This document shows positions 1 through 64,000 of a stretch of 64,000 bases of DNA, piece by piece. The notes under the pieces are model-generated. The model worked only from the letters and a program-made list of their open reading frames with translations, ran no database searches and was not told the DNA's origin. Made by a program: the position numbers and the translations under genes. The stretch lies in NCBI GenBank assembly GCA_000004985.1, contig GG738848.1. One strand, 5' to 3'. The stretch is from Naegleria gruberi (lineage: Eukaryota). Each line of letters starts with the position of its first letter. The stretch's first letter is position 1.

Positions 1-751
1 TGAGCTAGTGGGCCATACATTTTACAACTCTGGATTAAATCGGAAACGATGTGAAAGTTTGGTGTTGCCTTTTTCTCTCCAACAATATTTTGGTACTTGT
101 ACAACAAATCTAATAATTGAATTTCTAAAAAATCAAGAGTTTCCAATTGAAATGAATCTGTAAGGTGATCAACTATTCTTGTTAATTCTGTAATCATCTC
201 AACATATACAAGAATGGAAGAAATTTCGCCAATATGATTAAATATTTCCAAAAAGTAATGACAAATCATATAAACCTCAATAGCTCTTAACTTATTCATT
301 GTTTTTCCGTTTGTGATTTTTCTTGGGTGTTTATGAAGGAATGAAGGATATTTTTGTTTGAGGAATATTTTGTCAAATTTTTCCCAATAACTTTCTGGAA
401 TTAAGGACATGAAATCTTGAAATAATCCTTCATAAAGAACATGCATAGAATCGTAACAACATATAATTGATGGATTAGGATTCCAATCTTGTTTCAAAAT
501 TGGTGAAATTCCTTTCATTCCTTCATAATCTTTCTTACTCATGTTTTCTTCCCAATATTCTAAACTTCTCAACTCATTTAAATTATATTTTTTTAGAAAT
601 TTGTCATAATTTAAAGGGTATCTTGTTTGTTTTGTTGTTTCACTAACCTTACTTGTTACCCCTTTTTGTCTACATATATGACAAAAGTACGTTCCACTTT
701 GTTTAAATAATAATACTTCAGATCTGGCGGGAAGATCACAGACAATTCTTT
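1..751 (-). CDS. Exon 2 of the same hypothetical protein (partial, runs off the window start). Not in the ORF track because it has no in-window stop.
   Basis: By hand translation of the minus strand there is an uninterrupted reading frame from 860 down to 1 (...RIVCDLPARSEVLLFKQSGTYFCHICRQKG...IICCYDSMHVLYEGLFQDF...LDLLYKYQNIVGEKKATPNFHIVSDLIQSCKMYGPLAH). The content is protein-like and not low complexity. Confidence 0.4.
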
Positions 752-851
752 CTAATCTTATTTTTACAGAATTATGTGAATTGTAATAATTTAAATCATC
801 CATCAAAATCAGGTTTTTTTGGAGCAAGAATCCAAAGAAAATTATTCGAAC

Positions 852-1812
852 GCTTTCTCCTTAAATGTGGTTTCATTTCATTGAAATTGAAAGATCCTTG
901 ATAAAAAGCATTGGTGCTATTGTTAAATGGGCAAACTGAATCAAAAAATGCAGATATTGTTTTAAGCTTTCCTTCATTAAACAGTTTTTTGTGATGTTGT
1001 TGATAAACCGATCCATGAACTCTATCTGAAACAATTCCATCCTTAATATCTTCCACTTTTTCAAAAAATTGATTATTAAAATCTTTTTCAAAGAAAATTC
1101 TTTCATCCAATTGAAATTTTAGTGGTCTCAAGAAACAATATGAGTGATTCTTCCATTCTATTTCACAATTACATTTTTTTACATTTTTGTTTCTTTCATA
1201 TTCTCCACATTTTGTACAATAATGCACCATAATTGTTTTTCTACTGATATAAAAATAATCATAAAATCCTTTCAACGTGAAATAATATGAATCTTTTTCA
1301 GAAATAGAATTAAAATCTTGAAGTGTTTCTTTAAATAATTCCAAAACAGATTCCAAACTTGATTCAGACAGTTTTGCTTTAACAGCAAACCTTAATAGTT
1401 TCCTCATTATTTTTTCCAACTTGATATCCGTTACAATTCTTTCCACGCTTTGGAATGAATGATTGCTCAATAAATCATTCTCTCCATATTTTGATGATTC
1501 ATGACTATAAAAATTTTTAAGAAACTCATATTCTTCTTGATTCTCTTGATTTTCAAATTCTCTTGATTCATCAGATTCTTCCATATCAACTTCATTGAAA
1601 CAGGAACAGCTCTGTGCTTCATAACCTCCAATTTCTTGACAAAATACCTCCACTCTATCATCATTTCTGACAGGATTATCTTTTAAAACAAAATCAGTTT
1701 CAGAATTTTTCTGAGTACTGTTTGATTGACAGAGTTTCTTACTTGCTCCTCTTAACGCATCAAACTGATACGATCTTTTCATTGTTTTTTGAATGGAGTT
1801 GGAGAAAATCAT
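852..1812 (-). CDS. Exon 1 of a hypothetical Cys/His-rich protein (ORF 796..1812). Proposed GT donor at minus-strand GTTCGA (plus 851/850) joins it to the downstream frame.
   Basis: 338-aa ORF from the track with CxxC...CxC motifs (HYCTKCGEYERNKNVKKCNCEIEW). Its last 65 nt overlap a second long ORF in another frame on the same strand. A 100-nt GT..AG intron (plus 752..851) would join the two frames in phase. Confidence 0.4.
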
Positions 1813-1934
1813 GTTTTCAACCTTGATTGAGTTTGATAGGAGGTTTACAATTTTTTGTAAACTTTTTGTAAACTTTTGTATGACATACTAGGCCAATAAA
1901 GATTGTATCCATACAAAAATTTTAAAAAACCAAA

Positions 1935-3242
1935 ATGAAAAGAAAAAGTTCTTCAAAAGTCTCATCTTCTTCAAAATCTCCTCCTTCCAAGAAATCGAAA
2001 GATAGCGAGGAAACTAAGGAATCAACAGATCAATCCTTATATAAAAAGAAAAGGTTATCCAAAAAACAAGTGAATACTATTTTAACCTATAATGAGAAAA
2101 CATTAGAACAAGATAAAGATTCACTTGTTTCCATATTTACCTTCCTCTCAAATCAATTAGAACCCAATATTTCAATTAAATTAGGGGTTAGCTCAATATA
2201 TTTGGTCATTGAAGAATTATATAATTTATCTGGAGAAGGAATTATTGGCATACAAGGAGAGAAAAGCATTGAGAAACTAGTAAAGTCAATTTCTCAATTT
2301 GAAAATTGTGAACAAGCAGTTGTGGTTGCAAGAGACAGAATTGAAAAACAGTTATTCATTGTCAACAACCATTTTCAAGAAAGTATTGGAGAGTTAGAAG
2401 AAATAGAGGAAGGTGATTGTCTCCACATATTTAAGCGAATCAAAAATGGATATGGCTTAATTGGCAAGGGAGTTTTAATAGAAAAAAATGATACCACAGC
2501 CATTCTTAATGAAGTTGAATCTTTGTTAGAATTTGCAAAAATTGATTCCAAGGACAAAGAATTTTCTCTGAGACTTGTTAGAAAGAATAAGTCTAAGAGA
2601 GAAAAGGAAGTTCACCGACCTTCATTTCTATCCAAAAAGAGTACATTAATTACAGAATCTGATAGTGAATCCGAGCTTGAGTTTGAAAGTGAATCTGAAC
2701 ATGAACCTCATCTTGAATCAGAATCTGAGCTTGTTGAATTAGAAAAAGCCAAATCAAAGGAAAAATCTCAACATGAATTGGAAAGAGGTTCAGAATTAAC
2801 CCAACTCCTCCAGATTCCAAATTTCATTGAACATTACCAACAAGTAATTCAAGAAAACTTACAACTGAAGAAAAAGGTTGGCGAATACGAAAAAGCAAAT
2901 AAGAGTTTCAATCATGCTATTAAGCTGATCGTGGAATGCGTTGATAATCATCCAAGAGTGTTTAATTTGAATGAAACCACAATTACAATTGGTCAAGAGG
3001 CGTTCACTATTAGCCATAGGGAACGTTCTGTATTGAATAAGCTAAATGAATCAAAAAAGATTCAGTATATTGCAGATAACATTTTGAAGAAACCGTTGAA
3101 AGATGTTAATGATGACGAAAAGGAATTAATTATTGGGATAGTTATGGATATCAGAGGATTGAATGTCAATACTGATAAAGAGGAAGTGAAAAAGCTTAGA
3201 AATATATTCAGAAATATCAAGTGTAATTCTAAAAAACAATAA
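1935..3242 (+). CDS. Hypothetical acidic Ser/Glu-rich protein (435 aa) with SESE repeats. No recognisable domain.
   Basis: Long ATG-initiated ORF with AT-rich codon usage like neighbouring genes. Lys/Ser-rich N-terminus and an acidic SESELEFESESEHEP tract. Confidence 0.5.
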   Translation: MKRKSSSKVSSSSKSPPSKKSKDSEETKESTDQSLYKKKRLSKKQVNTILTYNEKTLEQDKDSLVSIFTFLSNQLEPNISIKLGVSSIYLVIEELYNLSGEGIIGIQGEKSIEKLVKSISQFENCEQAVVVARDRIEKQLFIVNNHFQESIGELEEIEEGDCLHIFKRIKNGYGLIGKGVLIEKNDTTAILNEVESLLEFAKIDSKDKEFSLRLVRKNKSKREKEVHRPSFLSKKSTLITESDSESELEFESESEHEPHLESESELVELEKAKSKEKSQHELERGSELTQLLQIPNFIEHYQQVIQENLQLKKKVGEYEKANKSFNHAIKLIVECVDNHPRVFNLNETTITIGQEAFTISHRERSVLNKLNESKKIQYIADNILKKPLKDVNDDEKELIIGIVMDIRGLNVNTDKEEVKKLRNIFRNIKCNSKKQ

Positions 3243-4794
3243 CACAGCAAAACAAGCAACAACACTTTCATTGTAAATAACAAATCTATAAATAAAGCAA
3301 AAAACTTGTCAAAAAAAATATCTCTACATCACCAACCGAATTATTGTTATACATAACGTCATTATTCAGTTAGTTTTTAGTATGATTTTACTCTTGATGA
3401 TAGCACCATTATTGTTTATAATTGGAAAGTATCTGAATTATAATATATTATTTATTGAATCAATAGAATTATTGAATATTGGATTTGTAATACATTATTC
3501 AAACTATATAATTTAATCGCTATCTTTGTTATTTTGGACCAAACCAGAAAAATAGAATTTGATTAATTCAGTCCATCCCAAATCTTTGAAATTGTGTCCT
3601 TGTGCTTCGAGTTCTTTAAGATTTGATTTTAAATTAACAAGAAAGGTTCTTTTTGTAAGCATTTATTAATTTTAAATATATTCCCATCTAAATCGTAGAA
3701 TGTACTGTTTACATTCTAATAAGTAGAGGAAACAACTTAGCTTGTTCTTGAAATTGTTCTTCTCAAGTTGTTTTATGTAAGAATTTATTTATTCAAACCA
3801 TTTTAACTTTCATACTCTTCATAATTTAATTTACAATGTAACAATTTCCTATTCTAAGAATTATTAATTGAAATATTAGAACTGCAACAAATAACTTTCA
3901 TATTTGTTAAATTACAAACTGAGATTGAAAATTGGAACTTTCTGAAACAGTTGAATACAAGATTGAGTTGTTGGTTCTTTTCACATTGTTTGGTTGGAAA
4001 TTATATCAACTCAGTGGTTCCATGTATACATTATTCCAACATGAATCTGCTTCTGATTTGGATGCTTTGTTATAGTTCTTAAATTGGGTGTTGGTGTTTA
4101 TCTTGCCAGCATTTTCTACCACTAGATATTGATTCCCAACCAGCAATATTCACCATTGAGTTGAAATTATATGTAAGTTTTCGTCTAATGGAATTGGTTG
4201 ATCCAATTTAATGATTGCTAATTGTTTTAATATAGAACTCGAGATGTATCATCTACCAATGAATTTCCAGCCATCAGTTGTCCAGACCAATTGTTGAAAT
4301 AATTCCACTACTATTTGAAATGAATCTACTTCAATGATTATTATCATTCAAGTCAATAGTGATACCATTGGGAGCATTTAATTTGGAAGTATTAGCCTAA
4401 ACACTCACACCTGCTCCAATAACTAGTTGAAATGATACCACTAGTTGAAACCTTTGTGATAGAATAATTTTGGATGAAGACATCACTTCAACTATTTAAA
4501 GCAACAATTAGGAGGAAATCACCATCATCTAATTATTTAACTGATTGTGAGTTCACTATCCAATTATTCAACTGTATTGGAGTTTATTGAATTTATTTGG
4601 AGTTTAAGGTACGTTTAAAGAATTGTAATTTTTCATATTTATAACTGGTTATCAATATATCAATACTCATAGCTTATCAATTTTAAGGATTTGTGGATTG
4701 GATTAATTGAAAGTGGTGAAATCACTGAATTTTATGAGGATGATGATTATGATAAATTGATTGGACTTGTGGATATGATTGCTTGGATAAAGTG

Positions 4795-5060
4795 ATGTGA
4801 ATAATTAATATTAATTATTAACGAGTAATGATAATAATTTAATATTAATTATTAATATTAATTATTGGCGAATTAGCATTAATAATTAATATTAATTAAT
4901 GACGTTAAAATAACGCATTAAAAGTCGATTTTCTCACGAACAAGGTTTAACGTTTTTATTAACGACTTTTCATTAATTATTAATAAAATTGACTTGATTG
5001 AATGTTAATATTTGTCATTAAAAATTAATAAAAATCATTAGCAATTAATGTAAAAACAAT
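4795..5060. repeat. AT-rich low-complexity tract rich in palindromes, built from TTAATATTAATTATTAA-like units with short inverted repeats (AAAAGTCG / CGACTTTT).
   Basis: Direct reading shows repeated attaatattaattattaa motifs and local inverted repeats inside a roughly 2-kb gene-free interval (3300-5300). Confidence 0.6.
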
Positions 5061-5515
5061 TTAGCGGGATCGCTAACACCCAAATTGAGAATAGGTATTG
5101 AAAGAACAGTTGCTAGGAATGACAATGTCGTAAGTCAAAATTGTTAAGGAAGATTTCTATATTGATAAGTTATCAAAATTGTAACATGTTAATTGGATTT
5201 GGATTCAATCAATATTACAATACAAATATATTGAAACGATAAATTTGAATCTTTTATCTCCATAATTGGGATTCAAATTACTCAATCTTTGCAAAATAAA
5301 TAGAGTGCAATAAGGAATTTAGGATCGTCCTGTGGAAAACTTGTAAATTCTTCTGTAGTTTCTTCTAACAGTTCTGGTTTCAATTGAATTAATTTGTCAA
5401 CATGATCGGAGAGCTTGACATTCTCATCAAGCATTATTGACTCGTACAATACTTTCTTAACAAGAGGGTTTTCTCCACGTTGCGCAAATTGGGCAAGTAC
5501 ATTGGAAACAGTTGT

Positions 5516-7249
5516 CTAGTTGAAAATATTCTGGATGAAACGTTTCTTGCAAAATTCAATAAACTCAACTGGATCAGGCACTGAGTAAATATGGAGAAGA
5601 ATAGTAGTAGTCTCCTCTGTGAATATGTTCGGATGATTCTGACCAAGTCTCTCCAAATCAATTGGTTCATCTCCAAATAATGTTTCAAATTCTCCCTTAA
5701 TCTCATCAAAAAAGTAGTGAGAAAAACTTTTCACAAGATCTTTAAAGAATAAATTTCTATCATCCAATTCATAAATGTTGTGTTCAAAGTTATCGAGCAT
5801 GTATCTAATAATTCCAGAGGATTGTTTCGAATAGTACCATATATCACATTTCGGTAGTTGCTCAATGTGAGCTTGAGGGAATTTGTATCCCTTTCGTCTT
5901 GTATAAATGAGGAAGGTAACAATATTTGTAAAAGCATGATATGAGAGAAAGTTAACAATGGAAAATTTCTCATATGGAATAGGATAGGAATCAAGAAACT
6001 TGGATAAATACTCTTCACCTTCAGTGGTCAATTTAGAAATAAATCCCAAATAATTGGATTTTTCAATCATGGTTGAAATAATTTGTTCCTTAGTTTGAAA
6101 ATTTTCCAAAAATTTCAAATACTCAATTGAAATCTTGATGCGTGTTTCGTTATCATAATTATGCTTTTCCAAATAGAATACATCCAAAAAGAAAGTATCT
6201 GAAATGGTATCTTTTGAATCAATTTGATACTTGATGCATAATTCTAAAATCAAATCAAAACTACTCTCGTAATAATCAAAATTGCAGAAGATGGTTGAAA
6301 TCCAGCAAAGTTTGACATTCATATTAAACGAATCAAAGAGTTTTTTCAATGTAGTCTCTAGATATTCCTTTCTTATAAGATATGGAAAGGTTTCTAACGA
6401 GATTTCTATCATTACTTCCCAATATTTTGAATAGATAGTGTTTGATTTTAAAAGATTTGTGAAGATAGTATTCTGAATCTCCTCCTGTTCACTTGGTAAT
6501 TGTTTCAAATTATAAATAATCATTTGATTTTGGAGATTATTTCCCATCAATACAGAAACAAAGCTCATTACAGTTTCTTCCTTATAATTCTTCAAGAAAT
6601 AACTCATCGATGAGAAATAGGATGTCATTGTAATGGATCCTATTGAAATAATTTGTTTTTCCATCAAGTGTTTGAATCGATTTCCAATCAGTGATGAATT
6701 ATTTGAATTTCCTAAATCACTTTCACTTCTATTCAATGAAATTCTCAATGCTGTTTTATCCTTCAACACATGAAGATCGTATGAGGTAATAGTAGAATGT
6801 AAAATAGCTTTAGCCAACACGAAGGGTGGCTCATTCTTTTGTCCTGTTGTGGATTTCAATGAACGGAGAGCTTGCAAAATAGGTTGAATCTTCTTCATGT
6901 CCCTCTCGGAGGAAAGAAGTGCTTCCTTGACTTGTATTTCTGTTAAAGTTGTCTTGACATTAAATTTAACCATTTTGTTAAACTTTTCAATGATGGTGAA
7001 AACGAGATAGTGTTGAAATAGTGTCTTCCAGAAAAATTCGTACTTGTCCAGAGAATGCCAATCTTTGCAAACACAAAGAACAGCTCCCACATCACGAATT
7101 GGTAAGTATTCCGTCACACAAAAGACATTATCTAACGACAGTTGACTCATTTTTTTGTAACACTCTATTGTATCCAGTACTCCTCCTTGTTGACAGTACT
7201 TTCGAGTATGCACACTATAAGCTTTTAATGAGTTAAGCTGGTCTATCAC
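5516..7249 (-). CDS. F-box domain protein (577 aa). The ORF continues in frame for another 78 codons past its TAG stop, down to 5282.
   Basis: N-terminal F-box-like motif LSLDNVFCVTEYLPIRDVGAVLCVCKDWHSL. Immediately after the TAG at 5516-5518 the same frame stays open to a TGA at about 5282, encoding non-repetitive protein-like sequence (TTVSNVLAQFAQRGENPLVKKVLYESIMLDENVKLSDHVDKLIQLKPELLEE...). Confidence 0.6.
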   Translation of the reverse strand: MIDQLNSLKAYSVHTRKYCQQGGVLDTIECYKKMSQLSLDNVFCVTEYLPIRDVGAVLCVCKDWHSLDKYEFFWKTLFQHYLVFTIIEKFNKMVKFNVKTTLTEIQVKEALLSSERDMKKIQPILQALRSLKSTTGQKNEPPFVLAKAILHSTITSYDLHVLKDKTALRISLNRSESDLGNSNNSSLIGNRFKHLMEKQIISIGSITMTSYFSSMSYFLKNYKEETVMSFVSVLMGNNLQNQMIIYNLKQLPSEQEEIQNTIFTNLLKSNTIYSKYWEVMIEISLETFPYLIRKEYLETTLKKLFDSFNMNVKLCWISTIFCNFDYYESSFDLILELCIKYQIDSKDTISDTFFLDVFYLEKHNYDNETRIKISIEYLKFLENFQTKEQIISTMIEKSNYLGFISKLTTEGEEYLSKFLDSYPIPYEKFSIVNFLSYHAFTNIVTFLIYTRRKGYKFPQAHIEQLPKCDIWYYSKQSSGIIRYMLDNFEHNIYELDDRNLFFKDLVKSFSHYFFDEIKGEFETLFGDEPIDLERLGQNHPNIFTEETTTILLHIYSVPDPVEFIEFCKKRFIQNIFN

Positions 7250-7505
7250 TTTAATTCAATCCCTGGCTTGAACCCCGACACTACTCGCCAATACCAATGA
7301 TATTAACATAGTTAAAGTGAATAAATAAAGGTGCGTAAATTTTTTTGTTACACTCTATTAATTGTAAAGAAAGCAACAAATCTCTGTAACAAGCTTAATT
7401 TCCTAACTCATATTTGGGTCATTTCTTAACAGAATATTGATAAAACATTAATTCCTATTGGATTTATTAATACAACACATAATATTAATTTTACAATAAA
7501 AAAAA

Positions 7506-8539
7506 ATGTGTCGTTGTGCTCGTACCCACGAAGATTCAACTTCCGCTCCAGTTGTTGCAGTCGATCGAGTTGTTTTGCCAAAGACTGTCAAGCCATTGAC
7601 TTATCGTTTGACTTTAAATCCCGATCTTGAGAAGTTTACCTTCACAGTGGAGGAACAAGTTGAATTAAAGTTGTTGGTGCAACCTTCGGAAATTACTAAA
7701 ATTGTTGCCAATTGCAAGGAAGTTGTTGTTCATAAAGCTTCATTGAGTGTTGGAAATACTCTATTGCCAATTACAAAGATCAGCTATGAGGAGGAGAATG
7801 ATTTTGTTAATTTTGAATTTGATCATAAAGATCAAGAATTTGCAAACTTGGAAATTGGAGATGTGATCACATTGAATATTCAATCAACAGGTGAATTGAA
7901 TGATAAATTGGTTGGATTTTATCGTAGCAAGTATTACAAGGATGGTGTTGAAAAGTATGGAGCTGTGACACAATTCGAAGCTGTCGATGCTAGAAGATGT
8001 TTTGTTTGTTGGGATGAACCTGCTTTAAAGGCAGTTTTTGAAGTTACTTTAATTGCTCCAAAAACTCATGTTGCCTTGTCCAATATGAATTGCATTGAAG
8101 AGAAGGAATATGACAATGATAAGAAGATTTGTAAATATGCTCCAACGCCAATCATGTCAACGTATTTGGTTGCCTTTGTAGTTTATGAATATGATTATGT
8201 AGAAGCTATTGCTACTGAAACTAAAAACAAGGTTCCAGTTAGAGTTTACACTCCATTGGGAAAGAAGGAACAGGGTGAATTTGCATTGGAAGTTGCTTGT
8301 AAATGCTTGGCTCTTTATGAAAAGTATTTTGATATTCCATATCCATTTGCAAAGATGGACATGGCTGGATGTCAACTCTCTGCTGGAGCTATGGAAAACA
8401 GTGGTTTGGTTTTGTACAGAGAAACAGCTCTCTATGTCGATCCAAAGAATACCAGTTCAAGTGCCAAGCAATATGTTGCTATTGTAGTAGCTCACGAATT
8501 GTCTCACCAATGGTTTGGAAATTTAGTTACTATGGAATG
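7506..8539 (+). CDS. M1-family aminopeptidase (puromycin-sensitive aminopeptidase / aminopeptidase N-like), exon 1. It ends inside the HEXXH...WFGNLVTMEW motif.
   Basis: GAMEN motif (AGAMENSGLVLYRE) and HELSHQWFGNLVTMEW zinc-binding motif. The exon ends at tg|GTAGGT, a phase-2 donor. Confidence 0.85.
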
Positions 8540-8621
8540 GTAGGTTTTATGCTAGTTGAAAGGTTTCTAATAGTTTTATGATGTTTCTAATAATTTTGAT
8601 GTGTTAATTTCGAAATATTAG

Positions 8622-10266
8622 GTGGCACAGCCTTTTTTTAAACGAGAGCTATGCTACGTTCATGGAATATTATGCTGTTGATCAATTGTATCCTGAATGG
8701 AATGTTTTTGAACAATTTGTTCATGATGATTTTTTCAAAGCTATGGCATTGGATGCTTTGGCTTCAAGCCATCCAGTCCATGTTCCAGTTAGAGTTGCAG
8801 CTGAAATTGATGAAATTTTCGATGCTATCAGTTATTCTAAAGGATGTTGTTGTGTAAGAATGTTAATTAATTGGTTGTCAAATGAAAGATTCAGAGAAGG
8901 TATGATTCATTACTTGAAGAAGTTCAGTTACCAAAATGCTGATACAGAGGATTTATGGGAAGCTCTCTATGAAAGAACGTCACAAAATGTAACTGAAATG
9001 ATGTACTCTTGGATTTACAAGATTGGTTTCCCAGTTGTTAGTATAACAGAGGAAATTCAACAAGATCATAAGGTACTCACTCTCAGACAAAACAGATTCT
9101 TGGAAAAGTGTGGTATCTTTGAATCAGATGACACTGTTTGGGTTATTCCTGTATCCTATTTGGTTTGTGGTGCAGATGACTCTATTACAGAATTCAGTTT
9201 GGAATTAAAGGAGAGAGAAACCAAGGTTTCCATTCCAACCTCCTCCAAGTGGATCAAATTCAACAAGAATCAAACAGCGTTCTTTAGATTGAATTATCAA
9301 AGTGATTCCTACTATTCCAGCTTAGTTGAACCTATCAAGAGTAAGATTTTATCTCCAATCGACAGAATGTCCATCATTGAAGATGCTTGCACTCTTTCCA
9401 AGGCTGGTCTAGTTCCAACTGAAAGAGTATTCGTTCTCTTCTCTGCCTATGCAAATGAAGATAATTTTACAGTAATTTCCAGTCTTGCTACCTGCTTTGG
9501 TACCTTGTATAATATTTACAAGCACGAGGAGCAAATTATTGAAAAATTCAAAAAGCTTGCTGTTTCAATCTTCTCTGGTATTGCTGCCAAGTTGGGTTGG
9601 ATACCAAAACCAAACGAAAGTCACTTGGATAGCATGGCTAGACCAATTGTTTTGGGTGCACTTGTAAAGTATGGCGATAAGGCCGCCATTGAAAAGGCAA
9701 CTCAATTATTTGATGATTTCAGAAAGGACAATAATCTTGTCATTCCTGATTTGAGACCTGTTATATATAGTGCTGTTATTAGATATGGAAATGAGGAAAG
9801 ATTCAATCAATGTTTGGAAATTTTCCAAAAGACTGAACTCTTCGAGGAAAAGAATAGAATTTTGAGAGCTCTTGGTCTCGCTCAAGATGAAAAATTAATT
9901 TCCAAGAGTCTTACCATGGCAATTGATGACTCTGTCAGATCACAAGATGTCATGTACGTGCTCGCTGGTGTTTCCTCCAATCCAAAGGCAACAACAATGG
10001 CATGGAAATTTTTATTCGAAAACTTTGCAATTATCAAGCAAAAGTTTGAAGGTTGTTTCCTTCCTGGAAGAATTGTCAAATTGTTGACTGAAAGTGTTAC
10101 CAATGCAGATGATGTTCAAACCATTAGAGAAACTTTGGACAAGGTTAAATTCAAATCCATTGAGAGATCAGTTGACCAATGCGTGGAATCTATTGAAATC
10201 AATAGCAAGTGGCTCCAACGTTCTAAGAATTCTGTCTTGGAATGGTTGTCAAACAATGTAGAATAA
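8622..10266 (+). CDS. M1-family aminopeptidase, exon 2, joined through an 82-nt GT..AG intron (8540..8621).
   Basis: Splicing restores MEW-W-HSLFLNESYATFMEYYAVDQL, matching the conserved M1 segment MEWWNDLWLNEGFA..F.EY. The rest is a typical M1 C-terminal ERAP1_C-like region with stop TAA at 10264-10266. Confidence 0.85.
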
Positions 10267-10530
10267 ACAATTTAATACAATAGATATTTCGCAATTGAAA
10301 AATTACAAATCTCCTCCATAGCTCTATTGATGTTACCTCAGTGAATGTCCTTATTATGAACCCCTGTTAAGATGTAATAATTCAACCCAGCCATGCCTTA
10401 GTACTCTCATTTAATTGATTCAATCTTCCTCCTGAACTGCTCAAGCATTTTCATTACCGCGGAGAATCAACGGAGTTCAAAAACCTTCTTTCCATCTCCA
10501 TGAAAAATTTATTTTTGAATTTAAAAAAAA

Positions 10531-11121
10531 ATGCAACAAACAAAAATCTTGAGCATTGCAGCCTTTTTGCTCGTCGTTCTTGCTGCTCTCTCTGTCGATG
10601 CCGGCATTTTGACTAGAACCAAATACAAGGGTTCTTTGAATCATAAATTATTACAACGTGATGCTAACCTTTTCAAGCGAACATTTGATGTCGATCAATG
10701 GATGACACAAAGATTGGACCATTTTGACCCACAAAATACCGAGACTTTCCAACAACGATTCTGGGTTAATGATACCATGTGGCAAGGAAAGAATGTTTTT
10801 ATTATTATTGGTGGTGAGGGACCAGCCAGTTCAAAGTATTTGACTGGACATTTTGTTATTAATGAATATGGAAAGAAGCACGGAGCTTTGCTTGCTGCTT
10901 TGGAACATCGTTTCTATGGTGAATCTGTTCCACGTAAATCACTTGCTACTGACAATTTGAGATATCTCACTTCCGAACAAGCATTGCAAGATTTGGTTGA
11001 ATTCCGTAGTTTGTTGGTCAAGAAATATAGAATGGATGAAGCTAATGTCAAATTTGTCTGCTTTGGAGGTAGTTATTCTGGTAATTTGTCTGCCTGGTTG
11101 AAGGCCAAGTATCCACATTTG
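10531..11121 (+). CDS. S28 family serine carboxypeptidase (lysosomal Pro-X carboxypeptidase / DPP2-like), exon 1, with a signal peptide.
   Basis: Signal peptide MQQTKILSIAAFLLVVLAALSVDA. S28 motifs FQQRFWVND, GGEGP, and GGSYSG (catalytic Ser in GxSxG). Donor GTAAGT at 11122. Confidence 0.8.
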
Positions 11122-11198
11122 GTAAGTTTAGATTAATGTGTTGCATTTATTCATATTTTTAAATATTTATGTGAAATCTAATTAATGAAAACGAACAG

Positions 11199-12083
11199 TT
11201 CGTTGGTGCTATTGCTTCAAGTGGTCCAGTCGAAGCTAAACTTGAATTCAATGAATATATGATGACTGTCGCTAATAGTATTGGTCCAAAATGTACTGAT
11301 AGAGTTAGAAAGGCCAATGATTTGATTGAACAATTGATTGCTACTCCTGCTGGTAGACAACGTGTTGCTTCCATGTTCAATGTCTGTAATCCAGAAAGCA
11401 TGACCAACAATGATGATATTGCATTGCTCTTCTCTAGTCTCTCTGATGGTGTCTGTGAAGTCGTTCAATACAATTTGGATAATAATGGAGCTCAAGGATT
11501 CAATGTTACATCAATGTGTGCCATTATTGAATCAAGTGATGATGCTTTGGAAGGTTTTGCCAATTGGGTCAAGACTTGGAATTCCTACAGTCAATCATCA
11601 TGTACTCAAAACTTGTACAGTGATTTCATCAAGCAAATGCAAGATGTTAGACCATGGCCTGCAAATGAAAATGCTGCTGGTCGTTCTTGGACATATCAAA
11701 CTTGTGTTGAATTTGGTTATTATCAAAATGCTGTTGGTCCAAAGCAACCATTCTCCCCAAGAATTACTTTGGAATGGTTCGTTCAACAATGTTCTCAAAT
11801 CTTTGGTATTAATGGAATGAAGCCAGATATTGACTTTACTAACAATATGTATGGTTCTAAGAATATTCAAACTACCAACACTGTTTTCAGTACTGGTTCT
11901 GTTGATCCATGGTCTGTTCTTGCTGTTGCTCAACCAACTAGAAATATTGCTCAAAATTATGTTTATCACATGCAAGGTACTGCTCACTGTGCTGATTTGT
12001 ATTCTAGCTCACCAAAGGATTTACCAACTCTTACTAATACCAGAGTTCAAACTCAAAAGTTGTTGGATCAATGGTTGGCATAA
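11199..12083 (+). CDS. S28 family serine carboxypeptidase, exon 2, after a 77-nt intron (11122..11198).
   Basis: Phase-0 splice gives ...KYPHL|FVGAIASSGPVEAK..., matching the S28 consensus (YPH..VGA.ASSAP). The frame continues into ORF 11259..12083, which has a catalytic His region (HCADL). Confidence 0.75.
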   Translation, partial: FVGAIASSGPVEAKLEFNEYMMTVANSIGPKCTDRVRKANDLIEQLIATPAGRQRVASMFNVCNPESMTNNDDIALLFSSLSDGVCEVVQYNLDNNGAQGFNVTSMCAIIESSDDALEGFANWVKTWNSYSQSSCTQNLYSDFIKQMQDVRPWPANENAAGRSWTYQTCVEFGYYQNAVGPKQPFSPRITLEWFVQQCSQIFGINGMKPDIDFTNNMYGSKNIQTTNTVFSTGSVDPWSVLAVAQPTRNIAQNYVYHMQGTAHCADLYSSSPKDLPTLTNTRVQTQKLLDQWLA

Positions 12084-12416
12084 ATAAATTATTATTGATA
12101 TCCAATTTCAATATATTTCGTGCAAAACATTCAAATCAAAAAACGAGATGAAAATCAAAGCTTTTTAAACATTTCAAACCCCTCACATTGGTGATTGTTA
12201 AGTTCTGACTGGAAGTTGAACTGAAGCCTAGTAACAAACCTTTAGAATAAATCGTGAATGCCTACTAATTGTATAGTTGGACTTAATATGTCGGAATGAG
12301 TGTGAAATGATGTAAAATTCTCACTAAGCCTGTTATCGAGTGCTACAGAAATTTATTAAGACCAAAAATTGCATATTATTTTTTGATGTTACCATGCTCC
12401 TTCGTGAAAATAATAC

Positions 12417-13847
12417 TCACTTCACATTGAGACAACAAGTAGTTTTACAAATACCCCTTATCTCTACCCTAATAGTTGAAATATCACTCTTAACTTCTTT
12501 AATTTCATAATTCATAATGTTACTCTCACTTTTAATATTATGGATATCAGTTTGCATGTTATCAATATCAGTTTTCATATTGCTAATATCATTCTTCATA
12601 CTTTTGATATCAGTCTTCACCTTAGTAATATCAGTCTTCATACTATCCACGTTATTATTAATTTTTTTGATATCATTCTTCATATTGTTGATATCTGTCT
12701 TCATATTGTTGATATCTGTCTTCATATTGTTGATGTCAGTCCTCACAGTGTTGATATCATTCTTCATATTGTGGACATCATTCTTAATATTATTAATATC
12801 GGACTTCATGCTATCAATATTAGTATTAAATTCAGACTTGGTCATGATTTCGTTTCGTATTTTCCTTAGTTCCTCCATAACATCTGCTAGGGACAAATTA
12901 CCACTTTTCACTTGTTCTCCCATTTTTTTCTTGTTAGAAACCTCAGCAACACCATCAGTTAATTTCTCTCCCTCAAGAATGATTTCCATCTCTGATTCAG
13001 CTAGAATGATTTCATCGGAAGCATTGTTATTGTCTTCATTCATTGAATGAGCAATAGAAGTATTCAGCTCTGTTTCTTCCATTACCATAACTTCATTGAT
13101 GTTTTCTTGATTAATAATATCGGGAGTTTCTTCCATTACATTAATTTGATTATTATCATCAGATGTGATAGGAGGATTTCTAATCTCTGGTTCTTCGTTC
13201 AGGTCAAACATAATTACATTTTGGGTATTAAGAGTAAAGCTATTAATATTAGCATTATTCTCCATCTCTGATTCAGTTAGAATAATTTCATCGGAAGCTT
13301 TGATATCCTCTTCTTTCTTGGAATGGGTGTTGGAATTAAGAGTGCTGCTATTCATACTTGATTCAGTTCTAGACTTTGATTTCTTAGAACGAGGCTTCTT
13401 TGTTGATTTGGCTTTCCTTGGAGCAACCATTTCAACAAAATCCTTCATCATTTGCAATAGTTCTTTCTCTCCAGAAAGGTGGGTGATTTCATGGAGAAAG
13501 TTGTACTTTAACTTGCTCTCATCATTCAATGGCTTGAGGAAATTACGAAATTCAGTCTTATCAATGTGATGGAAACTAAAATCATCCAACATGCTACAAA
13601 TAACATTCAAGAATGCCTCCTTGCTTCTCAATAAAACCCAAACTCCATTAGATTTCAATAAGAAGATAGGATGGTTCTTGTTCGCTAAATTATTCATGAA
13701 TTTTTCGAGTGGAAACTCGTTGAAATCATAACCCTTAACCAACACTCTGATTAGAGCAGGTGGAATGAAATCTCCAGTATCTCTATCTTTACTAACAAGA
13801 GTTTTGATAATGAGTTTCTTATCTTTATCAGAAGGCTGTGAATGCAT
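12417..13847 (-). CDS. Hypothetical protein (476 aa) with an acidic middle region and a C-terminal array of tandem heptad repeats (xDIxNMK), probably coiled-coil.
   Basis: ORF from the track. C-terminus reads NDVHNMKNDINTVRTDINNMKTDINNMKTDINNMKNDIKKINNNVDSMKTDITKVKTDIKSMKNDISNMKTDIDNMQTDIHNIK, encoded by 21-bp DNA repeats. Confidence 0.55.
   Translation of the reverse strand: MHSQPSDKDKKLIIKTLVSKDRDTGDFIPPALIRVLVKGYDFNEFPLEKFMNNLANKNHPIFLLKSNGVWVLLRSKEAFLNVICSMLDDFSFHHIDKTEFRNFLKPLNDESKLKYNFLHEITHLSGEKELLQMMKDFVEMVAPRKAKSTKKPRSKKSKSRTESSMNSSTLNSNTHSKKEEDIKASDEIILTESEMENNANINSFTLNTQNVIMFDLNEEPEIRNPPITSDDNNQINVMEETPDIINQENINEVMVMEETELNTSIAHSMNEDNNNASDEIILAESEMEIILEGEKLTDGVAEVSNKKKMGEQVKSGNLSLADVMEELRKIRNEIMTKSEFNTNIDSMKSDINNIKNDVHNMKNDINTVRTDINNMKTDINNMKTDINNMKNDIKKINNNVDSMKTDITKVKTDIKSMKNDISNMKTDIDNMQTDIHNIKSESNIMNYEIKEVKSDISTIRVEIRGICKTTCCLNVK
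12540..12830. repeat. Tandem 21-bp coding repeats (about 13 units) that encode the heptad array of the 12417..13847 gene.
   Basis: Repeated ttcatattgttgatatctgtc-like units are visible directly. They also produce spurious plus-strand ORFs (12517..13050, 12540..12869). Confidence 0.7.
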
Positions 13848-14294
13848 TTTTTTTTGAGAGAAGTTTAAGCGCCTTCTTTTCAGTGTTCTTTTCCGTTCTT
13901 ACTTGACTTGAATACAGGTGGTTGTTCAGTAGATTGAAATCCTTCAAGTTGATGAAGAGTGATGAATACATCAAGAATGGTATTAAGAAAGAGTAACCTT
14001 AACACCTTGTGGATTAATAACAATGTTAACCAACTTCTTTTCTTCAATATGCTTAGTAGAAAATAATACTGAATATTGGAAGAAGTTAACCATTTCGAAG
14101 CTTAATGAAACAATTCAATTGAGAAGGAAATCTGTGACTCAAATGAAATAATTGAAAAATAAAATGCAACTCCCAAAAATTGAGGTTTTCGAGATATCGG
14201 ATATAGATCGATTCTGTGTTTCATCCTTCATTTTGTATCTCGATCAAGCATATATTGGTAAAAAATCCATCAAAAAATTTATGTCATGGTTTCT

Positions 14295-15015
14295 CTAAAA
14301 CAACAATAATTGTTTCATTTCACTTATGTATTTGGATCCTTTATCACTAATTTCATTGTCAGAAATATTAAGTGATGTTAATTGTTTCATTTCACTTATG
14401 AATTTGGCTCCTTCATCACCAATTTCATTGTTATATATATCAAGTGATATCAATTGTTTCATTTCACTTATGAATTTGGCACCTTCATCACTAATTCGAT
14501 TTACACTAATATTAAGTGATGTTAATTGTTTCATTTCACTTATGTATTTAGCTCCCTCATCACTAATTTGATTGTAATAAATATCAAGTGATGTTAATTG
14601 TTTCATTTCACGTATTAATTTGAGTTGGTCTAAAGAGTCAAACAAATTTCCAGAAACTTTAAGATTAACAATACTATTCATGATTATCAACTTGAGTAAA
14701 TACAGCGAATTTGACACCTGACACATTTTCCAATGACTTGTGACTCTTACAGCTGCAGATTTAACACTTTCAGCAACTGCAAATGATAAATCTCCAGCAC
14801 TATATCTTGCCTCAGTCAATGAAAAGAATGATTTACGAAACAAGCTTGTCATTCCTTCCTTTTCTCACAATCGAATAAAACTTATTTCTCAAAGCATCTG
14901 ATTTCTTTCTAAGCATCGATTGACCACGTTTAGCACTATTCAAACGATTCTCCATTAATTGTAAGGTCATTCTATTCGGAACAACAGCCAATCTATTATT
15001 AATAGTAGCAGACAT
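14295..15015 (-). pseudogene. Chimeric / fragmentary locus. A V-type ATPase subunit D (VMA8-like) N-terminal fragment of about 115 aa is frameshifted once and then fused in frame to F-box/LRR-family repeats (5 LRR units), with no V-ATPase D C-terminal half.
   Basis: ORF 14833..15015 = MSATINNRLAVVPNRMTLQLMENRLNSAKRGQSMLRKKSDALRNKFYSIVRKG, matching the V-ATPase D N-terminus (FPTRMTL..MK.KLKGA.KGHSLLKKKSDAL..RFR). ORF 14295..14852 begins MTSLFRKSFFSLTEARYSAGDLSFAVAESVKSAAVRVTS, matching V-ATPase D (MQTAAFSLAEVSYATGENIGYQVQESVSTARFKVRA). It then switches to LKLIIMNSIVNLKVS...ISEMKQLTSLDIY..., which is identical in style to the 34999 and 43446 LRR genes. There is a +1 frame change between the two ORFs at about 14850. 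Confidence 0.55.
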
Positions 15016-15527
15016 TTTTTTCTGTTTTGAATTTCATCTCTTTGAATTTTTGTGAATTTAAAGTTTGGCATGTATAATTCAAAATTCTCTAAAATTTAGC
15101 AACAACTCTTTCGATCAACTTGCTGAGGTGCGCCACCAATGCACAAAACTTCCAAATTAACTGGACTTGAGCAAGAATGGCAATTCAGAAAAAGATGCCT
15201 CAATTGAAAGAACCAACTCTTTTGAAATTAGCTATTAAAGTTATCCATCCTTTAGATGATTGGAGTTATCACTGCAAATCTGAGAGAATTCATCAATAAA
15301 GTACTCGAACAAGGTCCTTGTATTTTATCCTAATTATTCCTTTTTATGTTCATCACTATAATAAATTATTGGATATTCTATATGCAACACAAGAAGGGGA
15401 AGTTTTATTTACAGAGAGGCATATTGTCTTGTGAGTTAATTACATTGTTTAGAGTGGGAGAGATCACTAATTGAAGTGACATATAAAGTTTGTTCAATAC
15501 TCATTGACCAACCAATAATAATCATAT

Positions 15528-15815
15528 TTAGAATGGACTGCCAGTCAAATAAAACTTGACACCAGCAACAGCACCTGCAATAGTAACACCAACTGCAACC
15601 CCAACTGGTCCACCAATGGCACCAGTTGCAGCTGCAGCTTGCATTGTAGAAACGGCACTTCCTGCAGCTACACCACCACCTGAAGCAATTGCAGTTGTGC
15701 TCATCCAAGCAGCTGCCCAAGAACCAGCAGCAATGCCAGCTTTAGTAAAACCAAACCAAGAAACGGCTTGAGTAAATCCAAGGTATGTTAATGTTCCTGC
15801 AGCAATGGAGGTCAT
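15528..15815 (-). CDS. IFI6/IFI27 (interferon-alpha-inducible 6-16 / ISG12)-family small Gly/Ala-rich membrane protein (95 aa).
   Basis: GFTKAGIAAGSWAAAWMSTTAIASGGGVAAGSAVSTMQAAAATGAIGG closely resembles the Ifi-6-16 family core (GFT.AGIAAGS.AAKMMS.AAIANGGGVAAGSLVATLQS.GAAG). The antisense ORF 15556..15771 is a GC-skew artefact. Confidence 0.6.
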   Translation of the reverse strand: MTSIAAGTLTYLGFTQAVSWFGFTKAGIAAGSWAAAWMSTTAIASGGGVAAGSAVSTMQAAAATGAIGGPVGVAVGVTIAGAVAGVKFYLTGSPF

Positions 15816-16244
15816 ATTATCAATTTTTTTTTAAATTAATATTTGAGAGATGTGTGTACTGTGTAGTTTAAAGGATTTTCAGATGTGGATATTTTTGGAA
15901 AGGGTTGGGAATTCTCAACCTTGGGTTGGGAAGTGTGATATTGATTGACACAATGCATAGAGATTTTAAAATCAACGATAATGAAAGAAGCGCCAATCAG
16001 TTTACAAGAGTGCACTGTATCATTTTCTGTGATGGAGGAGCAAGTGTTTCTGTTCTAGCTCACCAAAGAATTTACCTTGACTCTTGCCATAGTTCAAATT
16101 GTTTCAAATCAATCTTTACAAGAAGTCGTAGTACAACATGTTTGTTGTAATCCGTGCGGAAGCACTAACCAAGTAGATGTCTCTATTTTGCAAGGATTCT
16201 TGTTTGCAGAATAGATCATTCAAAAAAACACAAACAAATTCACC

Positions 16245-16630
16245 ATGCCTGTGTCCTCATCAGAAGAAGAAAAGCAAAATATCATTGCCAAGTGGGAAGA
16301 AGTTTTCAAAGTTGGATCTTCCATGACAAGCAAGGAAGCAATTCAAGAAAACAATCTCGGAAAGGAAGGCAATTTCGAATATTGTCACACCAAGCAGAAT
16401 GTTGATGTTTATGCATTAAAGACAGAGCATTCAACTATTGTAAGAGGTGATATTGTTGTTGAAGGAGCTAAAGCTGAAGAATTTTTGGCACATTTCGGAT
16501 CAGTTGACTTGGCAGAGAAAGTTAAATTTGATAGCACAACAAAGAGAATTGAAATTGTTGAGCAGTGGACTGATGAAAGTGATGGTTCTGCATGGAGAGT
16601 TCAATACTTTGTAATTTCAGTTGGAGGTAT
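16245..16630 (+). CDS. START/Bet v1-like (SRPBCC) lipid-binding domain protein, exon 1.
   Basis: ORF 16245..16646 ends ...WRVQYFVISVGG, followed by a GTATTT donor. The pattern resembles the START-domain N-terminal half. Confidence 0.5.
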
Positions 16631-16682
16631 GTATTTTCATTGCTAATTTTCCAAAAAAATGATTAGCTCTTGTTTCTGATAG

Positions 16683-17016
16683 AGATTTCCTCTATGTTTT
16701 GAGAATTTTCAAGAAGGATAACATCACCTACTTTTTAACTACCAGTATTGATGGCTTGTACACACCACCTTCAACATTCCAACCTCAAAATAAGGCAGTG
16801 AGAGGAACTAATCTATTTGTATGCCAAAGATACGAAACTCTTGAGAATGGAGATTTGCACATTAGTTATGCCAATCAAGTTTCACCAAATGGGTGGATTC
16901 CAATAAGCATTGTCAATGCAAATATCTATCCTGTTCCTCTTTCATTGGCTAAGATTGCAGATTCATTAAAGAAGAAAACTAAAGTTCCATCCAACTCTCC
17001 ATCCCTCAAAAAGTAA
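16683..17016 (+). CDS. START/Bet v1-like domain protein, exon 2, after a 52-nt intron (16631..16682).
   Basis: The in-phase junction gives ...VISVGG-I-DFLYVLRIFKKDNITYFLTTSIDGLYTPP...NGWIPISIVNANIYPVPLSLAKIA, matching the START C-terminal consensus (G.IP...VN.......P.....I). Confidence 0.5.
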
Positions 17017-17034
17017 ATTTCTTTTTCTTTATAT

Positions 17035-17813
17035 TTACATGGATACATAAAGCACAATTAGCAGAACGATAATGAGCACTAGAATCGAAGTCATGTCCCA
17101 TACTGATTTACCAGAATTAGATTCCACACTTGTTTCAGAGGCCTTGACATGAACGATTTTTTCCTCTTGTTCCTTAATGGTTTTCTTGGCCAAGTCAACC
17201 ATGTCAGGGAATAATTTAACAAAGTTGTGATTTTTCAAATTAACTTCGCAACTCATAAGGGCCAATTTCTTCTTTTCCTCTGGTGTTGTTGACATACTTC
17301 CATAAGTTGAGTCATTTTCCAAAAAGAAACTCAAAAATCCTTTCAATATCGAATCAAGATTCCACAATGGATTCCAACTTTCCTTATGAAAATTAGTATT
17401 ACTCATACAAATTGGTGTATTGGTTTTAAATCTTCCATTTGGTGTTATCATTTCAACCCCAGGAGGCTAATTATTTTCAATTCATAATGATCAATTATTA
17501 CTATGTAAAACTCATACCTTGTAAGGATAATCAGGAGGAAAGACTTTTTCCCGATAATATTATTAAATAAATAATAATTAATTGATTAATATATAATTAA
17601 ATACCTACCAATTTTTCCATGATAAATTCCTCCTTTATAAGGATCATACGGAAGTGAATGAATAACAAAATGCCATTCAAATATATTATTCTCCAGAGGA
17701 CAACATTCAATGTGTTCCATCGGATTCTTCTTGATCAGTTGCAATTCCTTCTTTAATCGGGTCTAAAGATAATCAAAAGATAATATTACATTCCGATATG
17801 AAAAAATCATCAT
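17035..17813 (-). CDS. UBE2J2: Ubiquitin-conjugating enzyme E2 J2 (UBC6-like, tail-anchored) with at least 4 exons. Introns are at 17467..17517 (51 nt) and 17544..17608 (65 nt), plus a questionable 27-nt first intron at 17763..17789.
   Basis: The spliced product reads TRLKKELQLIKKNPMEHIECCPLENNIFEWHFVIHSLPYDPYKGGIYHGKI-V-FPPDYPYK-PPGVEMITPNGRFKTNTPICMSNTNFHKESWNPLWNLDSILKGFLSFFLE...C-terminal TM. This matches UBE2J2 across UBC core motifs (HPN-like ITPNGRF, active Cys in ICMS). The 3' exon is ORF 17035..17451. Confidence 0.8.
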
Positions 17814-18029
17814 CAAAACATGTGTTTGAAAAAAACGTACGGTTGCTACGTTCATTGTAGGGTTGTTCTATTTTTTTCTAATTTTAAACAAATCTAATTT
17901 TTAATGTTTATCTTCTAATTGGTTTACAAACAAGTATTACAACATGTTATTAGTTACTTTGAAACAATTTTCATACGGCCTGATACAATTTCTTTATTAT
18001 CCTTGTGATTGAACTTGGCAGAATAAGAA

Positions 18030-19010
18030 ATGATTACAAAAATCATCGAGTTCGCTACTCAGATCAAAAAAATGACAAAACTCAAATCAAGCACCCACTC
18101 GCTCGATCGTCTACTATCCACCGTGCCATCAGAGATGCTCTACGAAATATTTGCCAATTTACCCTTCGTAGAATTGCTAAACATTTTTACATTGAATAGG
18201 GAGATTTATAATTTATTGATGGAGAGCGAATACTTTTTCGAGAAATTATGTAGAATTTATTGTAAATTAAATGATATTACGGAAAGTGAGTACGGAAAGG
18301 CTGTTGAGAGTGTAAAGGAAAGAAAAGATTTTAAGAATTTATATTTTTCTGTCATGCGCGAGTTGATTTCATGTTTTGGATATAAGTGGGATACTGAATA
18401 TCAGTATTACAAAGTTGCCAACAAGTTTGAATTGACATCCAACACTTTTAAAACAATCGAAAAACCTTCTCATGGTGATTTTTATACTGTGAAATCGGTC
18501 AGATTGTTGAAACCTGGCAGATATTACAAGTGGAAGATTAAATTGGATAACTATCATCCTGGAATTGTTTCAAATTCATTCAAAATCATGATTGGAATTG
18601 AATCTCTCAATTTCTTCCCTTTCAATGATCAACATAGTGGAGATGTCATTGGCTGGCAATCAGAATCAAAGGGAATAGCTTTAATTACTGGAACCAAAGA
18701 AATTATCCATGCAGGCTGTGGCGACAAACACAAAACTTTCAAGGTAGAACAAAACTTTGAAACTGGCGATATCATTCAAATAGAATTTGATTTAACAAAT
18801 GTTCCAAATGTTATCCCTCTCCAACATACTACAGAAAGATATTCTGATATAGAGGATGATGTAAAATATATGGGATCAGTGAGGTTTAGTCTAATTAGAG
18901 ACAAAACAACTCAAGAATTGAGACCTTGGTATCCATTCGGTGATGTGAGATTTGCTCCCTTCGTTCCAGCAGTTAGTGTAAACAGTGGACAAACTATTTC
19001 ATTTGTTTAA
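18030..19010 (+). CDS. F-box plus SPRY (B30.2-like) domain protein (326 aa).
   Basis: N-terminal F-box-like region LSTVPSEMLYEIFANLPFVELLNIFTLNREIYNLL. C-terminal SPRY-like region (YKWKIKLDNYHPGIVSNSFKIMIGIES...GDVIGWQSESKGIALITGTKEI...GDIIQIEFDL). Confidence 0.65.
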   Translation: MITKIIEFATQIKKMTKLKSSTHSLDRLLSTVPSEMLYEIFANLPFVELLNIFTLNREIYNLLMESEYFFEKLCRIYCKLNDITESEYGKAVESVKERKDFKNLYFSVMRELISCFGYKWDTEYQYYKVANKFELTSNTFKTIEKPSHGDFYTVKSVRLLKPGRYYKWKIKLDNYHPGIVSNSFKIMIGIESLNFFPFNDQHSGDVIGWQSESKGIALITGTKEIIHAGCGDKHKTFKVEQNFETGDIIQIEFDLTNVPNVIPLQHTTERYSDIEDDVKYMGSVRFSLIRDKTTQELRPWYPFGDVRFAPFVPAVSVNSGQTISFV

Positions 19011-19158
19011 CATAAATTTTGATGCACTCAATATCTCAAAGCTTTTATCCAACAAACGATCTAAAAAAGACCATCTATCCATTCAAGAAAATAACCAAAT
19101 CCATACTAATTGAAAAGATCAACAAACTTTACAAAATCTTAAAACTAAAAATAAAAAA

Positions 19159-21006
19159 ATGCAACAACAAACTGATAAAGAATCACAATGGATGATTTCA
19201 GTTACGACTCAAAGTGGTGGACAAGGAGAGGTTGAAGACATTCCAAGGATGAATCACCATGATGATGAACTAATGAACGATTCGGAAATAATGCTTGATA
19301 CTCATATATTGTCTGATTATTCCAAACTGAATGTAAATATTGAATATATCGACGAGTTGATGAATGGTTTGATAAAGAGTCACGGATTGAATGGCTTTGA
19401 TGAATTGAATCGATATCCAATGGATCAAATTCTCTTACGGGTAAGTAATTCTTTCCGATTATTGATTGTCATCTTGATAAGAAAGTTGAAACTCTAATAA
19501 TGGACGGTTATTGTTCGGAAGCCTTGAAAGTAAGCAAAGAATTGATACCCTCCATCGATGATAATAAGGAATTAATTGCCAAGTTTAATATTGTGCAAGT
19601 AAGTTGTTTCATATGAAAATAAAACTAACAAAGCCTTCGAATATTTCAATTTAACTAATTTTATTATAACTCGATTTAATTGGTTGTTGATTATCAAGTT
19701 GAGAGAGATGATATTAGGATGTACCATTGATGATTATTGTCAACAATTAAAGTGTATTGAATTTTGTAATTCAACCATTCCAGCCGATAAGACTCTGGAA
19801 ACCTCACCCGACCATGCCTTACTAATTGACACGTTGATGCTCTTGTTAAGGCAGAAAGATTGTGAATTTCAAAAGATGGAACAATTGGAAAGGGCTAGAA
19901 TTGAATTGTGGAAGGATTTTAAACGATATTGGAGTGTTGCAAAGATATTTAAGGATTCTGATTTGGAAATTGGAATGAAATACCTAATTATCAATCATAA
20001 TATTTATCATATCATGAATGGAGTGGAATCAAAGTTTCCAGAGATTGAGCAATTGTTACTTCCTGAGAAGGATGATGCTGTGTACAATCCCAAGCAGAAC
20101 AACCAGCAACGATTTGTTCTTGACTTGTGTCAAAAGTTGTGTCTCACAAGAGAGGAATCTATGAGTGCTCTGTATCATGCCCAGTCTGATATCAAGTTGG
20201 CAATTAGGAACGAATCCTCTCGGTTTCAATTGAATAAGAATTTATTCCTCAAACTCTTGGAAGAATATGTTGTTGTGAGAGGATTTGCGAACCAGAAGGA
20301 AGAAACAAAGATAATGAATTCTACTGTAAGGCAAATGATACAAGAATCGAGATTTGATGAATTAATAGAATATATCAATTCTGTGGATTCTACGATACTC
20401 CAAGAATATTCTCTGATTGATTATAGAATTTGTGAATGCTTATTTTATGATGCATTCATGAAGGGTAATGATTCGAATGCTCTTTCAATTGTTACACAAA
20501 AGATGATGCCATACAGAATGCAAAACTCCAAAATTGAGGAAGATTTCAATTGTGTTGTTTCATTGTTGGCCTTTGATAAGGACTCATCTGTATTCAATAC
20601 GAATGATCATGTACAGACTGTTATCAGAAAACTCGATTCTAACAAATCCGTTTTGGAAAAGTCGATACTGGAGATTCTATGTGTCTCTAGAGCAAGTAAT
20701 ACGAAACTTGTTCAAATATTGAAATATCTAATGAAGAATCATGAGATTAAGTATCAATTCGATACAGCAGAATCTGAACTATTGGACTATCTTAAACTGA
20801 AAAAGCTGTATCATCAATCCTATACCGAGTTTAGAGGGGAAACACCAGTTAAGGAAGAACCCTCATCCAATATCTCAAAACAGGATCAAGACATTCAATT
20901 ATTATACGATATTTTACAATTAACCAAAGATAGAGCGATTGAATTATTGAAACAATTCAAAACAGTTGATGCAGTGATTCAATCCTTTTTCAATGAAGAA
21001 GAATAA
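19159..21006 (+). CDS. Multi-exon gene for a hypothetical protein with a C-terminal UBA/CUE-like helical domain. Exons are about 19159..19440, about 19497..19528 plus 19529..19597 (small exons), and 19684..21006.
   Basis: ORF 19159..19497 ends at a GTAAGT donor (19441). The intervening segment has protein-like coding (MDGYCSEALKVSKELIPSIDDNKELIAKFNIVQ) ending at GTAAGT (19598). Acceptor ...ATCAAG|TTGAGAGAGATG joins ORF 19684..21006, whose C-terminus DIQLLYDILQLTKDRAIELLKQFKTVDAVIQSFF looks UBA-like. Confidence 0.5.
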
Positions 21007-21104
21007 CCCATAATTCAATAACAAGTGTGAGCGTCCATTACCATCTATTAGTTTGTTTGGTTATGTGAAATGTTCGGCAACTCTCAATCACAAATCAATA
21101 AAAA

Positions 21105-21648
21105 ATGTCGTCAACAAGGATAACTAAAAAGCAGCTAATTGACAGAGAATATGAGAAGGAGTCCTTTGCAGTTAAATCCCTACAGATGAAACAACATTTA
21201 GTTTTTGATACATCAACGGATCCTGCCCACGTATTTTGTCAATGTTTCGGAGCAGAGAAACCTAAAGAGTTTAGGTAGGATTAATTTTCAATAATAATTT
21301 AAATAATCCTGATAAATTAATAACATTCGGAATAGATTTTGGAAAGATTTCATCAATGATAAGGTAGATGAAAAACCAAGATTTTATACAGATACTTCCG
21401 ATCGGTTATGTGTAATGGTTTCAATTGACCATGATAAGATGCCAACTGCAATTGACCTAGTCTATTTCTTTATCAATAATGGAACCAATAAGAATTACAA
21501 ATTTGAAAAATACATTGTAGATGATCCAAAAGTTGGTCGAGCTCTAGGATTCAAAATCAGAGATCAAGTTTTCATTCTCAGAGTTACAAAACCTGCTGAT
21601 GTTTCGTCTTCAGGTTCAACAATTGCTACATCAGTGAATGGGAAATGA
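21105..21648 (+). CDS. Small conserved hypothetical protein (about 150 aa) in 3 exons: 21105..21170, 21202..21275, 21336..21648. The first intron is very short (31 nt); the second is 60 nt.
   Basis: ATG at 21105. The frame-preserving splices GCA|GTTAAA...TTTAG|TTT and AG|GTAGGA...AATAG|A give MSSTRITKKQLIDREYEKESFA-FLIHQRILPTYFVQCFGAEKPKEF-R-FWKDFINDKVDEKPRFYTDTSDRLCVMVSIDHDK.... The last exon includes ORF 21415..21648. Confidence 0.4.
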
Positions 21649-22498
21649 TGAAAATGTATCACATTCTATTGAAATTATACTGAAAAAAACTGAAATTTAT
21701 GTACATATTAATTCTTTTTGAAAATTGTGAGATTTTTGTAAACTGTACAAAGAGAAAATACAATTAAAATTCATCATTTTTGGAAAATCAACATCAAACA
21801 CTCAATAATAACTACTCCTATCATCCAAATAATCCATTCTATGGCGCACAATGTCCTCCCTTATAGAGAAACTTGAATTGTGAGTAGAGTTTCTTTCTAC
21901 ATTTTTCCTTCAATAGTTTAAACTCACTCTTCTGCTTGTATTTTCCCAAATAACTATCCTCAGGTGGCCTCGGCCGTTTATTCATGCCCATAATATGTGT
22001 TTGCAACATTTTTTCTTATTAAAAGTAAACAGGTAAAGATAATTCATTGACCATTCTCATTCGTGTATGAATTGAGGAATTTTCCAAATGAATTTTGAGC
22101 GACAAAAAAAATGAATAAAATAATAATGGGCAAACCACATTTGACGCGATTTTAGTTGAGTTTTCAAAGGAGTGTTGATGATTCTTTTGTAGATAGAACA
22201 ATTACTGATGAAACAATTTATTTTCATTCTTTAGAATGTTCCCTTGGCTGTCTTAGGATAATGTGCAGATTGTTCGCTTCTGATTACAAGTTAGATCTAC
22301 TAGATTAGTATTCTTTTGTGTGGATATTTTGCATGATGCAGATTCTGCTCAATTTTACTAATTGATATGGAAGATAGCAAACCTATTTACCTCTCTTTCT
22401 ACTTTAAGAATATTACTTTACTTATAATTTGCTATCATTCCTCATTAACTCAATCAGGGAATGTTTCAATTTCGTTTCGCTTCTCACACAAATTAAAA

Positions 22499-22755
22499 TG
22501 TCAGAAGAACACAATAAGAAGGGTTTCTTTGCCTCCATCACTGATCGTTTCAAAACCACAATGGGATCAGCTCCAAGTACTGAAGAATATGCCAACGATA
22601 ATCAAGATCAAATCTCAAAGGAAAATCCACCAACAATGAAAGATAGAGAGAAATTGGGAGGTGATTTAGTCGAAAGAGTCTATCCAAATACGTTGGGTAA
22701 TATGAGTGGAGATCATGCTGGAAGTGATATTCCTAGAAAGGGAACTGCCTTGTAA
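22499..22755 (+). CDS. Small hydrophilic protein (85 aa, MSEEHNKKGFFASITDRFKTT...), possibly hydrophilin / stress-protein-like.
   Basis: ATG within ORF 22429..22755. Gly/Asp-rich with no hydrophobic segments. ORF 22367..22639 in another frame is less protein-like. Confidence 0.35.
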
Positions 22756-23054
22756 GACATGATTTAATAAAACTTTTTAAGGATTGATCATTGAATAATT
22801 AAATATTATTAATATTTAAGCTTGCTTTAACAATCGGAATTCTTTCATTGAATCATATCTTAATTGTTACAAATCAAAAGTAATTATTTGTTTTTTAAAC
22901 CTTCATCATTGAGTTAATTTCGAGAATGAATATTCAACCAAGCCTAACCAATTAATTGTAACCAAGCAATTAAAATAATTTTTTTTTAATTTAAAAAAAA
23001 TACATCACAGCACCTTTCTGTGTTTTTCATCACAACAAGAAGAAGAAAATCAAC

Positions 23055-23549
23055 ATGTCTGTTTTCGTTGGAAATTTGTCCTTCCAAACTAAATGGTGGT
23101 CATTGAAGGATCACTTTAAACAAATTGGAGAAGTTGTTCACGTTGATATTTTCACTGTAGCTGGTAAGCCACACTTGTCTAGTGGATGTGGACTTGTTCA
23201 ATTCAAAAATCCAGAAGATGTTACAGCTGCCTTGAAGTTGGACAATACTGAATTGGATGGAAGAGTCATCAGAGTTAAACTTGATGAAAAATCAGCAAAA
23301 GGACGTCAAGTTTTTGTTGGTAATTTGAACTTCCGTACCACATCCCAAACTTTGAAGGAAGCCTTTGAACCATTCGGTGAAGTTGAAAAGGCTATTATTG
23401 CTCGTGATCAAAAGCAACCAAATCGTTCTTTGGGTCATGGTATTGTTCGTTTCGCTTCTGCTGAAGCAGCTCAAAAGGCTGTTGCTGAATTGAATAACAA
23501 GGAAGTTGATGGAAGAGTTGTTCTCGTCAAGTTGGATGAAATGTGTTAA
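23055..23549 (+). CDS. RNA-binding protein with two RRM domains (164 aa).
   Basis: Two RNP-1/RNP-2 pairs: VFVGNLSF...CGLVQF and VFVGNLNF...GHGIVRF. Confidence 0.8.
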   Translation: MSVFVGNLSFQTKWWSLKDHFKQIGEVVHVDIFTVAGKPHLSSGCGLVQFKNPEDVTAALKLDNTELDGRVIRVKLDEKSAKGRQVFVGNLNFRTTSQTLKEAFEPFGEVEKAIIARDQKQPNRSLGHGIVRFASAEAAQKAVAELNNKEVDGRVVLVKLDEMC

Positions 23550-23796
23550 AATTATTATTGGACAACTTAGCGATTAGAAAATATTGGTGACAATTTCTTG
23601 ATTTCGAGAGCTTGTATTCTGAACATTATGAAATTTCAGATTTTACCACCAACAATATCAACTATGTGAATGTATTGACAGATCATTGTTTCATTATTTC
23701 GGATTTGATACGCTACAACCAATCTTTAAAAGAATAAACATTATTTTATATTATAATTTTACAATTCGATAAATATTTTAATACAGATTTCTACAA

Positions 23797-25131
23797 TTAT
23801 TGTTCTTCTGGTTGTGGTGGCTTCTTATTCCAGTCGAACTTTTCTCCAGAAATTCTTTCGTGGATAGAGACAATATCTTCAGCACATGATTCATAGTGAG
23901 TAGTAGCATCATAAGACTTTGAAATAAAGACACCATCATTCTTACCATCATCCAATGGAGCAAAAGTATCAAGAATGTAAACAAACTTTTCTTCGATTGG
24001 ATTCAAAATGTCAAGAACAACCTTAACTTCAGCCTCTGGATTTTCAGTTTCAACAGTAGTAGAAACGATAGCAATATACTTTCCGTTTGGAGCAACGTGG
24101 TGAGTGAATGATGTCACACAACAATAAATATCATGCTTACGACCAGTTGATTTTTGTGGGAAGATAATTTGGACAGACTTGGCATCACCAGTACTCTTAA
24201 CTGGATGGGAAAGGATACAAATTACACGAATAACTTTACCAGTCTTACGGACCTTATCTTGGAAGTAGCTTGGATCACCAACAACCATCTTGGCCTTGGC
24301 AACTTGACCTTCAGATTCAACACCAATGACACGTCCACTTTCATCATAGAGAACCTTATCAACTGGCTTGTCTAACATATAAGTACCACCATAAACAGCA
24401 CACAAACGAGCAAAAACTTGTGGTAATTCACCCAAACCATACATTGGATAAACGTATGGTGATTTTCCGTACATGTTAAGTGATTCTTCATAGAGCTTCA
24501 TTCTTTCAATGACTTGAATAGCTGGAACAGTAGTCATATATGAATCGTCAGTGTACAATGCAACAGCATGTCCCAAAAAGTCAGTAGTATCATCAGAAAC
24601 ACCAAAATACTTAAAGACCTTATCAATAGAATCCTTTGAACAGTCAAATCCTTGATGAGTCTTTGGATTGGTTTGTTCATAGTCATACAAGTAAGATAAA
24701 AGCTTCTTGGCCTTCAACTTTTCAAAGAATCCCAACAAATTACTCTTGGCAACTTCAGTTGGAGTGACTGGAACCTTTTCAATAGCACCCTTGTGATAGA
24801 CAAAACTTCCTTCAACCAAAGCAAATTCCATATTATAACGAGTAACGCCAGTCATTCTGAGGATCTTGACGAGCTTACCGTTAGCCATCAAGAATTTTGG
24901 AATCAAGTCAATGTTATAATCTCTACTTCTACCAAGACTTGTTGGTGGTTTGACGTCCTTTCCTCTAAACTTTTCATACATTTGTTCCAAGTTGAGAGAG
25001 GCAGATTCACCACCATAATAATTGTTACGATCCATGTGGAGAACCTTCTTGCCTGACACAGACAACAAGCCAGAAATAACGCACTCGGTTAAACCTGTAC
25101 CAAGAACAATAACGTCGTATTCTTCATTCAT
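23797..25131 (-). CDS. GDI: Rab GDP-dissociation inhibitor (GDI), single exon, about 444 aa from MNEEYD.
   Basis: MNEEYDVIVLGTGLTECVISGLLSVSGKKVLHMDRNNYYGGESASL is the canonical GDI N-terminus with an FAD/GDI fold across its full length. The track ORF extends upstream to 25209, but a conserved start at 25131 is more likely. Confidence 0.9.
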   Translation of the reverse strand: MNEEYDVIVLGTGLTECVISGLLSVSGKKVLHMDRNNYYGGESASLNLEQMYEKFRGKDVKPPTSLGRSRDYNIDLIPKFLMANGKLVKILRMTGVTRYNMEFALVEGSFVYHKGAIEKVPVTPTEVAKSNLLGFFEKLKAKKLLSYLYDYEQTNPKTHQGFDCSKDSIDKVFKYFGVSDDTTDFLGHAVALYTDDSYMTTVPAIQVIERMKLYEESLNMYGKSPYVYPMYGLGELPQVFARLCAVYGGTYMLDKPVDKVLYDESGRVIGVESEGQVAKAKMVVGDPSYFQDKVRKTGKVIRVICILSHPVKSTGDAKSVQIIFPQKSTGRKHDIYCCVTSFTHHVAPNGKYIAIVSTTVETENPEAEVKVVLDILNPIEEKFVYILDTFAPLDDGKNDGVFISKSYDATTHYESCAEDIVSIHERISGEKFDWNKKPPQPEEQ

Positions 25132-25567
25132 TTTTTTAGATTTTTTAAATTTTGAAAATATAAATTTATTAATAAAAATATAAACGTTGTGATGATGATG
25201 AAAATTCATTCTCCGATCAATGTGCTTTGATCATGATAGAGGAGGTTTGCTTATGGATTGACATTGAGAATTGATGATTGGTCTTTTCACAACATAGTGA
25301 TGGATGGTGGTATTGTTATGGGTTTTTACTTGGGAAGTTGGGTTAAAGCTGGTTGATATATGCCACGTGATGAAGGCGAGAAGATCTTTTGTAAAGTAAT
25401 GTTGGATTCAACAACAATCTCTTAGTTCAATGGTTGGGAGAACATGAATGGAATGATTGAGGAGATGAAATTTCAAAAGATTTCCAAGTTTATTATTCAC
25501 ATATTTACGGAATGGTCAAATAGTCCAAAGAGTATTACTATTACATTGAGTTAATGATACAGGTTTT

Positions 25568-25966
25568 TTACAATTCAGAGAAAGCTTGATCCATGACAGC
25601 TAAAGCAAATTCAACATCAGCCTTGGTAATATTCATAGGTGGCTTAATTCTGAAAACATTTCCGTACAATCCACCCTTACCCAACAACAAACCTAATTCC
25701 TTACTTCTTTCGAAAACTTTGGCAGTTTCTTCCTTAGCTGGTTCCAAAGTGGTTCTATCCTTGACGAGTTCCATACCTAACATTAAACCCTTTCCTCTAA
25801 CATCACCAATGATTGGATACTTTTGTTGGAGTTTCTTCATTCCTTCCAATAAGAGATTACCCATTTCCAATGAATTTTTTTGTAAACCTTCCTTGTCAAT
25901 GACACGAAGGACAGCACGACCAATGGCAGATGAAACTGGATTACCACCATAAGTATTGAAGTGAAT
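25568..25966 (-). CDS. Alanine-glyoxylate aminotransferase 2 (AGXT2)-like class-III PLP aminotransferase, exon 3 (C-terminal).
   Basis: IHFNTYGGNPVSSAIGRAVLRVIDKEGLQKNS...GDVRGKGLMLGMELV matches AGXT2 (QHFNTFGGNP...GDVRGKGLMIGIEMV). The acceptor lies after a 102-nt intron (25967..26068). Confidence 0.85.
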   Translation of the reverse strand: MHFNTYGGNPVSSAIGRAVLRVIDKEGLQKNSLEMGNLLLEGMKKLQQKYPIIGDVRGKGLMLGMELVKDRTTLEPAKEETAKVFERSKELGLLLGKGGLYGNVFRIKPPMNITKADVEFALAVMDQAFSEL

Positions 25967-26068
25967 CTGTGAGTGTGGTGAAATTAACAATTACAAATAT
26001 GTGAAAATGCACATAAGATATAGAGTGTGAAATAATGTTAAAAAAGAAAACAATCAAATCAAACATAC

Positions 26069-26802
26069 CTTTGAAGCAACAGTCTTGGCAATTTCTGGAG
26101 TAGTAACAACAGCAGCCAATGGAGCACCATTACCAATACCTTTAGCCATTGAAACAATATCAGGCATAACTCCTTCAGCTTCAAATCCCCAGTAATGAGT
26201 ACCAGTTCTACCAAAACCAGTTTGAACTTCATCAGCAATGCAAACACCACCATGCTTTCTGACAGTTTCGTATACCTTCTTCAAATATCCCTTTGGCATT
26301 TCAACACTGCCACCAACACCTTGAATAGGTTCACTGATCCAACCAGCAACAACACCTGGAGTACATTGTTCGATAACATTTTGGACATCCCAATGGTACT
26401 TATCGGCAGCCTTTGGATCATCACTACGGAATGGACCACGGTAGAGATTTGGAGCCAAAACGTGCTTGATACCATCACCTTGTGAAACTGGGAATTTCCA
26501 AGTTGACAATGAGGTAACACCCATAGTACCATAAGACATACCATGGTAACAGTTACGCAAAGCCAAGATGTCTGTATTCTTGGTGTAGAGTCTAGCCATC
26601 AACAAGGCCAAATCGTTTGCTTCACTACCAGAGTTTACAAAGTAAGTGACCTTCAAATTGCCAGGCATCTTGTCAGCCAATTCCTTACCAAACTCAGCAA
26701 TTTGTGGATTGTAATAAATATTAGTAATGTGCATTAACTTTTTCATTTGTTCAGTACCAGCCTTGACAATTTCATCATGACAATGTCCAACAGAAATTGT
26801 AA
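26069..26802 (-). CDS. AGXT2-like aminotransferase, exon 2.
   Basis: (V)[24 protein letters not shown]...[18 protein letters not shown]...[18 protein letters not shown]...[10 protein letters not shown] carries class-III aminotransferase hallmarks, including the PLP-Lys region SMAKGIGNG. Donor AAG|GTATGT. Confidence 0.85.
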
Positions 26803-26976
26803 CTGGATTAATTTGATGTCATCACGAAATTAAGAATTTAATCAAATTTTTGCATTTTTTGCAATCATCAAAAATTAATGATGAATTTTCCAATATTTGA
26901 TCAAATTGATCAAAATATTAAAAGGAATGATTAGGAATTGTAATTATTATTAAACAATTGAATGATGATTACTTAC

Positions 26977-27289
26977 CAATACCACCGAAAAAGTCCAAAT
27001 ATCTCTTTCCCTTATCATCAAAGACATATTGCTTCTTTCCTTCAACAATCATGATTGGTTTTTGATAATAAGTCAAGAGACCAGGTGTGAGGTAGGTCTT
27101 TCTCAATCTTTCAACTTCTTCAAAGGAAGGACCAGTATATGGTTGTGGCTTGTGATCACATGGTGGAAGAGTTGGTGCCAAATTGACATTGCTTTGAGTG
27201 CTAAATGATCTACTGCTACTAGTGGTAGTGGCAGAGTTGATCAATCTCAAGCTAGCTTTAGATTTTTTACAAACGTTTCTGGATAACAT
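26977..27289 (-). CDS. AGXT2-like aminotransferase, exon 1, with a mitochondrial-type presequence.
   Basis: MLSRNVCKKSKASLRLINSATTTSSSRSFS presequence, then PPCDHKPQPY...YLDFFGGI matching AGXT2 (PPCDF.P..Y...YLDFFSGI). The donor G|GTAAGT at 26976 gives a phase-1 join to exon 2. Confidence 0.8.
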
Positions 27290-27663
27290 TTTCTTTTGGA
27301 TTGATGTGTAGTTGTTTTTTTAAAGTGAAATAATAATAGGCACAAATACTGCAAGCTGTTTGCTGCTGTTGGAGAACTTGCATTTCACACACAACTGTTT
27401 CTGCATGACGAGTGTTGCGTCAACCTGAGAGATTGATGATGGGTCGGTTTTTGTAAACTGTAGTGCAAAAAGCAAGCAAGGCTTTAAAAGGCCATCTTGT
27501 AAAGGAGAGATTTGTGATTGCGATCTTCATGAACCATTCTAGATTCGTAGATCATTAGGTTTTTTTACTGTAGTGTGGAAATGTGGTGGTATGATCTCCA
27601 GATTAACTGTGATCGGAACTGTATGATGATCGCAATGTTCCAACAATTTGATCTCCATATTCA

Positions 27664-28659
27664 TTAATTAGATACTAAATGTTGATCTACAAGTTCGTAT
27701 TCAATATCGTCATCATATTCATCTTCGTCATTAGTTCCATCAAAATCATTTTCCTCATCAGAGCCACTGCTATCCAAGTCATCTTCAATCGTGTGAATGA
27801 AATGAAATGCATTGGGGAGAGATGCTATCAAAAGGTTCAAAACTGTGCTAGTAGAAAACATTTTGTAAATGTTCTTTCCAACCTTTGATTCAGTAATTCC
27901 AATAATTTCCTTAAATTTCTTAACTGCTACAGGTTTTGGATAGTTTTGTTCATTCACTAGTTCGATAGCTTCTCCATTGTGAAAAGCCATAAGATTGTGG
28001 GAATGATAGCTAATCTCACAACACTTTATCAATACATTGTCAATATAAAATTGACAATCCTTAGTTTCATTTGTGAGAGAAACAGAAACTCCACTAGCAA
28101 ACAATGTTGGCGAATGATAACTCACTCTATTTAGCAAGTATTTCCAAATAGCTTTCCTGTAAGGCTCTCGATATTGATTGACAATTTTCCTCCAATCCTC
28201 TAGTTTCGAATCTCTAATTTGCTTTACTTCAATCAATTTTGAAACATTCGACAGTTTGGTGCTAAAAACATTAATTCTATTCCTATTTTCACGAAATACA
28301 ATACTCGATTCTTCTCTCTTGATTAATAAATCCAACTCTCGGTTCAATCTGTATTCAATAAATAATTCATGATGATTCAAAACCTCTCGGAATGCAGAGC
28401 ATGTTGATATGAAAGAGAATCCATCTTTAATATGCAAAAGATAGTCAATTATTAATGATACTATTTCTTTTGGAAGATCATTGAGTAATATTGTAGGATT
28501 ATAGATTGTAGAATTATCTTCGTCATCATTGGTTATCGGAACTGATTTGTCGAGTGCAAAATCAAACTCTTCTGGTCGAAATCTCTTCATTTTTTTCAAA
28601 TGGTCAATTACAAGATAATTATCGGAATTGATGACGACCTCATCATAATTAATTTTCAA
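27664..28659 (-). CDS. F-box domain protein with an acidic C-terminal tail (331 aa).
   Basis: LLNDLPKEIVSLIIDYLLHIKDGFSFISTCSAFREVL is F-box-like. The C-terminus is DEENDFDGTNDEDEYDDDIEYE. Confidence 0.55.
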   Translation of the reverse strand: MKINYDEVVINSDNYLVIDHLKKMKRFRPEEFDFALDKSVPITNDDEDNSTIYNPTILLNDLPKEIVSLIIDYLLHIKDGFSFISTCSAFREVLNHHELFIEYRLNRELDLLIKREESSIVFRENRNRINVFSTKLSNVSKLIEVKQIRDSKLEDWRKIVNQYREPYRKAIWKYLLNRVSYHSPTLFASGVSVSLTNETKDCQFYIDNVLIKCCEISYHSHNLMAFHNGEAIELVNEQNYPKPVAVKKFKEIIGITESKVGKNIYKMFSTSTVLNLLIASLPNAFHFIHTIEDDLDSSGSDEENDFDGTNDEDEYDDDIEYELVDQHLVSN

Positions 28660-29064
28660 TAATATTGAATATTGTCAATATTCCTTAATCTAATTCTCTA
28701 TTTTTTTAACTATTTTAAAAATTACAATTGAATCACTTCTTTACCAACATATATTATATATATGGGTGCCATTAAAGTGCTATTAAACCACAACAACAGT
28801 ATACCGTCTCATAAGGAGCTTAATATCATGAAAGTGGTGGTCAGAAAATATACTGCAGTGCACACTATTTTTTATTGTGCACTCTCGCAACAAAAATCCT
28901 TGCTTAAAAAAAAACATCCTCCCACCATGTAAATCTCTTAATGATTTTTTTCATTGTTCAAAATTTCTCCTCATCAAATTGCAAAACTCTGTGCGGGCAT
29001 CACAATAAATGGTTGATTTCTTGGAAGATGTGATGATTAATGAACGGAAATAAAATAGCAGAAA

Positions 29065-29220
29065 ATGATTGGAGAAAAGACCATGAAGGCAATGATTATT
29101 GAGGATTATTGCGATAGTCCTGATTTTAAATGTGTTGATATGGAAATTCCTCACAAATTGGAAAAGAATGAAGTGTTGGTGAGAATGGAAGCTGCCTCAG
29201 TTAATCCAATTGATTATAAG
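29065..29220 (+). CDS. MDR-superfamily zinc-type alcohol dehydrogenase / quinone oxidoreductase-like protein, exon 1.
   Basis: MKAMIIEDY...EVLVRMEAASVNPIDYK, followed by a GTTTGT donor. Confidence 0.7.
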
Positions 29221-29288
29221 GTTTGTTATTTGCCTATAATTAATGATTTTAATGCTGAAACGCTTTCCATCCTTAATAACCTATCAAG

Positions 29289-30344
29289 ATGAGAAATGGT
29301 AAAATGAAAATGATGAAACGTTTGACCTTTCCAGCAGTACTAGGACGTGATGGGTCAGGAGTAGTAGAAAAGATTGGTAGTTCTGTAAAGAACTTCAAGG
29401 TTGGAGATTCTGTTGCAGGTTTCTTTGCTAAAAATCATGGTACCTATGCTGAGTATGCAGTTTTTGAGGAGGATGAAATTGTGACCTATCCAAAAGATGT
29501 CATGACTCCTGAAGAAGCAAGCGCCTTCCCATTAGTTGGATGTACAGTTCTGGAAATGATGAGAAAACATCCACTTGTTGGTGAAGTTTTGGATAGAGAA
29601 GCAGAGAGTTCATTCAAAACTAACGTAATTTCTGAACCAAGAAAAGATGTGAAGAACTTAAAGGTGTTGGTTGTGGGCGCTAGTGGTGGAACTGGACAAG
29701 TTGCCTGTATTATAGCCAAGCAATTCCTTTCTAGATATTTTAATGTTAAGGTTTATGCAGTTTGTTCGGAGAAGAATGCAGAGCTAGTTAGAAAAGTTGG
29801 TGCAGATGTTGTAATTGACTATAACAAGACTTCAGCCAAAGCAGGTGCTCACACAACCCATTCCAAAGGAGGTTTGGCAGATAGTATGAAGAGTATTTGT
29901 CAAGTTATTAGAGATGAGCATCATGACGATTATGTTGATTTGGTTCTCGATTGTGTCGGTGGATATTACTACTACAATGATGTGCATCAACATTTTGATT
30001 GTAGAAGGGCAGAGAATGGAGTTGTTTACTCTACTATTTCAGCACCAAATCCAAATGATTATGAACTAACATTTGGATCTCTTTTAAATATGGGAAGTTA
30101 TATTGCTACGAACAAATTGAGATCATTATCATCATCCTCACCATCATTCTATCAAATCTTTGTAAAGAAGAATACTAGAGATTTGCATTTATTGATGAAT
30201 AACATTGTAACGAGAGAAAATGCTCACAAGAATTTACCACTTTTACAATATCCATTGAGTAATTTAAAAGAAGCTCATTTGCAAATGGAATCACAGAGAA
30301 CTGTTGGCAAGATTATTCTGAATATTGCCAAGAGAATGAAATAA
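29289..30344 (+). CDS. MDR-superfamily dehydrogenase / quinone oxidoreductase-like protein, exon 2, after a 68-nt intron (29221..29288).
   Basis: The phase-0 join gives NPIDYK|MRNGKMK...FPAVLGRDGSGVVEKIGSSV.NFKVGDSV and a Rossmann motif VLVVGASGGTGQVACIIAK, typical of the QOR / RTN4IP1-like family. Confidence 0.75.
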   Translation: MRNGKMKMMKRLTFPAVLGRDGSGVVEKIGSSVKNFKVGDSVAGFFAKNHGTYAEYAVFEEDEIVTYPKDVMTPEEASAFPLVGCTVLEMMRKHPLVGEVLDREAESSFKTNVISEPRKDVKNLKVLVVGASGGTGQVACIIAKQFLSRYFNVKVYAVCSEKNAELVRKVGADVVIDYNKTSAKAGAHTTHSKGGLADSMKSICQVIRDEHHDDYVDLVLDCVGGYYYYNDVHQHFDCRRAENGVVYSTISAPNPNDYELTFGSLLNMGSYIATNKLRSLSSSSPSFYQIFVKKNTRDLHLLMNNIVTRENAHKNLPLLQYPLSNLKEAHLQMESQRTVGKIILNIAKRMK

Positions 30345-30387
30345 TTGAACTTTAGTGCAAATTCGAATTGTAAATTAGAAATAAAAA

Positions 30388-31095
30388 ATGTCTCAACAAT
30401 GGAACCTTTCACATTTGCCTCTTGAAACTTTACACCTGATCGGAAAGTTTTCACAAGATTCTGAAGAATATTGGTATAATTTATCCCTCGTCAATAAACA
30501 ATTCACAGCATTACATATACAATATTCAGTTTCAAGAAGTTTGAAAAAATTGAATTTACAAATGAGGAGTCTTTTGGCAAATGCTGAGGTTTCTGATTAT
30601 GATAAAGAAATTACAATTTCACAAATTGGTAATCTTGAAAAGGAATGCGCTGAAATTCACTCAATGAATTTACTGAATATGGAACAGAGTGATTACATTA
30701 ACTTTTTGAAAATATGTTATCCTGAGTGTGAAATTTTGAAAGAAACTGGAAGAAAGATTGTAGTGGATGAGCGTTCAAAGGAACATGTCGAATCACTATT
30801 GAACAACTCTATTCGAATGATCATCAAACCGAGTGAATACTATGAGTATATGAACTATTCATTCTATTTTAGAAGTGAAAAGTTTACAGCAAGTGGAAAC
30901 TCATTTACTTGTGGAAAGATCTTTGCCAAATGTTATGGACGTTCATTTATGGATCTAGCTCAAATTAATAGAGATCTTTCGTTTACACAGACCGAAACAA
31001 GTGCTGATAGAATAATGTATTGTAATACTAATGGAGTAGGATTAACTATAGAACTCAATTTAATTCTTGCTATTGAAAAAGAAGGAATCCAATAA
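30388..31095 (+). CDS. Hypothetical protein (235 aa) with an F-box-like N-terminus.
   Basis: The ORF begins LSHLPLETLHLIGKFSQDSEEYWYNLSLVNKQF, which is weakly F-box-like. Confidence 0.45.
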   Translation: MSQQWNLSHLPLETLHLIGKFSQDSEEYWYNLSLVNKQFTALHIQYSVSRSLKKLNLQMRSLLANAEVSDYDKEITISQIGNLEKECAEIHSMNLLNMEQSDYINFLKICYPECEILKETGRKIVVDERSKEHVESLLNNSIRMIIKPSEYYEYMNYSFYFRSEKFTASGNSFTCGKIFAKCYGRSFMDLAQINRDLSFTQTETSADRIMYCNTNGVGLTIELNLILAIEKEGIQ

Positions 31096-31117
31096 AGAAC
31101 AAGTTTCGAATTTATTA

Positions 31118-32053
31118 TTAACAAGTACAACTATCTACATTATTAGTATTGGATGGTGCAGGAGTTGGAGGTGTTACCACACTTCCGCCGCCGCCATTCA
31201 TCTCAATATCAGTCGTATATCCCTTAATCCATGAAGTATAACTTGTAACATTCATAGAAACACCAACATTTGCACCATTTCCACATGTTGAGCTGCCATG
31301 ACTTATAATACCAACCAAGACTGGAGTGGTTGCTCCTGAAGGAGTATAAAACACTGGACTACCACCATCTCCAGAACACAAATCAATATTTTGAGAATTG
31401 GGTCCACTGACACACATTTGAGTTGGTGCTGAAATTGAAAGTTGTTTCTGAGTGCAAGTTGAAGCACTTTGGAGAGTCAATTGAGCTTTTTGAAGCGTAT
31501 TAGTATTGGATGTTGTTGAAGAAGTAGCTCCCCATCCAGCAACTGTCAATGGTGATTGATTGGCGACAGTATTTCCTTCCAATGCAAATCTCTTAACTTT
31601 GGTTGCTTGTGTGGTGATTGGAAAATCTTGAGAAACTTGAACCAAAGCAATATCATTTTCAATGGTGTAAACACTGAAATTTGGATGAGCAACAACTTGT
31701 GAAACAGTTCTCACAATGCATCTTCCAGTTGTGTCTTTGTAACAATTATTATTTGATGTGCCAGCAAAAATTATTAATTTGGAAAGGTCAATTCCTTTAA
31801 CACAATGAGCAGCTGTCAAGAACCATCTTGAATTGATAATTGAACCTCCACAGAAGTGTGAAGGAACTGAATTTGAATCTGTTTGATATTGAATGGAGAC
31901 AACACCTGGAATTTCATTCTCACTTGCAGTTGAGCCACCAGACAGTTGGATAGCACAATGAATATAAGTAGTGGTCAAAAGAATGACCAATAAAAGTGTG
32001 GAGCAAATGATTCTTTTCATGTTTCTTGTGTTTTTTTTCTTGATTGTTTTCAA
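31118..32053 (-). CDS. Secreted trypsin-like (S1) serine protease homolog whose catalytic-Ser motif reads GDGGSP instead of GDSGGP, so it is probably a pseudo-protease. C-terminal Gly/Thr/Pro-rich tail with Cys.
   Basis: Signal peptide, CGGSIINSRWFLTAAHC (His57 region), and DIAL (Asp102 region). Reading the DNA confirms LCSGDGGSPVF. Confidence 0.75.
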   Translation of the reverse strand: MKTIKKKNTRNMKRIICSTLLLVILLTTTYIHCAIQLSGGSTASENEIPGVVSIQYQTDSNSVPSHFCGGSIINSRWFLTAAHCVKGIDLSKLIIFAGTSNNNCYKDTTGRCIVRTVSQVVAHPNFSVYTIENDIALVQVSQDFPITTQATKVKRFALEGNTVANQSPLTVAGWGATSSTTSNTNTLQKAQLTLQSASTCTQKQLSISAPTQMCVSGPNSQNIDLCSGDGGSPVFYTPSGATTPVLVGIISHGSSTCGNGANVGVSMNVTSYTSWIKGYTTDIEMNGGGGSVVTPPTPAPSNTNNVDSCTC

Positions 32054-32584
32054 AATTGCCTAGCTAATGATTCATCTATTTAAGGAAATTAGATTATCTT
32101 CCTTAATTGGAAGAGATAGTTAAGAAAAAGTGAATAGATATTATTACCCATGAATCCATGAATCAGTACATTGTATCTATCAACAGTAGATTACATGCTA
32201 AATGTTCGAAATTTGCAAAATTTTCACAATTTCATCGTTTTCATTTGCTAATTGAGTAATTTTCCATCTCAGAGTTGAGTTCAATGGTAAAGATATCTAT
32301 TTTGCATAATTTTCAAGATTCACTGTAGTTGCTCTTAATTTAATTCTTTTCAAATGTAACTTGAAGTATCTCTGTTGACTTTCGAATAACAATTTAACAT
32401 TACAATTTGAAACTGTAAATTCTTCCAATCTACAAAGTTGAAAATGCTGAACTCTGGGGCAGTACCTAACTACAGCGCTATTCGTACGAATGTTTGAATT
32501 TTATTGGCAAGCATCGCACAATATTAGTACAGCCCCTCTTCCTGAAAGAGAAAACTAAAGTTTCGAATATTACCACGCAAAAAA

Positions 32585-34603
32585 ATGATAGCAAACAAGT
32601 ACTATTCTCTTATTCATCATGGGCTATTCCTCTTGTTTACATTATTATTGTTGCGTTTCAATATAAATCAAGTCGACTGCCAAACATCAAATAATTATTT
32701 AATGACATTACCGATACATGCAAACGAACCACAATGTTTAATTAAACCAGATGGTGATCCGGTTTTATTTGAATGGAATTTAAATTGTTCAAATGTCACT
32801 TGTAATAATTTATCTATACATTTATCGAAAATGACAGCTACCTATTGTTTGGTGATTCAATTATTTTCAGATGAGGATTGGATGTTTGTAAATGTCAGCC
32901 AAACTGAGAATTTCAAAATATTTACCAATCATCGACTGCCTGACAATGTCAGATTTCGACTTTTTTGTTATTTTCAAGATATGGGAGAGTTGGATTTTGA
33001 CATTGAGCCGACAAGGATCTTCTTGACCAGAAATGGATCTGAAGTGATGAAGAATTGCTCAGATGGTCAAGTAAATGAAAAATTGGATGAAATGATTAGT
33101 GACAGTTATTGGAATTTCACACGACGAAAACAATTTCAACAATATTTCATGAAAATTACTGAACTGAATGTGGAGATACCTCTAAGAATTGATAATTTGA
33201 CGAATTTACAAATGCATGTCATGCCTATTGACATTTATGGTTATCCTGAAAATGTTGGAATGATTTTCACAGGATCCTATTATGTTATTCCACTTTTTAC
33301 AAATTATTCAACGCAGACATCACCCTACTGGGAATCTCAATGCAATGATTTAACTTACAATACTCGATCTCAATACTATATATGGAAATTAATTGCCATT
33401 TCAATAGGTGCTTTGGAATTTTCAATTATTCTCATTCTACTCTTCTATAGAAGGAAGCACATTATTCTAGAGAGTCGATTTATCATTCCACACTTCTCCA
33501 CCTGCATGTATATCTTGCAGTGTGTTGTAAATATCATATTGAATGTAATTTATTATGATCCTAAATGGGATACCATGATTGAAGAGCTAGTTCTCATCAT
33601 TGTCATGTCATTGCATCTGTTACAGGGGTGTAGATACTATGCTTCTCGATTATTCTATTCGAGATTCTATTCGAAAAGAGATGGCTTAATGATGAAGATT
33701 CTCCTTTCGAAAATTCCATTTCTAATAGCCATTGTAACAGTTGTCTTGTTGGAGGGAGGAATTGTGACAGCTCTCATTATTAAGGTACCCATTACTGAGA
33801 TTTCAACATTCTACGATAGTATTTCCATTGTTTGTGGAGTGAGTTATATGATTCTACTTGGAATTGGTTTACTAGCTCACTTTATTTCACATTTCAAATT
33901 TGTTAGAAAGTTGAGGAAACCGAAACAAATTATGAAATGGTTCTTTTTATATGATGATGCATTTGGATATAATGGGGAGTTTTTAGTGTTTGTGATTATT
34001 TGGATTTTAGCGGGAATTCATTTTGTAATTTCTGAAATTTGTGGAGATTATTTGACAATTTCCTTATATGACGAAACTAGACCTTTATCTAAAAAGTATT
34101 TGAATAATGGATTTGGATATGCACTGTATGGGATTACTAAAATAATGTCGACAATGGGATTTGGATTGCAATATTTATTTTTAATTACAATGACATTTGT
34201 CAAGAAACGAAAGTTTGATAAATCTGACTTTCGACACCAAAAGGATGAGATGGACATGTTCATTTCCAAGATATTTAACGATGGAAGTATTTGTGTTGAA
34301 ATTCTGAAACGATTTCTCATGGCAGAATTCAAATTAGAATTATTAGAAATCTACCTATTCCTCACAGAGAATCCAAAATCAACACTGATGAATCTCGTTA
34401 AACAACATCCTCAGAATTACTTTGCCATTATTCGATACTTTAAGAAATCCAATCTGGAGAGTGAGTATCAAATCTGCTATCGAGAATCTACCGAATTATT
34501 ACTAGAAGTTTTTACCAGATTGAAACAGACAGTTGTCTATGAAGAGGAATATGTGAAAAAGATGGCAGAAGAAATGCAATTCGTATTGGATACCATTAAA
34601 TAA
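32585..34603 (+). CDS. Seven-transmembrane receptor-like protein (672 aa) with a signal peptide, a Cys/N-glycosylation-rich ectodomain of about 250 aa, 7 predicted TM helices, and a cytoplasmic tail of about 130 aa.
   Basis: Hydrophobic segments LIAISIGALEFSIILILLFY, FSTCMYILQCVVNIILNVIYY, LVLIIVMSLHLLQGCRYY, IPFLIAIVTVVLLEGGIVTALII, ISIVCGVSYMILLGIGLLAHFISHF, FLVFVIIWILAGIHFVISEICG, and LYGITKIMSTMGFGLQYLFLITMTFV. Confidence 0.55.
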   Translation: MIANKYYSLIHHGLFLLFTLLLLRFNINQVDCQTSNNYLMTLPIHANEPQCLIKPDGDPVLFEWNLNCSNVTCNNLSIHLSKMTATYCLVIQLFSDEDWMFVNVSQTENFKIFTNHRLPDNVRFRLFCYFQDMGELDFDIEPTRIFLTRNGSEVMKNCSDGQVNEKLDEMISDSYWNFTRRKQFQQYFMKITELNVEIPLRIDNLTNLQMHVMPIDIYGYPENVGMIFTGSYYVIPLFTNYSTQTSPYWESQCNDLTYNTRSQYYIWKLIAISIGALEFSIILILLFYRRKHIILESRFIIPHFSTCMYILQCVVNIILNVIYYDPKWDTMIEELVLIIVMSLHLLQGCRYYASRLFYSRFYSKRDGLMMKILLSKIPFLIAIVTVVLLEGGIVTALIIKVPITEISTFYDSISIVCGVSYMILLGIGLLAHFISHFKFVRKLRKPKQIMKWFFLYDDAFGYNGEFLVFVIIWILAGIHFVISEICGDYLTISLYDETRPLSKKYLNNGFGYALYGITKIMSTMGFGLQYLFLITMTFVKKRKFDKSDFRHQKDEMDMFISKIFNDGSICVEILKRFLMAEFKLELLEIYLFLTENPKSTLMNLVKQHPQNYFAIIRYFKKSNLESEYQICYRESTELLLEVFTRLKQTVVYEEEYVKKMAEEMQFVLDTIK

Positions 34604-34998
34604 TAACTTGTTCCATTATATTTCAATTAAGCTTTTGTTGAATTCAATCACTAATCCTGAGATTCGCCAATGGTGCTTTGATTGAGTTTAGTTTAAAATG
34701 GTTAAAAAAAGACTACAGCACCACAGGTTCCCAAGTTGTCTCCAACCTCAGTACTGATGTGGCTCGACGATACTTAACTTCTCAAATCGGACGGGATGAG
34801 GTGCATTCATCGTTAATTATTTCAATGTAGTTCGAGCCATTTCCTATCTATAAATCTTAATCTTGAATAAGAAAATGATCTGGACTTACAACAGCTCAAC
34901 ACTGGTTTTTGGCTCATTGCTATAAAACGTACTTAAATATAGTTTAATAATTTTTATGAAGAATGCGTTGTTACAATTTTTATGATATTTAAAAAAAA

Positions 34999-36240
34999 AT
35001 GAGCAAACGAAAAAGACAAGATTTTGAAAATCATCATCGCTTAATTAATTCGGAGGAAATATTCACTAACAATTTTAATAATAATATGGAAGAGAAAGCA
35101 AAAAAGAGTGTGAAATTCCAACAAGAAGAAATATTTTCAGATGATGTTTGTTTTGAAATAATCTCCATGATTGATGATTCATGGTTTATTTTAAATAATT
35201 GTTGTTTAATTTCAAAACAATTCTTTAATGTGATCAAGGAACGTTCAAAACTTGTTATTCAATTTAACAAAAAATTTACAGAGAAACGAGTTGAATTATG
35301 CATGAAAAGTCAATTCATGAATAGTATTGTTAATCTTAAAGTTTCTCGTTGGTTGCTTGACTCTGTAGACCAACTCAAATTCATAAGTGAAATGAAACAA
35401 TTAACATCACTCGATATATATAGCAATCGAATTGGTGTAGAAGGAGTTAAATATATAAGTGAAATGAAACAATTAACATCACTTAATATTTCTGAAATTG
35501 AAATTAGTGATGAAGGAGCCAAATATATAAGTGAAATGAAACAATTAACATCACTTTATATACATAATAACGAAATTGGTGATGAAGGATCCAAACACAT
35601 AAGTGAAATGAAACAATTAACATCACTTAATATTGGTTGTAATGAAATTAGTGATGAAGGAGCTAAACATATAAGTGAAATGAACCAATTGATATCGCTT
35701 AGTATTGGTTACAATCGAATTGGTGATGAAGGATTCAAATATATAAGTGAAATGAAACAATTAACATCACTCGATATTACTGACGATGAAATTGGTGATG
35801 AAGGAGCTAAATATATCAGTGAAATGAAACAATTAACATCACTAAATATTGGTTTTAATGAAATTGGTGATGAAGGAGCCAAATACATCAGCGAATTGAA
35901 ACAATTAACATCACTTGATATTTCTGAAACTGAAATTAGTGATGAAGGAGCCAAATATATAAGTGAAATGAAACAATTGATATGGCTTACTATTGGTTAT
36001 AATGAAATTAGTGACAAAGGAGCTAAATACATCAGCGAACTGAAACAATTAACATCACTCGATATTACTGACAATAAAATTGGTAATGAAGGAGCCAAAT
36101 ATATAAGTGAAATGAACCAATTGATATCGCTTAATATTGGTTACAATCGAATTGGTGATGAAGGAGCCAAATATATAAGTGAAATGAAACAATTGACATC
36201 ACTAAGACAAATCAGTTTAGGATTTTACTGTAATAATTGA
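34999..36240 (+). CDS. F-box-like plus RNI-type leucine-rich-repeat protein (413 aa) with about 12 tandem 24-aa LRRs (xISEMKQLTSLDISxNxIGDEGAKY).
   Basis: The N-terminus FSDDVCFEIISMIDDSWFILNNCCLISKQFFNV is F-box-like. It is followed by near-identical 72-bp repeat units. A paralog of 43446 and of the 14295 fragment. Confidence 0.75.
   Translation: MSKRKRQDFENHHRLINSEEIFTNNFNNNMEEKAKKSVKFQQEEIFSDDVCFEIISMIDDSWFILNNCCLISKQFFNVIKERSKLVIQFNKKFTEKRVELCMKSQFMNSIVNLKVSRWLLDSVDQLKFISEMKQLTSLDIYSNRIGVEGVKYISEMKQLTSLNISEIEISDEGAKYISEMKQLTSLYIHNNEIGDEGSKHISEMKQLTSLNIGCNEISDEGAKHISEMNQLISLSIGYNRIGDEGFKYISEMKQLTSLDITDDEIGDEGAKYISEMKQLTSLNIGFNEIGDEGAKYISELKQLTSLDISETEISDEGAKYISEMKQLIWLTIGYNEISDKGAKYISELKQLTSLDITDNKIGNEGAKYISEMNQLISLNIGYNRIGDEGAKYISEMKQLTSLRQISLGFYCNN
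35335..36220. repeat. Tandem 72-bp coding repeat array (LRR units) inside the 34999 gene.
   Basis: Repeated gaaatgaaacaattaacatcact...ggtgatgaaggagccaaatatataagt units. They generate spurious antisense ORFs (35310..35522, 35709..35954). Confidence 0.75.
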
Positions 36241-36378
36241 TAACCCAAATGTTAAAAGTTTGCATATGGTTGGGTGGGCTTAATAACAAGAAATAGTATT
36301 GGCTTAATGGAATGAGGTGCATTCATCATGATAAAGCCGTAGCCATTTCATACCTTAAAATAATAATCAGTAATTAAA

Positions 36379-38280
36379 TTAAACTTTATAGAGAACTTCC
36401 TTAATGTCAACATGTTGATGTTGTTTACAATTATCGTATAGTGTTTTGAAAATCTTGTGTTTCTCAATTGCAATATCGAAATTCTTCTTTTGAGCTCGAC
36501 TGATTGCTTCCTTCAGTCCAGTATCAATCATGGTTGCAAATTTCTTCCTGGCCATATCCCATCCAATACTTGTGGCCATAATTCCACTCAGATTAATCAT
36601 TCTAAAATCAATATATCTCGTACTATTATTATCAATCTTTTGTAATAACCTAGCTCCAATCATTGGCAATCTTGTTCTAGAATCTCCACTATCGTATGAT
36701 TTCATCAATAGGAGACATTCTGTTATTTCACCACCAACGAATGATGCCTGACTTGAGAGTACCATGTCGAGGGCTCGTTTAGGGAATAAAGAAATCTCAA
36801 AATCTGATGAAAGAGTGGCAATTGAATATTTCTGTTGTGAGCTAGTCATGTTAATGGGCTCACTCTGGTTGAAGGTCACATTCTTCAACACTGACGATAA
36901 GTGATCATCAGTGTGTAGTGCCTTGACACATTCCTCCAGAGAATTCTCCAATTTACCAACCATTTTAAAAGTCTTTGATTCCAAATGTCCAACTGTATAA
37001 TCTGCCTTTGTGGACCATTGCATTAATTTTCCTCGATTCTTAATAGTTGGATACCAATCTGGAGAAAATTCCTTAGTGAGATAATTAATGGCCTTCCAAT
37101 CTGAATCAATTACAAATTTTACACTCAAATCCTCGGCTGAGAATCGATGGTCCTTCTCTGCATGCTTGAATAAATCTCTCTTCTTTAACAGAATGTGAAG
37201 GGCAGAGGAGGGCAATTTCTTTGGTTCCAGATTCGTCTTGATCCACTTGTTAATGAATTTTTCTTCATCCACCTGGAAAATATTAAACCAATCCTCCAAA
37301 TCATGCAAAAACATTTGAATAATGATTTGAATCTCATCCAACATTCCAATACCAATCAATTTATCATTTGGATCAGTATGGAGTGGAATTTCAATGTTTT
37401 TCGAATAGCATTCGTGTTGTTTCTTTAAAAAACTTTCCAATCTTTCATGTGAAAACAATTTTGCAGTTCTATTCTTTAAATGCATGATTAAACTTGTCAG
37501 GAAATGGAAAGGATTGCCTTCTCCTCCAGTATTTATACTAATTTCTATATTACTTGTAGGAATTTCCAATTCTAACAATAAATCTCTGCAAAATTCATCA
37601 ATCATTTCCATTACCACTTGTCGTGATGTGACAGTTGACTTGATTTTCAATGAACTTGCATCCATAAACTTGATAAGAAACAACACCTTAGCTCTAGCTT
37701 CTAGTTCATACTCAAAACTTTGCAAATATTTGAAAAATTGTTCTCGCATTTCTTCTAACGGAGGTAAATGTTTGAATTCTCCATAAGATTTTGAAGATTT
37801 TGAAGATTTTGTTGATTTTGTTGATTTTGCTGTGGAACTTCCATGGGAATGTGCTGAATTAGTTGATAAATTATCATCGGGAAGGTATTGGTCGTGATGG
37901 TTGTGATGGTGTCCATCAGAAAGTGCACTGGTTGACAATGGACTCGAGCTGATGGGATGATGGTTGGCAGTTCTGTCAAAATCATCGACTCCTTCAATAT
38001 TTATCTTGATTTGCTCTTCACTACTAGTAGAAAATGTAAAATCTGCATGTAAACTATAGGATTTAAAGTGTGAGCCTTGTCCATTCGAATAGGAGCCATC
38101 AAATAAACTAGACGAAACAGGAGAAGTTGACAAGAATGAAGTAGACGAAACCGGAGAACTTCCACCTGCAAAATGTGATGGAGAAAGACCCCTCGGTGAA
38201 TGTTGTGAACCATTCAAAGATGACAATCCTTTGTGTGAATCCACAACCGCTAGAAAATTGACAGGTAATTGTACTGACAT
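36379..38280 (-). CDS. Hypothetical protein (633 aa) with a Ser-rich N-terminal region and a C-terminal START-like lipid-binding domain (tentative).
   Basis: The C-terminal 200 aa (SDWKAINYLTKEFSPDW...FPKRALDMVLSSQASFVGGEI...RLPMIGARLLQKIDNNSTRYIDFRMINLSGIM) follow the START-domain pattern (..RDFV..R......G........R.....S....G). His-rich tract HHHNHHDQ. Confidence 0.4.
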   Translation of the reverse strand: MSVQLPVNFLAVVDSHKGLSSLNGSQHSPRGLSPSHFAGGSSPVSSTSFLSTSPVSSSLFDGSYSNGQGSHFKSYSLHADFTFSTSSEEQIKINIEGVDDFDRTANHHPISSSPLSTSALSDGHHHNHHDQYLPDDNLSTNSAHSHGSSTAKSTKSTKSSKSSKSYGEFKHLPPLEEMREQFFKYLQSFEYELEARAKVLFLIKFMDASSLKIKSTVTSRQVVMEMIDEFCRDLLLELEIPTSNIEISINTGGEGNPFHFLTSLIMHLKNRTAKLFSHERLESFLKKQHECYSKNIEIPLHTDPNDKLIGIGMLDEIQIIIQMFLHDLEDWFNIFQVDEEKFINKWIKTNLEPKKLPSSALHILLKKRDLFKHAEKDHRFSAEDLSVKFVIDSDWKAINYLTKEFSPDWYPTIKNRGKLMQWSTKADYTVGHLESKTFKMVGKLENSLEECVKALHTDDHLSSVLKNVTFNQSEPINMTSSQQKYSIATLSSDFEISLFPKRALDMVLSSQASFVGGEITECLLLMKSYDSGDSRTRLPMIGARLLQKIDNNSTRYIDFRMINLSGIMATSIGWDMARKKFATMIDTGLKEAISRAQKKNFDIAIEKHKIFKTLYDNCKQHQHVDIKEVLYKV

Positions 38281-38803
38281 TTTTTTTTGAATAATTACTG
38301 ACAGTTATTCAACGGAAACAACCCAAAATGCAAGTAAATAACAAGGGCAATCCTTCAGTTTTGTAATTTCTTCAAATTTCGTTTTCAAACTAGGAAGAAT
38401 TGGTTTCCAAAATGTTTACAAATTTTTTGAGAATCGTTGCCATAAAAAATTTTAACAAAAATCTGAAAAATTTTGTTGTTTATCAATTAATTTTAGTATT
38501 AATTGCACTCGCGTGAGAAGATGATTCACTCAATCGATATTATTATTAAGGTGCAATTCTTACAGAGATCTTTAGTTTGTTTTTATGTTTATGTTTCGTT
38601 TCAATGAAGATGGAATGACTGGAACAATCTTTGAATTGTGGAACAAGTTACTTTGATTTCGAATATTAGACAGTTCAGTAAGTGGTGTGCCTTAGATTTT
38701 TGTCTGTGATTCATGAACTTGGTTTCAAAGTTATGTCAACGTCAAGTGTCTAATCAAAAAAAATACTTCAGTTGCTCCTTCATAATATTCATAATAAAAA
38801 AAC

Positions 38804-39158
38804 ATGGGCAATAAACTCATCATATCCCAGTCGGGTTCGTTCTCTCTGGATTCATCTACTTCATCTCTGCAAGCTTTCTATCAACAACCACTTGGCCGAA
38901 ACTTGAGACGAAACTCGACCGAAATACAAGCATCTCCTTCATCTCCAACAAAAAGAACGTCATCAAAGGGACCACTCAGTGCTGGATCAACATCCCTGAA
39001 TGATGTAGTATTCGAAAGATCTTCCTCACCAACTACAAACCCTCAGGATTATAACATTTTATTAGACGAAAGTTCAGAACCTGTAAAGAAGAGAATGAAC
39101 GTCATCATGTTAGGAACAGGAGGAAGTGCCAAAACCACAGTTTTAAAACAATTCAAAT
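38804..39158 (+). CDS. Heterotrimeric G-protein alpha subunit (divergent), exon 1, with an N-terminal MGxxxS myristoylation-type start and a Ser-rich extension of about 95 aa.
   Basis: MGNKLIISQ...KRMNVIMLGTGGSAKTTVLKQFK contains the G1 / P-loop box (GAGESGKST-like). Donor T|GTAAGT. Confidence 0.7.
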
Positions 39159-39288
39159 GTAAGTATTATTCCTTTTCTTTACAAGGTAATAATTTAAATT
39201 ATTTTACAAAATATTTAACATGTTTAATATAATTATAATATATTTAAAAAAATATTTACAAACAAAAAATCAATATCATTGAAAATAG

Positions 39289-39765
39289 TATTGGGAGGTA
39301 AAAGAGAAGATCTTACACAATCACTCTGGCAAGAAGGAATTGTCGTTCCATGTTTCGATTTGTTGATTGCCATTTTCAATCGAAAGAATTTCTATTATCC
39401 AAATGCAGAATATCATCACGAAGAATCTGATGAAGTTGAACAGCAAGTATTCGATCTGTTCGATCAAAAGAAGATTCTCAACATTATTCATCCGAATAAT
39501 CAGAAATTGATTGAGGAAATTGCTGAAATGTGGAACAATGAACCAATTTTGAGAAAGGTCTGTACGGAAATGCTTTTGGAAAATCAAGTGGAATCGGTTC
39601 CGGTTGAGGATGTGAATTATTATTTTTCCAGAGCTGTTGCAGTTCATCGGGGAGATAAACCATCGGATAAGGATTTGTTAATTTCACAAAGAAAGACAAC
39701 TGGTGTTACACATGTTGAATTTGCATTTAATAATGGTTCTACTTTGGTTAATATTTGGGATTGTG
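39289..39765 (+). CDS. G-protein alpha subunit, exon 2 (helical-domain region and switch I), after a 130-nt intron (39159..39288).
   Basis: Contains RKTTGVTHVEF (switch I, RxxTxGI-like) and ends WDCG|GTAAGT. Confidence 0.65.
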
Positions 39766-39832
39766 GTAAGTGAAATCATATTTTTGATTGTAAAATGTGA
39801 AATTTTGTGTAAATTTATGAATAATAATATAG

Positions 39833-40422
39833 GTGGTCAGAAAAATGAAAGAAAGAAGTGGAAATACATGTTTACCGAATCTCAAAAGTTAACAGGAAAG
39901 ATCTTTGTCATTTATTTCGTAGCTCTTTCAGAATATAATCAATTGTGCTACGAAGACGAAACCACCAACCGAACTCACGAATCTTTGAAAATTTTCGAGA
40001 GTGTTGCCAATAATCCAGAGTATGAGAATTATCCTCTCTTCCTCATCTTTACAAAGAAGGACATTTTCAAACAAAAATTGAGATATACCAGTTTATCTGT
40101 CTGTTTTGAAGATTGTCCAGAAGATTTGAAAGCTAACGAAGACACTACCAAGATAAAGAGAGATATCATTAACAATTGGACTGGATTTTTAGAGGATAGA
40201 CAATGTGTCTCTGATGAAATTTATGAAAAATCATTTGATTTTGTCAAGAGAAAATTTATGGAGCGAATTTCCAATGCCGATCGCAGAAAACAAACTGAAA
40301 AGAATATCAAGGTTGTGAATGCAATGGATGCTGATGATGTGAGAAGTAATCTTGTTGAAGAATTATTGGAACAAACAATGGTGGAAGAAATATATAAGGA
40401 TGATTTGGTTCATTATCTTTAA
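39833..40422 (+). CDS. G-protein alpha subunit, exon 3 (switch II to C-terminus), after a 67-nt intron (39766..39832).
   Basis: The splice restores the G3 box DCGGQKNERKKWKYMF (DVGGQRSERKKWIHCF consensus). Then FLIFTKKDIF (NKxD-like FLNKKD) and NAMDAD (TCATDT position). Stop TAA at 40420-40422. Confidence 0.75.
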
Positions 40423-40426
40423 AATT

Positions 40427-40448
40427 CTCGTCATTCAATAAAAGTTAA
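40427..40448. repeat. Target-site duplication, copy 1 (ctcgtcattcaataaaagttaa).
   Basis: An identical 22-mer sits at 41620..41641. The sequences diverge immediately outside both copies. Confidence 0.75.
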
Positions 40449-41619
40449 ATTGTAATATTTATTAACGTCTCTTGTATCGTAAAGACCTGAGAGACGAGGT
40501 CTACAACCAGTAAGTTTCGGTTCAGCGTTTAAGTGTTATGGGTTGACGCTAAGTGGTTGGTTAGACTGAGCCTGCCTGTGGTAGGCAGAGAGGTATTTCC
40601 TGTTAATAGTGAAGCTTGCATTGGGACGGTTGTACCACACTGAGTTCTTGTAGCAATTTTCCAAATAAATAGCTAGTGCTTTGTAGACTTCTAGGGCCAC
40701 ATTCTTAGGTATTCTTTTGCGCTTAGACCAGTTAAGCCAGTCATTACGGGAGCAACGACCATCAAATTCTATCCTAAGTTGAGAGGATTCTGAGATATCA
40801 GGAGGGAAACGAATCTTGTTAAGGCTAAATTTCTGGGAGATAGCGTCCCATGTGGCATACAGTTCATCCTTTTCAGGATTGCATTTGGGACAAGTTTGGA
40901 ATACGTGGGTCCAATCTTCCTTGACATTACATTTGTCACAAATACTGTCGTTACCTAGTAAAATTGAGTGGTGGAGATTAAAGTAGAGGAGTCTTTGCTG
41001 ATAATAAGACAAGAGAGAGTTTCTCCAGAAGGAGAGAGTGCTATTATGCCAATTATAGTCATTGTCTAATTGGCCCAACTTATTAATAATTTTCTTGGAT
41101 CGCTGAGTTTCAATGATAGCATTTCTAAGGTTGGAGACAGGCTTGTGATTGGTACGGTTACACAAGACCCATCCATTATCTGTGGATTTGAAGTAATATT
41201 TCAGATCTTTCATTGTAGCGGCAGCATTTTTCCACAGTGAATCTGTAGTTTCACCCTTGAGCGCCTTATTTATCATGGCTCTTGCGATTTTGGGTGATAG
41301 GAGAGGTAGAATTGACAAACCTACAGACAGATGCCATCCTTTCCACGTGACTTATATCAACTGGAGATGAAAGTCCAAGTCCACCCTGGGATTTATCACC
41401 ATATATAACGGCTTTAGAGAGCCTGTTGTCACATCCAATTCTTTTCTTAATAATTCCACTAATTTTGACTTCCAATTTTTCCAATAGTGAAAGTGGAATA
41501 GCATCTACGCTTGAGAGGTATCTAGGTACAGAAAGCACCTTAGATAATATTACGTTCCTCATTGGACCGAAACAACTTTTAAGAGAACCTTATCATCGGA
41601 GGGAGACCAAGACATGTTA
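40449..41619 (-). mobile_element. 5'-truncated non-LTR (LINE) retrotransposon fragment (1171 bp) on the minus strand, holding the C-terminal part of ORF2 (RT thumb / zf-RVT region) in two frames. It is GC-richer than the flanks and has no poly(A) tail.
   Basis: ORF 41266..41562 (...AVIYGDKSQGGLGLSSPVDISHVERMASV...) and ORF 40536..41318 (...CDKCNVKEDWTHVFQTCPKC...) match the conserved ...GGLG... and CxxC..E.W.H.F..C zinc-binding motifs downstream of LINE RT domains. The fragment is flanked by a perfect 22-bp direct duplication. Confidence 0.75.
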
Positions 41620-41641
41620 CTCGTCATTCAATAAAAGTTAA
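41620..41641. repeat. Target-site duplication, copy 2 (ctcgtcattcaataaaagttaa).
   Basis: Identical to 40427..40448. It brackets the 1171-bp LINE fragment. Confidence 0.75.
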
Positions 41642-42051
41642 TATTTCTCAGAGCTGCAAGACTTGTTGTGCTGTTTATTTAAAAATCTCAATTTTTCCCT
41701 AATGACGGCATTTACCCCTGAACGGCAAAAAACAACCAACCTGAGCAAAAAAAAAATGAATTTAGGTCCTACTTTGACACAAATCATCTACCACATTTCA
41801 TCAGAATCACACAGCTAAACAACAGGGTTGGTGTTTTTCATAAATTGTACCCTGTATTTAACTATTAAGTTTTATTAAATTCGGGAGTTGATTTTTCGAA
41901 AAAAGAATAGAGGGCGGCTACTTTTGAAAAACAACTACCTCATTCCGAAAAACAACAGACCACCAAAATTCAATTCCTAAATGGCTAACACACCATAGCA
42001 CACAAATTTGGTTTATTCAATTTTTAGAATTGTCACACTCATCACACCAAT

Positions 42052-42282
42052 TTACAAGTCACAAACACTATTCAACTTCAATTCGACTCTTCTCTTTTTC
42101 CAAGCTGAACTCAAATAGTCTTTGATCTTGTCCTTGATTTCACTGAAGAGACACCCATTTTGAAAAGTCAAGCAAATATCCTCTACCAACTGAATGTCAA
42201 GGTGTTCTCCTTCATTGATTTTATCTGAAATAACAACCTCTTCAAATCTAATCTTGGCTCCAACACCATCTACAGAAAGCAC
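42052..42282 (-). CDS. Small ORF (76 aa) of unknown function, possibly the last exon of an unresolved gene.
   Basis: Protein-like, non-repetitive translation (...EDICLTFQNGCLFSEIKDKIKDYLSSAW...). No canonical ATG; the track start is a non-ATG codon. Confidence 0.2.
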   Translation of the reverse strand: MLSVDGVGAKIRFEEVVISDKINEGEHLDIQLVEDICLTFQNGCLFSEIKDKIKDYLSSAWKKRRVELKLNSVCDL

Positions 42283-43445
42283 TTTTATTGGGAAAGAAGA
42301 ATTTCTAAATTAAGAAGTCTATCATTTATGAAACATTAAAAATGAATCAACAAGACGTTAAGAAGAAAAACATTCAATACACAAAAACATACAGAGAACG
42401 AAAACGTATCAAGAAGGTTGTAAAAGAGACTATGAAGATATTAGCAAAAATGTAACAAAGGAACAATTATTAACTGGAAATTTGAAATTGGAAATAGATG
42501 AATCAAATTTGAAATCTGGACAACAAGAAGTAATTTTTCATGAGCAAGTGAGTTTCAGTTTTGGAGAATTGGGAGGATTTGATTTAAATGACAATAGTAG
42601 TAGTATTGTTGACGAATCAACAATGTATAAGGGGTAGGCGGTGAATGTTGTTACAGCAATAACAATTATTCTCTTTATTATTGTATTTTGCGAGATTGCA
42701 ACATCAAAGATTGGATTGTTATTGAAATTATTAGGAGAATTGCTTTCCAAAGATCATTTATTATGTAAAACTAAAGATGCTCTGTTGAAATATGTGCTCA
42801 ACTTTGGCAAAATGGCAAAGGTATTTAATTCTACGACTAATCGATAAGAATCATGTAAGTATTTAAATTAATTAATTTATTGATATCTTTAGGATTTCCG
42901 TATTAATACATCCCTTTCAGATTTGGTGGTCAAGACTGTTTCAGGGAACATTGCTAGTGTCAAATCAATGGATTTTTCACTTAAATCAATCTCAATATGC
43001 TTTTACTAGCAGTGGAAAGTAAGTGGTTTCATGGCTAAATTGCAACTAATATTTTAGAAGTGTAATAATCACAAGTTTTATTGAGAAGAACAATACTGTA
43101 TTTGCTATTTTGGATAATTATGTGGATGGGAAATTTACTCACACTTTCACGGAGCCAATTACTAACCTCAAAGACCTCACATTTTCATTTGTTGATTCAT
43201 TTGGTCTTGGTCATTTTTCCAACCATTCCATTCTGCTAAGTTGACTCTTAATAAAAGTTTAGGTTATGATTGTAAAAAATTCAAGTCCTCAATTTATTGC
43301 AAATCAACCCCTCACTTTTTCAAAAAGCCAGGTCTGGATTTGATAAAAACCACTGTTCAGATAGTGGTACCTGATTTTACCCCTCGATTTTTTGCAAACT
43401 ACCACTTATTTCCGTCATTAGGGAATTTTGATATTTTAGAAAAAA

Positions 43446-44672
43446 ATGAGCAAACGAAATAGACAAGATTTTGAAAATTATCATCAATTTATTAATTCGG
43501 AGGAAATATTCACTAACAATTTTAATATTATGGAAGAGAAGGCAAAAAAGAGTGTGAAATTCCAACAAGAAATATTTTCAGATGATGTTTGTTTTGAAAT
43601 AATTTCCATGATTGATGATTCATGGTTTATTTTAAATAATTGTTGTTTAATTTCAAAACAATTCTTTAATGTGATCAAGGAACGTTCAAAACTTGTTATT
43701 CAATTTAACAAAAAATTTACAAAGAAACGAGTTCAATTATTCATGAAAAGTCAATTCATGAATAGTATTGTTAATCTTAAAGTTTCTCGCCGGTTACTTG
43801 ACTCTTTAGAACAACCCAAATTCATAAGTGAAATGAAACAATTAACATCACTTAATATTTCTGACAATCAAATTGGCTTAGAAGGAGCCAAATACATCAG
43901 TGAAATGACACAATTAACATCACTTGATATTAGTGTAAATCGAATTGGTGTTGAAGGAGCTAAATTCATAAGTGAAATGAAACAATTAACATCACTTGAT
44001 ATTAGTGTAAATCGAATTGGTGTTGAAGGAGTTAAATTCATAAGCGAAATGAAACAATTAACATCACTTGATATTTCTGACAATCAAATTGGCTTAGAAG
44101 GATCCAAATACATCAGTGAAATGACACAATTAACATCACTTGATATTAGTGTAAATCGAATTGGTGTTGAAGGAGCTAAATTCATAAGTGAAATGAAACA
44201 ATTAACATCACTTAATATTAGTGTAAATCGAATTGGTGTTGAAGGAGTTAAATTCATAAGTGAAATGAAACAATTAACATCACTTGATATTTCTGACAAT
44301 CAAATTGGCTTAGGAGCCAAATACATAAGTGAAATGACACAATTAACATCACTTGATATTTCTGTAAATCGAATTGGTGATGAAGGAGCTAAATTCATAA
44401 GTGAAATGAAACAATTAACATCACTTGATATTTGTGACAATCAAATTGGTGTTGAAGGAGCCAAATTCATAAGCGAAATGACACAATTAACATCACTTGT
44501 TATTACTAGCAATCGAATTGGTGTTGAAGGAGCTAAATTCATAAGTGAAATGAAACAATTAACATCACTTGATATTTCTGGCAATCGAATTGGTGATGAA
44601 GGAGTTAAATTCATAAGTGAAATGAAACAATTAACATCACTTAATATTAGTGTAAATCGAATTGGTGGATGA
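43446..44672 (+). CDS. F-box-like plus RNI-type LRR protein, intact part (408 aa), paralog of 34999. About 12 near-identical 24-aa LRR units.
   Basis: The N-terminal 100 aa are almost identical to the 34999 gene (MSKRNRQDFENYHQFINSEEIFTNNF...CFEIISMIDDSWFILNNCCLISKQFFNVIKERSKLVIQFNKKFT). The repeats read ISEMKQLTSLDISVNRIGVEGAKF. Confidence 0.7.
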   Translation: MSKRNRQDFENYHQFINSEEIFTNNFNIMEEKAKKSVKFQQEIFSDDVCFEIISMIDDSWFILNNCCLISKQFFNVIKERSKLVIQFNKKFTKKRVQLFMKSQFMNSIVNLKVSRRLLDSLEQPKFISEMKQLTSLNISDNQIGLEGAKYISEMTQLTSLDISVNRIGVEGAKFISEMKQLTSLDISVNRIGVEGVKFISEMKQLTSLDISDNQIGLEGSKYISEMTQLTSLDISVNRIGVEGAKFISEMKQLTSLNISVNRIGVEGVKFISEMKQLTSLDISDNQIGLGAKYISEMTQLTSLDISVNRIGDEGAKFISEMKQLTSLDICDNQIGVEGAKFISEMTQLTSLVITSNRIGVEGAKFISEMKQLTSLDISGNRIGDEGVKFISEMKQLTSLNISVNRIGG

Positions 44673-45140
44673 AGGAGTTAAATTCATAAGTGAAATGAAA
44701 CAATTAACATCACTTAATATTTCTGACAATCAAATTGGCGTAGAAGGAGCCAAATACCTCAGTGAAATGACACAATTAACATCACTTGATATTTCTGACA
44801 ATCAAATTGGCTTAGAAGGAGCCAAATACATAAGTGAAATGAAACAATTAACATCACTTGATATTTCTGCAATCGAATTGGTGATGAAGGAGCTAAATTC
44901 ATAAGCGAAATGAAACAATTAACATCACTTAATATTAGTGTAAATCGAATTGGTGGAGAAGGAGCCAAATACATCAGTGAAATGAAACAATTAACATCAC
45001 TTAATATTATGACAATCGAAATTGGTGACAAGGAGCCAAATACATAAGTGAAATGAAACAATTAACATCACTTCATATTACTAGCAATCAAATTGGCGTA
45101 GAAGGAGCCAAATACATAAGTGAAATGAAACAATTATTGT
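44650..45140 (+). pseudogene. Degenerating 3' continuation of the 43446 LRR gene: about 7 more LRR units interrupted by at least three single-base indels (frameshifts).
   Basis: ggtggatgaagg versus canonical ggtgatgaagg (+1 at about 44668). tctgcaatcg versus tctggcaatcg (-1 at about 44868). A further indel lies near 45005-45030 (aatattatgacaatcgaaattggtgacaaggagcc). The LRR reading frame hops between ORFs 43446, 44662, and later frames. Confidence 0.6.
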
Positions 45141-45671
45141 AGTTTAATAAAACTATTTTTTGATTGATTGAGATGGAAAATAATAGATTTAATAGAATCG
45201 ATCCATATCTAGAAACCTCATTGAACTGAGCTTGAAACTTTGGCTTTGATTTCTTTTGTTTCATTAAGCTTAGAAATAGTTTTTTCAAATTGCTTCTTTT
45301 ACCTTCTTGAATCATCCCTTGGTTGGATGTCATTACAGGGAGTGCCTTAGCAATCACCTTATCGGTATTACCTAGTTGGCATCAGTGGCGATGGCATCGA
45401 TAGGTTTAATTAAATTTGAAAGTGGTTGAATTTTCCTTACAATTTCGACCTCTAGATTTGTTTATCCAGGGCTATCATCCTCGTTCTAAGAAATCAAAGT
45501 TTAGATGAACAGCCAAGCATAATATCAATTTTTACAAAATATGAAACTTGCCAATTTCGAAGGAATGGGTATTCTGATAATCTTCTATCTAGAATGAACC
45601 AATGACAAGAAAATACCTATTTATTGTTTCAATTAAACCAACATTAAACCAACTACTGGTTTGCAACTCAT

Positions 45672-47783
45672 TCAGGGAGGAACCAGAGTTGTTTGAGAAT
45701 GAACACTTGGAAATATAACATGCCACAAATATTTAAAGTCCAAAAAGAGAGTTTTCCAATTTAGAAGCATATTTTGAAATCGAATATTGTTGAGAAAGAC
45801 ATATGAATCCGTTTCACATGCCTCCAAACTGTGTGATATGAAATATTTCAGTAGAGGTGAAATTACGTATCGTGTGAATAGATTTGAAATATTTTGAGGA
45901 CGAAAGACTGCCTCTGCCAAGTAATCCACAAACCAAACATAGGAATAGGTATAGTGAAAGACAAGTTGAAGATTTCTACTAAACGTAAAGTTGAATGTGT
46001 AGGGAAGTGGATGTACGTGCTTTTGTCGATTCTTCTTCTTTTCCAATCGAGAAGCAACCAATGATTCATGCAATGCTAAACAAGATTCACACACCAGTGC
46101 AATTCCTCTTCCATAGTAAGGATTAAGTGAGGCAACAGCATCACCCAGAGCGAGGAATCCCTCTACAATTGATTTCTTACCTCTCTTATTGGTAAGAGAA
46201 GGCAAAGTATCCCAATGATTGAACAAGACATAATCTCTCCTGTAAATACTCCAATCCATAACTGGTGGTTCTCCCTCTCCCACAAACTTGGTAAAACACT
46301 CCTCACATACTTTGAAAGCACTTGGAATTTCTTGCTTGATGAATTGGAGAACTGCATCTTTGGATTTTAGGTTTTTGGCCTTTTCAAATGTTCCCAATTT
46401 ACTGACAATAAACATGGCAAGATTATTTTCAATTCTATAGACCATTACTCGTTCAGTTTTGGGAAATTCATTACTATAGACCGTTAGCCATTGAGGTTTC
46501 TTTTCTCTCATGTAGAAACCCTCAGAGAGACATTCTGGCTTGATCTTGAATATTGCCATTACGTTTGTGATTTGAGACTTCTTTTTGGTTTTCTTCATTG
46601 GTTTGGCACGGTGATCAATTTCTGCCACCTCATTCAAAATCCACTCTGGTGTCTTGGTATAAACACCACTGCAATCAATGACCAAGCTGGCATCAAGTGT
46701 GCTTGTCTTTCCATCTATTGAAGGATGTCCACCTATGGCATCAAACTTGTTCTCTCCACTAATCTGTACTCCTACAGCTCTGTGAACGATATTTCCCAAA
46801 TATGTGGGTGAATTAGATTGTTGTTGAGAGCTCGAACTCGATGTATCTGAAATGGTATTATGATCTGGAATTTCACTATACGTTGCAGAGAAAATCTTCT
46901 TGGTAATACTGTCATATGAACTAAAGTGTTCCTCATGATATCGTTCCCAGAGAATATCCTTCACCTCTGTCTTTTCCAATACTATAATATTTTTCAAGTT
47001 TTTTACATAATCTCTGAGCCAACTTTCCAAAAAGGTCCTCGACATCATAATCATGTTGGGAAAGTTCAATAAATTAAGTGGTACTCTCGGTTTACCATTT
47101 GTTCTATAATCAGCCATATCAATACTCAATTCAAAGGCACCTTCTTCGACCATACTCTCAGTGAATGATTTTTCATTCTTGGTCAATAACTTGTCTAACA
47201 ATTGGATACATTTCATCAATAGGATATGAGTCTGATGTCCGTGAGCCACCATCGTATGCCCAGGAACCATCTCCTTCTGTTCCACAATATAAACCTGATC
47301 AAAGTGATGTGAGAGAACACACCCAGACAACAACCCAGATATAGAACCACCAATAATTACACAACTTTTACCAGCTTTGGGTATGTGCTTCTTTTCCAAT
47401 TGTTCAATTTCCTTCTCCAATGTCAAATCAGAGTGTTGCTTAATCTCCAAGAATGGAACTATAAACTTTTTAAATAACTTTACAATAATCGCCTTTAAAA
47501 TAAATACTAGAATAAAAATAAATAAATAATACACCAATAAGTCAATACTATTACAAGATATATTTGAGGATTTGCAAAAATCTTCCTTCCAATCCCTCAC
47601 TCGATCCTTATAAATCACAGTTTGATTCATCACCAAATGTGTCCAATTCTTTAAAGTTTCCCAATCATTCCGATGTTGTTGTTGATGATTCGTATGTTTT
47701 ATCTGATGTTGATTATGATGACTATTCATCACTGATGATGATGATGCCTGTGATGATGGATTACTCCTCAAACTTCCCGTCAT
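45672..47783 (-). CDS. FAD-dependent oxidoreductase / monooxygenase-like protein (703 aa) with an N-terminal His/Gln-rich region and a TM segment.
   Basis: Dinucleotide-binding motif KSCVIIGGSISGLLSGCVL...VYIVEQ (GxGxxG) and a downstream LGDAVASLNPYYGRGIA motif (GDAAh..P..G.G type of FAD hydroxylases / geranylgeranyl-reductase family). Confidence 0.6.
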   Translation of the reverse strand: MTGSLRSNPSSQASSSSVMNSHHNQHQIKHTNHQQQHRNDWETLKNWTHLVMNQTVIYKDRVRDWKEDFCKSSNISCNSIDLLVYYLFIFILVFILKAIIVKLFKKFIVPFLEIKQHSDLTLEKEIEQLEKKHIPKAGKSCVIIGGSISGLLSGCVLSHHFDQVYIVEQKEMVPGHTMVAHGHQTHILLMKCIQLLDKLLTKNEKSFTESMVEEGAFELSIDMADYRTNGKPRVPLNLLNFPNMIMMSRTFLESWLRDYVKNLKNIIVLEKTEVKDILWERYHEEHFSSYDSITKKIFSATYSEIPDHNTISDTSSSSSQQQSNSPTYLGNIVHRAVGVQISGENKFDAIGGHPSIDGKTSTLDASLVIDCSGVYTKTPEWILNEVAEIDHRAKPMKKTKKKSQITNVMAIFKIKPECLSEGFYMREKKPQWLTVYSNEFPKTERVMVYRIENNLAMFIVSKLGTFEKAKNLKSKDAVLQFIKQEIPSAFKVCEECFTKFVGEGEPPVMDWSIYRRDYVLFNHWDTLPSLTNKRGKKSIVEGFLALGDAVASLNPYYGRGIALVCESCLALHESLVASRLEKKKNRQKHVHPLPYTFNFTFSRNLQLVFHYTYSYVWFVDYLAEAVFRPQNISNLFTRYVISPLLKYFISHSLEACETDSYVFLNNIRFQNMLLNWKTLFLDFKYLWHVIFPSVHSQTTLVPP

Positions 47784-48331
47784 TTTTGTATATTATTTAC
47801 AACAACAATATTAAATAATTTAAATAATTTAAATAAATTGATGATCATTATCATAATTCTCAAAATCGAGAGCAGTAAATATTAATTTGCTGTTGATGAT
47901 CAGAAAAAGTCGCGTTAAGGAAAAACTGAGCAAACAAGTGTTGTTATTTTTTTTGATTTGTTTTTGTGGCCCTAAAAAGGAAAATTAGCTGGAATAGATC
48001 AACCCAAATATGGTACTTTCATTTTACTGTAAAAATCTGAGAAAAATATTCTTTAATTTCAAAATTGCATTGCTAAAAGTTGAATAGATGAAACTAAACT
48101 CTGATTCTGATAAAGTGCTAATATTATTAATTTTGGAAATTAGTAAGTTTTGAGATTTTCTTTTTAGAGCTCTTCCACCTGCAAGAATATATATCTGGCA
48201 GTGTGTACCAGGATCCTCTGTGGTTGTAATTTGTTTCTATTGTAATTTGCTCACGTTATAGAGAATCACGTTTCGAAATCCCTTTAAATTTGTCACACTG
48301 GTAAATTAAACTTGCTTATTCGAAACAAAAA

Positions 48332-49675
48332 ATGCTTTCTTTCGCCTTTAGAGTTTTTAAACCTTTAATTTATAGTGTAGTTGGACTTTTTCAACCTTCT
48401 GATCCTGCTGTATCTTCCTCCTATGTGAGATTGGCCAATACTCTATTCGAATTACATTTTAATTATATTGAGAATAAGAAACCAATTTCCAATTTCTTTA
48501 TAACTTGTGAGTTTGATGGTAAAACAGTGAGAAAGCAAGTATTACTAAAAGGTGATGGAAAACGTGATGGTGGTATCTATCATCATGCAGTTGAACTTCA
48601 TCCACAAAAGTTAATGTCCATTAAGGTGGAAACCGAAAGTGGAAGGTTGTTATTCGAAGCTCTAGATATTAATACCAACAGTTTCAAACAAGAAACTCTA
48701 ACATTAATGGAAATGTCTATTCCAGACAGAAAGCAAGAACTATTCGATTCTATTAAGGACAAATTAATTTCCATTTCCAAAAATGTAATCATTGGATCCA
48801 TGTCCATCACATTTAGTGGCAAATCATCCCTCCTCAACAATATCTTCAAAACACTTGGTTCCAAACATGTTCCATTCCCAGTAGGAAGCACAGAACAAGC
48901 AAGAGAAGCTTACAAACTATTTTATGGAAGTTATCCAAGTAATGATTATTTGTCGTCGTTCACCACTGAAATTCTCAAGAAAAATGTGGATGATGTTGAG
49001 GGAATGGAATCTCTTTGGATTTGGGATTTGCCTGGAATTTTCGAATTTACCACTGCCGGTCAAATGCCAACACTTTTGAGTTTGACAGATGACTTATTGA
49101 ACAAGTTATTTGTTACAAAGAATGGAATGATGAAATTGAATGGTAACCAAGAGGATAAAAAAGTCAATCGAGAAGAAGAAGAATTCTCACTGAAACCTCA
49201 AGCTTTAATTGTAACTCTTCCATTGGAGAATAGTTTCGCCTATAATTCCACAAGTGATAATAATATTGCGTTATATTTTGGAAGAATTTCTGGATTTCTA
49301 TCAAAGGAGCATAATGTGAAATCTGTTTATTGTTATACCAAGATAGACGAAACTTATATTTACCAGAATTACATTTCAAAGAATGTGGGAATTACTAGCA
49401 TGTTGGACGAAACTGATCCTACACCAGATCAAATGAAACTCAATTTACTCAAACAATTCCATGAATGGGATATTTTAGAAAGAAAGGATAATAATTTTCC
49501 AGATATGGTTAACAGTGATCATACAATTCCTTTTTTATCAATCAATTCCCCAACTAAGGAAATTGACAACTTTTTCCAAGTTCAATATTTGGAAGTGTTA
49601 AATCTGGCATTGGATAAATGTTTCCAGAAGAAATCATCCCTCTCATGTGAATCCATTTGCATTGTTAAAAAATAA
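48332..49675 (+). CDS. IRG (p47 immunity-related GTPase)-like protein (447 aa) with a degenerate P-loop.
   Basis: VIIGSMSITFSGKSSLLNNIFKTLG ... WIWDLPGIFEF aligns with the IRG consensus [22 protein letters not shown] ... FWDLPGIGS (G1 and G3 boxes). The P-loop has an insertion and lacks the canonical GxxxxGKS spacing. Confidence 0.5.
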   Translation: MLSFAFRVFKPLIYSVVGLFQPSDPAVSSSYVRLANTLFELHFNYIENKKPISNFFITCEFDGKTVRKQVLLKGDGKRDGGIYHHAVELHPQKLMSIKVETESGRLLFEALDINTNSFKQETLTLMEMSIPDRKQELFDSIKDKLISISKNVIIGSMSITFSGKSSLLNNIFKTLGSKHVPFPVGSTEQAREAYKLFYGSYPSNDYLSSFTTEILKKNVDDVEGMESLWIWDLPGIFEFTTAGQMPTLLSLTDDLLNKLFVTKNGMMKLNGNQEDKKVNREEEEFSLKPQALIVTLPLENSFAYNSTSDNNIALYFGRISGFLSKEHNVKSVYCYTKIDETYIYQNYISKNVGITSMLDETDPTPDQMKLNLLKQFHEWDILERKDNNFPDMVNSDHTIPFLSINSPTKEIDNFFQVQYLEVLNLALDKCFQKKSSLSCESICIVKK

Positions 49676-49803
49676 GAAGAAGAAACATGACTAAAAGAAT
49701 AAACCTTTCATTTACTTAAGAGGAAACAAATCTTAATTATTTTAAACTATTTGAATTTGTAAATATTGTAAAGTTTTTGTAAAGTTTTTTGTAAACTTGA
49801 AAT

Positions 49804-50667
49804 TTATTCCTTTACAGATTTAAGCAATTTTGATGCACTCGCCAAAATTTCAAAATGATACCCATTTCTCGAAATATATGGAGAGTGTACAATGCGTTTC
49901 ATTTGTGCACCAACGAAAATGAAATCTTTTGGAGTCAAACTTTCAAGCGAATCTGGCGATCTTCCTGATATAAAAATGAAACTCTTTACAATAATCTTTC
50001 GTGTAAATCTTGGTGATTTTTCAACGTGATTGAAAATCGTTTCGTCAAGTTTGTCCATGTGGGGAATATTTTCATAGAATAAATTGTCAATTCTTGGGGA
50101 TTTGACAAGAGTTGGAGAATTAGGTGTGAATGAATTGTAATTTTCTTGAAATTTGTTTTCGAGAAGAGAATTGTTTTGATCTGGTTTTTTGGCAAAGTAT
50201 TTGCATGTTACTAATGTTGGCTGGATCAAAAATAGAATGCTTATCATTATCATTTGAAAGATTGACAACAAGATGATTGAGATATACGAAAGTGAAACTG
50301 AAACCAAGACGGCAAGAGATGATTTTTGAGAGAATGTCAATTTCTGGGTAGTACAATAACCCAAGGAAGTTAAAAATCTCAAATTGAACAAGAAAATTGA
50401 ACCAGCATCTTCGTGATGAAGAATTGTCAATAAGAGTTCCCACCAATTTCTATACGATACTCGACTATTGTCTGTAAAAAACAAAAGGAAGGGTAGAAAG
50501 TTTGCCAACAAGTAAATCCATCCATTTCTATCTTCCATAGCAAGCTCTTGGTGCATTCTGATTCTTTCGTAATTCATTTTTTTGTTATTCGAAACGTGAT
50601 TTTCCTCCTTACCAATCTTAACATTCCTTGAAACGTGATTTTTCAACAATCCTAAACAGACTGTCAT
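49804..50667 (-). CDS. Hypothetical multi-pass membrane protein (287 aa).
   Basis: ORF with several hydrophobic helices (LLANFLPFLLFF, AVLVSVSLSYISIILLSIFQMIMISILFLI). Confidence 0.4.
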   Translation of the reverse strand: MTVCLGLLKNHVSRNVKIGKEENHVSNNKKMNYERIRMHQELAMEDRNGWIYLLANFLPFLLFFTDNSRVSYRNWWELLLTILHHEDAGSIFLFNLRFLTSLGYCTTQKLTFSQKSSLAVLVSVSLSYISIILLSIFQMIMISILFLIQPTLVTCKYFAKKPDQNNSLLENKFQENYNSFTPNSPTLVKSPRIDNLFYENIPHMDKLDETIFNHVEKSPRFTRKIIVKSFIFISGRSPDSLESLTPKDFIFVGAQMKRIVHSPYISRNGYHFEILASASKLLKSVKE

Positions 50668-50699
50668 CAGAAAACGTGATTAAACTTTAAAAAAAAACG

Positions 50700-51401
50700 A
50701 TGGGTAGATTAGTATATCTTGCAGCTGCAGGATTAGTTGGATATTTGCTTGGAACGAGACAAACTAATACTGACAGCCCAAGTTCACTTTCGAATAACTC
50801 GCCACAATCATTGATTGAGGTTTCTACAACAGACCCAGTTGTGGAATTTCAGCAATTGGCTGTGGTTTCTAATCCCAGTGATATTGAAGAAACATCATCT
50901 ACAGCTTTGGAAGTTATTCTAAACGATTCGTCTCCCAAATCCCTCACATGGTATAATACTGCACTCTATACTACAATTCTATTACTTTCATGTAAACTTG
51001 GAGTTTCGATTTATACCACACTGTTCACAACCTTCAGTATTCCAATGTCTTTGCAAGAACAGATTCGTATTCCAATTCTAATAACTAAAAACTATTCCTC
51101 TGAATGCTACAATCACTCTCTCCTTCTCAATCTACTCAATAGCAAAATGAAAGATTCTCGCTTCACATTTGAATTTTGCTCAGCTCCCGAAAAACCTCAT
51201 TTGAATTGTTGTTTCTATCTGGAAGATAGTAGAGATGTGAAAAGTCCATTCGACAAGTCAATTCTCTACATTGTGAATAGTAAAATAGCACAAGCAGTGA
51301 ATAGACCTCACATGTTCGTGTGTGCTCATTCGACCAATATTTTGGAATTGAAGAATATTCAGAATTTGATGGAATATTTGGAGATTAATTTTGTGGTATA
51401 G
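50700..51401 (+). CDS. Hypothetical protein (233 aa) with an N-terminal hydrophobic anchor or signal.
   Basis: MGRLVYLAAAGLVGYLLG N-terminus; ORF from the track. Confidence 0.4.
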   Translation: MGRLVYLAAAGLVGYLLGTRQTNTDSPSSLSNNSPQSLIEVSTTDPVVEFQQLAVVSNPSDIEETSSTALEVILNDSSPKSLTWYNTALYTTILLLSCKLGVSIYTTLFTTFSIPMSLQEQIRIPILITKNYSSECYNHSLLLNLLNSKMKDSRFTFEFCSAPEKPHLNCCFYLEDSRDVKSPFDKSILYIVNSKIAQAVNRPHMFVCAHSTNILELKNIQNLMEYLEINFVV

Positions 51402-51434
51402 ATATGGATTAGAATAAAAATATATAAAATTGGT

Positions 51435-54400
51435 TTATTGAAAGGATCCAAGTTGAATCTTGTTGTGTTTTTGAACCATTGCATAGAACATGGATGAGTG
51501 ATCGTTTAATAATTGTGTTGGACTTGCAAATTCTTTCACAATTCCATCATCAATGACCACAACTTTATCATAATCCAAAATAGTTTCCAATCGGTGGGCA
51601 ACACAAATGACAGTACATTTCTGGGAGAATTCATTTCTCAAGACTTGTTGGATTAGTTTGTCAGTTTCCAAATCGCAGAGAGCTGTGGCTTCGTCCAATA
51701 CGAGAATTTTACAGTTTCGAATAAGTGCTCTGGCAAGACAGAGTAATTGTCTTGTACCTGCTGAGATGTTTTCTCCATTTTCTGATATTTCCATTCCTAA
51801 TCCTGTTGCTCGAGGTTGAATCTCATCACTTTCTTCATTCGAAAGTTGGAATAATTTATCTTTCATTCCAACCTTTTCCAATGCATTCCAAAGCTCCCGA
51901 TCTGTAAATTGTGAATATCCATCAAGATTATCTCTTAATGTTCCTTTAAAGAGTGTTGGCTGTTGAGGAATGATACACAAGGCACTTCTCAAAGTTTCTA
52001 AAGGAACATTTCTAATATCAATTCCATCTACCAAAATGGAAGATTCTGATTCAATTTCTTGCATTCTGAATAGAGATTGGATTAAACTTGATTTTCCACA
52101 ACCTGTCCTTCCACAAACAGCAATTCTTTCCTTTTCCTTAATAGTTAAATTAATTCCTTTAAGAACTAATTTGTTAGTCACTTGATTATTCGACTCTAAA
52201 CTCTTGTACCTCATTAATACATTGTTGAAATTAATGTTTCCCTCACTCGCAAAGCTTTCAACTTTTTCACCTACTCCCTCAGGTTCATATTTTTCACTTT
52301 CCAAATTTGAATATTGGTCAATTCTTTGAATGGAAACTAAACCATTTTCTATCAATACCAATAAATAAGACAAGTAATATAAAACATCAAAGTTTGAAGT
52401 AGCTTGTAGAATAATCATTCCAACAAGTGGACCTCCAGATGCTAAAACACTTGACATGATAATAACCGAAACGGCAAGACCACCCAATATTTCATTTCGA
52501 ATATCAAAGTATTTGTACATGCACTGAATATTATATCTCACGTGTACGTGGTTATCTGCCTTAAATTCGAATAAATCTTTCATTAATTCTTCCTTTCCAA
52601 ATGCACGAATGGTTTGAAGGCCATTAAGAGTTTCGGATATTTGAGAACTGAGTGGAGATGAATAAATTCCAGACAATGTTGACAATTCTCTCAATGTAAC
52701 TCTAAAGTAACTTTGATAATACAAGATTATTGGGAATAAAATAACTAAAATAAATATGGAAAATGGAGAAAGTATTAAAATGGTAACTAGGCCAAAAATC
52801 CAAAACATGAGAACTGGAACAAACTCTCTCAACAATGAATTCAACTCACTATCAATTTGATTAGTATCTCTGGTAAATCTTGCAATAATTCTACCCACTG
52901 GTGTATTATCAAAAAAGGTAATACAAGAATTAACAATACTGTTCATGAGTTTTTCATGAAGTTTCTTTGCAGTATTCAAATAATGGGATAGAGCAAGGAA
53001 ATTACCCATCACATCTACGCATACATAAAGAATAGCACTTCCTAAATAAGTCATTAAATAGAAAATTAAAGTGAAATTTTCATATTTCTCATCAGTTGAC
53101 CATTTGGTAAGGACATATTGATGAACAACATCAAGAATTTTGAATATAATTCCAAGAATGCAAATAACTACAAATATTGGCTTGTTATAACCAACAGCAA
53201 ACTTGAGAAGAGTTTTGTAATTTTCCCAAACTGTTCCCTTCACTCGTTGTTCTTCTTCTATGGATGTGAATTTCTCCAATGATTCGTCATCATTTGGAAG
53301 TAGTTGAAGAGTTGGCTTGATTTCTTCTTGTTCAGTTTCGAATAAATCTTCTTCGACTTCTTCCTTCTTTTTACTAAACTCATCAATCAAATTTCTAAAT
53401 ACATTATTGGAATCTTGATAAAGTTCATGATAAGTTCCATTCTGAATGATTTTTCCATCTTCAAATACAAGAATTCTCTCTGCTTTGTCAATAAAGTGAA
53501 TTTGATTCGTGACCATAATTGTTGTTTTACCAGCTTCCAAAAGTGGAAGTATTCCAAATTTCATAATATGATCTGCAGTGTGAACATCAACTGCTGAGAG
53601 AGGATCATCCAATAGATAAACATCTGCGTTCGAATAGAGACATCTTGCTAAGGAAACTCTCAATTGTTGACCTCCTGACAAGTTGACACCATTTTCACCA
53701 ATCATACTCAAATCTAAAATTTCTTTTGAGATTTGATAAAGATCAGTTTCTAAATTGCATGCGTGTAATACTTTGGAATATCTTTCCGAATTAAATTCTT
53801 CACCAAAAGTTATATTTTCACGAATAGTTTGGTTTCTAATCCAAGAATCTTGTGAACAGTAGGCATATTTGAGTTTAGATTGTTTTTGGAAAGTGGAACA
53901 GCCATCATCTATTAGTCTAGTTTCTCCCAATAATGAAGATAAGAAAGATGACTTTCCAGAACCGACCTTTCCAATAACACAAATAAACTCACTCTTTCTA
54001 ATTGACAAATTCATTCCTTTCAAACAAGAAACAGGTTCAGTAGAATCAACAGGATCCCAAGTAAATGAAGCATCTTTCATTTCTGTAATTATTTCATCAT
54101 TTTCCACTTGGGCAATTTGGTGTGAAACTTCTTCAGCTCTCAGAAACTTGACAATTCTGTTAAATCCAGTTACTGCTCTTGAAACTTGTAATGCAGATGA
54201 AGGAAGTTGAATTGTTTCATATCTTACCAATTCCAAAGCATTAAGGAAGGAGAATGCAAGACTAACACTCAAAGATTGATTGCTGAAATAACAAAAATGG
54301 ACGAAACTGACAAATGAAATGAAAGGAGCAAAAGTATTCCACAAGCATTCCATTCCTGCGTCTGAAATGAACCCCTTCTTAATATTTCTCATCTCAGTTT

Positions 54401-55391
54401 CTCTAATATTCATAATCTTGTCTTTAAATAGTTTCTCCATTGTATAATATTTGACAAATCTCATAGCAGAAACTAATTGTGAAATAATTTCACTTCTTTC
54501 GTCCTGGTTCGACTCTATAATCTTTTCCATTCTCTGCTCCCAAATCATACAAACAATAGAAATTGGAATAATCACAAGTAAAATGGCAGAGAATCCAACA
54601 AGTGCTGAAATTCCTAGAAGAAATATTGAGAAGGAAATGGAAACTGAAATGTAAACAAAAGCTCCAATGATAATTTCAACATGATAGTAAAACCATTCGA
54701 ACTTTTCAGTGTCAGTCGTTGCAATATTCATAACCGTTCCAGTTGAGTATTCTTGCTTGGAGCTAGAGTTTAGTTTAAGTGTCTTGTTGTAAATTGCATT
54801 AGAAAGGGAACTCTTTGTAAACTCTCCAATTTCTTGAGCAATGAATAGGCCGTGATCTGCACAGAATGTTTTCACAACCTTACAAATAAATAGGATTATA
54901 CAAAAACCAACAATATATGAAACTGATTCAATATTCAAGTCATTATTGGAAAGTGTACTTTCACAATATATCAAAATAATGTTCAAAATGAATAATCTTG
55001 CAACTTCTGAACCAATCAATATCAATTTCAATACAAATGCCCAAGCAATCTGTAAAAAGTACAACTTGACAAAAAACCAAGCACATTTCCATGTGGAAAT
55101 TTCAGCTGAATTCTCAAATGTTTCAATAAACTTTTCAAAGGGTTTCGAGCTTGATCTAAATCCCCATGATGGCTGCATCTTGGTCAATTCATTCAATTCT
55201 AAAAATCCTTTAGAAAAAACCTTCTTAATCATTGGCTGTACTGAACTAAACGTGAATGCACTCCATAAATGTCCAATCGAACATCCATTAGAATATGCTG
55301 TTTCGTCATATATCGTTTCCTTCCTTCTAAATGTTGAAGAGCATTGGGACATTTCAAGTTGTTGTTGTGTTTTTTTGATATTTTCATTCAT
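51435..55391 (-). CDS. ABC transporter, subfamily C (MRP-like) full transporter: TMD-NBD-TMD-NBD, 1318 aa, apparently a single exon.
   Basis: Two Walker A motifs (GKVGSGKSS; GRTGCGKSS). ABC signature NLSGGQQLRVSLAR with Walker B VYLLDDPLSAVD, then a second signature-like ISAGTRQLLCLARAL with Walker B ILVLDEAT. Two blocks of 6 TM helices. Confidence 0.9.
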   Translation of the reverse strand: MNENIKKTQQQLEMSQCSSTFRRKETIYDETAYSNGCSIGHLWSAFTFSSVQPMIKKVFSKGFLELNELTKMQPSWGFRSSSKPFEKFIETFENSAEISTWKCAWFFVKLYFLQIAWAFVLKLILIGSEVARLFILNIILIYCESTLSNNDLNIESVSYIVGFCIILFICKVVKTFCADHGLFIAQEIGEFTKSSLSNAIYNKTLKLNSSSKQEYSTGTVMNIATTDTEKFEWFYYHVEIIIGAFVYISVSISFSIFLLGISALVGFSAILLVIIPISIVCMIWEQRMEKIIESNQDERSEIISQLVSAMRFVKYYTMEKLFKDKIMNIRETEMRNIKKGFISDAGMECLWNTFAPFISFVSFVHFCYFSNQSLSVSLAFSFLNALELVRYETIQLPSSALQVSRAVTGFNRIVKFLRAEEVSHQIAQVENDEIITEMKDASFTWDPVDSTEPVSCLKGMNLSIRKSEFICVIGKVGSGKSSFLSSLLGETRLIDDGCSTFQKQSKLKYAYCSQDSWIRNQTIRENITFGEEFNSERYSKVLHACNLETDLYQISKEILDLSMIGENGVNLSGGQQLRVSLARCLYSNADVYLLDDPLSAVDVHTADHIMKFGILPLLEAGKTTIMVTNQIHFIDKAERILVFEDGKIIQNGTYHELYQDSNNVFRNLIDEFSKKKEEVEEDLFETEQEEIKPTLQLLPNDDESLEKFTSIEEEQRVKGTVWENYKTLLKFAVGYNKPIFVVICILGIIFKILDVVHQYVLTKWSTDEKYENFTLIFYLMTYLGSAILYVCVDVMGNFLALSHYLNTAKKLHEKLMNSIVNSCITFFDNTPVGRIIARFTRDTNQIDSELNSLLREFVPVLMFWIFGLVTILILSPFSIFILVILFPIILYYQSYFRVTLRELSTLSGIYSSPLSSQISETLNGLQTIRAFGKEELMKDLFEFKADNHVHVRYNIQCMYKYFDIRNEILGGLAVSVIIMSSVLASGGPLVGMIILQATSNFDVLYYLSYLLVLIENGLVSIQRIDQYSNLESEKYEPEGVGEKVESFASEGNINFNNVLMRYKSLESNNQVTNKLVLKGINLTIKEKERIAVCGRTGCGKSSLIQSLFRMQEIESESSILVDGIDIRNVPLETLRSALCIIPQQPTLFKGTLRDNLDGYSQFTDRELWNALEKVGMKDKLFQLSNEESDEIQPRATGLGMEISENGENISAGTRQLLCLARALIRNCKILVLDEATALCDLETDKLIQQVLRNEFSQKCTVICVAHRLETILDYDKVVVIDDGIVKEFASPTQLLNDHSSMFYAMVQKHNKIQLGSFQ

Positions 55392-56621
55392 TGAAAAACG
55401 TGTTTTTGTGTTTTTTAAAGGATAACCGAAGGTTACCGTTCAAGAGGTTCAAAGGTGAATTTGAAAGTAGTAAGGAAGCATTTCTTGTTGATTTCAAGGG
55501 AATCTCATTGTAAACTAATGAGACTCAGATATTGTGGTTAATTTGAACCTCAATCTTGAAAATGAGAATTTCAAAATTGATTGCCATTGGAATGTTTAAA
55601 TTTGATTGAATATTTAGAAGTGAATTATAATAATTCATGTTGAATGAATACTCCGTGATCCTCAGGAGGTTAAATTTACTAATTCTCAGCAATTGATGAA
55701 GGTGTGATGGGTGCTTCTAATGTTGGACATGATGATGTTTCGAATCGGAATGGTTACATGTTGTTATAATAATAATTCGTAATTCGTTTCTTGAGCAGAA
55801 GACTCCTTGTTGGGTTGTTTTATCCAATCATGATGTTGTTGTAGTGTGGATTTTTTTATTAAAATTTAAAAAGCAATCAAATTTGGCGGTTTTCCAAAGT
55901 AACGGTTTTTTCAAATAAAAAATAAACAAGACACTTTATTAGAGACATGTTCATCGTCTTGTTGTTTGTCTAAAAGCAATACACTTGGATGTACACCGTG
56001 TAGACGTGCGGTTCATACATGATACTAAAAGCTATTGGAGAACATAATATGATTATAATTTAATCAGGCTTTTTGTTAGTCTGGTACCATCATAATATTA
56101 AATTCAGCATCATAGCGGTTTAAGGATTCCTACTCTGCAGCCCTTCAATACAACATCTAACAACTATGACTCAAAATATGTTATATTGTTGATTGATGAA
56201 GAATGGAACGATAGCTACCAGGAAATGTTATTAGAAGGTAGATGAAATTTATATGGCAGATGATGCTCTTGTTGCTTCATCAGGCTTCGACACTTGGCAA
56301 ACAGACTAAGAGTTCGCAATTACCTTTTAATCATACTCAATATCCAGTTTATCACAATATAGGAAGAGCCCACTTTGCAATATCACATGTTTTATTATTA
56401 CAATATCATTTTGATATTGTTGAATATTATATAATTCAATTTAATGGTTTTCCACAAAAGAAGTCATGGTTTCGTTCATTTGAAAGGGTTAGAATGGTTT
56501 ATTACAATATAATACATGGTGGTGTATGCCATTTTGTGGCAATACTGAATTCGCGCTAAATGTGTTCAGTTAGAGAGAAATGGTTTCGTCAGAAGTATTG
56601 AGAGAAGAAGAAACGGTTTGT

Positions 56622-56795
56622 TTAGAATACCATTCCAATAACAGCCAAGATAGCAATCAATAACATGGCAGCAAATCCTTGTTCAGCAGCACCAGCATAT
56701 ACTTCAGATTCGTGATATTGAGCATTAATTGGTGAGGCAAAGAAGAACATGATACAAGCCAAGAGCATCATGACGAGGAAAGTTTGAGTGTTCAT
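56622..56795 (-). CDS. Small ORF (57 aa) not in the track, encoding a signal-peptide plus C-terminal-TM micropeptide: MNTQTFLVMMLLACIMFFFASPINAQYHESEVYAGAAEQGFAAMLLIAILAVIGMVF.
   Basis: Hand translation of the minus strand. ATG at 56795-56793 and TAA at 56624-56622. Hydrophobic N- and C-termini flank a polar core. Confidence 0.35.
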   Translation of the reverse strand: MNTQTFLVMMLLACIMFFFASPINAQYHESEVYAGAAEQGFAAMLLIAILAVIGMVF

Positions 56796-57329
56796 TTTGA
56801 ATAGTTTTGATTAGTTTTGTTTAGTTGTTTTGTTTTGTTATTGTTTCAGAATCTAACGGCACAGTTGTTAATTTATAGGACTTTTCGAATACATACTGAA
56901 ATGGTCAAGTGGTTCCGTAAATGCTTCCATTACGAAATTTGTGTTCATCACTACAATTTAAGAAAACGGCTGCCGATATGAATTTTCTTCAAATGTAGTA
57001 TTCAGATAACAACATCGGCAATAATACAACCATTCTCAAATTCATCCACTTCTCAAAAAGACGAAACTAATCTCTACATGAATTTGAGAGAATCAAATCA
57101 TGCGATATCAAAACGAATATTACACTCACTTTCCTAACATTCTATTTTATTGGCATATTAGAAAAATTCAATATGGAATTGGAAACACAAGTTTACAATT
57201 CTAAACATCTCTTAATATATTGACCTGACTTGAAAAACTTTACAAATCTCTTTACAAAGTCTTTCGGTGTAAGGAGGAATTGTTGTGGCATTTTGATCGA
57301 TATCCGTAAAATTAAATAATAAAATGGTT

Positions 57330-57402
57330 TGCTGACGGACGGGATCGAACCGGCGACCAATGGCTTATTAGACCAACGCTCTACCGACTGAGCTACGCCA
57401 GC
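57330..57402 (-). tRNA. tRNA-Ile (anticodon AAT), 73 nt, no encoded CCA.
   Basis: The reverse complement GCTGGCGTAGCTCAGTCGGTAGAGCGTTGGTCTAATAAGCCATTGGTCGCCGGTTCGATCCCGTCCGTCAGCA folds as a cloverleaf: 7-bp acceptor stem, D-loop AGTCGGTAGA, anticodon loop CTAATAA, and T-loop GGTTCGATCC. Near-identical to eukaryotic tRNA-Ile(AAU). Confidence 0.9.
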
Positions 57403-57567
57403 TTACATTCATTACAAATAACCTATAGAATTATGTAATAAAACAAATAACAATTTGTGCGAGATCCAATTTATCCTAGCTGTTAGCAATTCATTATTAA
57501 AATTGTTTTAATACAGCAGATCTCGTCAATCATCACAAGTTGATAGTGTGGTTGTATTGTAATGTAA

Positions 57568-57648
57568 GTTGAGGTGGCCGAGTGGTTAAGGCGCCAGCCT
57601 GCTAAGTTGGTGGAGAAATCCGCGTGGGTTCGAATCCCATCCTCAACG
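57568..57648 (+). tRNA. tRNA-Ser (anticodon GCT), 81 nt with a long variable arm, no encoded CCA.
   Basis: GTTGAGGTGGCCGAGTGGTTAAGGCGCCAGCCTGCTAAGTTGGTGGAGAAATCCGCGTGGGTTCGAATCCCATCCTCAACG. Acceptor GTTGAGG / CCTCAAC, D-arm TGGCCGAGTGGTTAAGGCG, anticodon loop CTGCTAA, variable arm, T-arm GTGGGTTCGAATCCCAT. Confidence 0.9.
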
Positions 57649-57741
57649 ATTTTGCTTGTTGGGTAAAATAAATTTTTGAACTGCTTTACTTGTTATTTCC
57701 ATTTTGATTTTCTTCTGAAGAAGCATGTACAATATATTTCA

Positions 57742-58947
57742 TTATTTATTGAAAGAAGTATTGTCAAATGCAACTTTTGTGTCTTGAAACAAATCTTGAA
57801 GAAATGAATAATCGACATCATTGTCGACCACCTTTTCCACAACTGGGACTGGATTTGAAACATTGATAAATATCAATTTCTTCAGTTTCTCATAGAATTC
57901 AGAAATAATATCAGCAAGAGGTTGGACAAGAACTTGGAAGACACCTGTCAGAATATTCCAAATAAATTTCCAAGTAAATGAAACTGTGGCTGCACCCACT
58001 TTGGTGGATTCAATTAAATATTTGACAAATGATTGCAAATATCCATTAAAATTATAGTTGAATGAATCCTTTTCCTTAAATAGTGAAATAATTTGAGTAA
58101 TTGTGAAATAGGCCAATCCTGCTACAGCTGTGATAAACAAAGATTTGAGATCTAATTTGATTTTCTTCATGGCCAAAGCAGGAACTAGAACTGAAGTAAT
58201 GGCCAGCAATTTTTCATAGCTGAAAGTTTTTAAAAGGTAAACTTCTGAAACAAGTTCCCAAATCTTTCCTAAAAATTGAGAAATGGTTTCGTCTTGAAAA
58301 TCAAATGGACTTGAAATTGGGACTACCTTATCTCCACTACATAGTAATGCCAATTGTTTGAAATTAATCAAATTCTTTGCCTTTTTGAAAAGAGTTTTCA
58401 TATCTGAACGTTGGTCAACTGTGGCATACGGTTGACAGTTCAGTGTCAAGATAGAAATGTCCTTGTCAGGATACTGTTTCTTCATCTTGTAAGCAACTTC
58501 ACAGGCAACGCTTCCTCCAGCTTTATAGCCAGTTACAATAATGTTGTAATTGGTTGTTTTAACTGAAGGCGCAAACTTTTCATAAATCATATTCGAAACT
58601 TGGCTAATAGTTTCCAAATCCTCCTTCTCTTCATTAAATGACTTGCAAACCAAAACGATCAATTGCTTGCCATCAAATTGAATAAATTGTCCAAGAGAAA
58701 TTCTATTCTCAAAGTTACACGAAACGGTCGAATCTGCAATGAGAGGTTTTACGTCTTGTTGCGAAACAACTTGTGCAAGCCATTTCTTTGTTGGAAAATT
58801 GTCAATGTCAATGACTTGCAATTCTTCGAATGGTTGGCTAGTCACGACAGGAATGAGAGATTCTAATGAATGGACCGATTCTAATGGTGTTAGTGATTCT
58901 ACTGATTCGACTGAGGATGTGAACCATCCTGTTAACCAACTTGACAT
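57742..58947 (-). CDS. Lipase class-3-like protein (401 aa) with a degenerate nucleophile motif (GYKAG in place of GHSxG), so a probable pseudoenzyme. C-terminal hydrophobic region.
   Basis: Collinear with the 59120 paralog (NIIVTGYKAGGSVACEVAYKM aligns to KVICCGHSRGAGIASYLGYHI). The catalytic Ser position is Lys. Confidence 0.55.
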   Translation of the reverse strand: MSSWLTGWFTSSVESVESLTPLESVHSLESLIPVVTSQPFEELQVIDIDNFPTKKWLAQVVSQQDVKPLIADSTVSCNFENRISLGQFIQFDGKQLIVLVCKSFNEEKEDLETISQVSNMIYEKFAPSVKTTNYNIIVTGYKAGGSVACEVAYKMKKQYPDKDISILTLNCQPYATVDQRSDMKTLFKKAKNLINFKQLALLCSGDKVVPISSPFDFQDETISQFLGKIWELVSEVYLLKTFSYEKLLAITSVLVPALAMKKIKLDLKSLFITAVAGLAYFTITQIISLFKEKDSFNYNFNGYLQSFVKYLIESTKVGAATVSFTWKFIWNILTGVFQVLVQPLADIISEFYEKLKKLIFINVSNPVPVVEKVVDNDVDYSFLQDLFQDTKVAFDNTSFNK

Positions 58948-59119
58948 TTTTTTGAAGATTTGAAGCTTGACAGTTGCATTAGAGAATGATTAGTTGTGCT
59001 TCACGATCACGTTTTGATTAATAACCCAAAAAATCTTAAACGTGATAATCATTTTGTTCAAAGTGTCAAATATCAATCACGTTTTACATTTTAAATAATT
59101 AATTCGAAAAAAAATAGAA

Positions 59120-60250
59120 ATGACACTCACCAACATTGATATTGAAAATAAAGAGATTTTAAAGTGGCTATGCAAAAGAACAAACTCAATCTATAGCTCA
59201 ACTTTGTTGCCAGAATTGTCAGAACTTCCGTTGAAATCTGGCAGCTTGATATTTCATGATAACAATAATTCAGTATTGGCAGTAGCAGATATATATGATT
59301 CAATAGGATCAGTAGTGGTTACTTGTAAAGGAAGTCAATCAATCTATGACTGGGTGTCAAATTTCACTGAATTTCCAACAACTTCTAATCAAAATTCTAT
59401 TCCTGATTTCATTTACGAGAATGCATTGAAAATTTCACAGAAATTTGATAGAGAATCGCCAAATATTTTCAATAATAAGAAGGTGATTTGTTGTGGGCAT
59501 AGTAGAGGTGCAGGAATTGCTTCTTATTTGGGCTATCATATTGCTTCAAATTCCAAGAACTGTCAAGTGTCTGTTTTGACATTTAGCTCAATTCCATATG
59601 CCAATGATCAATTTAAAACTGCTTTCGACAATGTAATTTACAAAGCTAAGAATATCATTTCAATTCTAGATCCACTTCAAACTTTATGGGTTTCTAGAAA
59701 TATCCCAGGAGAAACTAGAATATTGGAATTCACCTATCCAGGTGCATCAGCAATTGCACTCTTTACCATTCCACTAACAGCATTCGTTAAGGAGATTCAT
59801 TGTCTGTTTGACAAAATTTTCCATTTGCAAGGAATTTCTGAAATATTGGAATGTGCAACATCTTTTGCCTTATTTAAAGGTACAAGTCAATTCTTGTCCT
59901 TTTCTGGACTGGTGACCATGTTTCTTATGGATGTTGGAGTTAATGTATTCCAAGGAAAGTGTCACAAGATGGATTATACACAGCATGTAGTTGGAGGTGG
60001 CGTTGAACCTCTTATTAAGGCAGTTTTTGAGTTGCTGTCTGATGTCAACAACAAGACAACCAACCTGGTGAATTTGATAACTAAGTTTGTGATGGGACCA
60101 TTATTTGGATTGTTGAAGAAACTTTTCGTGAATGTTGTTGATCTGATCGATCAATTATGGAACGCCCTAAAGGAATTTGTGGGACAAGCTGTTAATTTCT
60201 TTAAATCTAGTTTATCTTTGATTTCCTATCATCCAATAGTGCAAAATTAA
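59120..60250 (+). CDS. Lipase class-3 (fungal-lipase-like alpha/beta hydrolase) protein (376 aa) with an intact GHSRG nucleophile elbow.
   Basis: VICCGHSRGAGIASYLGYHIA (GHSxG lipase_3 motif). Hydrophobic C-terminal third. Divergently oriented to the 57742 paralog. Confidence 0.6.
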   Translation: MTLTNIDIENKEILKWLCKRTNSIYSSTLLPELSELPLKSGSLIFHDNNNSVLAVADIYDSIGSVVVTCKGSQSIYDWVSNFTEFPTTSNQNSIPDFIYENALKISQKFDRESPNIFNNKKVICCGHSRGAGIASYLGYHIASNSKNCQVSVLTFSSIPYANDQFKTAFDNVIYKAKNIISILDPLQTLWVSRNIPGETRILEFTYPGASAIALFTIPLTAFVKEIHCLFDKIFHLQGISEILECATSFALFKGTSQFLSFSGLVTMFLMDVGVNVFQGKCHKMDYTQHVVGGGVEPLIKAVFELLSDVNNKTTNLVNLITKFVMGPLFGLLKKLFVNVVDLIDQLWNALKEFVGQAVNFFKSSLSLISYHPIVQN

Positions 60251-60276
60251 AATTTGTAGTAATATCCTTATTCTTT

Positions 60277-61521
60277 TTATAATGAAAAATGATAGAATTC
60301 TCTCGTAAAACTCAAAGGACGGCTATTATATAATTTACACAAAGATTTCAATTCAAATTTGTAAAAACCTGTATCAATAATTCCTCCATAGCTATCTCTT
60401 GAATATGCTCCATGATACCTATGAAATTCAGCAATATTTTGCACAATCAATCCATAACCTCCTCCTTGATAAGGGCATTCCAATATTTTTGGTTTAAACT
60501 TGGAATAAATAATATCAAAGGGATGGACTCTTGAACTCTTCATATGAACCCCTCCAGAAGAAGTTGTCATTCCATAGAAGAAACATCCAATTAATACTCG
60601 GTAGATTCCAACATCTTTGCAATCTTGAAAAGTGTTCGAATTATTCTTGCTGTAAATACGACTTTTGAGAAATCCAGGAGTGTAGTATTGGTAAATTTGG
60701 TCAATTGTGGTCAAGTTTCTTGTATAGCAATTTATGTAAGTCACATCCAGCATGAAACATGTCTCAGTTCCGTCGAGTTTTCCCATTAAAAAATAATGTA
60801 CCAAGTTGGTTGTAGAACTTGCTGTGTCAAAAGTTTTGAGTTTGATGTAAACTTGTTTCTTTTCTTGATCCACATCAAGAATGTCAACCAATCTTGAAAG
60901 TATTTCATTTTCTAACATTAAATTGACATTCTTGCAATCTGAAATATTCAAATATTTGACAATCTCCAAAATGGAATCAAATTTCAAATCAAATTCAATG
61001 TGCATAACATTTGTATTCTTCCGTTCAGCACCAATGATTGAATAGAAAGTCTCTTTCTTCATTCGTTCATTCCCCATATTAAAATTGTTCTTGACTTCGT
61101 CTAACGAATTGCAATCATTCTTTTCCAAATCAAAACTCTTTGTATGATCAAAACCACATTTGAATCGAATAATTATCTTTGATCTCTTAATATTTACAAC
61201 ATGATCATGACCATTTGGCATGACTTTTCCCTCCTGTATAGATTGCTCCATCAAACCCTCATGATCATTCGATCCATCACTCACCACTGGAGCATAATTT
61301 CTACTATTCATAAATTGCTCCAAAAGTTGTTGATCTAAATTTTCTCTCTTCTTCCGATCATGAAAAGTAATCCTTGTCTTGACAATAATTCCGAAACTCT
61401 GCAAAATTTCAATCAGGGATGATTTATCAGCATTCTTCTTGTTATTATTATTTGTATTCTTTTCCCTCCTCTTGTGATGATCAGAAGCTGATGAACCTCT
61501 CTTTACATCATGTTGAGACAT
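60277..61521 (-). CDS. Hypothetical protein (414 aa). No domain recognised.
   Basis: Long ORF with a basic Asn-rich N-terminus and a Gly/Tyr-rich C-terminal region (GGGYGLIVQNIAEFHRYHGAYSRDSYGGIIDTGFYKF). Confidence 0.4.
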   Translation of the reverse strand: MSQHDVKRGSSASDHHKRREKNTNNNNKKNADKSSLIEILQSFGIIVKTRITFHDRKKRENLDQQLLEQFMNSRNYAPVVSDGSNDHEGLMEQSIQEGKVMPNGHDHVVNIKRSKIIIRFKCGFDHTKSFDLEKNDCNSLDEVKNNFNMGNERMKKETFYSIIGAERKNTNVMHIEFDLKFDSILEIVKYLNISDCKNVNLMLENEILSRLVDILDVDQEKKQVYIKLKTFDTASSTTNLVHYFLMGKLDGTETCFMLDVTYINCYTRNLTTIDQIYQYYTPGFLKSRIYSKNNSNTFQDCKDVGIYRVLIGCFFYGMTTSSGGVHMKSSRVHPFDIIYSKFKPKILECPYQGGGYGLIVQNIAEFHRYHGAYSRDSYGGIIDTGFYKFELKSLCKLYNSRPLSFTREFYHFSL

Positions 61522-61591
61522 TTTTTATAAATTCCGAGATGAACAAATCTACCATCATCATCATTTAAATTCACTGGGATAATTATTTGGT

Positions 61592-62329
61592 TTATTCACT
61601 TTCATTAATTGGCTTGATCTCATCATCTTCTAATTCTTGATTTCCATTCTTATTCTTCTTCATCTTGTTGATCACTCTACGGACAAGTCCCAATACTTTC
61701 AATGCGATGAAACTCATCACAATGAAACCACCATTAAGCATCATGACAATAAAAACCTTCCTTGGAATGTAAGTGACATTTGGTGGAACCATTGTTAAAT
61801 CATTGAAATTATTAAGGAAACAATAATATTTCGTAAGGGGTTGCATACTTGCCAATACTTCATTGGCCAATGAAAAACTTGTGGTAACAACGCCTGAATA
61901 GAGAACTCCATCACTCGGAGTGTTGACCATTGATACTAGCCAAGCTGGTGAATAACAAGATCCTCCAATAGAGCACGTCTCTGCACTCTTTGGAATCGTA
62001 CGCCTATCAGATTCTTCTCTCGAATAGACCGGTGTAATAATTGTCTCTGAATTTTGATAATACAATGATTTCAGATGAATTGGAGTAACAAAATTGAATT
62101 CTCTCTTTGCAATCTCACAATCATAAGCAGTACATCTGTGCTCATTCAATGAGGATAAAATCATCTCACACGAACGAATGGTTTCCGTATTTTCCAATCC
62201 ATATTGTCGGAAAAACTCTGTCAATATATAAGTAAATACCACAATGGAAACAATTAGAGTCATTAAGAGAATGAACCGAATAGGATCCTTCCTTGCCAAT
62301 TCCTTAATCTGCTCCAATTTATCTAACAT
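61592..62329 (-). CDS. Hypothetical membrane protein (245 aa) with two TM segments and a lumenal Cys-containing domain.
   Basis: TM helices IRFILLMTLIVSIVVFTYIL and VFIVMMLNGGFIVMSFIALKVLGLV. Confidence 0.4.
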   Translation of the reverse strand: MLDKLEQIKELARKDPIRFILLMTLIVSIVVFTYILTEFFRQYGLENTETIRSCEMILSSLNEHRCTAYDCEIAKREFNFVTPIHLKSLYYQNSETIITPVYSREESDRRTIPKSAETCSIGGSCYSPAWLVSMVNTPSDGVLYSGVVTTSFSLANEVLASMQPLTKYYCFLNNFNDLTMVPPNVTYIPRKVFIVMMLNGGFIVMSFIALKVLGLVRRVINKMKKNKNGNQELEDDEIKPINESE

Positions 62330-62997
62330 TGATTTTTTTCTTTTTGATTTTAAAATCGCGAATTTCCATTGAGCTTAATACTATTTCCAACCAACTTCCA
62401 AGATAAAGCTAGTTCGTGTAACTAGTTAAAGATATTACGGCATGTTACCTGTTGTTGTTTTTTAAAAGATTTGGAAAACGATCAAGCTTCTTATTATCGA
62501 GAGTTAAGATAACATGATGTGCCACCATGCCAATTTTAAGATCAATCCACTGATATCAAAGCCAACAAGCCCAAACTCAAGAAGTGTTAATGTTGAATGG
62601 TTATGTGAATGCTCATGTGTAACTCAAGTGCCCTAACTTCCTTATACTCAGTCAATTACAACAGATCTACCCAAACTTTTCTTTTCTTGTTCAATATTTT
62701 CAATATTCTTGATAGGAAACAATAGACAATATATTGTTTTAATTTCACTCTACAGGAACACCTTTGGGACTTCATTCTTCCACAATCAAGAGCAAGTTTT
62801 CCGGTTGTAAATCATTCAATGAAATTGAGAGAGGATTCGTATAGGAGTTTGTTTCTAATGTTTCTAATGATGAGAAGAGAAAAAATCTTGGTCACCACTT
62901 GGATATGAGCCCGATGAAAAGGCAAATATCAAGGTTGACTAACCGATTTGTGTTAAAACTAATCAAAAAAAAATAATCAAACATCTGACACTTTCAC

Positions 62998-64000
62998 ATG
63001 ACATCCGTCAATAAGAACAAGGCTCTGTTTGAAAAGCTGGATGCCAGCGCAGCCAAAGACCAGCACATTTTGAATGGTGGAGCTACAACTACTGTACAAA
63101 AGAAACCATCATCAATTTCAACATCCAATAATTCGTCTAGTTTCGGCAAAGCAAAATCATCAAATAATAATAATACTAAAACAACCAATAATAATAATAC
63201 CAAAACGACAAATTCATCATCCACTTCATCATCATCCTTTCTAAACAAGACTAATAGTTCACCATCATTGAAATCGAATAATAATTCGAATAGTGCTTCA
63301 GCAACCAAGACCACACCAACTCCACCTCCTTTCAAACAAACCACCACAACTCCCACTGCGCCACCAAAAACCAGCACAGTTTCCACCACTTCTGTCAATT
63401 CACTCAACAAACTATCAACCAACAGTCAATCAAGTCCAACCTTGAAAAGTACTTCAACCACCAGCAGCAGTATTAACAGTCCTAGTGGTAGCACACGTAA
63501 AGCACCTCCTCCACCATCATCCTCTTCATCATCAGCATCATCAACTTCTCCTAAACTGCCATCAACACCAAGTACGTCAGCCATCAAAAAAACATCAAAC
63601 ACTCCAAGTACTCCAAGCACACCAATTTCTGCACTTGTGGACAATGATTACTTTAGTTCAATTACTAAAGATGTTCCAAAGAGTGAAATTAAAATATCTG
63701 GTCCTAAAGGATTGACACACGTTGGTCATGCCTCAACTAATGATCCAACTGCATTGTTTAAGAAAAATGCTCGATCTCAAACGATTACTGGTGGAGAACT
63801 TTCGAATAGTTCAACAAAGAAGAGGGATGGAGTGAGTTTTGATGTTCCTGTAAGTGAAAAGAGTGAAAAGAAGGATGGAGAAGCATCTGGTTCGAGTGCT
63901 AAACAAGTTTTGAATCAGGCAACTGATAAATTGAAAAGTGGAATGTCCAAGATGACCAATTTGGTCAAGACTACTTGGGCTGCTGTTGGAAATGATAGTC
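62998..64000 (+). CDS. Partial gene (runs off the window end) for a Ser/Thr/Asn/Pro-rich low-complexity protein with a CRIB-like motif (ISGPKGLTHVGH).
   Basis: By hand translation, ATG at 62998 opens a frame with no stops to 64000. The terminal 110 aa are non-repetitive and contain I-S-x-P-x3-L-T-H-V-G-H, which resembles the CRIB consensus ISxPxxFxHxxHVG. The track's minus-strand ORFs here (62994..63422, 63426..63644) are antisense artefacts of this low-complexity region. Confidence 0.45.
   Translation, partial: MTSVNKNKALFEKLDASAAKDQHILNGGATTTVQKKPSSISTSNNSSSFGKAKSSNNNNTKTTNNNNTKTTNSSSTSSSSFLNKTNSSPSLKSNNNSNSASATKTTPTPPPFKQTTTTPTAPPKTSTVSTTSVNSLNKLSTNSQSSPTLKSTSTTSSSINSPSGSTRKAPPPPSSSSSSASSTSPKLPSTPSTSAIKKTSNTPSTPSTPISALVDNDYFSSITKDVPKSEIKISGPKGLTHVGHASTNDPTALFKKNARSQTITGGELSNSSTKKRDGVSFDVPVSEKSEKKDGEASGSSAKQVLNQATDKLKSGMSKMTNLVKTTWAAVGNDS

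Follow-up and report, generated by a model that had tools for sequence, protein, structure and literature searches.

In the V-type ATPase, subunit D (yeast Vma8, human ATP6V1D; PF01813) contributes both its N- and its C-terminal helices to a coiled coil of the central stalk. Members of this family are full-length proteins that carry both sets of helices and are read in one uninterrupted frame. Here we describe a locus in a 64-kb window (the whole stretch analyzed, 64,000 nucleotides) of the Naegleria gruberi genome that matches the subunit D family profile above its curated cut-off, but contains only the N-terminal half of the subunit, whose reading is interrupted by two deletions that shift the frame and ended by a stop following codon 118. 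Because both terminal helices are required and the C-terminal half is absent, the fragment is unable to act as a central-stalk subunit.

The remainder of the locus belongs to a family of leucine-rich repeats (LRRs) with a 24-residue unit, which is represented in the same window by two further genes (34999..36240 and 43446..44672, referred to below by their first coordinates). These genes share with the locus the 72-bp repeat unit and a degenerate first unit, and the copy at 43446 also has the kind of C-terminal end found at the locus; in contrast, the two genes have 11.5 and 18.4 repeat units, respectively, compared with about 4.4 at the locus. The repeats are of the LRR_6 type, with ribonuclease-inhibitor-like units. 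LRR units of this type also occur in many F-box/LRR (FBXL) proteins, although an F-box N-terminal to the repeats, as in FBXL proteins, was found neither at the locus, where that region is missing, nor by Pfam in its relatives.

Partial and chimeric duplicates account for a large share of young gene duplicates in Caenorhabditis elegans and Drosophila (PMC3449122). The pseudogenes among them combine a near-identical parent elsewhere in the genome, truncation, the joining of a second gene, and disabling mutations, as found at the N. gruberi locus. We found no essential difference between these pseudogenes (PMC3449122) and the locus, which is a further instance from a heterolobosean amoeba. It is thus a new instance of a chimeric or partial duplicate pseudogene and not a new kind.

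The subunit D fragment and its parent genes

An N-terminal fragment of V-ATPase subunit D was identified on the minus strand, from 15015 down to approximately 14681. Three-frame translation showed that its reading is split into three pieces over two frames (first, second, and first again), which together extend over parent codons 1-116. The features of this part are as follows:

14866..15015, minus strand: subunit D codons 1-50 (MSATINN...FYSIV) in the first frame, identical to NAEGRDRAFT_49328
14866/14865, minus strand: deletion of ~14 nt, by which parent N51-E55 (NEIKE) is gone and one extra base is left, shifting the frame
14733..14864, minus strand: subunit D codons 56-99 (EKEGMTSLF...VRVTSH) in the second frame, with one substitution relative to NAEGRDRAFT_49328, T86A
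14733/14732, minus strand: deletion of 1 nt, the A of the parent M100 codon
14683..14730, minus strand: subunit D codons 101-116 (ENVSGVKFAVFTQVDN) in the first frame again, identical to NAEGRDRAFT_49328
14833..15015, minus strand: 60-aa ORF from the subunit D start codon, ending with eight out-of-frame codons and TAA (14835..14833)

The similarity to subunit D, which the initial annotation had proposed from the letters of the window, was upheld by profile search. A frame-corrected reconstruction matched PF01813 (ATP-synt_D) with 53.6 bits (E 3.4e-14, cut-off 25.7), covering only positions 2-100 of the 196 in the profile, that is, the N-terminal half; the 60-aa ORF by itself scored 27.1 bits. 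Over the same stretch, the fragment shared 38-41% identity with human ATP6V1D. A tblastn search found no C-terminal half of subunit D anywhere in the 64-kb window, in agreement with the absence noted earlier.

Two frame disruptions were deduced in the subunit D part by aligning the three reading frames to the parent proteins, whereas a single frameshift, near 14850, had originally been reported. Their sizes (~14 nt and 1 nt) were inferred by comparing the parent protein with the window DNA. At the first site, the window reads ATT GTG A GAA AAG GAA GGA ATG (ATTGTG-A-GAAAAGGAAGGAATG), and the parent protein (IVNEIKEEKEGM) reads I49-V50-N-E-I-K-E-E56-K-E-G-M. At the second, parent H99-M100-E101 is aligned with CAT-TG-GAA in the window (GTAAGAGTCACAAGTCATTGGAAAAT). 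Since the two deletions total 15 nt, the subunit D frame beyond both of them is the frame of the start codon again, and the first-frame reading (KSLENVSGVKFAVFTQVDN) runs on to a TAG at 14676..14674. The product obtainable from the original ATG is limited to the 60-aa peptide. We also considered an intron as the cause of the frame changes. At the first site, the frame could be restored by a single GT..AG of only 10 nt (GTGAGAAAAG), and a longer intron would excise residues that are contiguous in the parent protein; this candidate was therefore rejected.

As the initial annotation had anticipated for the case of a pseudogene, subunit D genes exist elsewhere in the genome. HMMER, run exhaustively with the exact 52 aa of the first piece as query, identified NAEGRDRAFT_49328 (206 aa) as the closest parent, with 98% identity over residues 1-51 (E 6.8e-23), and the second-best match in this search had 55% identity. 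A second N. gruberi model, NAEGRDRAFT_75597 (238 aa), falls within the 90% cluster of NAEGRDRAFT_49328. The two models are located on scaffolds of 418,085 bp (NAEGRDRAFT_49328) and 174,974 bp (NAEGRDRAFT_75597), and the chimeric locus on one of 712,659 bp. Alignment to both parent proteins showed that the copy comprises parent residues 1-50, 56-99, and 101-116, with a single substitution compared with NAEGRDRAFT_49328 (~99% identity over ~110 comparable codons) and three compared with NAEGRDRAFT_75597. This near-identity to the parent suggests that the copy is very young. The function of V-ATPase D is presumably provided by the paralogues on the other scaffolds. With two other subunit D gene models in the genome, one of them near full length, the locus has no bearing on V-ATPase biology.

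The two parent models share 97% identity with each other. NAEGRDRAFT_49328 lacks the C-terminal ~32 residues, and NAEGRDRAFT_75597 is near full length; they may be paralogues, allelic scaffolds, or a case of a truncated model. No relatives of NAEGRDRAFT_75597 were found in a metagenome scan. NAEGRDRAFT gene identifiers did not occur in the literature searched, which contained nothing relevant on Naegleria subunit D either.

The junction and the LRR part

The subunit D fragment passes into LRR sequence at a discrete point, and the reading frames and flank associated with this junction are the following:

14681..14683, minus strand: junction TCA, a 3-nt overlap that fits both subunit D (AAT CA., N116 and Q117) and the LRR gene (T TCA TG)
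14295..14681, minus strand: 3' portion of an LRR family gene, from family codon ~107 (MNSIVNLKVS...) to its own stop
14295..14852, minus strand: 185-aa ORF, 100% identical to the GenBank 'predicted protein' NAEGRDRAFT_62798 (XP_002682170, UniProt D2V188)
14088..14294, minus strand: 3' flank accompanying the LRR piece, with patchy similarity to the 3' flank of the 43446 copy (~200 nt)

When the locus was compared with the remaining window sequence by blastn, matches to both LRR genes began abruptly at 14683, corresponding to 35315 and 43756 in these genes, and continued for 376 nt at 86-87% identity. Neither blastn nor alignment of the locus revealed similarity to the in-window LRR genes upstream of this point, and the breakpoint is accordingly placed at 14683..14681, not at 14640 as first suggested. 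In the alignment, the corresponding point in the LRR family is ...KSQF-MNSIVNLKVS..., at about codon 107. Past the junction, the subunit D frame reads only two further codons, H and E (14682..14677), before the TAG mentioned above, indicating that the junction was out of frame when it was formed.

The 185-aa ORF starts at an internal methionine, M60 of subunit D, and consists of 40 subunit D residues (M60-H99), 17 out-of-frame residues (WKMCQVSNSLYLLKLII), and 128 LRR residues. Without the 1-nt deletion in its path it would not enter the LRR frame. Thus, the earlier description of the two parts as fused in frame holds for the mechanical ORF, but even there 17 subunit D codons are first read out of frame. 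The in-frame appearance of the fusion is therefore an accident of decay.

The LRR part opens with a degenerate unit, continues with four 24-aa units, and closes with a short tail (...EMKQLLLF-stop). Tandem Repeats Finder detected a 72-bp (24-aa) array at 14307..14622 with 4.4 copies and 84% matches, and LRR_6 (PF13516) matched four stretches of the ORF with 75.1 bits (cut-off 23.4). The repeats had been described as common to the 34999 and 43446 genes, and we confirmed this relationship: the arrays share 86-88% DNA identity. Over 124 codons, the LRR part is 87% identical to gene 34999 in nucleotides and 79% in amino acids (86% and 77% for gene 43446), so that it has diverged by 13-14% in DNA from its relatives in the window. 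It contains no stop or frameshift across its 128 codons. The three-taxon estimate of dN/dS for its branch was ~0.58 (0.040/0.069), similar to the 0.51-0.56 of pairwise comparisons within the family, so that decay is not visible; this estimate has too little power to separate decay from constraint, since the branch may mostly predate the fusion. Within the 3' flank, a 26-nt block (14113..14088) was 92% identical to 45256..45281, with a score of 42 against a shuffle maximum of 34.

The conserved N-terminal ~106 residues of the full-length family members are missing from the locus. The F-box label previously attached to the family was not borne out: Pfam gave no F-box match in the full-length LRR relatives at E<=0.01, and none, even at E<=10, when the N-terminal 104-106 residues of these relatives were searched in isolation.

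Two further observations concern the LRR family. Gene 43446 (plus strand) stops at 44672, and its 72-bp array runs on to ~45136, with at least three frame changes before the family-type C-terminal end (43446..45145); the array beyond 44672 represents either a decaying tail or sequence errors. In addition, the 24-aa LRR unit shares 46% identity with a protein from a metagenome-assembled genome of Legionellaceae, which suggests that this repeat type is common to amoebae and amoeba-associated bacteria.

Origin of the chimera and competing explanations

The locus is very probably a young chimeric pseudogene, in which a partial subunit D copy was joined out of frame to the tail of an LRR gene. A near-identical parent exists elsewhere in the genome, and the second segment comes from another identifiable gene at a discrete breakpoint, marked by the abrupt start of LRR similarity at 14683. 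According to this reading, codons 1-116 and at most ~100 nt of upstream sequence would have been duplicated from the V-ATPase D gene closest to NAEGRDRAFT_49328. The segment would then have entered the interior of the LRR gene, at about codon 107, through a single non-homologous junction with 3-nt microhomology (TCA, 14683..14681), and the LRR gene would have lost its N-terminal region or had it replaced. The ~14-nt and 1-nt deletions would have been gained later in the subunit D part. Such a sequence of events is consistent with DNA-mediated partial duplication and a repair process that was either non-homologous or microhomology-mediated. Because the subunit D copy loses its 3' end at the junction, no poly(A) tract could remain. 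Since the junction was out of frame from the outset, with a TAG two codons on, and was followed by two deletions, the locus is considered dead. The fusion of gene fragments and the pseudogene status that the initial annotation had put forward are supported by the subunit D parents elsewhere, the discrete LRR junction, and the two deletions.

The same end state would have been reached if a complete third subunit D copy had been resident here and had been disrupted by a recombined or inserted LRR piece, its 3' half being lost then or later. Ectopic exchange is plausible in an LRR family that has multiple copies and forms local clusters, three of the copies lying within 64 kb, and the structure by itself does not tell which partner was resident. 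Nevertheless, we found no subunit D remnant downstream of the LRR piece or elsewhere in the window, and the LRR piece has its own stop and 3' flank. Moreover, an LRR part that is 13-14% diverged and a subunit D part that is near-identical to its parent fit an old resident LRR gene and a recent arrival of subunit D. The very unequal divergence of the two parts, together with the retention of the LRR 3' end, indicates that it was probably the subunit D fragment that arrived and the LRR gene that was resident. Terminal or target-site repeats of a mobile cassette were not found; within 13850..15530, transposon-like terminal repeats were absent, with only short direct or inverted matches at chance level and the LRR periodicity, and no flanking direct repeats bracketing the subunit D fragment were seen. 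Taken together, the disruption of a resident subunit D gene is unlikely, although it deserves more weight than the explanations considered below. The earlier proposal that a mobile LRR cassette had disrupted a housekeeping copy is not supported, in view of the younger age of the subunit D part, the stop and 3' flank kept by the LRR part, and the lack of terminal repeats.

A functional new chimeric gene, in which the 185-aa ORF (or the 60-aa peptide) is expressed, possibly from a co-duplicated promoter, and works as a short LRR protein whose N-terminus is novel, appears improbable. The 185 codons are open and annotated as a protein, the LRR part is intact and its dN/dS lies below 1 (at low power), and up to ~100 nt of upstream sequence may accompany the fragment. 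However, the ORF starts at an internal methionine that is preceded by a 60-aa upstream ORF, out-of-frame read-through accounts for 17 of its residues, and its gene model is a 'predicted protein' obtained ab initio. The junction was ancestrally out of frame, the upstream ATG now yields only the 60-aa ORF, and the conserved N-terminal ~106 residues of the family are missing. In addition, NAEGRDRAFT_62798 stands alone in its 90% cluster, with no close whole-protein copy on record, and a word-index protein search, which also missed the 99%-identical parent and both family genes in the window, returned no other subunit D/LRR chimera. Slightly more improbable still is an early stage of gene birth, in which a co-duplicated subunit D promoter would drive the 185-aa ORF (a 40-residue helix fragment, a 17-residue linker, and four LRR units) or the 60-aa peptide would interfere with stalk assembly. 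If gene birth were the true reading, the 185-aa ORF would give rise to a short LRR protein that is new.

We also considered an assembly or cloning artefact, in which subunit D and LRR reads were misjoined and sequencing errors account for the frame changes. The junction borders on a repeat family, where misassembly classically arises, and a base-calling error could explain the 1-nt deletion alone. In contrast, the ~14-nt deletion and T86A set the copy apart from both other subunit D models, so that it is not simply composed of their misplaced reads. The junction lies in unique sequence, 60 nt ahead of the first 72-bp repeat unit, and the locus is interior to the 712,659-bp scaffold. We therefore regard an artefact as very improbable.

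As a young chimeric pseudogene, the locus would be a dated case, in the N. gruberi genome, of gene fragments brought together by small-scale, microhomology-type joining, with a clean breakpoint and a near-identical subunit D part. Its significance lies mainly in annotation: NAEGRDRAFT_62798 (XP_002682170, D2V188) is best regarded as an ORF that spans the junction of a pseudogene, and the database 'protein' should be re-labelled.

Surroundings and a related Naegleria contig

A metagenome contig of 5.7 kb (L001), derived from a related Naegleria, aligned to 16030..15116 of the window with 84-93% nucleotide identity. It includes the neighbouring Ifi-6-16 gene and the spacer, and carries unrelated genes from ~15116 on; the similarity thus ends ~100 nt upstream of the start codon of subunit D. 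This end point sets an upper bound on the 5' flank duplicated with the fragment and shows that the chimera is absent at that position in the relative. The corresponding feature is as follows:

15016..15116, minus strand: putative 5' flank of the duplicated fragment, ~100 nt upstream of the start codon, with an inferred boundary

By this comparison, any 5' flank that was duplicated with the fragment is probably confined to 15016..15116. Synteny with the contig is also lost on the other side of the common block, and the breakpoint at 15116 may therefore reflect a rearrangement in the lineage of the relative.

The G+C content of the window is 29-37%, in keeping with its assignment to N. gruberi. 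Upstream of the locus, 15528..15815 (minus strand) encodes a 95-aa protein of the Ifi-6-16 ('interferon-induced 6-16') family (PF06140, E 1e-14). A protein of the related contig is 95% identical to it, and the named matches are vertebrate IFI27-like proteins. Downstream, 12417..13847 (minus strand) encodes a 476-aa coiled-coil protein that is a singleton at 90% identity and whose C-terminal part contains a 21-nt tandem array (7 aa, NNMKTDI-like; ~13 units, 12535..12829).

Only the ends of an 89-aa gene of the related contig (3054..3323, minus strand) have a counterpart in the window, at 15116..15300 (plus strand). A stretch of 177 nt is missing from this counterpart, leaving a 40-aa ORF (15177..15299). 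The remnant at 15116..15300 may be a second decayed gene adjoining the chimera, or may reflect an intron difference.

Follow-up and report, generated by a model that had tools for sequence, protein, structure and literature searches.

The 64,000-nt window analysed here, taken from contig GG738848.1 of Naegleria gruberi, holds three copies of a Naegleria-restricted F-box-like/LRR gene family with a putative FBXL-type receptor mechanism and repeat arrays that evolve by birth and death; copy A is intact, copy B is cut short and copy C is dead. The probability of this reading is estimated at about 65%. The preliminary description of two neighbouring paralogs and one fragment is confirmed by self-BLAST and by period-72 arrays at all three sites. 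The features are listed in Table 1.

Table 1. Features of the three family copies and of the adjoining V-ATPase-D piece, in window positions.
Feature	Position	Strand	Content	Evidence
Copy A	34999..36240	+	intact 413-aa ORF	ORF list; Pfam LRR_6 E 9e-53; AF2 model pLDDT 88.4
Copy A, F-box-like core	35128..35244	+	aa 44-82 EIFSDDVCFEIISMIDDSWFILNNCCLISKQFFNVIKER, three short helices predicted	AF2 model; relatives' alignment
Copy A, LRR array	35380..36203	+	11 full 72-bp (24-aa) units and one partial	repeat finder, unit table
Copy B, whole	43446-~45148	+	125-aa head (93.6% DNA identity to A) and 18 units	
Copy B, open part	43446..44672	+	408-aa ORF, 125-aa head and 11 units	ORF list; Pfam LRR_6 E 1e-55
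Copy B, full LRR array	43821..45145	+	18 units and partial terminal unit	repeat finder, unit table
Copy B, out-of-frame tail	44673..45145	+	units 12 (end) through 19	unit table, indel mapping
Fragment C	14298..14683	-	5'-truncated; last 71 nt of head, 4 units and a partial one (4.4 units)	self-BLAST; unit table; Pfam LRR_6
V-type ATPase subunit D, N-terminal fragment	14684..15015	-	frameshifted, abuts fragment C	PF01813 E 4.4e-06

Tandem Repeats Finder detected period-72 arrays at 35376-36203 (11.5 copies, 80% matches, score 991), at 43816-45136 (18.4 copies, 86% matches, 1% indels, score 1812; also period 216 with 90% matches) and at 14307-14622 (4.4 copies). The unit cores across the window amount to 30 on the plus strand and 4 on the minus strand. 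In the self-BLAST, 34980-35385 aligned with 43426-43826 at 93.6% identity over 407 nt (E 2e-176), and the heads of copies A and B share 90% protein identity. The N-terminal domain, earlier put at about 100 aa, is indeed shared by A and B, but it measures 125-127 aa, and fragment C, to which it had also been ascribed, retains only about 24 aa of its end. No further copies were found by self-BLAST in the whole window of the NEG-M reference.

Copy A consists of a 127-aa head, the LRR array and a unique 12-aa tail (RQISLGFYCNN). All units of its array are in frame, with a mean pairwise identity of 82% (range 69-94). By exact look-up, the protein is absent from the annotated N. gruberi proteome, and its closest database match is only 78% identical.

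Copy B is likewise unannotated in the N. gruberi proteome (exact look-up). Its open part contains one unit that is one codon short due to an in-frame 3-bp deletion at 44312, and the ORF stops within unit 12, where an additional G at 44667 creates a TGA at 44670-44672. In the tail, further indels are located at 44869 (-1), 45007 (-1), 45018 (+1) and 45028 (-1), and the ancestral stop codon was probably the TAG at 45140-45142 (YISEMKQLL and stop). The single-base indels reported before at about 44668, 44868 and 45010 are present in the assembled sequence, and there are five in all. The label of a decaying copy fits the last six units of B only and not its first 408 codons, which are open. Relative to the intact paralogs, the frame-disrupting changes comprise the five single-base indels from 44667 onward in B and the loss of roughly the first 100 codons in C; copy B is not simply decaying, and the truly dead copy is fragment C. 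A rescue of the copy B frameshifts by introns was rejected, as the repeat register is unbroken and each indel affects one base in an aligned unit.

The 3' end of fragment C is common to copy B (45113-45145, self-BLAST). The adjoining V-ATPase-D fragment covers about aa 5-96 in two frames (tblastn) and possibly extends to about aa 110 in a third frame, and the C-terminal half of the subunit was found nowhere in the window by tblastn. The chimeric ORF at 14295-14852 corresponds to an annotated 185-aa predicted protein of the reference (P0134, 712,659-bp scaffold). A word-indexed search for an intact N. gruberi V-ATPase D gene returned only this chimeric ORF itself. The locus represents a dead family piece joined to a dead V-ATPase-D piece.

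The arrays are of the LRR_6 type by Pfam, which matches LRR_6 in copies A and B and in fragment C. A match to LRR_6 is also given by GALA/CC types. Units of the ribonuclease inhibitor alternate between 28 and 29 residues and are not preceded by an F-box-like head, whereas the window proteins combine a head with uniform units of 24 residues, so that the proposed ribonuclease-inhibitor repeat type had to be replaced by the GALA/CC type. The length of 24 residues (72 bp) is exact in 11/11 full units of A and in 13/18 units of B, whose five exceptions carry indels. The unit consensus reads N-x-I-G-D-E-G-A-K-Y-I-S-E-M-K-Q-L-T-S-L-D-I-S-x. GALA-type LRRs, which belong to the CC-LRR subfamily, are described with 24 residues, Ile5, Gly6 and Asp7 ("Igd"), Gly/Ala9, Ala10 and apolar residues at positions 13, 19, 22 and 24 (PMC2244805). 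Read against this published description with per-position counts, the window units fit the GALA-type consensus, and the window LRRs are structurally similar to solved GALA LRR domains.

Units had been called nearly identical, which holds for copy B (mean identity 88%, range 78-100) and is overstated for copy A. The similarity within the arrays originates from array-specific block duplication: copy B contains a 216-bp higher-order repeat of three units, in which B1-3 and B4-6 are 96/100/99% identical. Between the A and B arrays, the mean unit identity is 82% and the best pair reaches 92%, with no diagonal; the unit types SVNRIGVEG, SDNQIGLEG and EMTQL are specific to B and missing from A. A recent tandem expansion, as suggested before, is supported, but an ongoing conversion between the arrays is not, since collinearity is lacking between the units of the two arrays and the duplication of the 3-unit block is specific to B.

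The F-box/LRR architecture put forward in the preliminary description stands by way of relatives and of the fold match, but the F-box is undetectable in the window sequences themselves. Pfam F-box models did not match the heads of A and B even at E<=10, nor aa 40-127 of copy A at E<=1, and of the close subfamily P0010 alone gives a signal (E 0.07). A search of 1.84 bn proteins with a profile of the window heads gave matches confined to Naegleria and close relatives, including P0126, P0017 and P0023 (E 2e-14, 8.7e-09 and 1.7e-06). Across the family, PF00646 (F-box) or PF12937 (F-box-like) match 24/36 heads, and the family profile matches the F-box of FBXO42 at E 0.021. The copy A core aligns with the stretch matched by these models in relatives; the F-box hallmarks L-P and W are changed to F-S and F, and the AF2 full-length model places helices at 48-56, 61-68 and 73-82. 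The head folded alone reached a low pTM of 0.48 and the PDB search yielded no significant fold match, for which reasons this search is uninformative. We infer the F-box identity of the window heads through the relatives and the whole-chain model.

That the head never was, or no longer is, a working F-box, the proteins being plain LRR scaffolds (e.g., LRR proteins of the cytoskeleton or axoneme, or binders resembling RanGAP or RI) without SCF recruitment, is given perhaps one chance in four. Against it, conservation within the family is highest in the head segment, with zero nonsynonymous differences in the F-box-like core between A and B, P0126, P0017 and P0023 exceed Pfam's curated F-box cut-offs on the homologous segment, and the top TM-score matches of the whole-chain model are FBXL2 (407 columns aligned) and FBXL17, both solved with SKP1. 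Somewhat less probable still is that copy B is intact, encoding about 565 aa with 18 repeats, and that assembly errors in the array, possibly from mixed haplotypes, account for the five indels and perhaps also for the number of units. The indels are bunched in 360 bp of the window's most repetitive DNA, and 3-unit blocks of up to 100% identity make mis-assembly or haplotype mixing plausible in a 1.3-kb array. Such arrays are hard to assemble, as an independent short-read assembly of a strain with 98.8% identity breaks at the edge of array A (ENA contig L002 ends at 36222). However, no frameshift occurs in the 792 bp of array A or within the initial 846 bp of array B, the 44667 insertion lies outside any homopolymer run, and the window has no N runs. 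Other genes of the window have long unbroken ORFs (672, 633 and 703 aa), two of which match deposited proteins exactly, and in other family members, too, the last units are truncated or frameshifted (P0007 finishes with ...IITIVLVMKE, P0011 has only 4 units).

As to the origin of the A/B similarity, one alternative, with rather less than even odds, is a concerted evolution in which gene conversion still maintains the likeness of older duplicates, in place of a recent duplication. The similarity begins 19 nt before the ATG and ends at the array end, with unrelated flanks (self-BLAST), which a recent segmental duplication with a synonymous divergence of about 7% would not lead one to expect; three unrelated loci also lie between A and B. 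The arrays, however, show no one-to-one unit correspondence and B has unit types of its own, so any conversion would be confined to the head. A spread by retroposition or as mobile-element cargo is very improbable. It would agree with the 5'-truncation of C and the end point it shares with B, with the restriction of the similarity to the transcribed or coding part and with the retroelement-looking ORFs between A and B, but a poly(A) tail is missing downstream of the shared 3' end and the subfamily paralogs are only 65-80% identical, which argues against a recent burst. The ORFs at 40536-41562(-), suspected by eye to be a retroelement, have no Pfam reverse-transcriptase match, nor one to any other Pfam family, at E<=10, and this candidate was dropped.

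A and B are alike in the coding region alone, and under the favoured birth-and-death reading unequal crossing-over, acting on single units or on blocks of several units (216 bp in B), would have reshaped each array separately. The +1 frameshift would then have cut copy B to a 408-aa protein with 11-12 repeats, the distal units, now presumably untranslated, would gather further indels; copy A is intact. Proteins of the family are predicted to start with a disordered N-terminus, after which come a strongly diverged three-helix motif of putative F-box origin (FSDDVCFEIIS...C.LISKQFFNVIKE), a pair of irregular cap repeats and a solenoid of GALA/CC-type units of 24 residues. By analogy to an FBXL-type mechanism, the head would dock on Skp1 in a ubiquitin ligase of the SCF type, and substrate choice would fall to the LRR surface. 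The proteins of A and B are, judged from sequence and model, most likely SCF-type substrate receptors with variable concave-face residues.

Variability is concentrated at the solvent-exposed repeat positions, for both entropy-picked and a-priori positions; the dN/dS values were computed unit versus unit, that is between paralogous repeats, and for this reason are not a formal test for positive selection. The most variable positions are located on the beta-strand (concave) side and in the following loop, with amino-acid change concentrated at exposed x residues of the xxLxLxx strand and in that loop.

The SCF receptors FBXL2, FBXL17 and Skp2 have 26-residue repeats with conserved cysteines, whereas the window repeats have 24 residues and lack those cysteines, and sequence identity to FBXL2 and FBXL17 is 17-20%. 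The window copies also differ in giving no match to Pfam F-box models and in carrying F-S/F in place of L-P/W. Plant NLR/RLP LRRs and the F-box expansions of plants and nematodes are characterized by local paralogs, unequal crossing-over, pseudogenes and change at xxLxLxx; the window family shares with the plant NLR/RLP and F-box repertoires local paralogs, changes in unit number, pseudogenised members and xxLxLxx change. Unlike these repertoires, the window family occurs in Naegleria and its close relatives only, by the profile search of 1.84 bn proteins. GALA/RipG of Ralstonia (type III) and LegL1 of Legionella are bacterial secreted effectors, in contrast to the chromosomal eukaryotic genes described here. 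In the Ralstonia GALAs, most of the positions under selection belong to the convex face (PMC2244805), whereas the window units vary most on the concave side and in the following loop.

Nothing was found in JGI metagenome contigs scanned with the head alignment and the 24-nt unit core, and no specific account of a Naegleria F-box/LRR family was found in the literature. The family is a real, lineage-specific and fairly ordinary case of a rapidly evolving protein-recognition family. It is a long shot that a fast-changing F-box-like/GALA-LRR repertoire serves cell-autonomous amoebal defence by feeding foreign (bacterial or viral) proteins to SCF in Naegleria, a natural host of intracellular bacteria, and that this family, rather than plant genes, is near the source of the F-box/GALA-LRR effectors found in Ralstonia, Legionella and further bacteria associated with amoebae. 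Its likeness to the GALA effectors of bacteria recommends the family as a eukaryotic comparison for the question of effector origin, without answering it.

The locus provides a small, clean case of LRR array evolution, with unit and 3-unit block duplication inside one gene, and with neighbouring paralogs that have lost unit correspondence while their heads are 94% identical, one array being shortened by a frameshift. The reference annotation skips both plausible genes, A and B, yet lists the dead chimeric fragment, and F-box counts by Pfam will be too low for this family in Naegleria. With the finding, the gene content of a model heterolobosean amoeba gains a lineage-specific F-box-like/LRR family, most of which lacks annotation.

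The similarity between copies A and B starts just 19 nt before the ATG and extends to the end of the array, and the flanks are unrelated. The heads, i.e., the N-terminal non-repeat parts, show 93.6% DNA identity across 407 nt (E 2e-176); at the protein level, their identity is 90%. Arrays with a period of 72 bp, corresponding to 24-aa LRR units, were detected by Tandem Repeats Finder at 35376-36203 (11.5 copies), 43816-45136 (18.4 copies, with period 216 reported too) and 14307-14622 (4.4 copies). The repeat-bearing paralog pair and the fragment proposed in the preliminary description are thus real; further copies of A/B were not found in the 64-kb window. Copy A begins with a 127-aa head, which is followed by 11 full units plus a partial one, none of them out of register; its C-terminal tail of 12 residues is unique. 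The loci separating both copies are unrelated to them and comprise a gene for a hypothetical protein, a G-alpha gene and a series of uncharacterised short ORFs.

Coordinates of the F-box-like/LRR copies and of neighboring features
Feature	Position	Strand	Remarks
Copy A	34999-36240	+	intact 413-aa ORF
Copy B	start 43446	+	125-aa head, 18 units and a partial terminal one
Fragment C	14298-14683	-	last 71 nt of head and 4.4 units only
V-type ATPase subunit D fragment	14684-15015	-	PF01813, E 4.4e-06; first ~96 residues
Neighbor ORF	36379-38280	-	exact match to EFC49432/NAEGRDRAFT_56856, N. gruberi
G-protein alpha subunit gene	38804-40422	+	split over three ORFs
Neighbor ORF	45672-47783	-	exact match to EFC49434/NAEGRDRAFT_78219, N. 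gruberi

The indels of copy B were placed by aligning units of odd length to their closest in-frame neighbors, and the indels and positions described before proved accurate. Besides an in-frame 3-bp deletion at 44312, there is an additional G at 44667, which leads to a TGA at 44670-44672, a -1 at 44869, and -1, +1 and -1 at 45007, 45018 and 45028, respectively. Read without indels, copy B would comprise ~565 aa up to the TAG at 45140-45142, which follows YISEMKQLL. All five frameshifting indels are located within the last 481 of the 1703 bp (P = 0.0018 under uniform placement), which fits an initial truncating mutation and subsequent neutral decay of the untranslated distal units. The clustered indels may instead be assembly errors, this stretch of DNA being the most repetitive one in the window; however, the other long ORFs nearby are all intact, the window contains no N runs, and frameshifts are absent from array A and from units 1-12 of B.

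The first 408 codons of copy B are open. The heads of A and B differ by 12.5 nonsynonymous and 4.5 synonymous changes, with no nonsynonymous change between codons 33 and 92 (chance ~4e-4 by simple binomial arithmetic). For these reasons, copy B resembles less the decaying copy proposed initially than a shortened gene that may still be working and whose 3′ end is decaying; the initial term holds for its last six units, but not for the 408 codons upstream. Decay is limited to these six units and fragment C.

Fragment C, which has the same end point as copy B and is dead, directly follows the N-terminal piece of V-type ATPase subunit D on the minus strand. This piece is read in two frames and, by reading the sequence, slightly further in a third, and the C-terminal half of the subunit was found nowhere in the 64-kb window. 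It is presumably a dead duplicate of a gene present in intact form elsewhere; a word-indexed search for the intact N. gruberi gene retrieved just the chimeric ORF. The chimeric V-ATPase-D/LRR ORF (14295-14852, minus strand) is annotated in the reference as a predicted protein of 185 aa (P0134). Thus, the dead chimera is included in the annotation, whereas A and B are apparently omitted. The exact sequences of both copies are absent from the annotated N. gruberi proteome and the top database match to copy A is a different paralog with 78% identity; therefore, the reference annotation appears to miss two plausible F-box-like/LRR genes (34999-36240 and 43446-44672).

Both exactly matching neighbor proteins are deposited from a 712,659-bp scaffold, which identifies the window as part of the N. 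gruberi NEG-M reference assembly. The G + C content of the window is 29-37%. In the G-alpha gene, the one junction read is a normal GT..AG intron (~39766-39833) restoring the DxGGQ motif. Directly upstream of copy A, a 672-aa ORF (32585-34603, plus strand) resembles a multi-pass membrane protein and has no Pfam match; an identical sequence is lacking in the protein collection, so that the gene model of the reference is probably different. Between A and B, two overlapping ORFs of 260 and 98 aa (40536-41562, minus strand) contain a GGLGL motif and a Cys-rich CDKC...CPKC stretch and look, by eye, like the C-terminal portion of an ORF from a non-LTR retrotransposon; no Pfam family was found on them even at E<=10. 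Furthermore, a 21-bp (7-aa) tandem repeat, also detected at periods 63 and 84, is located at 12535-12829 within ORF 12417-13847 (minus strand). It encodes MKTDINN-type heptads in a 476-aa protein with coiled-coil-type Pfam matches only, all sub-threshold or barely at threshold.

In the arrays, mean unit identity is 88% in B, 82% in A and 82% between A and B. Array B shows a clear lag-3 periodicity, B1-3 and B4-6 being 96, 100 and 99% identical and B13 and B1 99%, so its recent growth took place through tandem duplications, each of a 216-bp block. Array A is older; the dS of the scaffold codons amounts to 0.40 in A and to 0.09 in B. When A units are compared with B units, no diagonal is visible and no identity exceeds 92%; moreover, array A lacks the unit types specific to B. 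Turnover of the two arrays was therefore independent, whereas the heads have kept an identity of 94%. Unequal crossing-over inside each array is thus favored over conversion from one array to the other; of the recent expansion or conversion suggested previously, expansion is therefore supported for the arrays. For the heads, whose similarity is limited to the CDS, conversion or an unusually exact duplication may have occurred.

The units are GALA/CC-type repeats instead of the RNI class assigned before. Their 15 scaffold codons are almost invariant at the protein level (omega 0.04-0.12), and the codons at unit positions 12, 14, 15, 17 and 20, which vary most and were chosen as a set after seeing the data, have an omega of 2-2.9. 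For the x positions of xxLxLxx taken a priori as exposed (9, 10, 12, 14 and 15), pN is 0.333, pS 0.155 and omega 2.5 versus 0.31 for the remainder, and their pN is in the top 1% among all 42,504 possible five-codon sets. Such a pattern would be expected if strand face and adjoining loop contact ligands, but as repeats were compared within proteins, which is not a formal test, it is suggestive.

The F-box assignment of the head is indirect but coherent as judged from profiles and models. Pfam F-box models do not match heads A and B even at E<=10, and it is via relatives and fold that the initial call is supported. When 1.84 billion proteins were searched exhaustively with a profile of the heads, just 20 cluster representatives were returned, marking the domain as lineage-restricted. 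Common to the relatives is the motif (F/L)(S/P)DD(V/I)C(F/Y)EI(I/L)S(F/M)(L/I)D...C.L(I/V)SKQ(W/F), some in the canonical FPDD...SKQW form. PF00646 and PF12937 each match 24 of 36 aligned heads, always in the same segment, and three proteins that the profile search links significantly to the window head (P0126, E 2e-14; P0017, E 8.7e-09; P0023, E 1.7e-06) exceed Pfam's own curated cut-offs. Among PDB sequences, the family profile matches the FBXO42 F-box only, weakly (E 0.021). In the AlphaFold model for copy A (pLDDT 88.4, pTM 0.84), residues 1-41 are disordered and precede three short helices (48-82), a pair of irregular cap repeats and a solenoid of regular form; its top whole-chain TM-scores are to FBXL2 (0.72, 407 columns) and FBXL17 (0.71), the structures of which were both determined with SKP1. 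Modelled alone, the head gave a low-confidence model without a match in the fold search. It is likely an F-box derivative in which the hallmarks L-P and W are changed to F-S and F.

Truncation looks common in the family, consistent with birth-and-death evolution, because a number of the N. gruberi proteins annotated in the close subfamily are short, at 215-305 aa, with abrupt ends, the C-terminus of one (P0007) is a frameshifted reading of a unit, and a subfamily paralog from the ENA metagenome assembly ERZ929261 (P0011, contig L001, 2086-2877) has the head and four LRR units only. The reading frame of the latter continues directly into the ATG of the neighboring gene, which weakly matches amino-acid transporters. 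Another contig of this assembly (k127_104191, L002) is 98.8% identical to window positions 36222-38534, so a very close strain was present in the sample; this contig covers just the 3′-terminal 19 nt of copy A and stops where the repeat array has its edge.

With these corrections, the preliminary interpretation is largely right. The most likely function is that of an FBXL-like SCF substrate receptor with a putative Skp1 step, the probability of the picture as a whole being about 0.65. While no published description of this Naegleria F-box-like/LRR family was found in a literature search, it belongs to a well-known kind of system.

Follow-up and report, generated by a model that had tools for sequence, protein, structure and literature searches.

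Among the described groups of LINEs, R2 elements lack an N-terminal apurinic-type endonuclease and insert site-specifically in 28S rDNA, elements of the RTE clade have only one ORF, which extends very little beyond the reverse transcriptase (RT), and Dualen/RandI elements carry both an apurinic-type and a restriction-like endonuclease. For Naegleria, our literature search returned bulk LINE counts only and no description of a family or clade of the kind reported here: 190 LINE fragments were counted in N. lovaniensis (PMC6125883), and only a small fraction of N. gruberi repeats could be classified (PMC12344493).

We analyzed a window of 64 kb of N. gruberi DNA, the term referring throughout to the whole stretch, and focused on a LINE copy behind a G-alpha gene. 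The copy belongs to a family that is restricted to the Naegleria lineage and apparently undescribed. In its layout, this family resembles LINEs with a putative apurinic-type endonuclease (APE-type), with an ORF1 followed by an ORF2 that comprises the endonuclease, RT, thumb and a CCHC knuckle. It differs from RTE elements in having a separate 524-aa ORF1, as read from the related metagenome contig L003, and a C-terminal domain of ~260 aa bearing the CCHC knuckle. Unlike R2, its relatives have an APE-like N-terminus, and the insert in the window lies in an ordinary intergenic spacer.

A perfect duplication brackets the insert

The locus comprises the following main parts.

38804–40422, plus strand: G-alpha gene, N. 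gruberi XP_002682016.1 (473 aa, 'G(o) subunit alpha'), with exons at 38804–39157, 39288–39767 and 39832–40422
40427–40448: left copy of the target-site duplication, adjoining the 3' end of the element, with AATAAA inside at 40437–40442
40449–41619, minus strand: 5'-truncated LINE copy, about the last fifth of a ~5.2-kb element, the size being estimated from the related contig L003
41620–41641: right copy of the target-site duplication, adjoining the truncated 5' end of the element, with protein homology to other copies from 41618

Over its three exons, XP_002682016.1 aligned to the window with 100%, 99.4% and 100% identity, and PF00503 was matched by the last exon (E = 6e-36) as well as by the full protein (E = 2.9e-60, 204.6 bits versus a cut-off of 48.8). 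The insert behind it is antisense to the G-alpha gene. It spans 1171 bp with a GC content of 0.402, compared to 0.332 for the window and 0.32–0.33 in the 5-kb flanks, in agreement with the distinct, higher-GC segment of this length described in an earlier note on this DNA.

The insert is enclosed by the 22-mer CTCGTCATTCAATAAAAGTTAA, which occurs exactly twice in the 64-kb window, as a perfect match at the two listed positions. None of 100 dinucleotide-preserving shuffles yielded any match to it, a repeat finder recovered the same pair at 100% identity, and the repeat could not be extended on either side by even one base. The 22-mer pair and the enclosed insert are real and far exceed chance level. 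The perfect bracketing duplication claimed earlier was thereby confirmed as exact, unique in the window and absent from the shuffles; the possibility that the 22-mer is a dispersed repeat found no support, with no third copy in the window even when three mismatches were allowed. A repeat search across 38000–44000 detected neither LTRs nor terminal inverted repeats, and the 22-mer was the only terminal repeat. With the 22-mer set in brackets, the target locus reads ...TTAAAATT[CTCGTCATTCAATAAAAGTTAA]TATTTCTC..., and an uninserted allele with a single 22-mer would read ...TTAAAATTCTCGTCATTCAATAAAAGTTAATATTTCTCAGAGC....

Anatomy of the insert

No other pieces of the LINE family were found in the 64-kb window. 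From its 5' to its 3' end, the copy contains the following features.

41574–41618, minus strand: first retained codons, NMSWSPSDDKVLLKV, preceded in intact copies by the RT 'YLG' motif; 5' truncation point
41569–41573, minus strand: internal, frame-shifting deletion of ~37 bp, with five bases in place of the 42 that encode ESRLLNFRPKHLRL in the related protein P0051
41290–41544, minus strand: RT thumb-like segment (SKVLSVPRYL...GGLGL...RFVNSTSPITQ), aligned by the family profile to the R2 thumb (E = 4e-22)
41288–41291, minus strand: second frameshift, at four consecutive A; P0001, P0006 and P0051 are in frame here (ITQKIARAM), consistent with a 2-bp deletion
40539–41287, minus strand: ORF of the C-terminal domain, with 40539–41276 being 100% identical to XP_002682177.1
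40890–40940, minus strand: zinc knuckle CX2CX7HX4C, CDKCNVKEDWTHVFQTC, whose C, C, H and C residues hardly vary across the family alignment
40536–40538, minus strand: stop codon of the element ORF
40449–40535, minus strand: 3' untranslated tail of 87 nt, ending ...GUUAAUAAAUAUUACAAU, with its own AAUAAA at 40458–40463
40466–40501, minus strand: small stem-loops in the 3' tail, including a 5-bp stem noted earlier at 40484–40501

The insert represents a single minus-strand reading frame with two phase changes. Both minus-strand ORFs listed in the earlier note, at 41266–41562 and 40536–41318, are present at these positions, but the frame is broken twice rather than once, as judged against P0051, P0001 and P0006. 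Over 246 residues, the long ORF showed 100% identity to N. gruberi XP_002682177.1 (NAEGRDRAFT_46033), annotated as 'predicted protein'. P0001 was considered as the gene model of the locus and rejected, because no splicing of the window sequence can produce its in-frame 'ITQKIARAM'; P0004 fits.

The limits of the element coincide with those of the duplication. Homology to other N. gruberi copies starts at 41618, one base inside the repeat, and continues to the stop codon. The truncation point was located against P0051, which contains '...EYLGASFINNMSWSPSDDKVLLKVESRLL...' and reads ...EYLGASFINNMSWSPSDDKVLLKVESRLLNFRPKHLRLGPMRNVILSK... across the 5' limit of the insert. In contrast to the truncated 5' side, the complete ORF end and the tail reach 40449, where the tail end ...GTTAATAAATATTACAAT (...TTACAAT) sits directly against the left repeat; the family terminus is read from this single copy. 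Such a coincidence of the limits of homology with the two edges of a perfect duplication is the signature left by target-primed reverse transcription.

Relatives place the insert in a LINE ORF2

Pfam gave no direct match to the ORFs of the insert, and its affiliation was established through relatives. A search of 5.8 billion proteins with the insert returned three matches, all of them Naegleria-like, with 90% clusters containing further N. gruberi proteins, and an exhaustive HMMER pass over 1.84 billion representative proteins identified 41 relatives of the C-terminal domain. Two JGI metagenome scans, using the window ORF and the family alignment, yielded no match. Directly N-terminal to the homologous part, RVT_1 was detected in P0008 (E = 6.5e-28), P0009 (1.8e-37) and P0010 (4.4e-39) and, at the same place, in P0048 and P0049 (E ~1e-33). 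The homologous region of these RVT_1-bearing relatives is 60–77% identical to the window ORF. Matches to Exo_endo_phos or Exo_endo_phos_2 in P0049, P0051 and P0006 were weak (E = 1e-3 to 1e-4, under the curated Pfam cut-offs), and P0049 is collinear with residues 23–870 of human L1 ORF2p (E = 4.5e-17).

The full-length layout was provided by L003, on which the 524-aa ORF1 is followed by an ORF2 of ~1,125 aa, for ~5.2 kb overall; this relative breaks off at a YYQQRLL motif, before the 3' end. ORF1 shows coiled-coil signals, and a possible RRM was seen weakly and in the N. gruberi model P0006 only. After the thumb, family members continue for ~260 aa with the CCHC knuckle, the spacing CX2CX7HX4C being the best-conserved feature of their C-terminal domain.

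Family profiles and predicted structures pointed to R2 and human L1 ORF2p only. The RT of P0049 matched the solved R2 reverse transcriptase with E = 1e-30, and the family profile aligned through the R2 palm, the 'YLG' motif and the thumb, including the thumb-like segment of the window. For the predicted structure of P0048 (pLDDT 80), the best Foldseek matches were R2 (E = 1e-26) and L1 ORF2p (3e-18), while the predicted fold of the C-terminal domain in the window (pLDDT 84) matched only L1 ORF2p and R2. Similarity of the insert ORFs to RT, the lack of which the earlier note had named as grounds for abandoning its reading, was thus found, by way of RVT_1 in the relatives and the R2 profile. Of the two C-terminal features proposed there, an RT thumb and zf-RVT cysteine motifs, the thumb was upheld by the R2 profile alignment. 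The assignment to Pfam zf-RVT was not: PF13966 had no match at E ≤ 1 in the window ORFs or in any of 12 family members, and only the CX2CX7HX4C spacing is present. An hhalign comparison to a plant RT bearing zf-RVT aligned the RT palm and nothing beyond.

On these sequence and modeling grounds, the insert is taken to be the 3' end of a non-LTR retrotransposon on the minus strand. The domain content of the relatives, the structure matches and the full-length layout of L003 identify it as the last fifth of a LINE. For the core of the original proposal, a 5'-truncated minus-strand LINE fragment with a target duplication in the 3' flank of the G-alpha gene, RVT_1 in the relatives, the R2 thumb profile, the fold and the limit of homology all agree.

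A possible R2-like module after the thumb

The predicted structure of the C-terminal domain can be superposed on R2Tg over 141 of its 171 residues. Following the knuckle, PPD-x11-D-x13..19-K is retained in the window copy, a pattern reminiscent of the spacing in the R2 restriction-like endonuclease. Together with the APE-like N-terminus, the R2-like post-thumb fold and this pattern resemble Dualen/RandI. In contrast to Dualen/RandI, the candidate catalytic aspartates after the knuckle are not conserved in the family alignment A4, and the acidic residues that would correspond to an R2-type nuclease are not conserved across the Naegleria family, which sets it apart from R2 as well. An active restriction-like endonuclease in the C-terminus was rejected because the candidate catalytic residues lack conservation.

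A relic of an R2-type nuclease in this domain is unlikely. We give similarly little credence to the wider proposal that the insert stems from a deep-branching, Heterolobosea-restricted LINE pairing an endonuclease of the apurinic type with a post-thumb module resembling that of R2, composed of the knuckle and a degenerate restriction-like nuclease fold in which PPD...D...K is kept in the N. gruberi subfamily, and intermediate between the two great LINE groups as in Dualen/RandI. Consistent with it are the small number of C-terminal relatives (41 in 1.84 billion proteins), an RT that is closer by sequence to R2 than to L1, and the superposition on R2Tg. If true, the deep-branching lineage would be a living intermediate between both great LINE groups.

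The 3' end and comparison to known clades

The 3' end of the element has no A-run or tandem repeat; Tandem Repeats Finder detected nothing in 40300–41800 at score 30, and Rfam had no match in the same interval. The lack of poly(A) stated in the earlier note is correct, as no A is present between ...ACAAT and the repeat. The string described there as a small terminal hairpin, GACCTGAGAGACGAGGTC, does occur at 40484–40501, but it is not significant as a structure: the minimum-energy fold of the tail forms a 7-bp stem instead, pairing CGUCUCU (40490–40496) with AGAGACG (40466–40472), and folding of a 92-nt tail gave z = -1.67, with 15 of 200 shuffles folding as well. The tails of the related loci L001 and L002 could not be aligned with that of the window.

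A 'CR1/RTE-like' 3' end had been suggested from these features. The window element shares with CR1 and RTE the lack of poly(A) and a small stem-loop near the 3' end. It differs from CR1 in having no 3' microsatellite or tandem repeat, and its stem-loop is no better than in shuffled sequence. With no microsatellite, no Rfam LINE 3' element and no significant hairpin, the absence of poly(A) is the one remaining argument for this assignment, which we therefore do not retain.

From L1, the family is separated by a sequence identity of only 15–20%, by an ORF1 in which the possible RRM, with weak Pfam support, precedes the coiled coil and, in the one copy at hand, by the missing poly(A) tail and a nicked site without T's at its end. 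An L1-like, poly(A)-dependent LINE, of which the window copy would merely lack a visible A-tail, is nevertheless compatible with the endonuclease, RT and CCHC parts of ORF2 and with the possible RRM and coiled coil of ORF1. The AAUAAA 9 nt before the element end, from which source transcripts may be polyadenylated, and a plant RT as the best named non-Naegleria sequence match also fit this explanation. We consider it improbable, because no extra A separates ...ACAAT from the repeat, a primer ending in ...GTTAA-3' cannot anneal to poly(A), the perfect state of the duplication argues against enough time for erosion of a tail, and the RT sequence is nearer to R2 than to L1.

A dead copy of a young family

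The window copy has neither ORF1 nor the endonuclease and RT core and carries two frame-breaking deletions, so it is dead and unable to move by itself. It was dead on arrival or soon afterwards. At least four other N. gruberi copies with 96–100% protein identity are located on other scaffolds (scaffolds with such proteins: 196,593, 712,659, 3,081, 351,708 and 461,873 bp), and more divergent subfamilies with ~60% identity (P0003 and P0050) were found on two further ones. The near-identical copies on other scaffolds suggest that the LINE family is young and apparently was recently active. For a very young insertion, it is somewhat unusual that a copy with 100% identity elsewhere carries two indels.

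Other copies are fused into chimeric gene models, among them a 1920-aa EGF-plus-LINE protein and a PB1-plus-LINE protein.

The segment could alternatively be a bona fide host gene, NAEGRDRAFT_46033, that arose by domestication of the C-terminal domain of a LINE. The reference annotation lists it as a protein, and it contains a 260-codon ORF without stops and encodes a domain predicted to fold confidently (pLDDT 84). However, an intact ORF is expected in any young copy, the ORF is the out-of-frame tail of a longer frame with two indels, and the segment is bounded by the target duplication. As the same or nearly the same sequence also recurs on at least four other scaffolds, with two copies fused into plainly chimeric gene models, we regard domestication as highly unlikely.

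Proposed integration mechanism

We conclude that a Naegleria-restricted LINE of the apurinic-endonuclease type was very probably inserted by target-primed reverse transcription in the short spacer behind the G-alpha gene. The geometry is visible at the locus itself; the steps follow from established LINE integration. The cDNA strand would correspond to the plus strand of the window, so the primer would have been the plus strand ending in ...CAATAAAAGTTAA-3'. In this model, the element endonuclease would have nicked the plus strand after ...AAAGTTAA, placing the first nick between ...GTTAA and TATTTC. From the released 3'-OH, cDNA synthesis would have started right at the terminus of the element RNA (...UUACAAU), without copying of an A-tail. 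The 5' truncation would reflect abortion of reverse transcription, or a template switch, shortly past the RT 'YLG' motif. Nicking of the minus strand after ...GACGAG, at a distance of 22 nt from the first nick, and subsequent fill-in would have generated the duplication.

Since the primer end is unable to pair with poly(A) and no A precedes the repeat, reverse transcription appears to have begun at the end of the 3' tail. This one copy suggests that it is the 3' end of the element itself, and not poly(A), that is recognized for priming. An endonuclease-independent arrival, by break capture of LINE cDNA or DNA or by ectopic recombination, in which the 22-mer would not be a staggered-cut duplication, is very improbable: although the 5' truncation and internal deletion of this single copy are compatible with repair-mediated capture, break-capture insertions usually lack target duplications and often come with deleted target DNA, whereas here the 22-bp duplication is perfect, element homology on the 5' side stops no more than 1 nt away from it, a complete ORF end and tail are present at the 3' side, and relatives encode an endonuclease-like N-terminus.

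Consequences for the G-alpha gene

The stop codon of the G-alpha gene is located at 40420–40422, and the repeat begins 4 nt later. The earlier note had correctly assigned the insertion to the 3' flank of this gene, but the distance of ~5 bp given for it does not apply to the insertion itself, as the junction (40448/40449) lies 26 nt after the stop. The insertion has left the coding sequence intact, and the only related G-alpha locus found, a metagenome homologue with 65% identity (L004), ends at the same aligned position; its flanks could not be aligned. Within the left repeat, AATAAA at 40437–40442 starts 15 nt after the stop, with the original distance kept. We did not accept this hexamer as an established poly(A) signal, as AATAAA or ATTAAA within 70 nt after the stop was present in only 9 of 31 long ORFs of the window.

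Because the left repeat keeps AATAAA at this distance, the effect on the 3' end of the G-alpha mRNA is likely small. At most, antisense LINE sequence may now contain the final nucleotides of the 3' UTR or the site of cleavage. The suggestion that the insertion 'probably alters' the 3' UTR and polyadenylation was, with the junction 26 nt away and the AATAAA distance unchanged, an overstatement.

Implications for Naegleria and its LINEs

As a 5'-truncated LINE with a target duplication, the insert is an ordinary textbook object. For the genome of N. gruberi, it means that the reference annotation counts a dead LINE fragment as the protein-coding gene NAEGRDRAFT_46033, and masking of this fragment and of the chimeric models is advisable. 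For the family, the clean insertion offers a first look at its integration geometry, with nicking after ...GTTAA, cuts staggered by 22 nt and no A-tail. Since the C-terminal domain occurs almost exclusively in Naegleria-like organisms, the placement of this family in the LINE phylogeny is worth study.

LINE copies in the N. gruberi annotation

In the N. gruberi reference annotation, LINE fragments have been entered as genes (protein models P0004, P0001, P0005, P0006, P0050 and P0051), and the fragment in the window itself carries the annotated gene NAEGRDRAFT_46033. Other copies have ended up in chimeric models: P0006 (1920 aa) combines an EGF-repeat protein with LINE ORF1, endonuclease and C-terminus, and P0050 fuses a LINE C-terminus to a PB1-domain protein.

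Features at and around the insertion
36379-38280, minus strand, long ORF of 633 aa
40539-41276, minus strand, NAEGRDRAFT_46033, annotated gene on the LINE fragment
43816-45136, plus strand, tandem array of 18.4 72-bp units encoding 24-residue leucine-rich repeats (86% matches)
45672-47783, minus strand, long ORF of 703 aa

LINE relatives on metagenomic and environmental contigs

On the metagenome contig L003, homology of the near full-length relative ends abruptly past the motif YYQQRLLFLNL and gives way to unrelated AT-rich sequence (region 4640-5552); a further element inserted at this point, or a chimeric assembly, could account for the break. The relative on the environmental contig L001, which encodes the RVT_1-bearing protein P0008, is a decayed copy; N-terminal RT motifs lie in frame 5' of the called gene (region 1-600) and are broken by stop codons.

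Genes and intergenic sequence flanking the insertion

The nucleotide-binding motifs of the upstream G-alpha protein (38804-40422, plus strand) diverge from the canonical sequences: its P-loop reads LGTGGSAKTT rather than GAGESGKST, and its guanine-specificity motif TKKD rather than NKxD. The N-terminal ~85 residues are Ser-rich and of low complexity.

Between the insertion and the leucine-rich repeat (LRR) gene, ~1.8 kb (41642-43445) contain no ORF of at least 90 aa on either strand. GC skew is markedly negative at ~41800-42400, possibly the trace of a small minus-strand gene with several exons. Neither of the two long flanking ORFs had a Pfam match at E <= 0.001.

The stop codon of the LRR ORF (43446-44672, plus strand) falls within the tandem array, whose 72-bp repeats continue for ~460 bp beyond it. 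This pattern points to a disrupted reading frame, to an intron or to a gene in decay.

Follow-up and report, generated by a model that had tools for sequence, protein, structure and literature searches.

A 2.5-kb fragment of the Naegleria gruberi genome carries two open reading frames, ORF A and ORF B, which lie back-to-back and are divergently transcribed. The analysis covered the surrounding 64,000 nucleotides of contig GG738848.1 (the window). The coordinates and orientations that a first-pass annotation had given for the two frames were confirmed, and the divergent spacer, which it put at about 170 bp, exists.

57742..58947, minus strand: ORF A, 401 aa; class-3-lipase-like paralog, predicted to be catalytically dead
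58948..59119, no strand: divergent intergenic spacer, 172 bp; presumed shared promoter region
59120..60250, plus strand: ORF B, 376 aa; class-3 lipase whose triad is intact, followed by hydrophobic insertion and helical tail

Searching the 64-kb window with tblastn gave lipase matches to this pair alone. Two further ORFs, antisense to ORF A (58663-58866 and 58739-58963), were taken to be its shadows. A tandem repeat scan located just two trivial short arrays.

Residues 66-185 of ORF B align to positions 1-131 of the 140 in the Pfam Lipase_3 profile (PF01764) with 47.4 bits (E = 2.3e-12). The gathering score of this profile is 22 bits and ORF B is thus a member of the class-3 lipases; comparison with a generic lipase_3 profile by hhalign gave E = 7.5e-22. 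The nucleophile elbow GHSRG, which the first-pass annotation had reported for this copy, is indeed retained, and with it the full triad Ser128, Asp184 and His282. The Ser and Asp columns were placed on S144 and D203 of Rhizomucor miehei lipase by a profile search against the PDB; the His falls on the conserved His column of generic lipase_3. The oxyanion motif KGS is also kept.

59495..59509, plus strand: GHSRG nucleophile elbow, ORF B residues 126-130; Ser128 falls on Ser144 of R. miehei lipase and on the invariant Ser column
59669..59671, plus strand: Asp184 (in SILDPLQ), on the invariant Asp of generic lipase_3 and on Asp203 of R. miehei lipase
59735..59953, plus strand: hydrophobic helical insertion, residues 206-278, which follows the Asp strand and precedes the His loop; its GRAVY is 0.90
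59963..59965, plus strand: His282 (in GKCHKMDY), on the conserved His of H-x-x-x-Y in generic lipase_3 and of GKAHSMVY in a Willaertia protein (below)
59987..60214, plus strand: helical tail with an amphipathic helix (VVDLIDQLWNALKEF), residues 290-365

The AlphaFold2 (AF2) model of ORF B is confident for the core (residues 40-205, pLDDT 80-95). Foldseek matched this model to PDB entries 1uza, 3tgl and 2ix9 (E-values between 9e-8 and 1e-6; highest TMt 0.62). Judged by its sequence, ORF B most likely hydrolyses acyl esters, as an enzyme of the lipase, phospholipase A1 or DAG-lipase type. A resemblance of residues 272-312 to tau repeats, which appeared in a PDB sequence search with ORF B alone (E = 0.046), was dismissed as chance.

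BLASTP aligns ORF A with ORF B at 21% identity over 252 aa (E = 3e-7) and sets the segment GYKAG of ORF A on GHSRG. Shuffle tests gave z = 11 for the similarity of the two cores, and by hhalign residues 45-358 of ORF A are collinear with a profile of ORF B and the Willaertia protein over some 280 columns (E = 1.3e-7). The collinear class-3 core claimed for both copies is therefore real, although the paralogy is distant. Against Pfam Lipase_3 ORF A scores 17 bits, under the gathering score, and its assignment as a lipase accordingly rests on paralogy and profile comparison.

The catalytic centre of ORF A has been lost. A generic lipase_3 profile containing neither of the window proteins was aligned to ORF A by hhalign (E = 6e-6) and places Lys142 on the catalytic Ser column. 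GYKAG is thus put on the nucleophile elbow by two independent alignments, and Lys142 replaces the Ser. This agrees with the first-pass annotation, which had read His to Tyr and catalytic Ser to Lys at this site; its alternative, a misaligned elbow with a Ser nucleophile elsewhere, was not found with the independent profile. Alignment to lipase_3 profiles, the check that it had proposed, therefore yields a complete triad in ORF B, and in ORF A a Lys at the Ser position and no catalytic His.

58516..58530, minus strand: GYKAG elbow, ORF A residues 140-144; Tyr for His and Lys142 for the catalytic Ser, both elbow glycines kept
58072..58302, minus strand: hydrophobic helical insertion, residues 216-292; GRAVY 0.65; residues 269-290 carry no charge
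58066..58074, minus strand: residues 292-294 (E-K-D), the site of GK-x-H-x-M-x-Y in active relatives; the catalytic His is missing (a gap, or Asp294 aligned)
57862..58062, minus strand: helical tail with an amphipathic helix (ADIISEFYEKLKKLI), residues 296-362; as close to the Willaertia tail as is that of ORF B

The entire protein contains a single His, at residue 26. The oxyanion GS has become SF and the DW..N motif is also gone, while the Asp varies with the alignment (none, D206 or D216). Since Lys occupies the nucleophile position and both the catalytic His and the oxyanion motif are absent, ORF A cannot work by the serine-hydrolase mechanism. The alignments support the assignment of ORF A as a pseudoenzyme, which has lost Ser, His and the oxyanion GS but retains the glycines of the elbow and the predicted core.

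ORF A begins with a disordered, acidic and Ser-rich N-terminus (residues 1-82), followed by the alpha/beta core (about 83-215), the hydrophobic insertion and the helical tail. Its AF2 model is confident for residues 83-195 (pLDDT 74-94) and matches fungal class-3 lipases in the PDB over 135-183 columns (Foldseek, E = 7e-6 to 3e-4). Fungal class-3 lipases and feruloyl esterase A are the matches of both AF2 cores, but the models were built from lipase-rich alignments (lipase-dominated for ORF A), so that the fold match of ORF A is in part a product of its input. In both models the C-terminal half is of low confidence, and any reading of these halves as lid, anchor or dimerisation elements is consequently without structural support.

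ORF A is open for 401 codons, for which the probability by chance is about 7e-12 at 0.062 stops per codon. The remaining five frames at the locus hold 17-34 stops, and the in-frame codon log-odds of ORF A (+0.31) fall in the range of confirmed genes. Given an open frame improbable by chance and gene-like codon usage, ORF A is, on this reading of its sequence, no decaying pseudogene but is probably kept up as a protein. Word-indexed protein searches with ORF B, ORF A and a four-sequence alignment gave no matches, and no ortholog of ORF A was found; these are weak negatives, since even the search with the alignment missed the Willaertia protein, probably because the number of candidates was capped. 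Purifying selection on ORF A is therefore argued from the integrity of the frame and the retention of the tail only.

Only one full-length relative was found, a hypothetical protein (KAL9644854.1) of the heterolobosean amoeba Willaertia magna, 34% identical to ORF B (E = 4e-35). Its architecture is that of ORF B: the elbow reads CCGHSRG, the His lies in a GK-x-H-x-M-x-Y loop, and hydrophobic insertion and amphipathic tail are both there. Unlike the Naegleria locus, this uncharacterised protein is encoded by a lone active-type gene with unrelated neighbours and no dead copy adjoining; a second lipase beside it was looked for and none was found. Among about 1.8 billion representatives, the subfamily consists of this pair, the Willaertia protein and a single fragment from a metagenome. 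Neither of these two relatives shows the pairing, the neighbours of the metagenome fragment being likewise unrelated. Scanning metagenomes with the elbow pattern returned seven loci, all of them generic lipase_3 cores of 26-32% identity and none (0/7) with the family tail.

ORF A, ORF B and the Willaertia protein all have about 75 aa inserted ahead of the His loop. The first-pass annotation had noted a hydrophobic C-terminal region in both copies, and this is confirmed by the GRAVY values listed above for the insertions, as against -0.12 for the cores. All three proteins also carry an amphipathic helix (muH about 0.6) at the homologous position of the tail. The shared insertion and amphipathic tail suggest action at a membrane or lipid-droplet surface. 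Core scores are 85 for ORF A with ORF B versus 267 for ORF B with the Willaertia protein, whereas the tail of ORF A scores 78 with that of Willaertia (z = 11.4) and the tail of ORF B 75 (z = 9.2). As measured by these alignment scores, decay in ORF A is shown to be asymmetric, with the core decayed and the tail retained.

The spacer between the two genes contains three exact copies of the 9-mer ATCACGTTT.

59006..59014, plus strand: first copy
59038..59046, minus strand: second copy, inverted
59076..59084, plus strand: third copy

In the window the 9-mer occurs 8 times against about 0.8 expected, and the copies outside the spacer likewise lie near gene starts, including those of unrelated genes at 48265 and 50592-50680. 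Only two spacers in the 64 kb hold three copies. The threefold repeat within 172 bp fits a shared control region. Near the Willaertia gene the 9-mer is absent; a mere CACGTTT core, which is not significant, lies about 70 bp upstream. A bacterial promoter and terminator scan of the spacer was uninformative, the host being a eukaryote.

Our preferred explanation, to which we would give a probability of roughly 0.6, is that the locus holds two anciently duplicated, divergent genes of a Lipase_3 subfamily, of which ORF B is likely active and ORF A a maintained non-catalytic protein; the roles of tail and spacer are inferred. A small, lineage-restricted subfamily of class-3 alpha/beta-hydrolases would have given rise to the divergent pair by an old duplication. 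Its members lack a signal peptide; after the lipase core they have the hydrophobic helices of the insertion (about 75 aa, placed between Asp strand and His loop) and then an amphipathic helical tail of about 70-80 aa. Insertion and tail would place ORF B at a membrane or lipid-droplet surface. ORF A would act non-catalytically through the same two elements, and may target the same membrane or droplet as ORF B or serve it as a partner, a scaffold or a regulator; the first-pass annotation had suggested a regulator or decoy. The ATCACGTTT elements of the spacer may drive both genes. Beside the failure to find an ortholog of ORF A, the low confidence of the modelled C-terminal halves, the partly built-in fold match and the ambiguous Asp, two further points count against this explanation. 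In EDS1 an intact triad is dispensable, and the triad of ORF B need not mean activity; in addition, neither the Willaertia gene nor the metagenome fragment preserves the pair as a pair.

The leading alternative, which we regard as unlikely, is that ORF A has neofunctionalised to a role unrelated to ORF B. The two genes would then be neighbours only because an inverted copy arose locally long ago, and the motifs of the spacer would be a generic promoter element of this genome. This alternative draws on the same lack of conserved pairing in the two relatives seen, on the identity of only about 21%, which makes the duplication old, and on the presence of ATCACGTTT before the unrelated genes noted above. 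Class-3 lipase folds are known as recruits for non-lipid roles, mt-LAF18 (PDB 6yxx) being one example. Nevertheless, ORF A keeps the subfamily-specific insertion and amphipathic tail of ORF B and the Willaertia protein, which argues for the same cellular location, and the rarity of spacers with three copies of the 9-mer speaks against a generic element.

A stronger form of cooperation, in which the two proteins constitute an obligate heteromeric membrane or droplet module, appears improbable to us. Here the triad-less ORF A would recruit, gate or sense for ORF B, using the shared amphipathic tail and hydrophobic insertion toward the active lipase, and the two genes would be co-induced through ATCACGTTT as an independently evolved protist counterpart of EDS1-SAG101.

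It is very doubtful that ORF A is a relic without function, a pseudogene in which stops have yet to arise: its lost catalytic residues, the sub-threshold Pfam score and the failure to find orthologs would suit such a relic, but some 80% of its residues differ from the paralog while all 401 codons remain open, its codon usage is gene-like in frame and its tail is no less conserved than that of the active lineage. Hardly more credible is an enzyme with a non-canonical centre, using for example Ser146, four residues past the elbow, or Lys-based chemistry, together with the glycines kept at the elbow and D206 or D216 as a possible Asp, since there is no His beyond residue 26, SF stands in place of the oxyanion GS, and we know of no alpha/beta hydrolase that uses an elbow Lys as nucleophile.

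An ancient duplication that left one probably active and one presumably maintained non-catalytic protein makes the pair a clean natural case of asymmetric divergence in the class-3 lipase fold, in which a lineage-specific hydrophobic and amphipathic C-terminal module is kept while the catalytic core of one copy has decayed. The pair also helps to define a very small, uncharacterised subfamily. Should ORF A and ORF B cooperate, they would offer a simple system (two intronless genes in 2.5 kb with a shared promoter) for the modulation of a live lipase by a dead one at a lipid surface; if they do not, this is routine paralog biology. The locus is a clear yet fairly ordinary pair of enzyme and dead enzyme.

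The natural comparison set is the fungal-type class-3 lipases of PF01764 (the R. miehei and Thermomyces lanuginosus lipases, Aspergillus feruloyl esterase A and plant DAD1-like phospholipases A1), which are the top structural matches to both models. Their alpha/beta core and GHSxG elbow recur in ORF B, as do an Asp that ends a D-x-V-P-type strand and a His within an H-x-x-x-Y loop; ORF A differs from them in having no Ser, His or oxyanion motif. The Naegleria proteins differ in having no signal peptide, and both add the insertion between Asp and His and a helical tail of about 80 aa, which are absent from the generic short lipase_3 matches. Sequence identity to solved structures is just 12-22%.

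The plant proteins EDS1, PAD4 and SAG101 are among the PDB matches of the ORF B model and of the family profile. In them, too, a class-3 lipase-like domain precedes a C-terminal domain composed wholly of helices. They work as paralog heterodimers, in which SAG101 is without the triad (see also bioRxiv 10.1101/2021.12.15.472806). The tails of ORF A and ORF B are much shorter and are hydrophobic or amphipathic. A Pfam search of the C-terminal halves (E up to 1) gave no EP domain, only weak, unrelated DUF and YmgL matches. The long alignments of the ORF B model to PAD4 have an rmsd of 18-20 Å, so that the lipase domain alone matches, and the likeness is only an analogy and not family membership. 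The family profile also matched mt-LAF18 from an assembly intermediate of the Trypanosoma brucei mitoribosome (PDB 6yxx/6yxy, E = 3.3e-7). There the likeness, confined to the lipase core, is to a class-3 lipase fold of the Discoba that is put to non-catalytic use in a ribosome assembly complex.

The first-pass annotation had described a head-to-head pair of class-3 lipase paralogs, one active and the other a dead enzyme. The divergent pair was found as described, correct in every detail of coordinates and pentapeptides:

57742-58947, minus strand: ORF A, 401 aa, lipase_3-like; GYKAG at residues 140-144
59120-60250, plus strand: ORF B, 376 aa, class-3 lipase (Pfam Lipase_3, PF01764); GHSRG at residues 126-130

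BLASTP aligned the two proteins with 21% identity over 252 residues (E=3e-7), GYKAG and GHSRG being in register, and shuffle tests placed the similarity of the cores far beyond chance (z=11), confirming paralogy. No third lipase copy was detected in the 64-kb window by tblastn. The homology of GYKAG to the GHSRG elbow was upheld by two hhalign runs. Against a generic profile of eleven short lipase_3 proteins, which included neither window protein, IIVTGYKAGGSVACEVAY of ORF A fell on the stretch Ii..GHSrGgaLAt..a (E=6e-6), thus locating Lys142 in the nucleophile column. Against a profile of ORF B and two relatives the alignment was collinear from residue 45 to 358 of ORF A (E=1.3e-7), with the same elbow register.

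In a 16-sequence alignment, Ser128 and Asp184 (SILDPLQ) of ORF B occupy the invariant Ser and Asp columns of the generic lipases, and His282 (GKCHKMDY) their nearly invariant His column. In a profile search of the PDB, these Ser and Asp columns matched Rhizomucor miehei lipase at Ser144 and Asp203. The triad is thus kept in ORF B, whereas in ORF A the His column holds a gap or Asp294, depending on the alignment, and the only histidine of the entire protein, His26, lies within the disordered N-terminus. The oxyanion-hole ‘KGS’ of ORF B is ‘KSF’ in ORF A, the DW..N motif is gone, and the Asp of ORF A also depends on the alignment (none, D206 or D216). With Lys142 at the Ser position and the catalytic His missing, at least two members of the triad are gone from ORF A, judged from these alignments, and canonical serine hydrolase chemistry is ruled out for it.

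A search of ORF B against 1.84 billion representative proteins gave just 15 matches (E<1e-3). Willaertia magna belongs to the Naegleriidae (Heterolobosea), and its hypothetical protein KAL9644854.1 was the sole full-length match (34% identity, E=4e-35); the genome has been published (PMC11702301). With this as the only close relative of the lipase, a heterolobosean-like source would be plausible for the window. The other matches were generic lipase_3 proteins, mostly of 190-300 aa and without the C-terminal module, apart from an unrelated 775-aa repeat protein and a 125-aa metagenome fragment. The fragment ends ...GIASYL (1573-1590 of its contig), directly followed by GTAAC; it thus represents exon 1 of a gene with introns, truncated where the contig stops, rather than a short protein. 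Head-to-head pairing was not seen at either relative's locus: the Willaertia gene has an RRM gene on one side and an unrelated ORF on the other, no further lipase lying within 10 kb in either direction, and the metagenome fragment is divergent from a DM9 gene. No A-type ortholog was detected in word-indexed searches, which give weak negatives.

ORF A, ORF B and the Willaertia protein have in common two extra modules that are absent from the generic matches. The first, an insertion ~75 aa long, separates the Asp strand from the His loop. It is unconserved in sequence yet hydrophobic in all three proteins (GRAVY 0.65-0.94, where the cores score ~-0.1 to +0.06), and it contains stretches of 18-26 residues that bear no charge. 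The second, ~70-80 aa long, is a helical tail in which a strongly amphipathic helix (muH ~0.6) occupies a homologous position in each; no Pfam domain was found on the tail of ORF A or ORF B. Their composition suggests that insertion and tail may act as a lid or hold the proteins at the surface of a membrane or lipid droplet. AlphaFold2 models are confident for the cores (ORF B 40-205, ORF A 83-195), and all-helical with low confidence for the C-terminal halves. Both core models match fungal class-3 lipases, feruloyl esterase A and plant PLA1; that of ORF B additionally matches the lipase-like domains of EDS1 and PAD4. A resemblance of residues 272-312 of ORF B (59933-60055; His-loop segment QGKCHKMDYTQHVVGGG) to a tau microtubule-binding repeat (QSKCGSKDNIKHVPGGG; PDB, E=0.046) was dismissed as chance.

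Core scores are low for ORF A (85 with ORF B and 91 with the Willaertia protein, versus 267 between the latter two), and against the Willaertia tail ORF A (78, z=11.4) equals ORF B (75, z=9.2). Decay is asymmetric, the catalytic domain appearing to have been freed from constraint and the tail still to be held. It seems most likely that ORF B is an active, surface-bound acyl hydrolase and ORF A a retained non-catalytic paralog, working via the C-terminal module common to both and possibly acting jointly with ORF B. That ORF A was neofunctionalised to a role unrelated to ORF B is an alternative we hold to be unlikely though a serious one. The pair appears to be a tidy yet unsurprising enzyme and pseudoenzyme, in a tiny, uncharacterised lipase_3 subfamily.

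That ORF A is a relic is very improbable. At the window stop rate of 0.062 per codon, 401 open codons would arise by chance with P ~7e-12, and each of the five alternative frames of this DNA is interrupted by 17-34 stops. Read in frame, ORF A has codon log-odds of +0.31 and ORF B of +0.18 (off-frame -0.4 to -0.6); Pfam-supported reference genes score +0.32 to +0.60 in frame 0, so that ORF A sits at the low end and ORF B somewhat lower. On these statistics ORF A reads as a gene. We give as little credence to a non-canonical enzyme, which the loss of triad and oxyanion-hole residues disfavours. Residues 1-49 of ORF A (58801-58947) are low-complexity Ser/Glu/Leu with repeated S-x-E-S units (SVESVESLTPLESVHSLESL), predicted disordered (pLDDT ~30); TRF reports a single array there (9-bp x 2.3, 58894-58914).

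The proposed divergent intergenic region of ~170 bp (58948-59119) is present, measuring 172 bp from start codon to start codon. It contains three of the exact copies of ATCACGTTT in the window:

59006-59014, plus strand: copy 1, spacer
59038-59046, minus strand: copy 2, spacer
59076-59084, plus strand: copy 3, spacer
50592-50600, 50631-50639 and 50672-50680: cluster, ~40 bp apart, just upstream of ORF 50700-51401
48265-48273: single copy, 67 bp upstream of ORF 48332-49675
48560-48568: further copy

Eight were observed versus ~0.8 expected, with CpG depleted (o/e 0.5), and both clusters of three have a spacing of ~32-41 bp. As a cis-element of the genome (promoter or transcription-factor element), ATCACGTTT is a good candidate, and the spacer copies are consistent with a bidirectional control region. 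The motif is not confined to the lipase pair and also precedes other ORFs; the genes downstream of the non-lipase copies have no Pfam family. The Willaertia gene is preceded by the core CACGTTT only. Overall, the observation of the first-pass annotation is confirmed, and its interpretation, an active enzyme beside a dead copy that may be a regulator or decoy, under a putative shared promoter, is partly supported.

The window (GC ~33% throughout) further includes the following:

57330-57402, minus strand: tRNA-Ile(AAT), in the 340 bp 3′ of ORF A
57568-57648, plus strand: tRNA-Ser(GCT), in the same 340 bp
60277-61521, minus strand: 414-aa ORF, convergent, its 3′ end 27 bp from the ORF B stop; no Pfam family
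61592-62329, minus strand: 245-aa ORF downstream of ORF B, hydrophobic segments near both ends; no Pfam family
7506-8543 and 8662-10266: Peptidase_M1/ERAP1-like gene, split over adjacent ORFs
10531-11136 and 11259-12083: Peptidase_S28 gene, likewise split
39279-39773 and 39703-40422: G-alpha gene, likewise split

The split genes (for example Peptidase_M1 at 8543/8662 and Peptidase_S28 at 11136/11259) indicate short spliceosomal introns of ~100 bp and a eukaryotic window, in which mechanical ORF lists therefore under-call genes. Other products are Rab-GDI, an ABCC-type transporter, G-alpha, a trypsin-family protease (Pfam Trypsin), and LRR and F-box proteins. RNI-type LRR (LRR_6) proteins lie at 14295-14852, 34999-36240 and 43446-44672, and F-box-like proteins at 5516-7249 and 27664-28659; several in one 64-kb window suggest that these families are expanded in the genome. 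In the last ~1 kb, long ORFs overlap on both strands (62994-63715); their translations are highly repetitive and low in complexity, one strand giving V/L/G/D-rich and the other H/Q/L-rich products, which suggests a simple-repeat or low-complexity coding region.

In plants, EDS1, PAD4 and SAG101 combine a lipase-like with a helical domain and form heterodimers in which one partner is triad-less. They provide the closest functional analogy to the present pair. ORF A and ORF B nevertheless fall outside that family, since they have no EP domain and superposition is limited to the lipase domain. Within Discoba, mt-LAF18 (PDB 6yxx), identified in the PDB profile search, is a lipase_3 fold recruited to a structural role.
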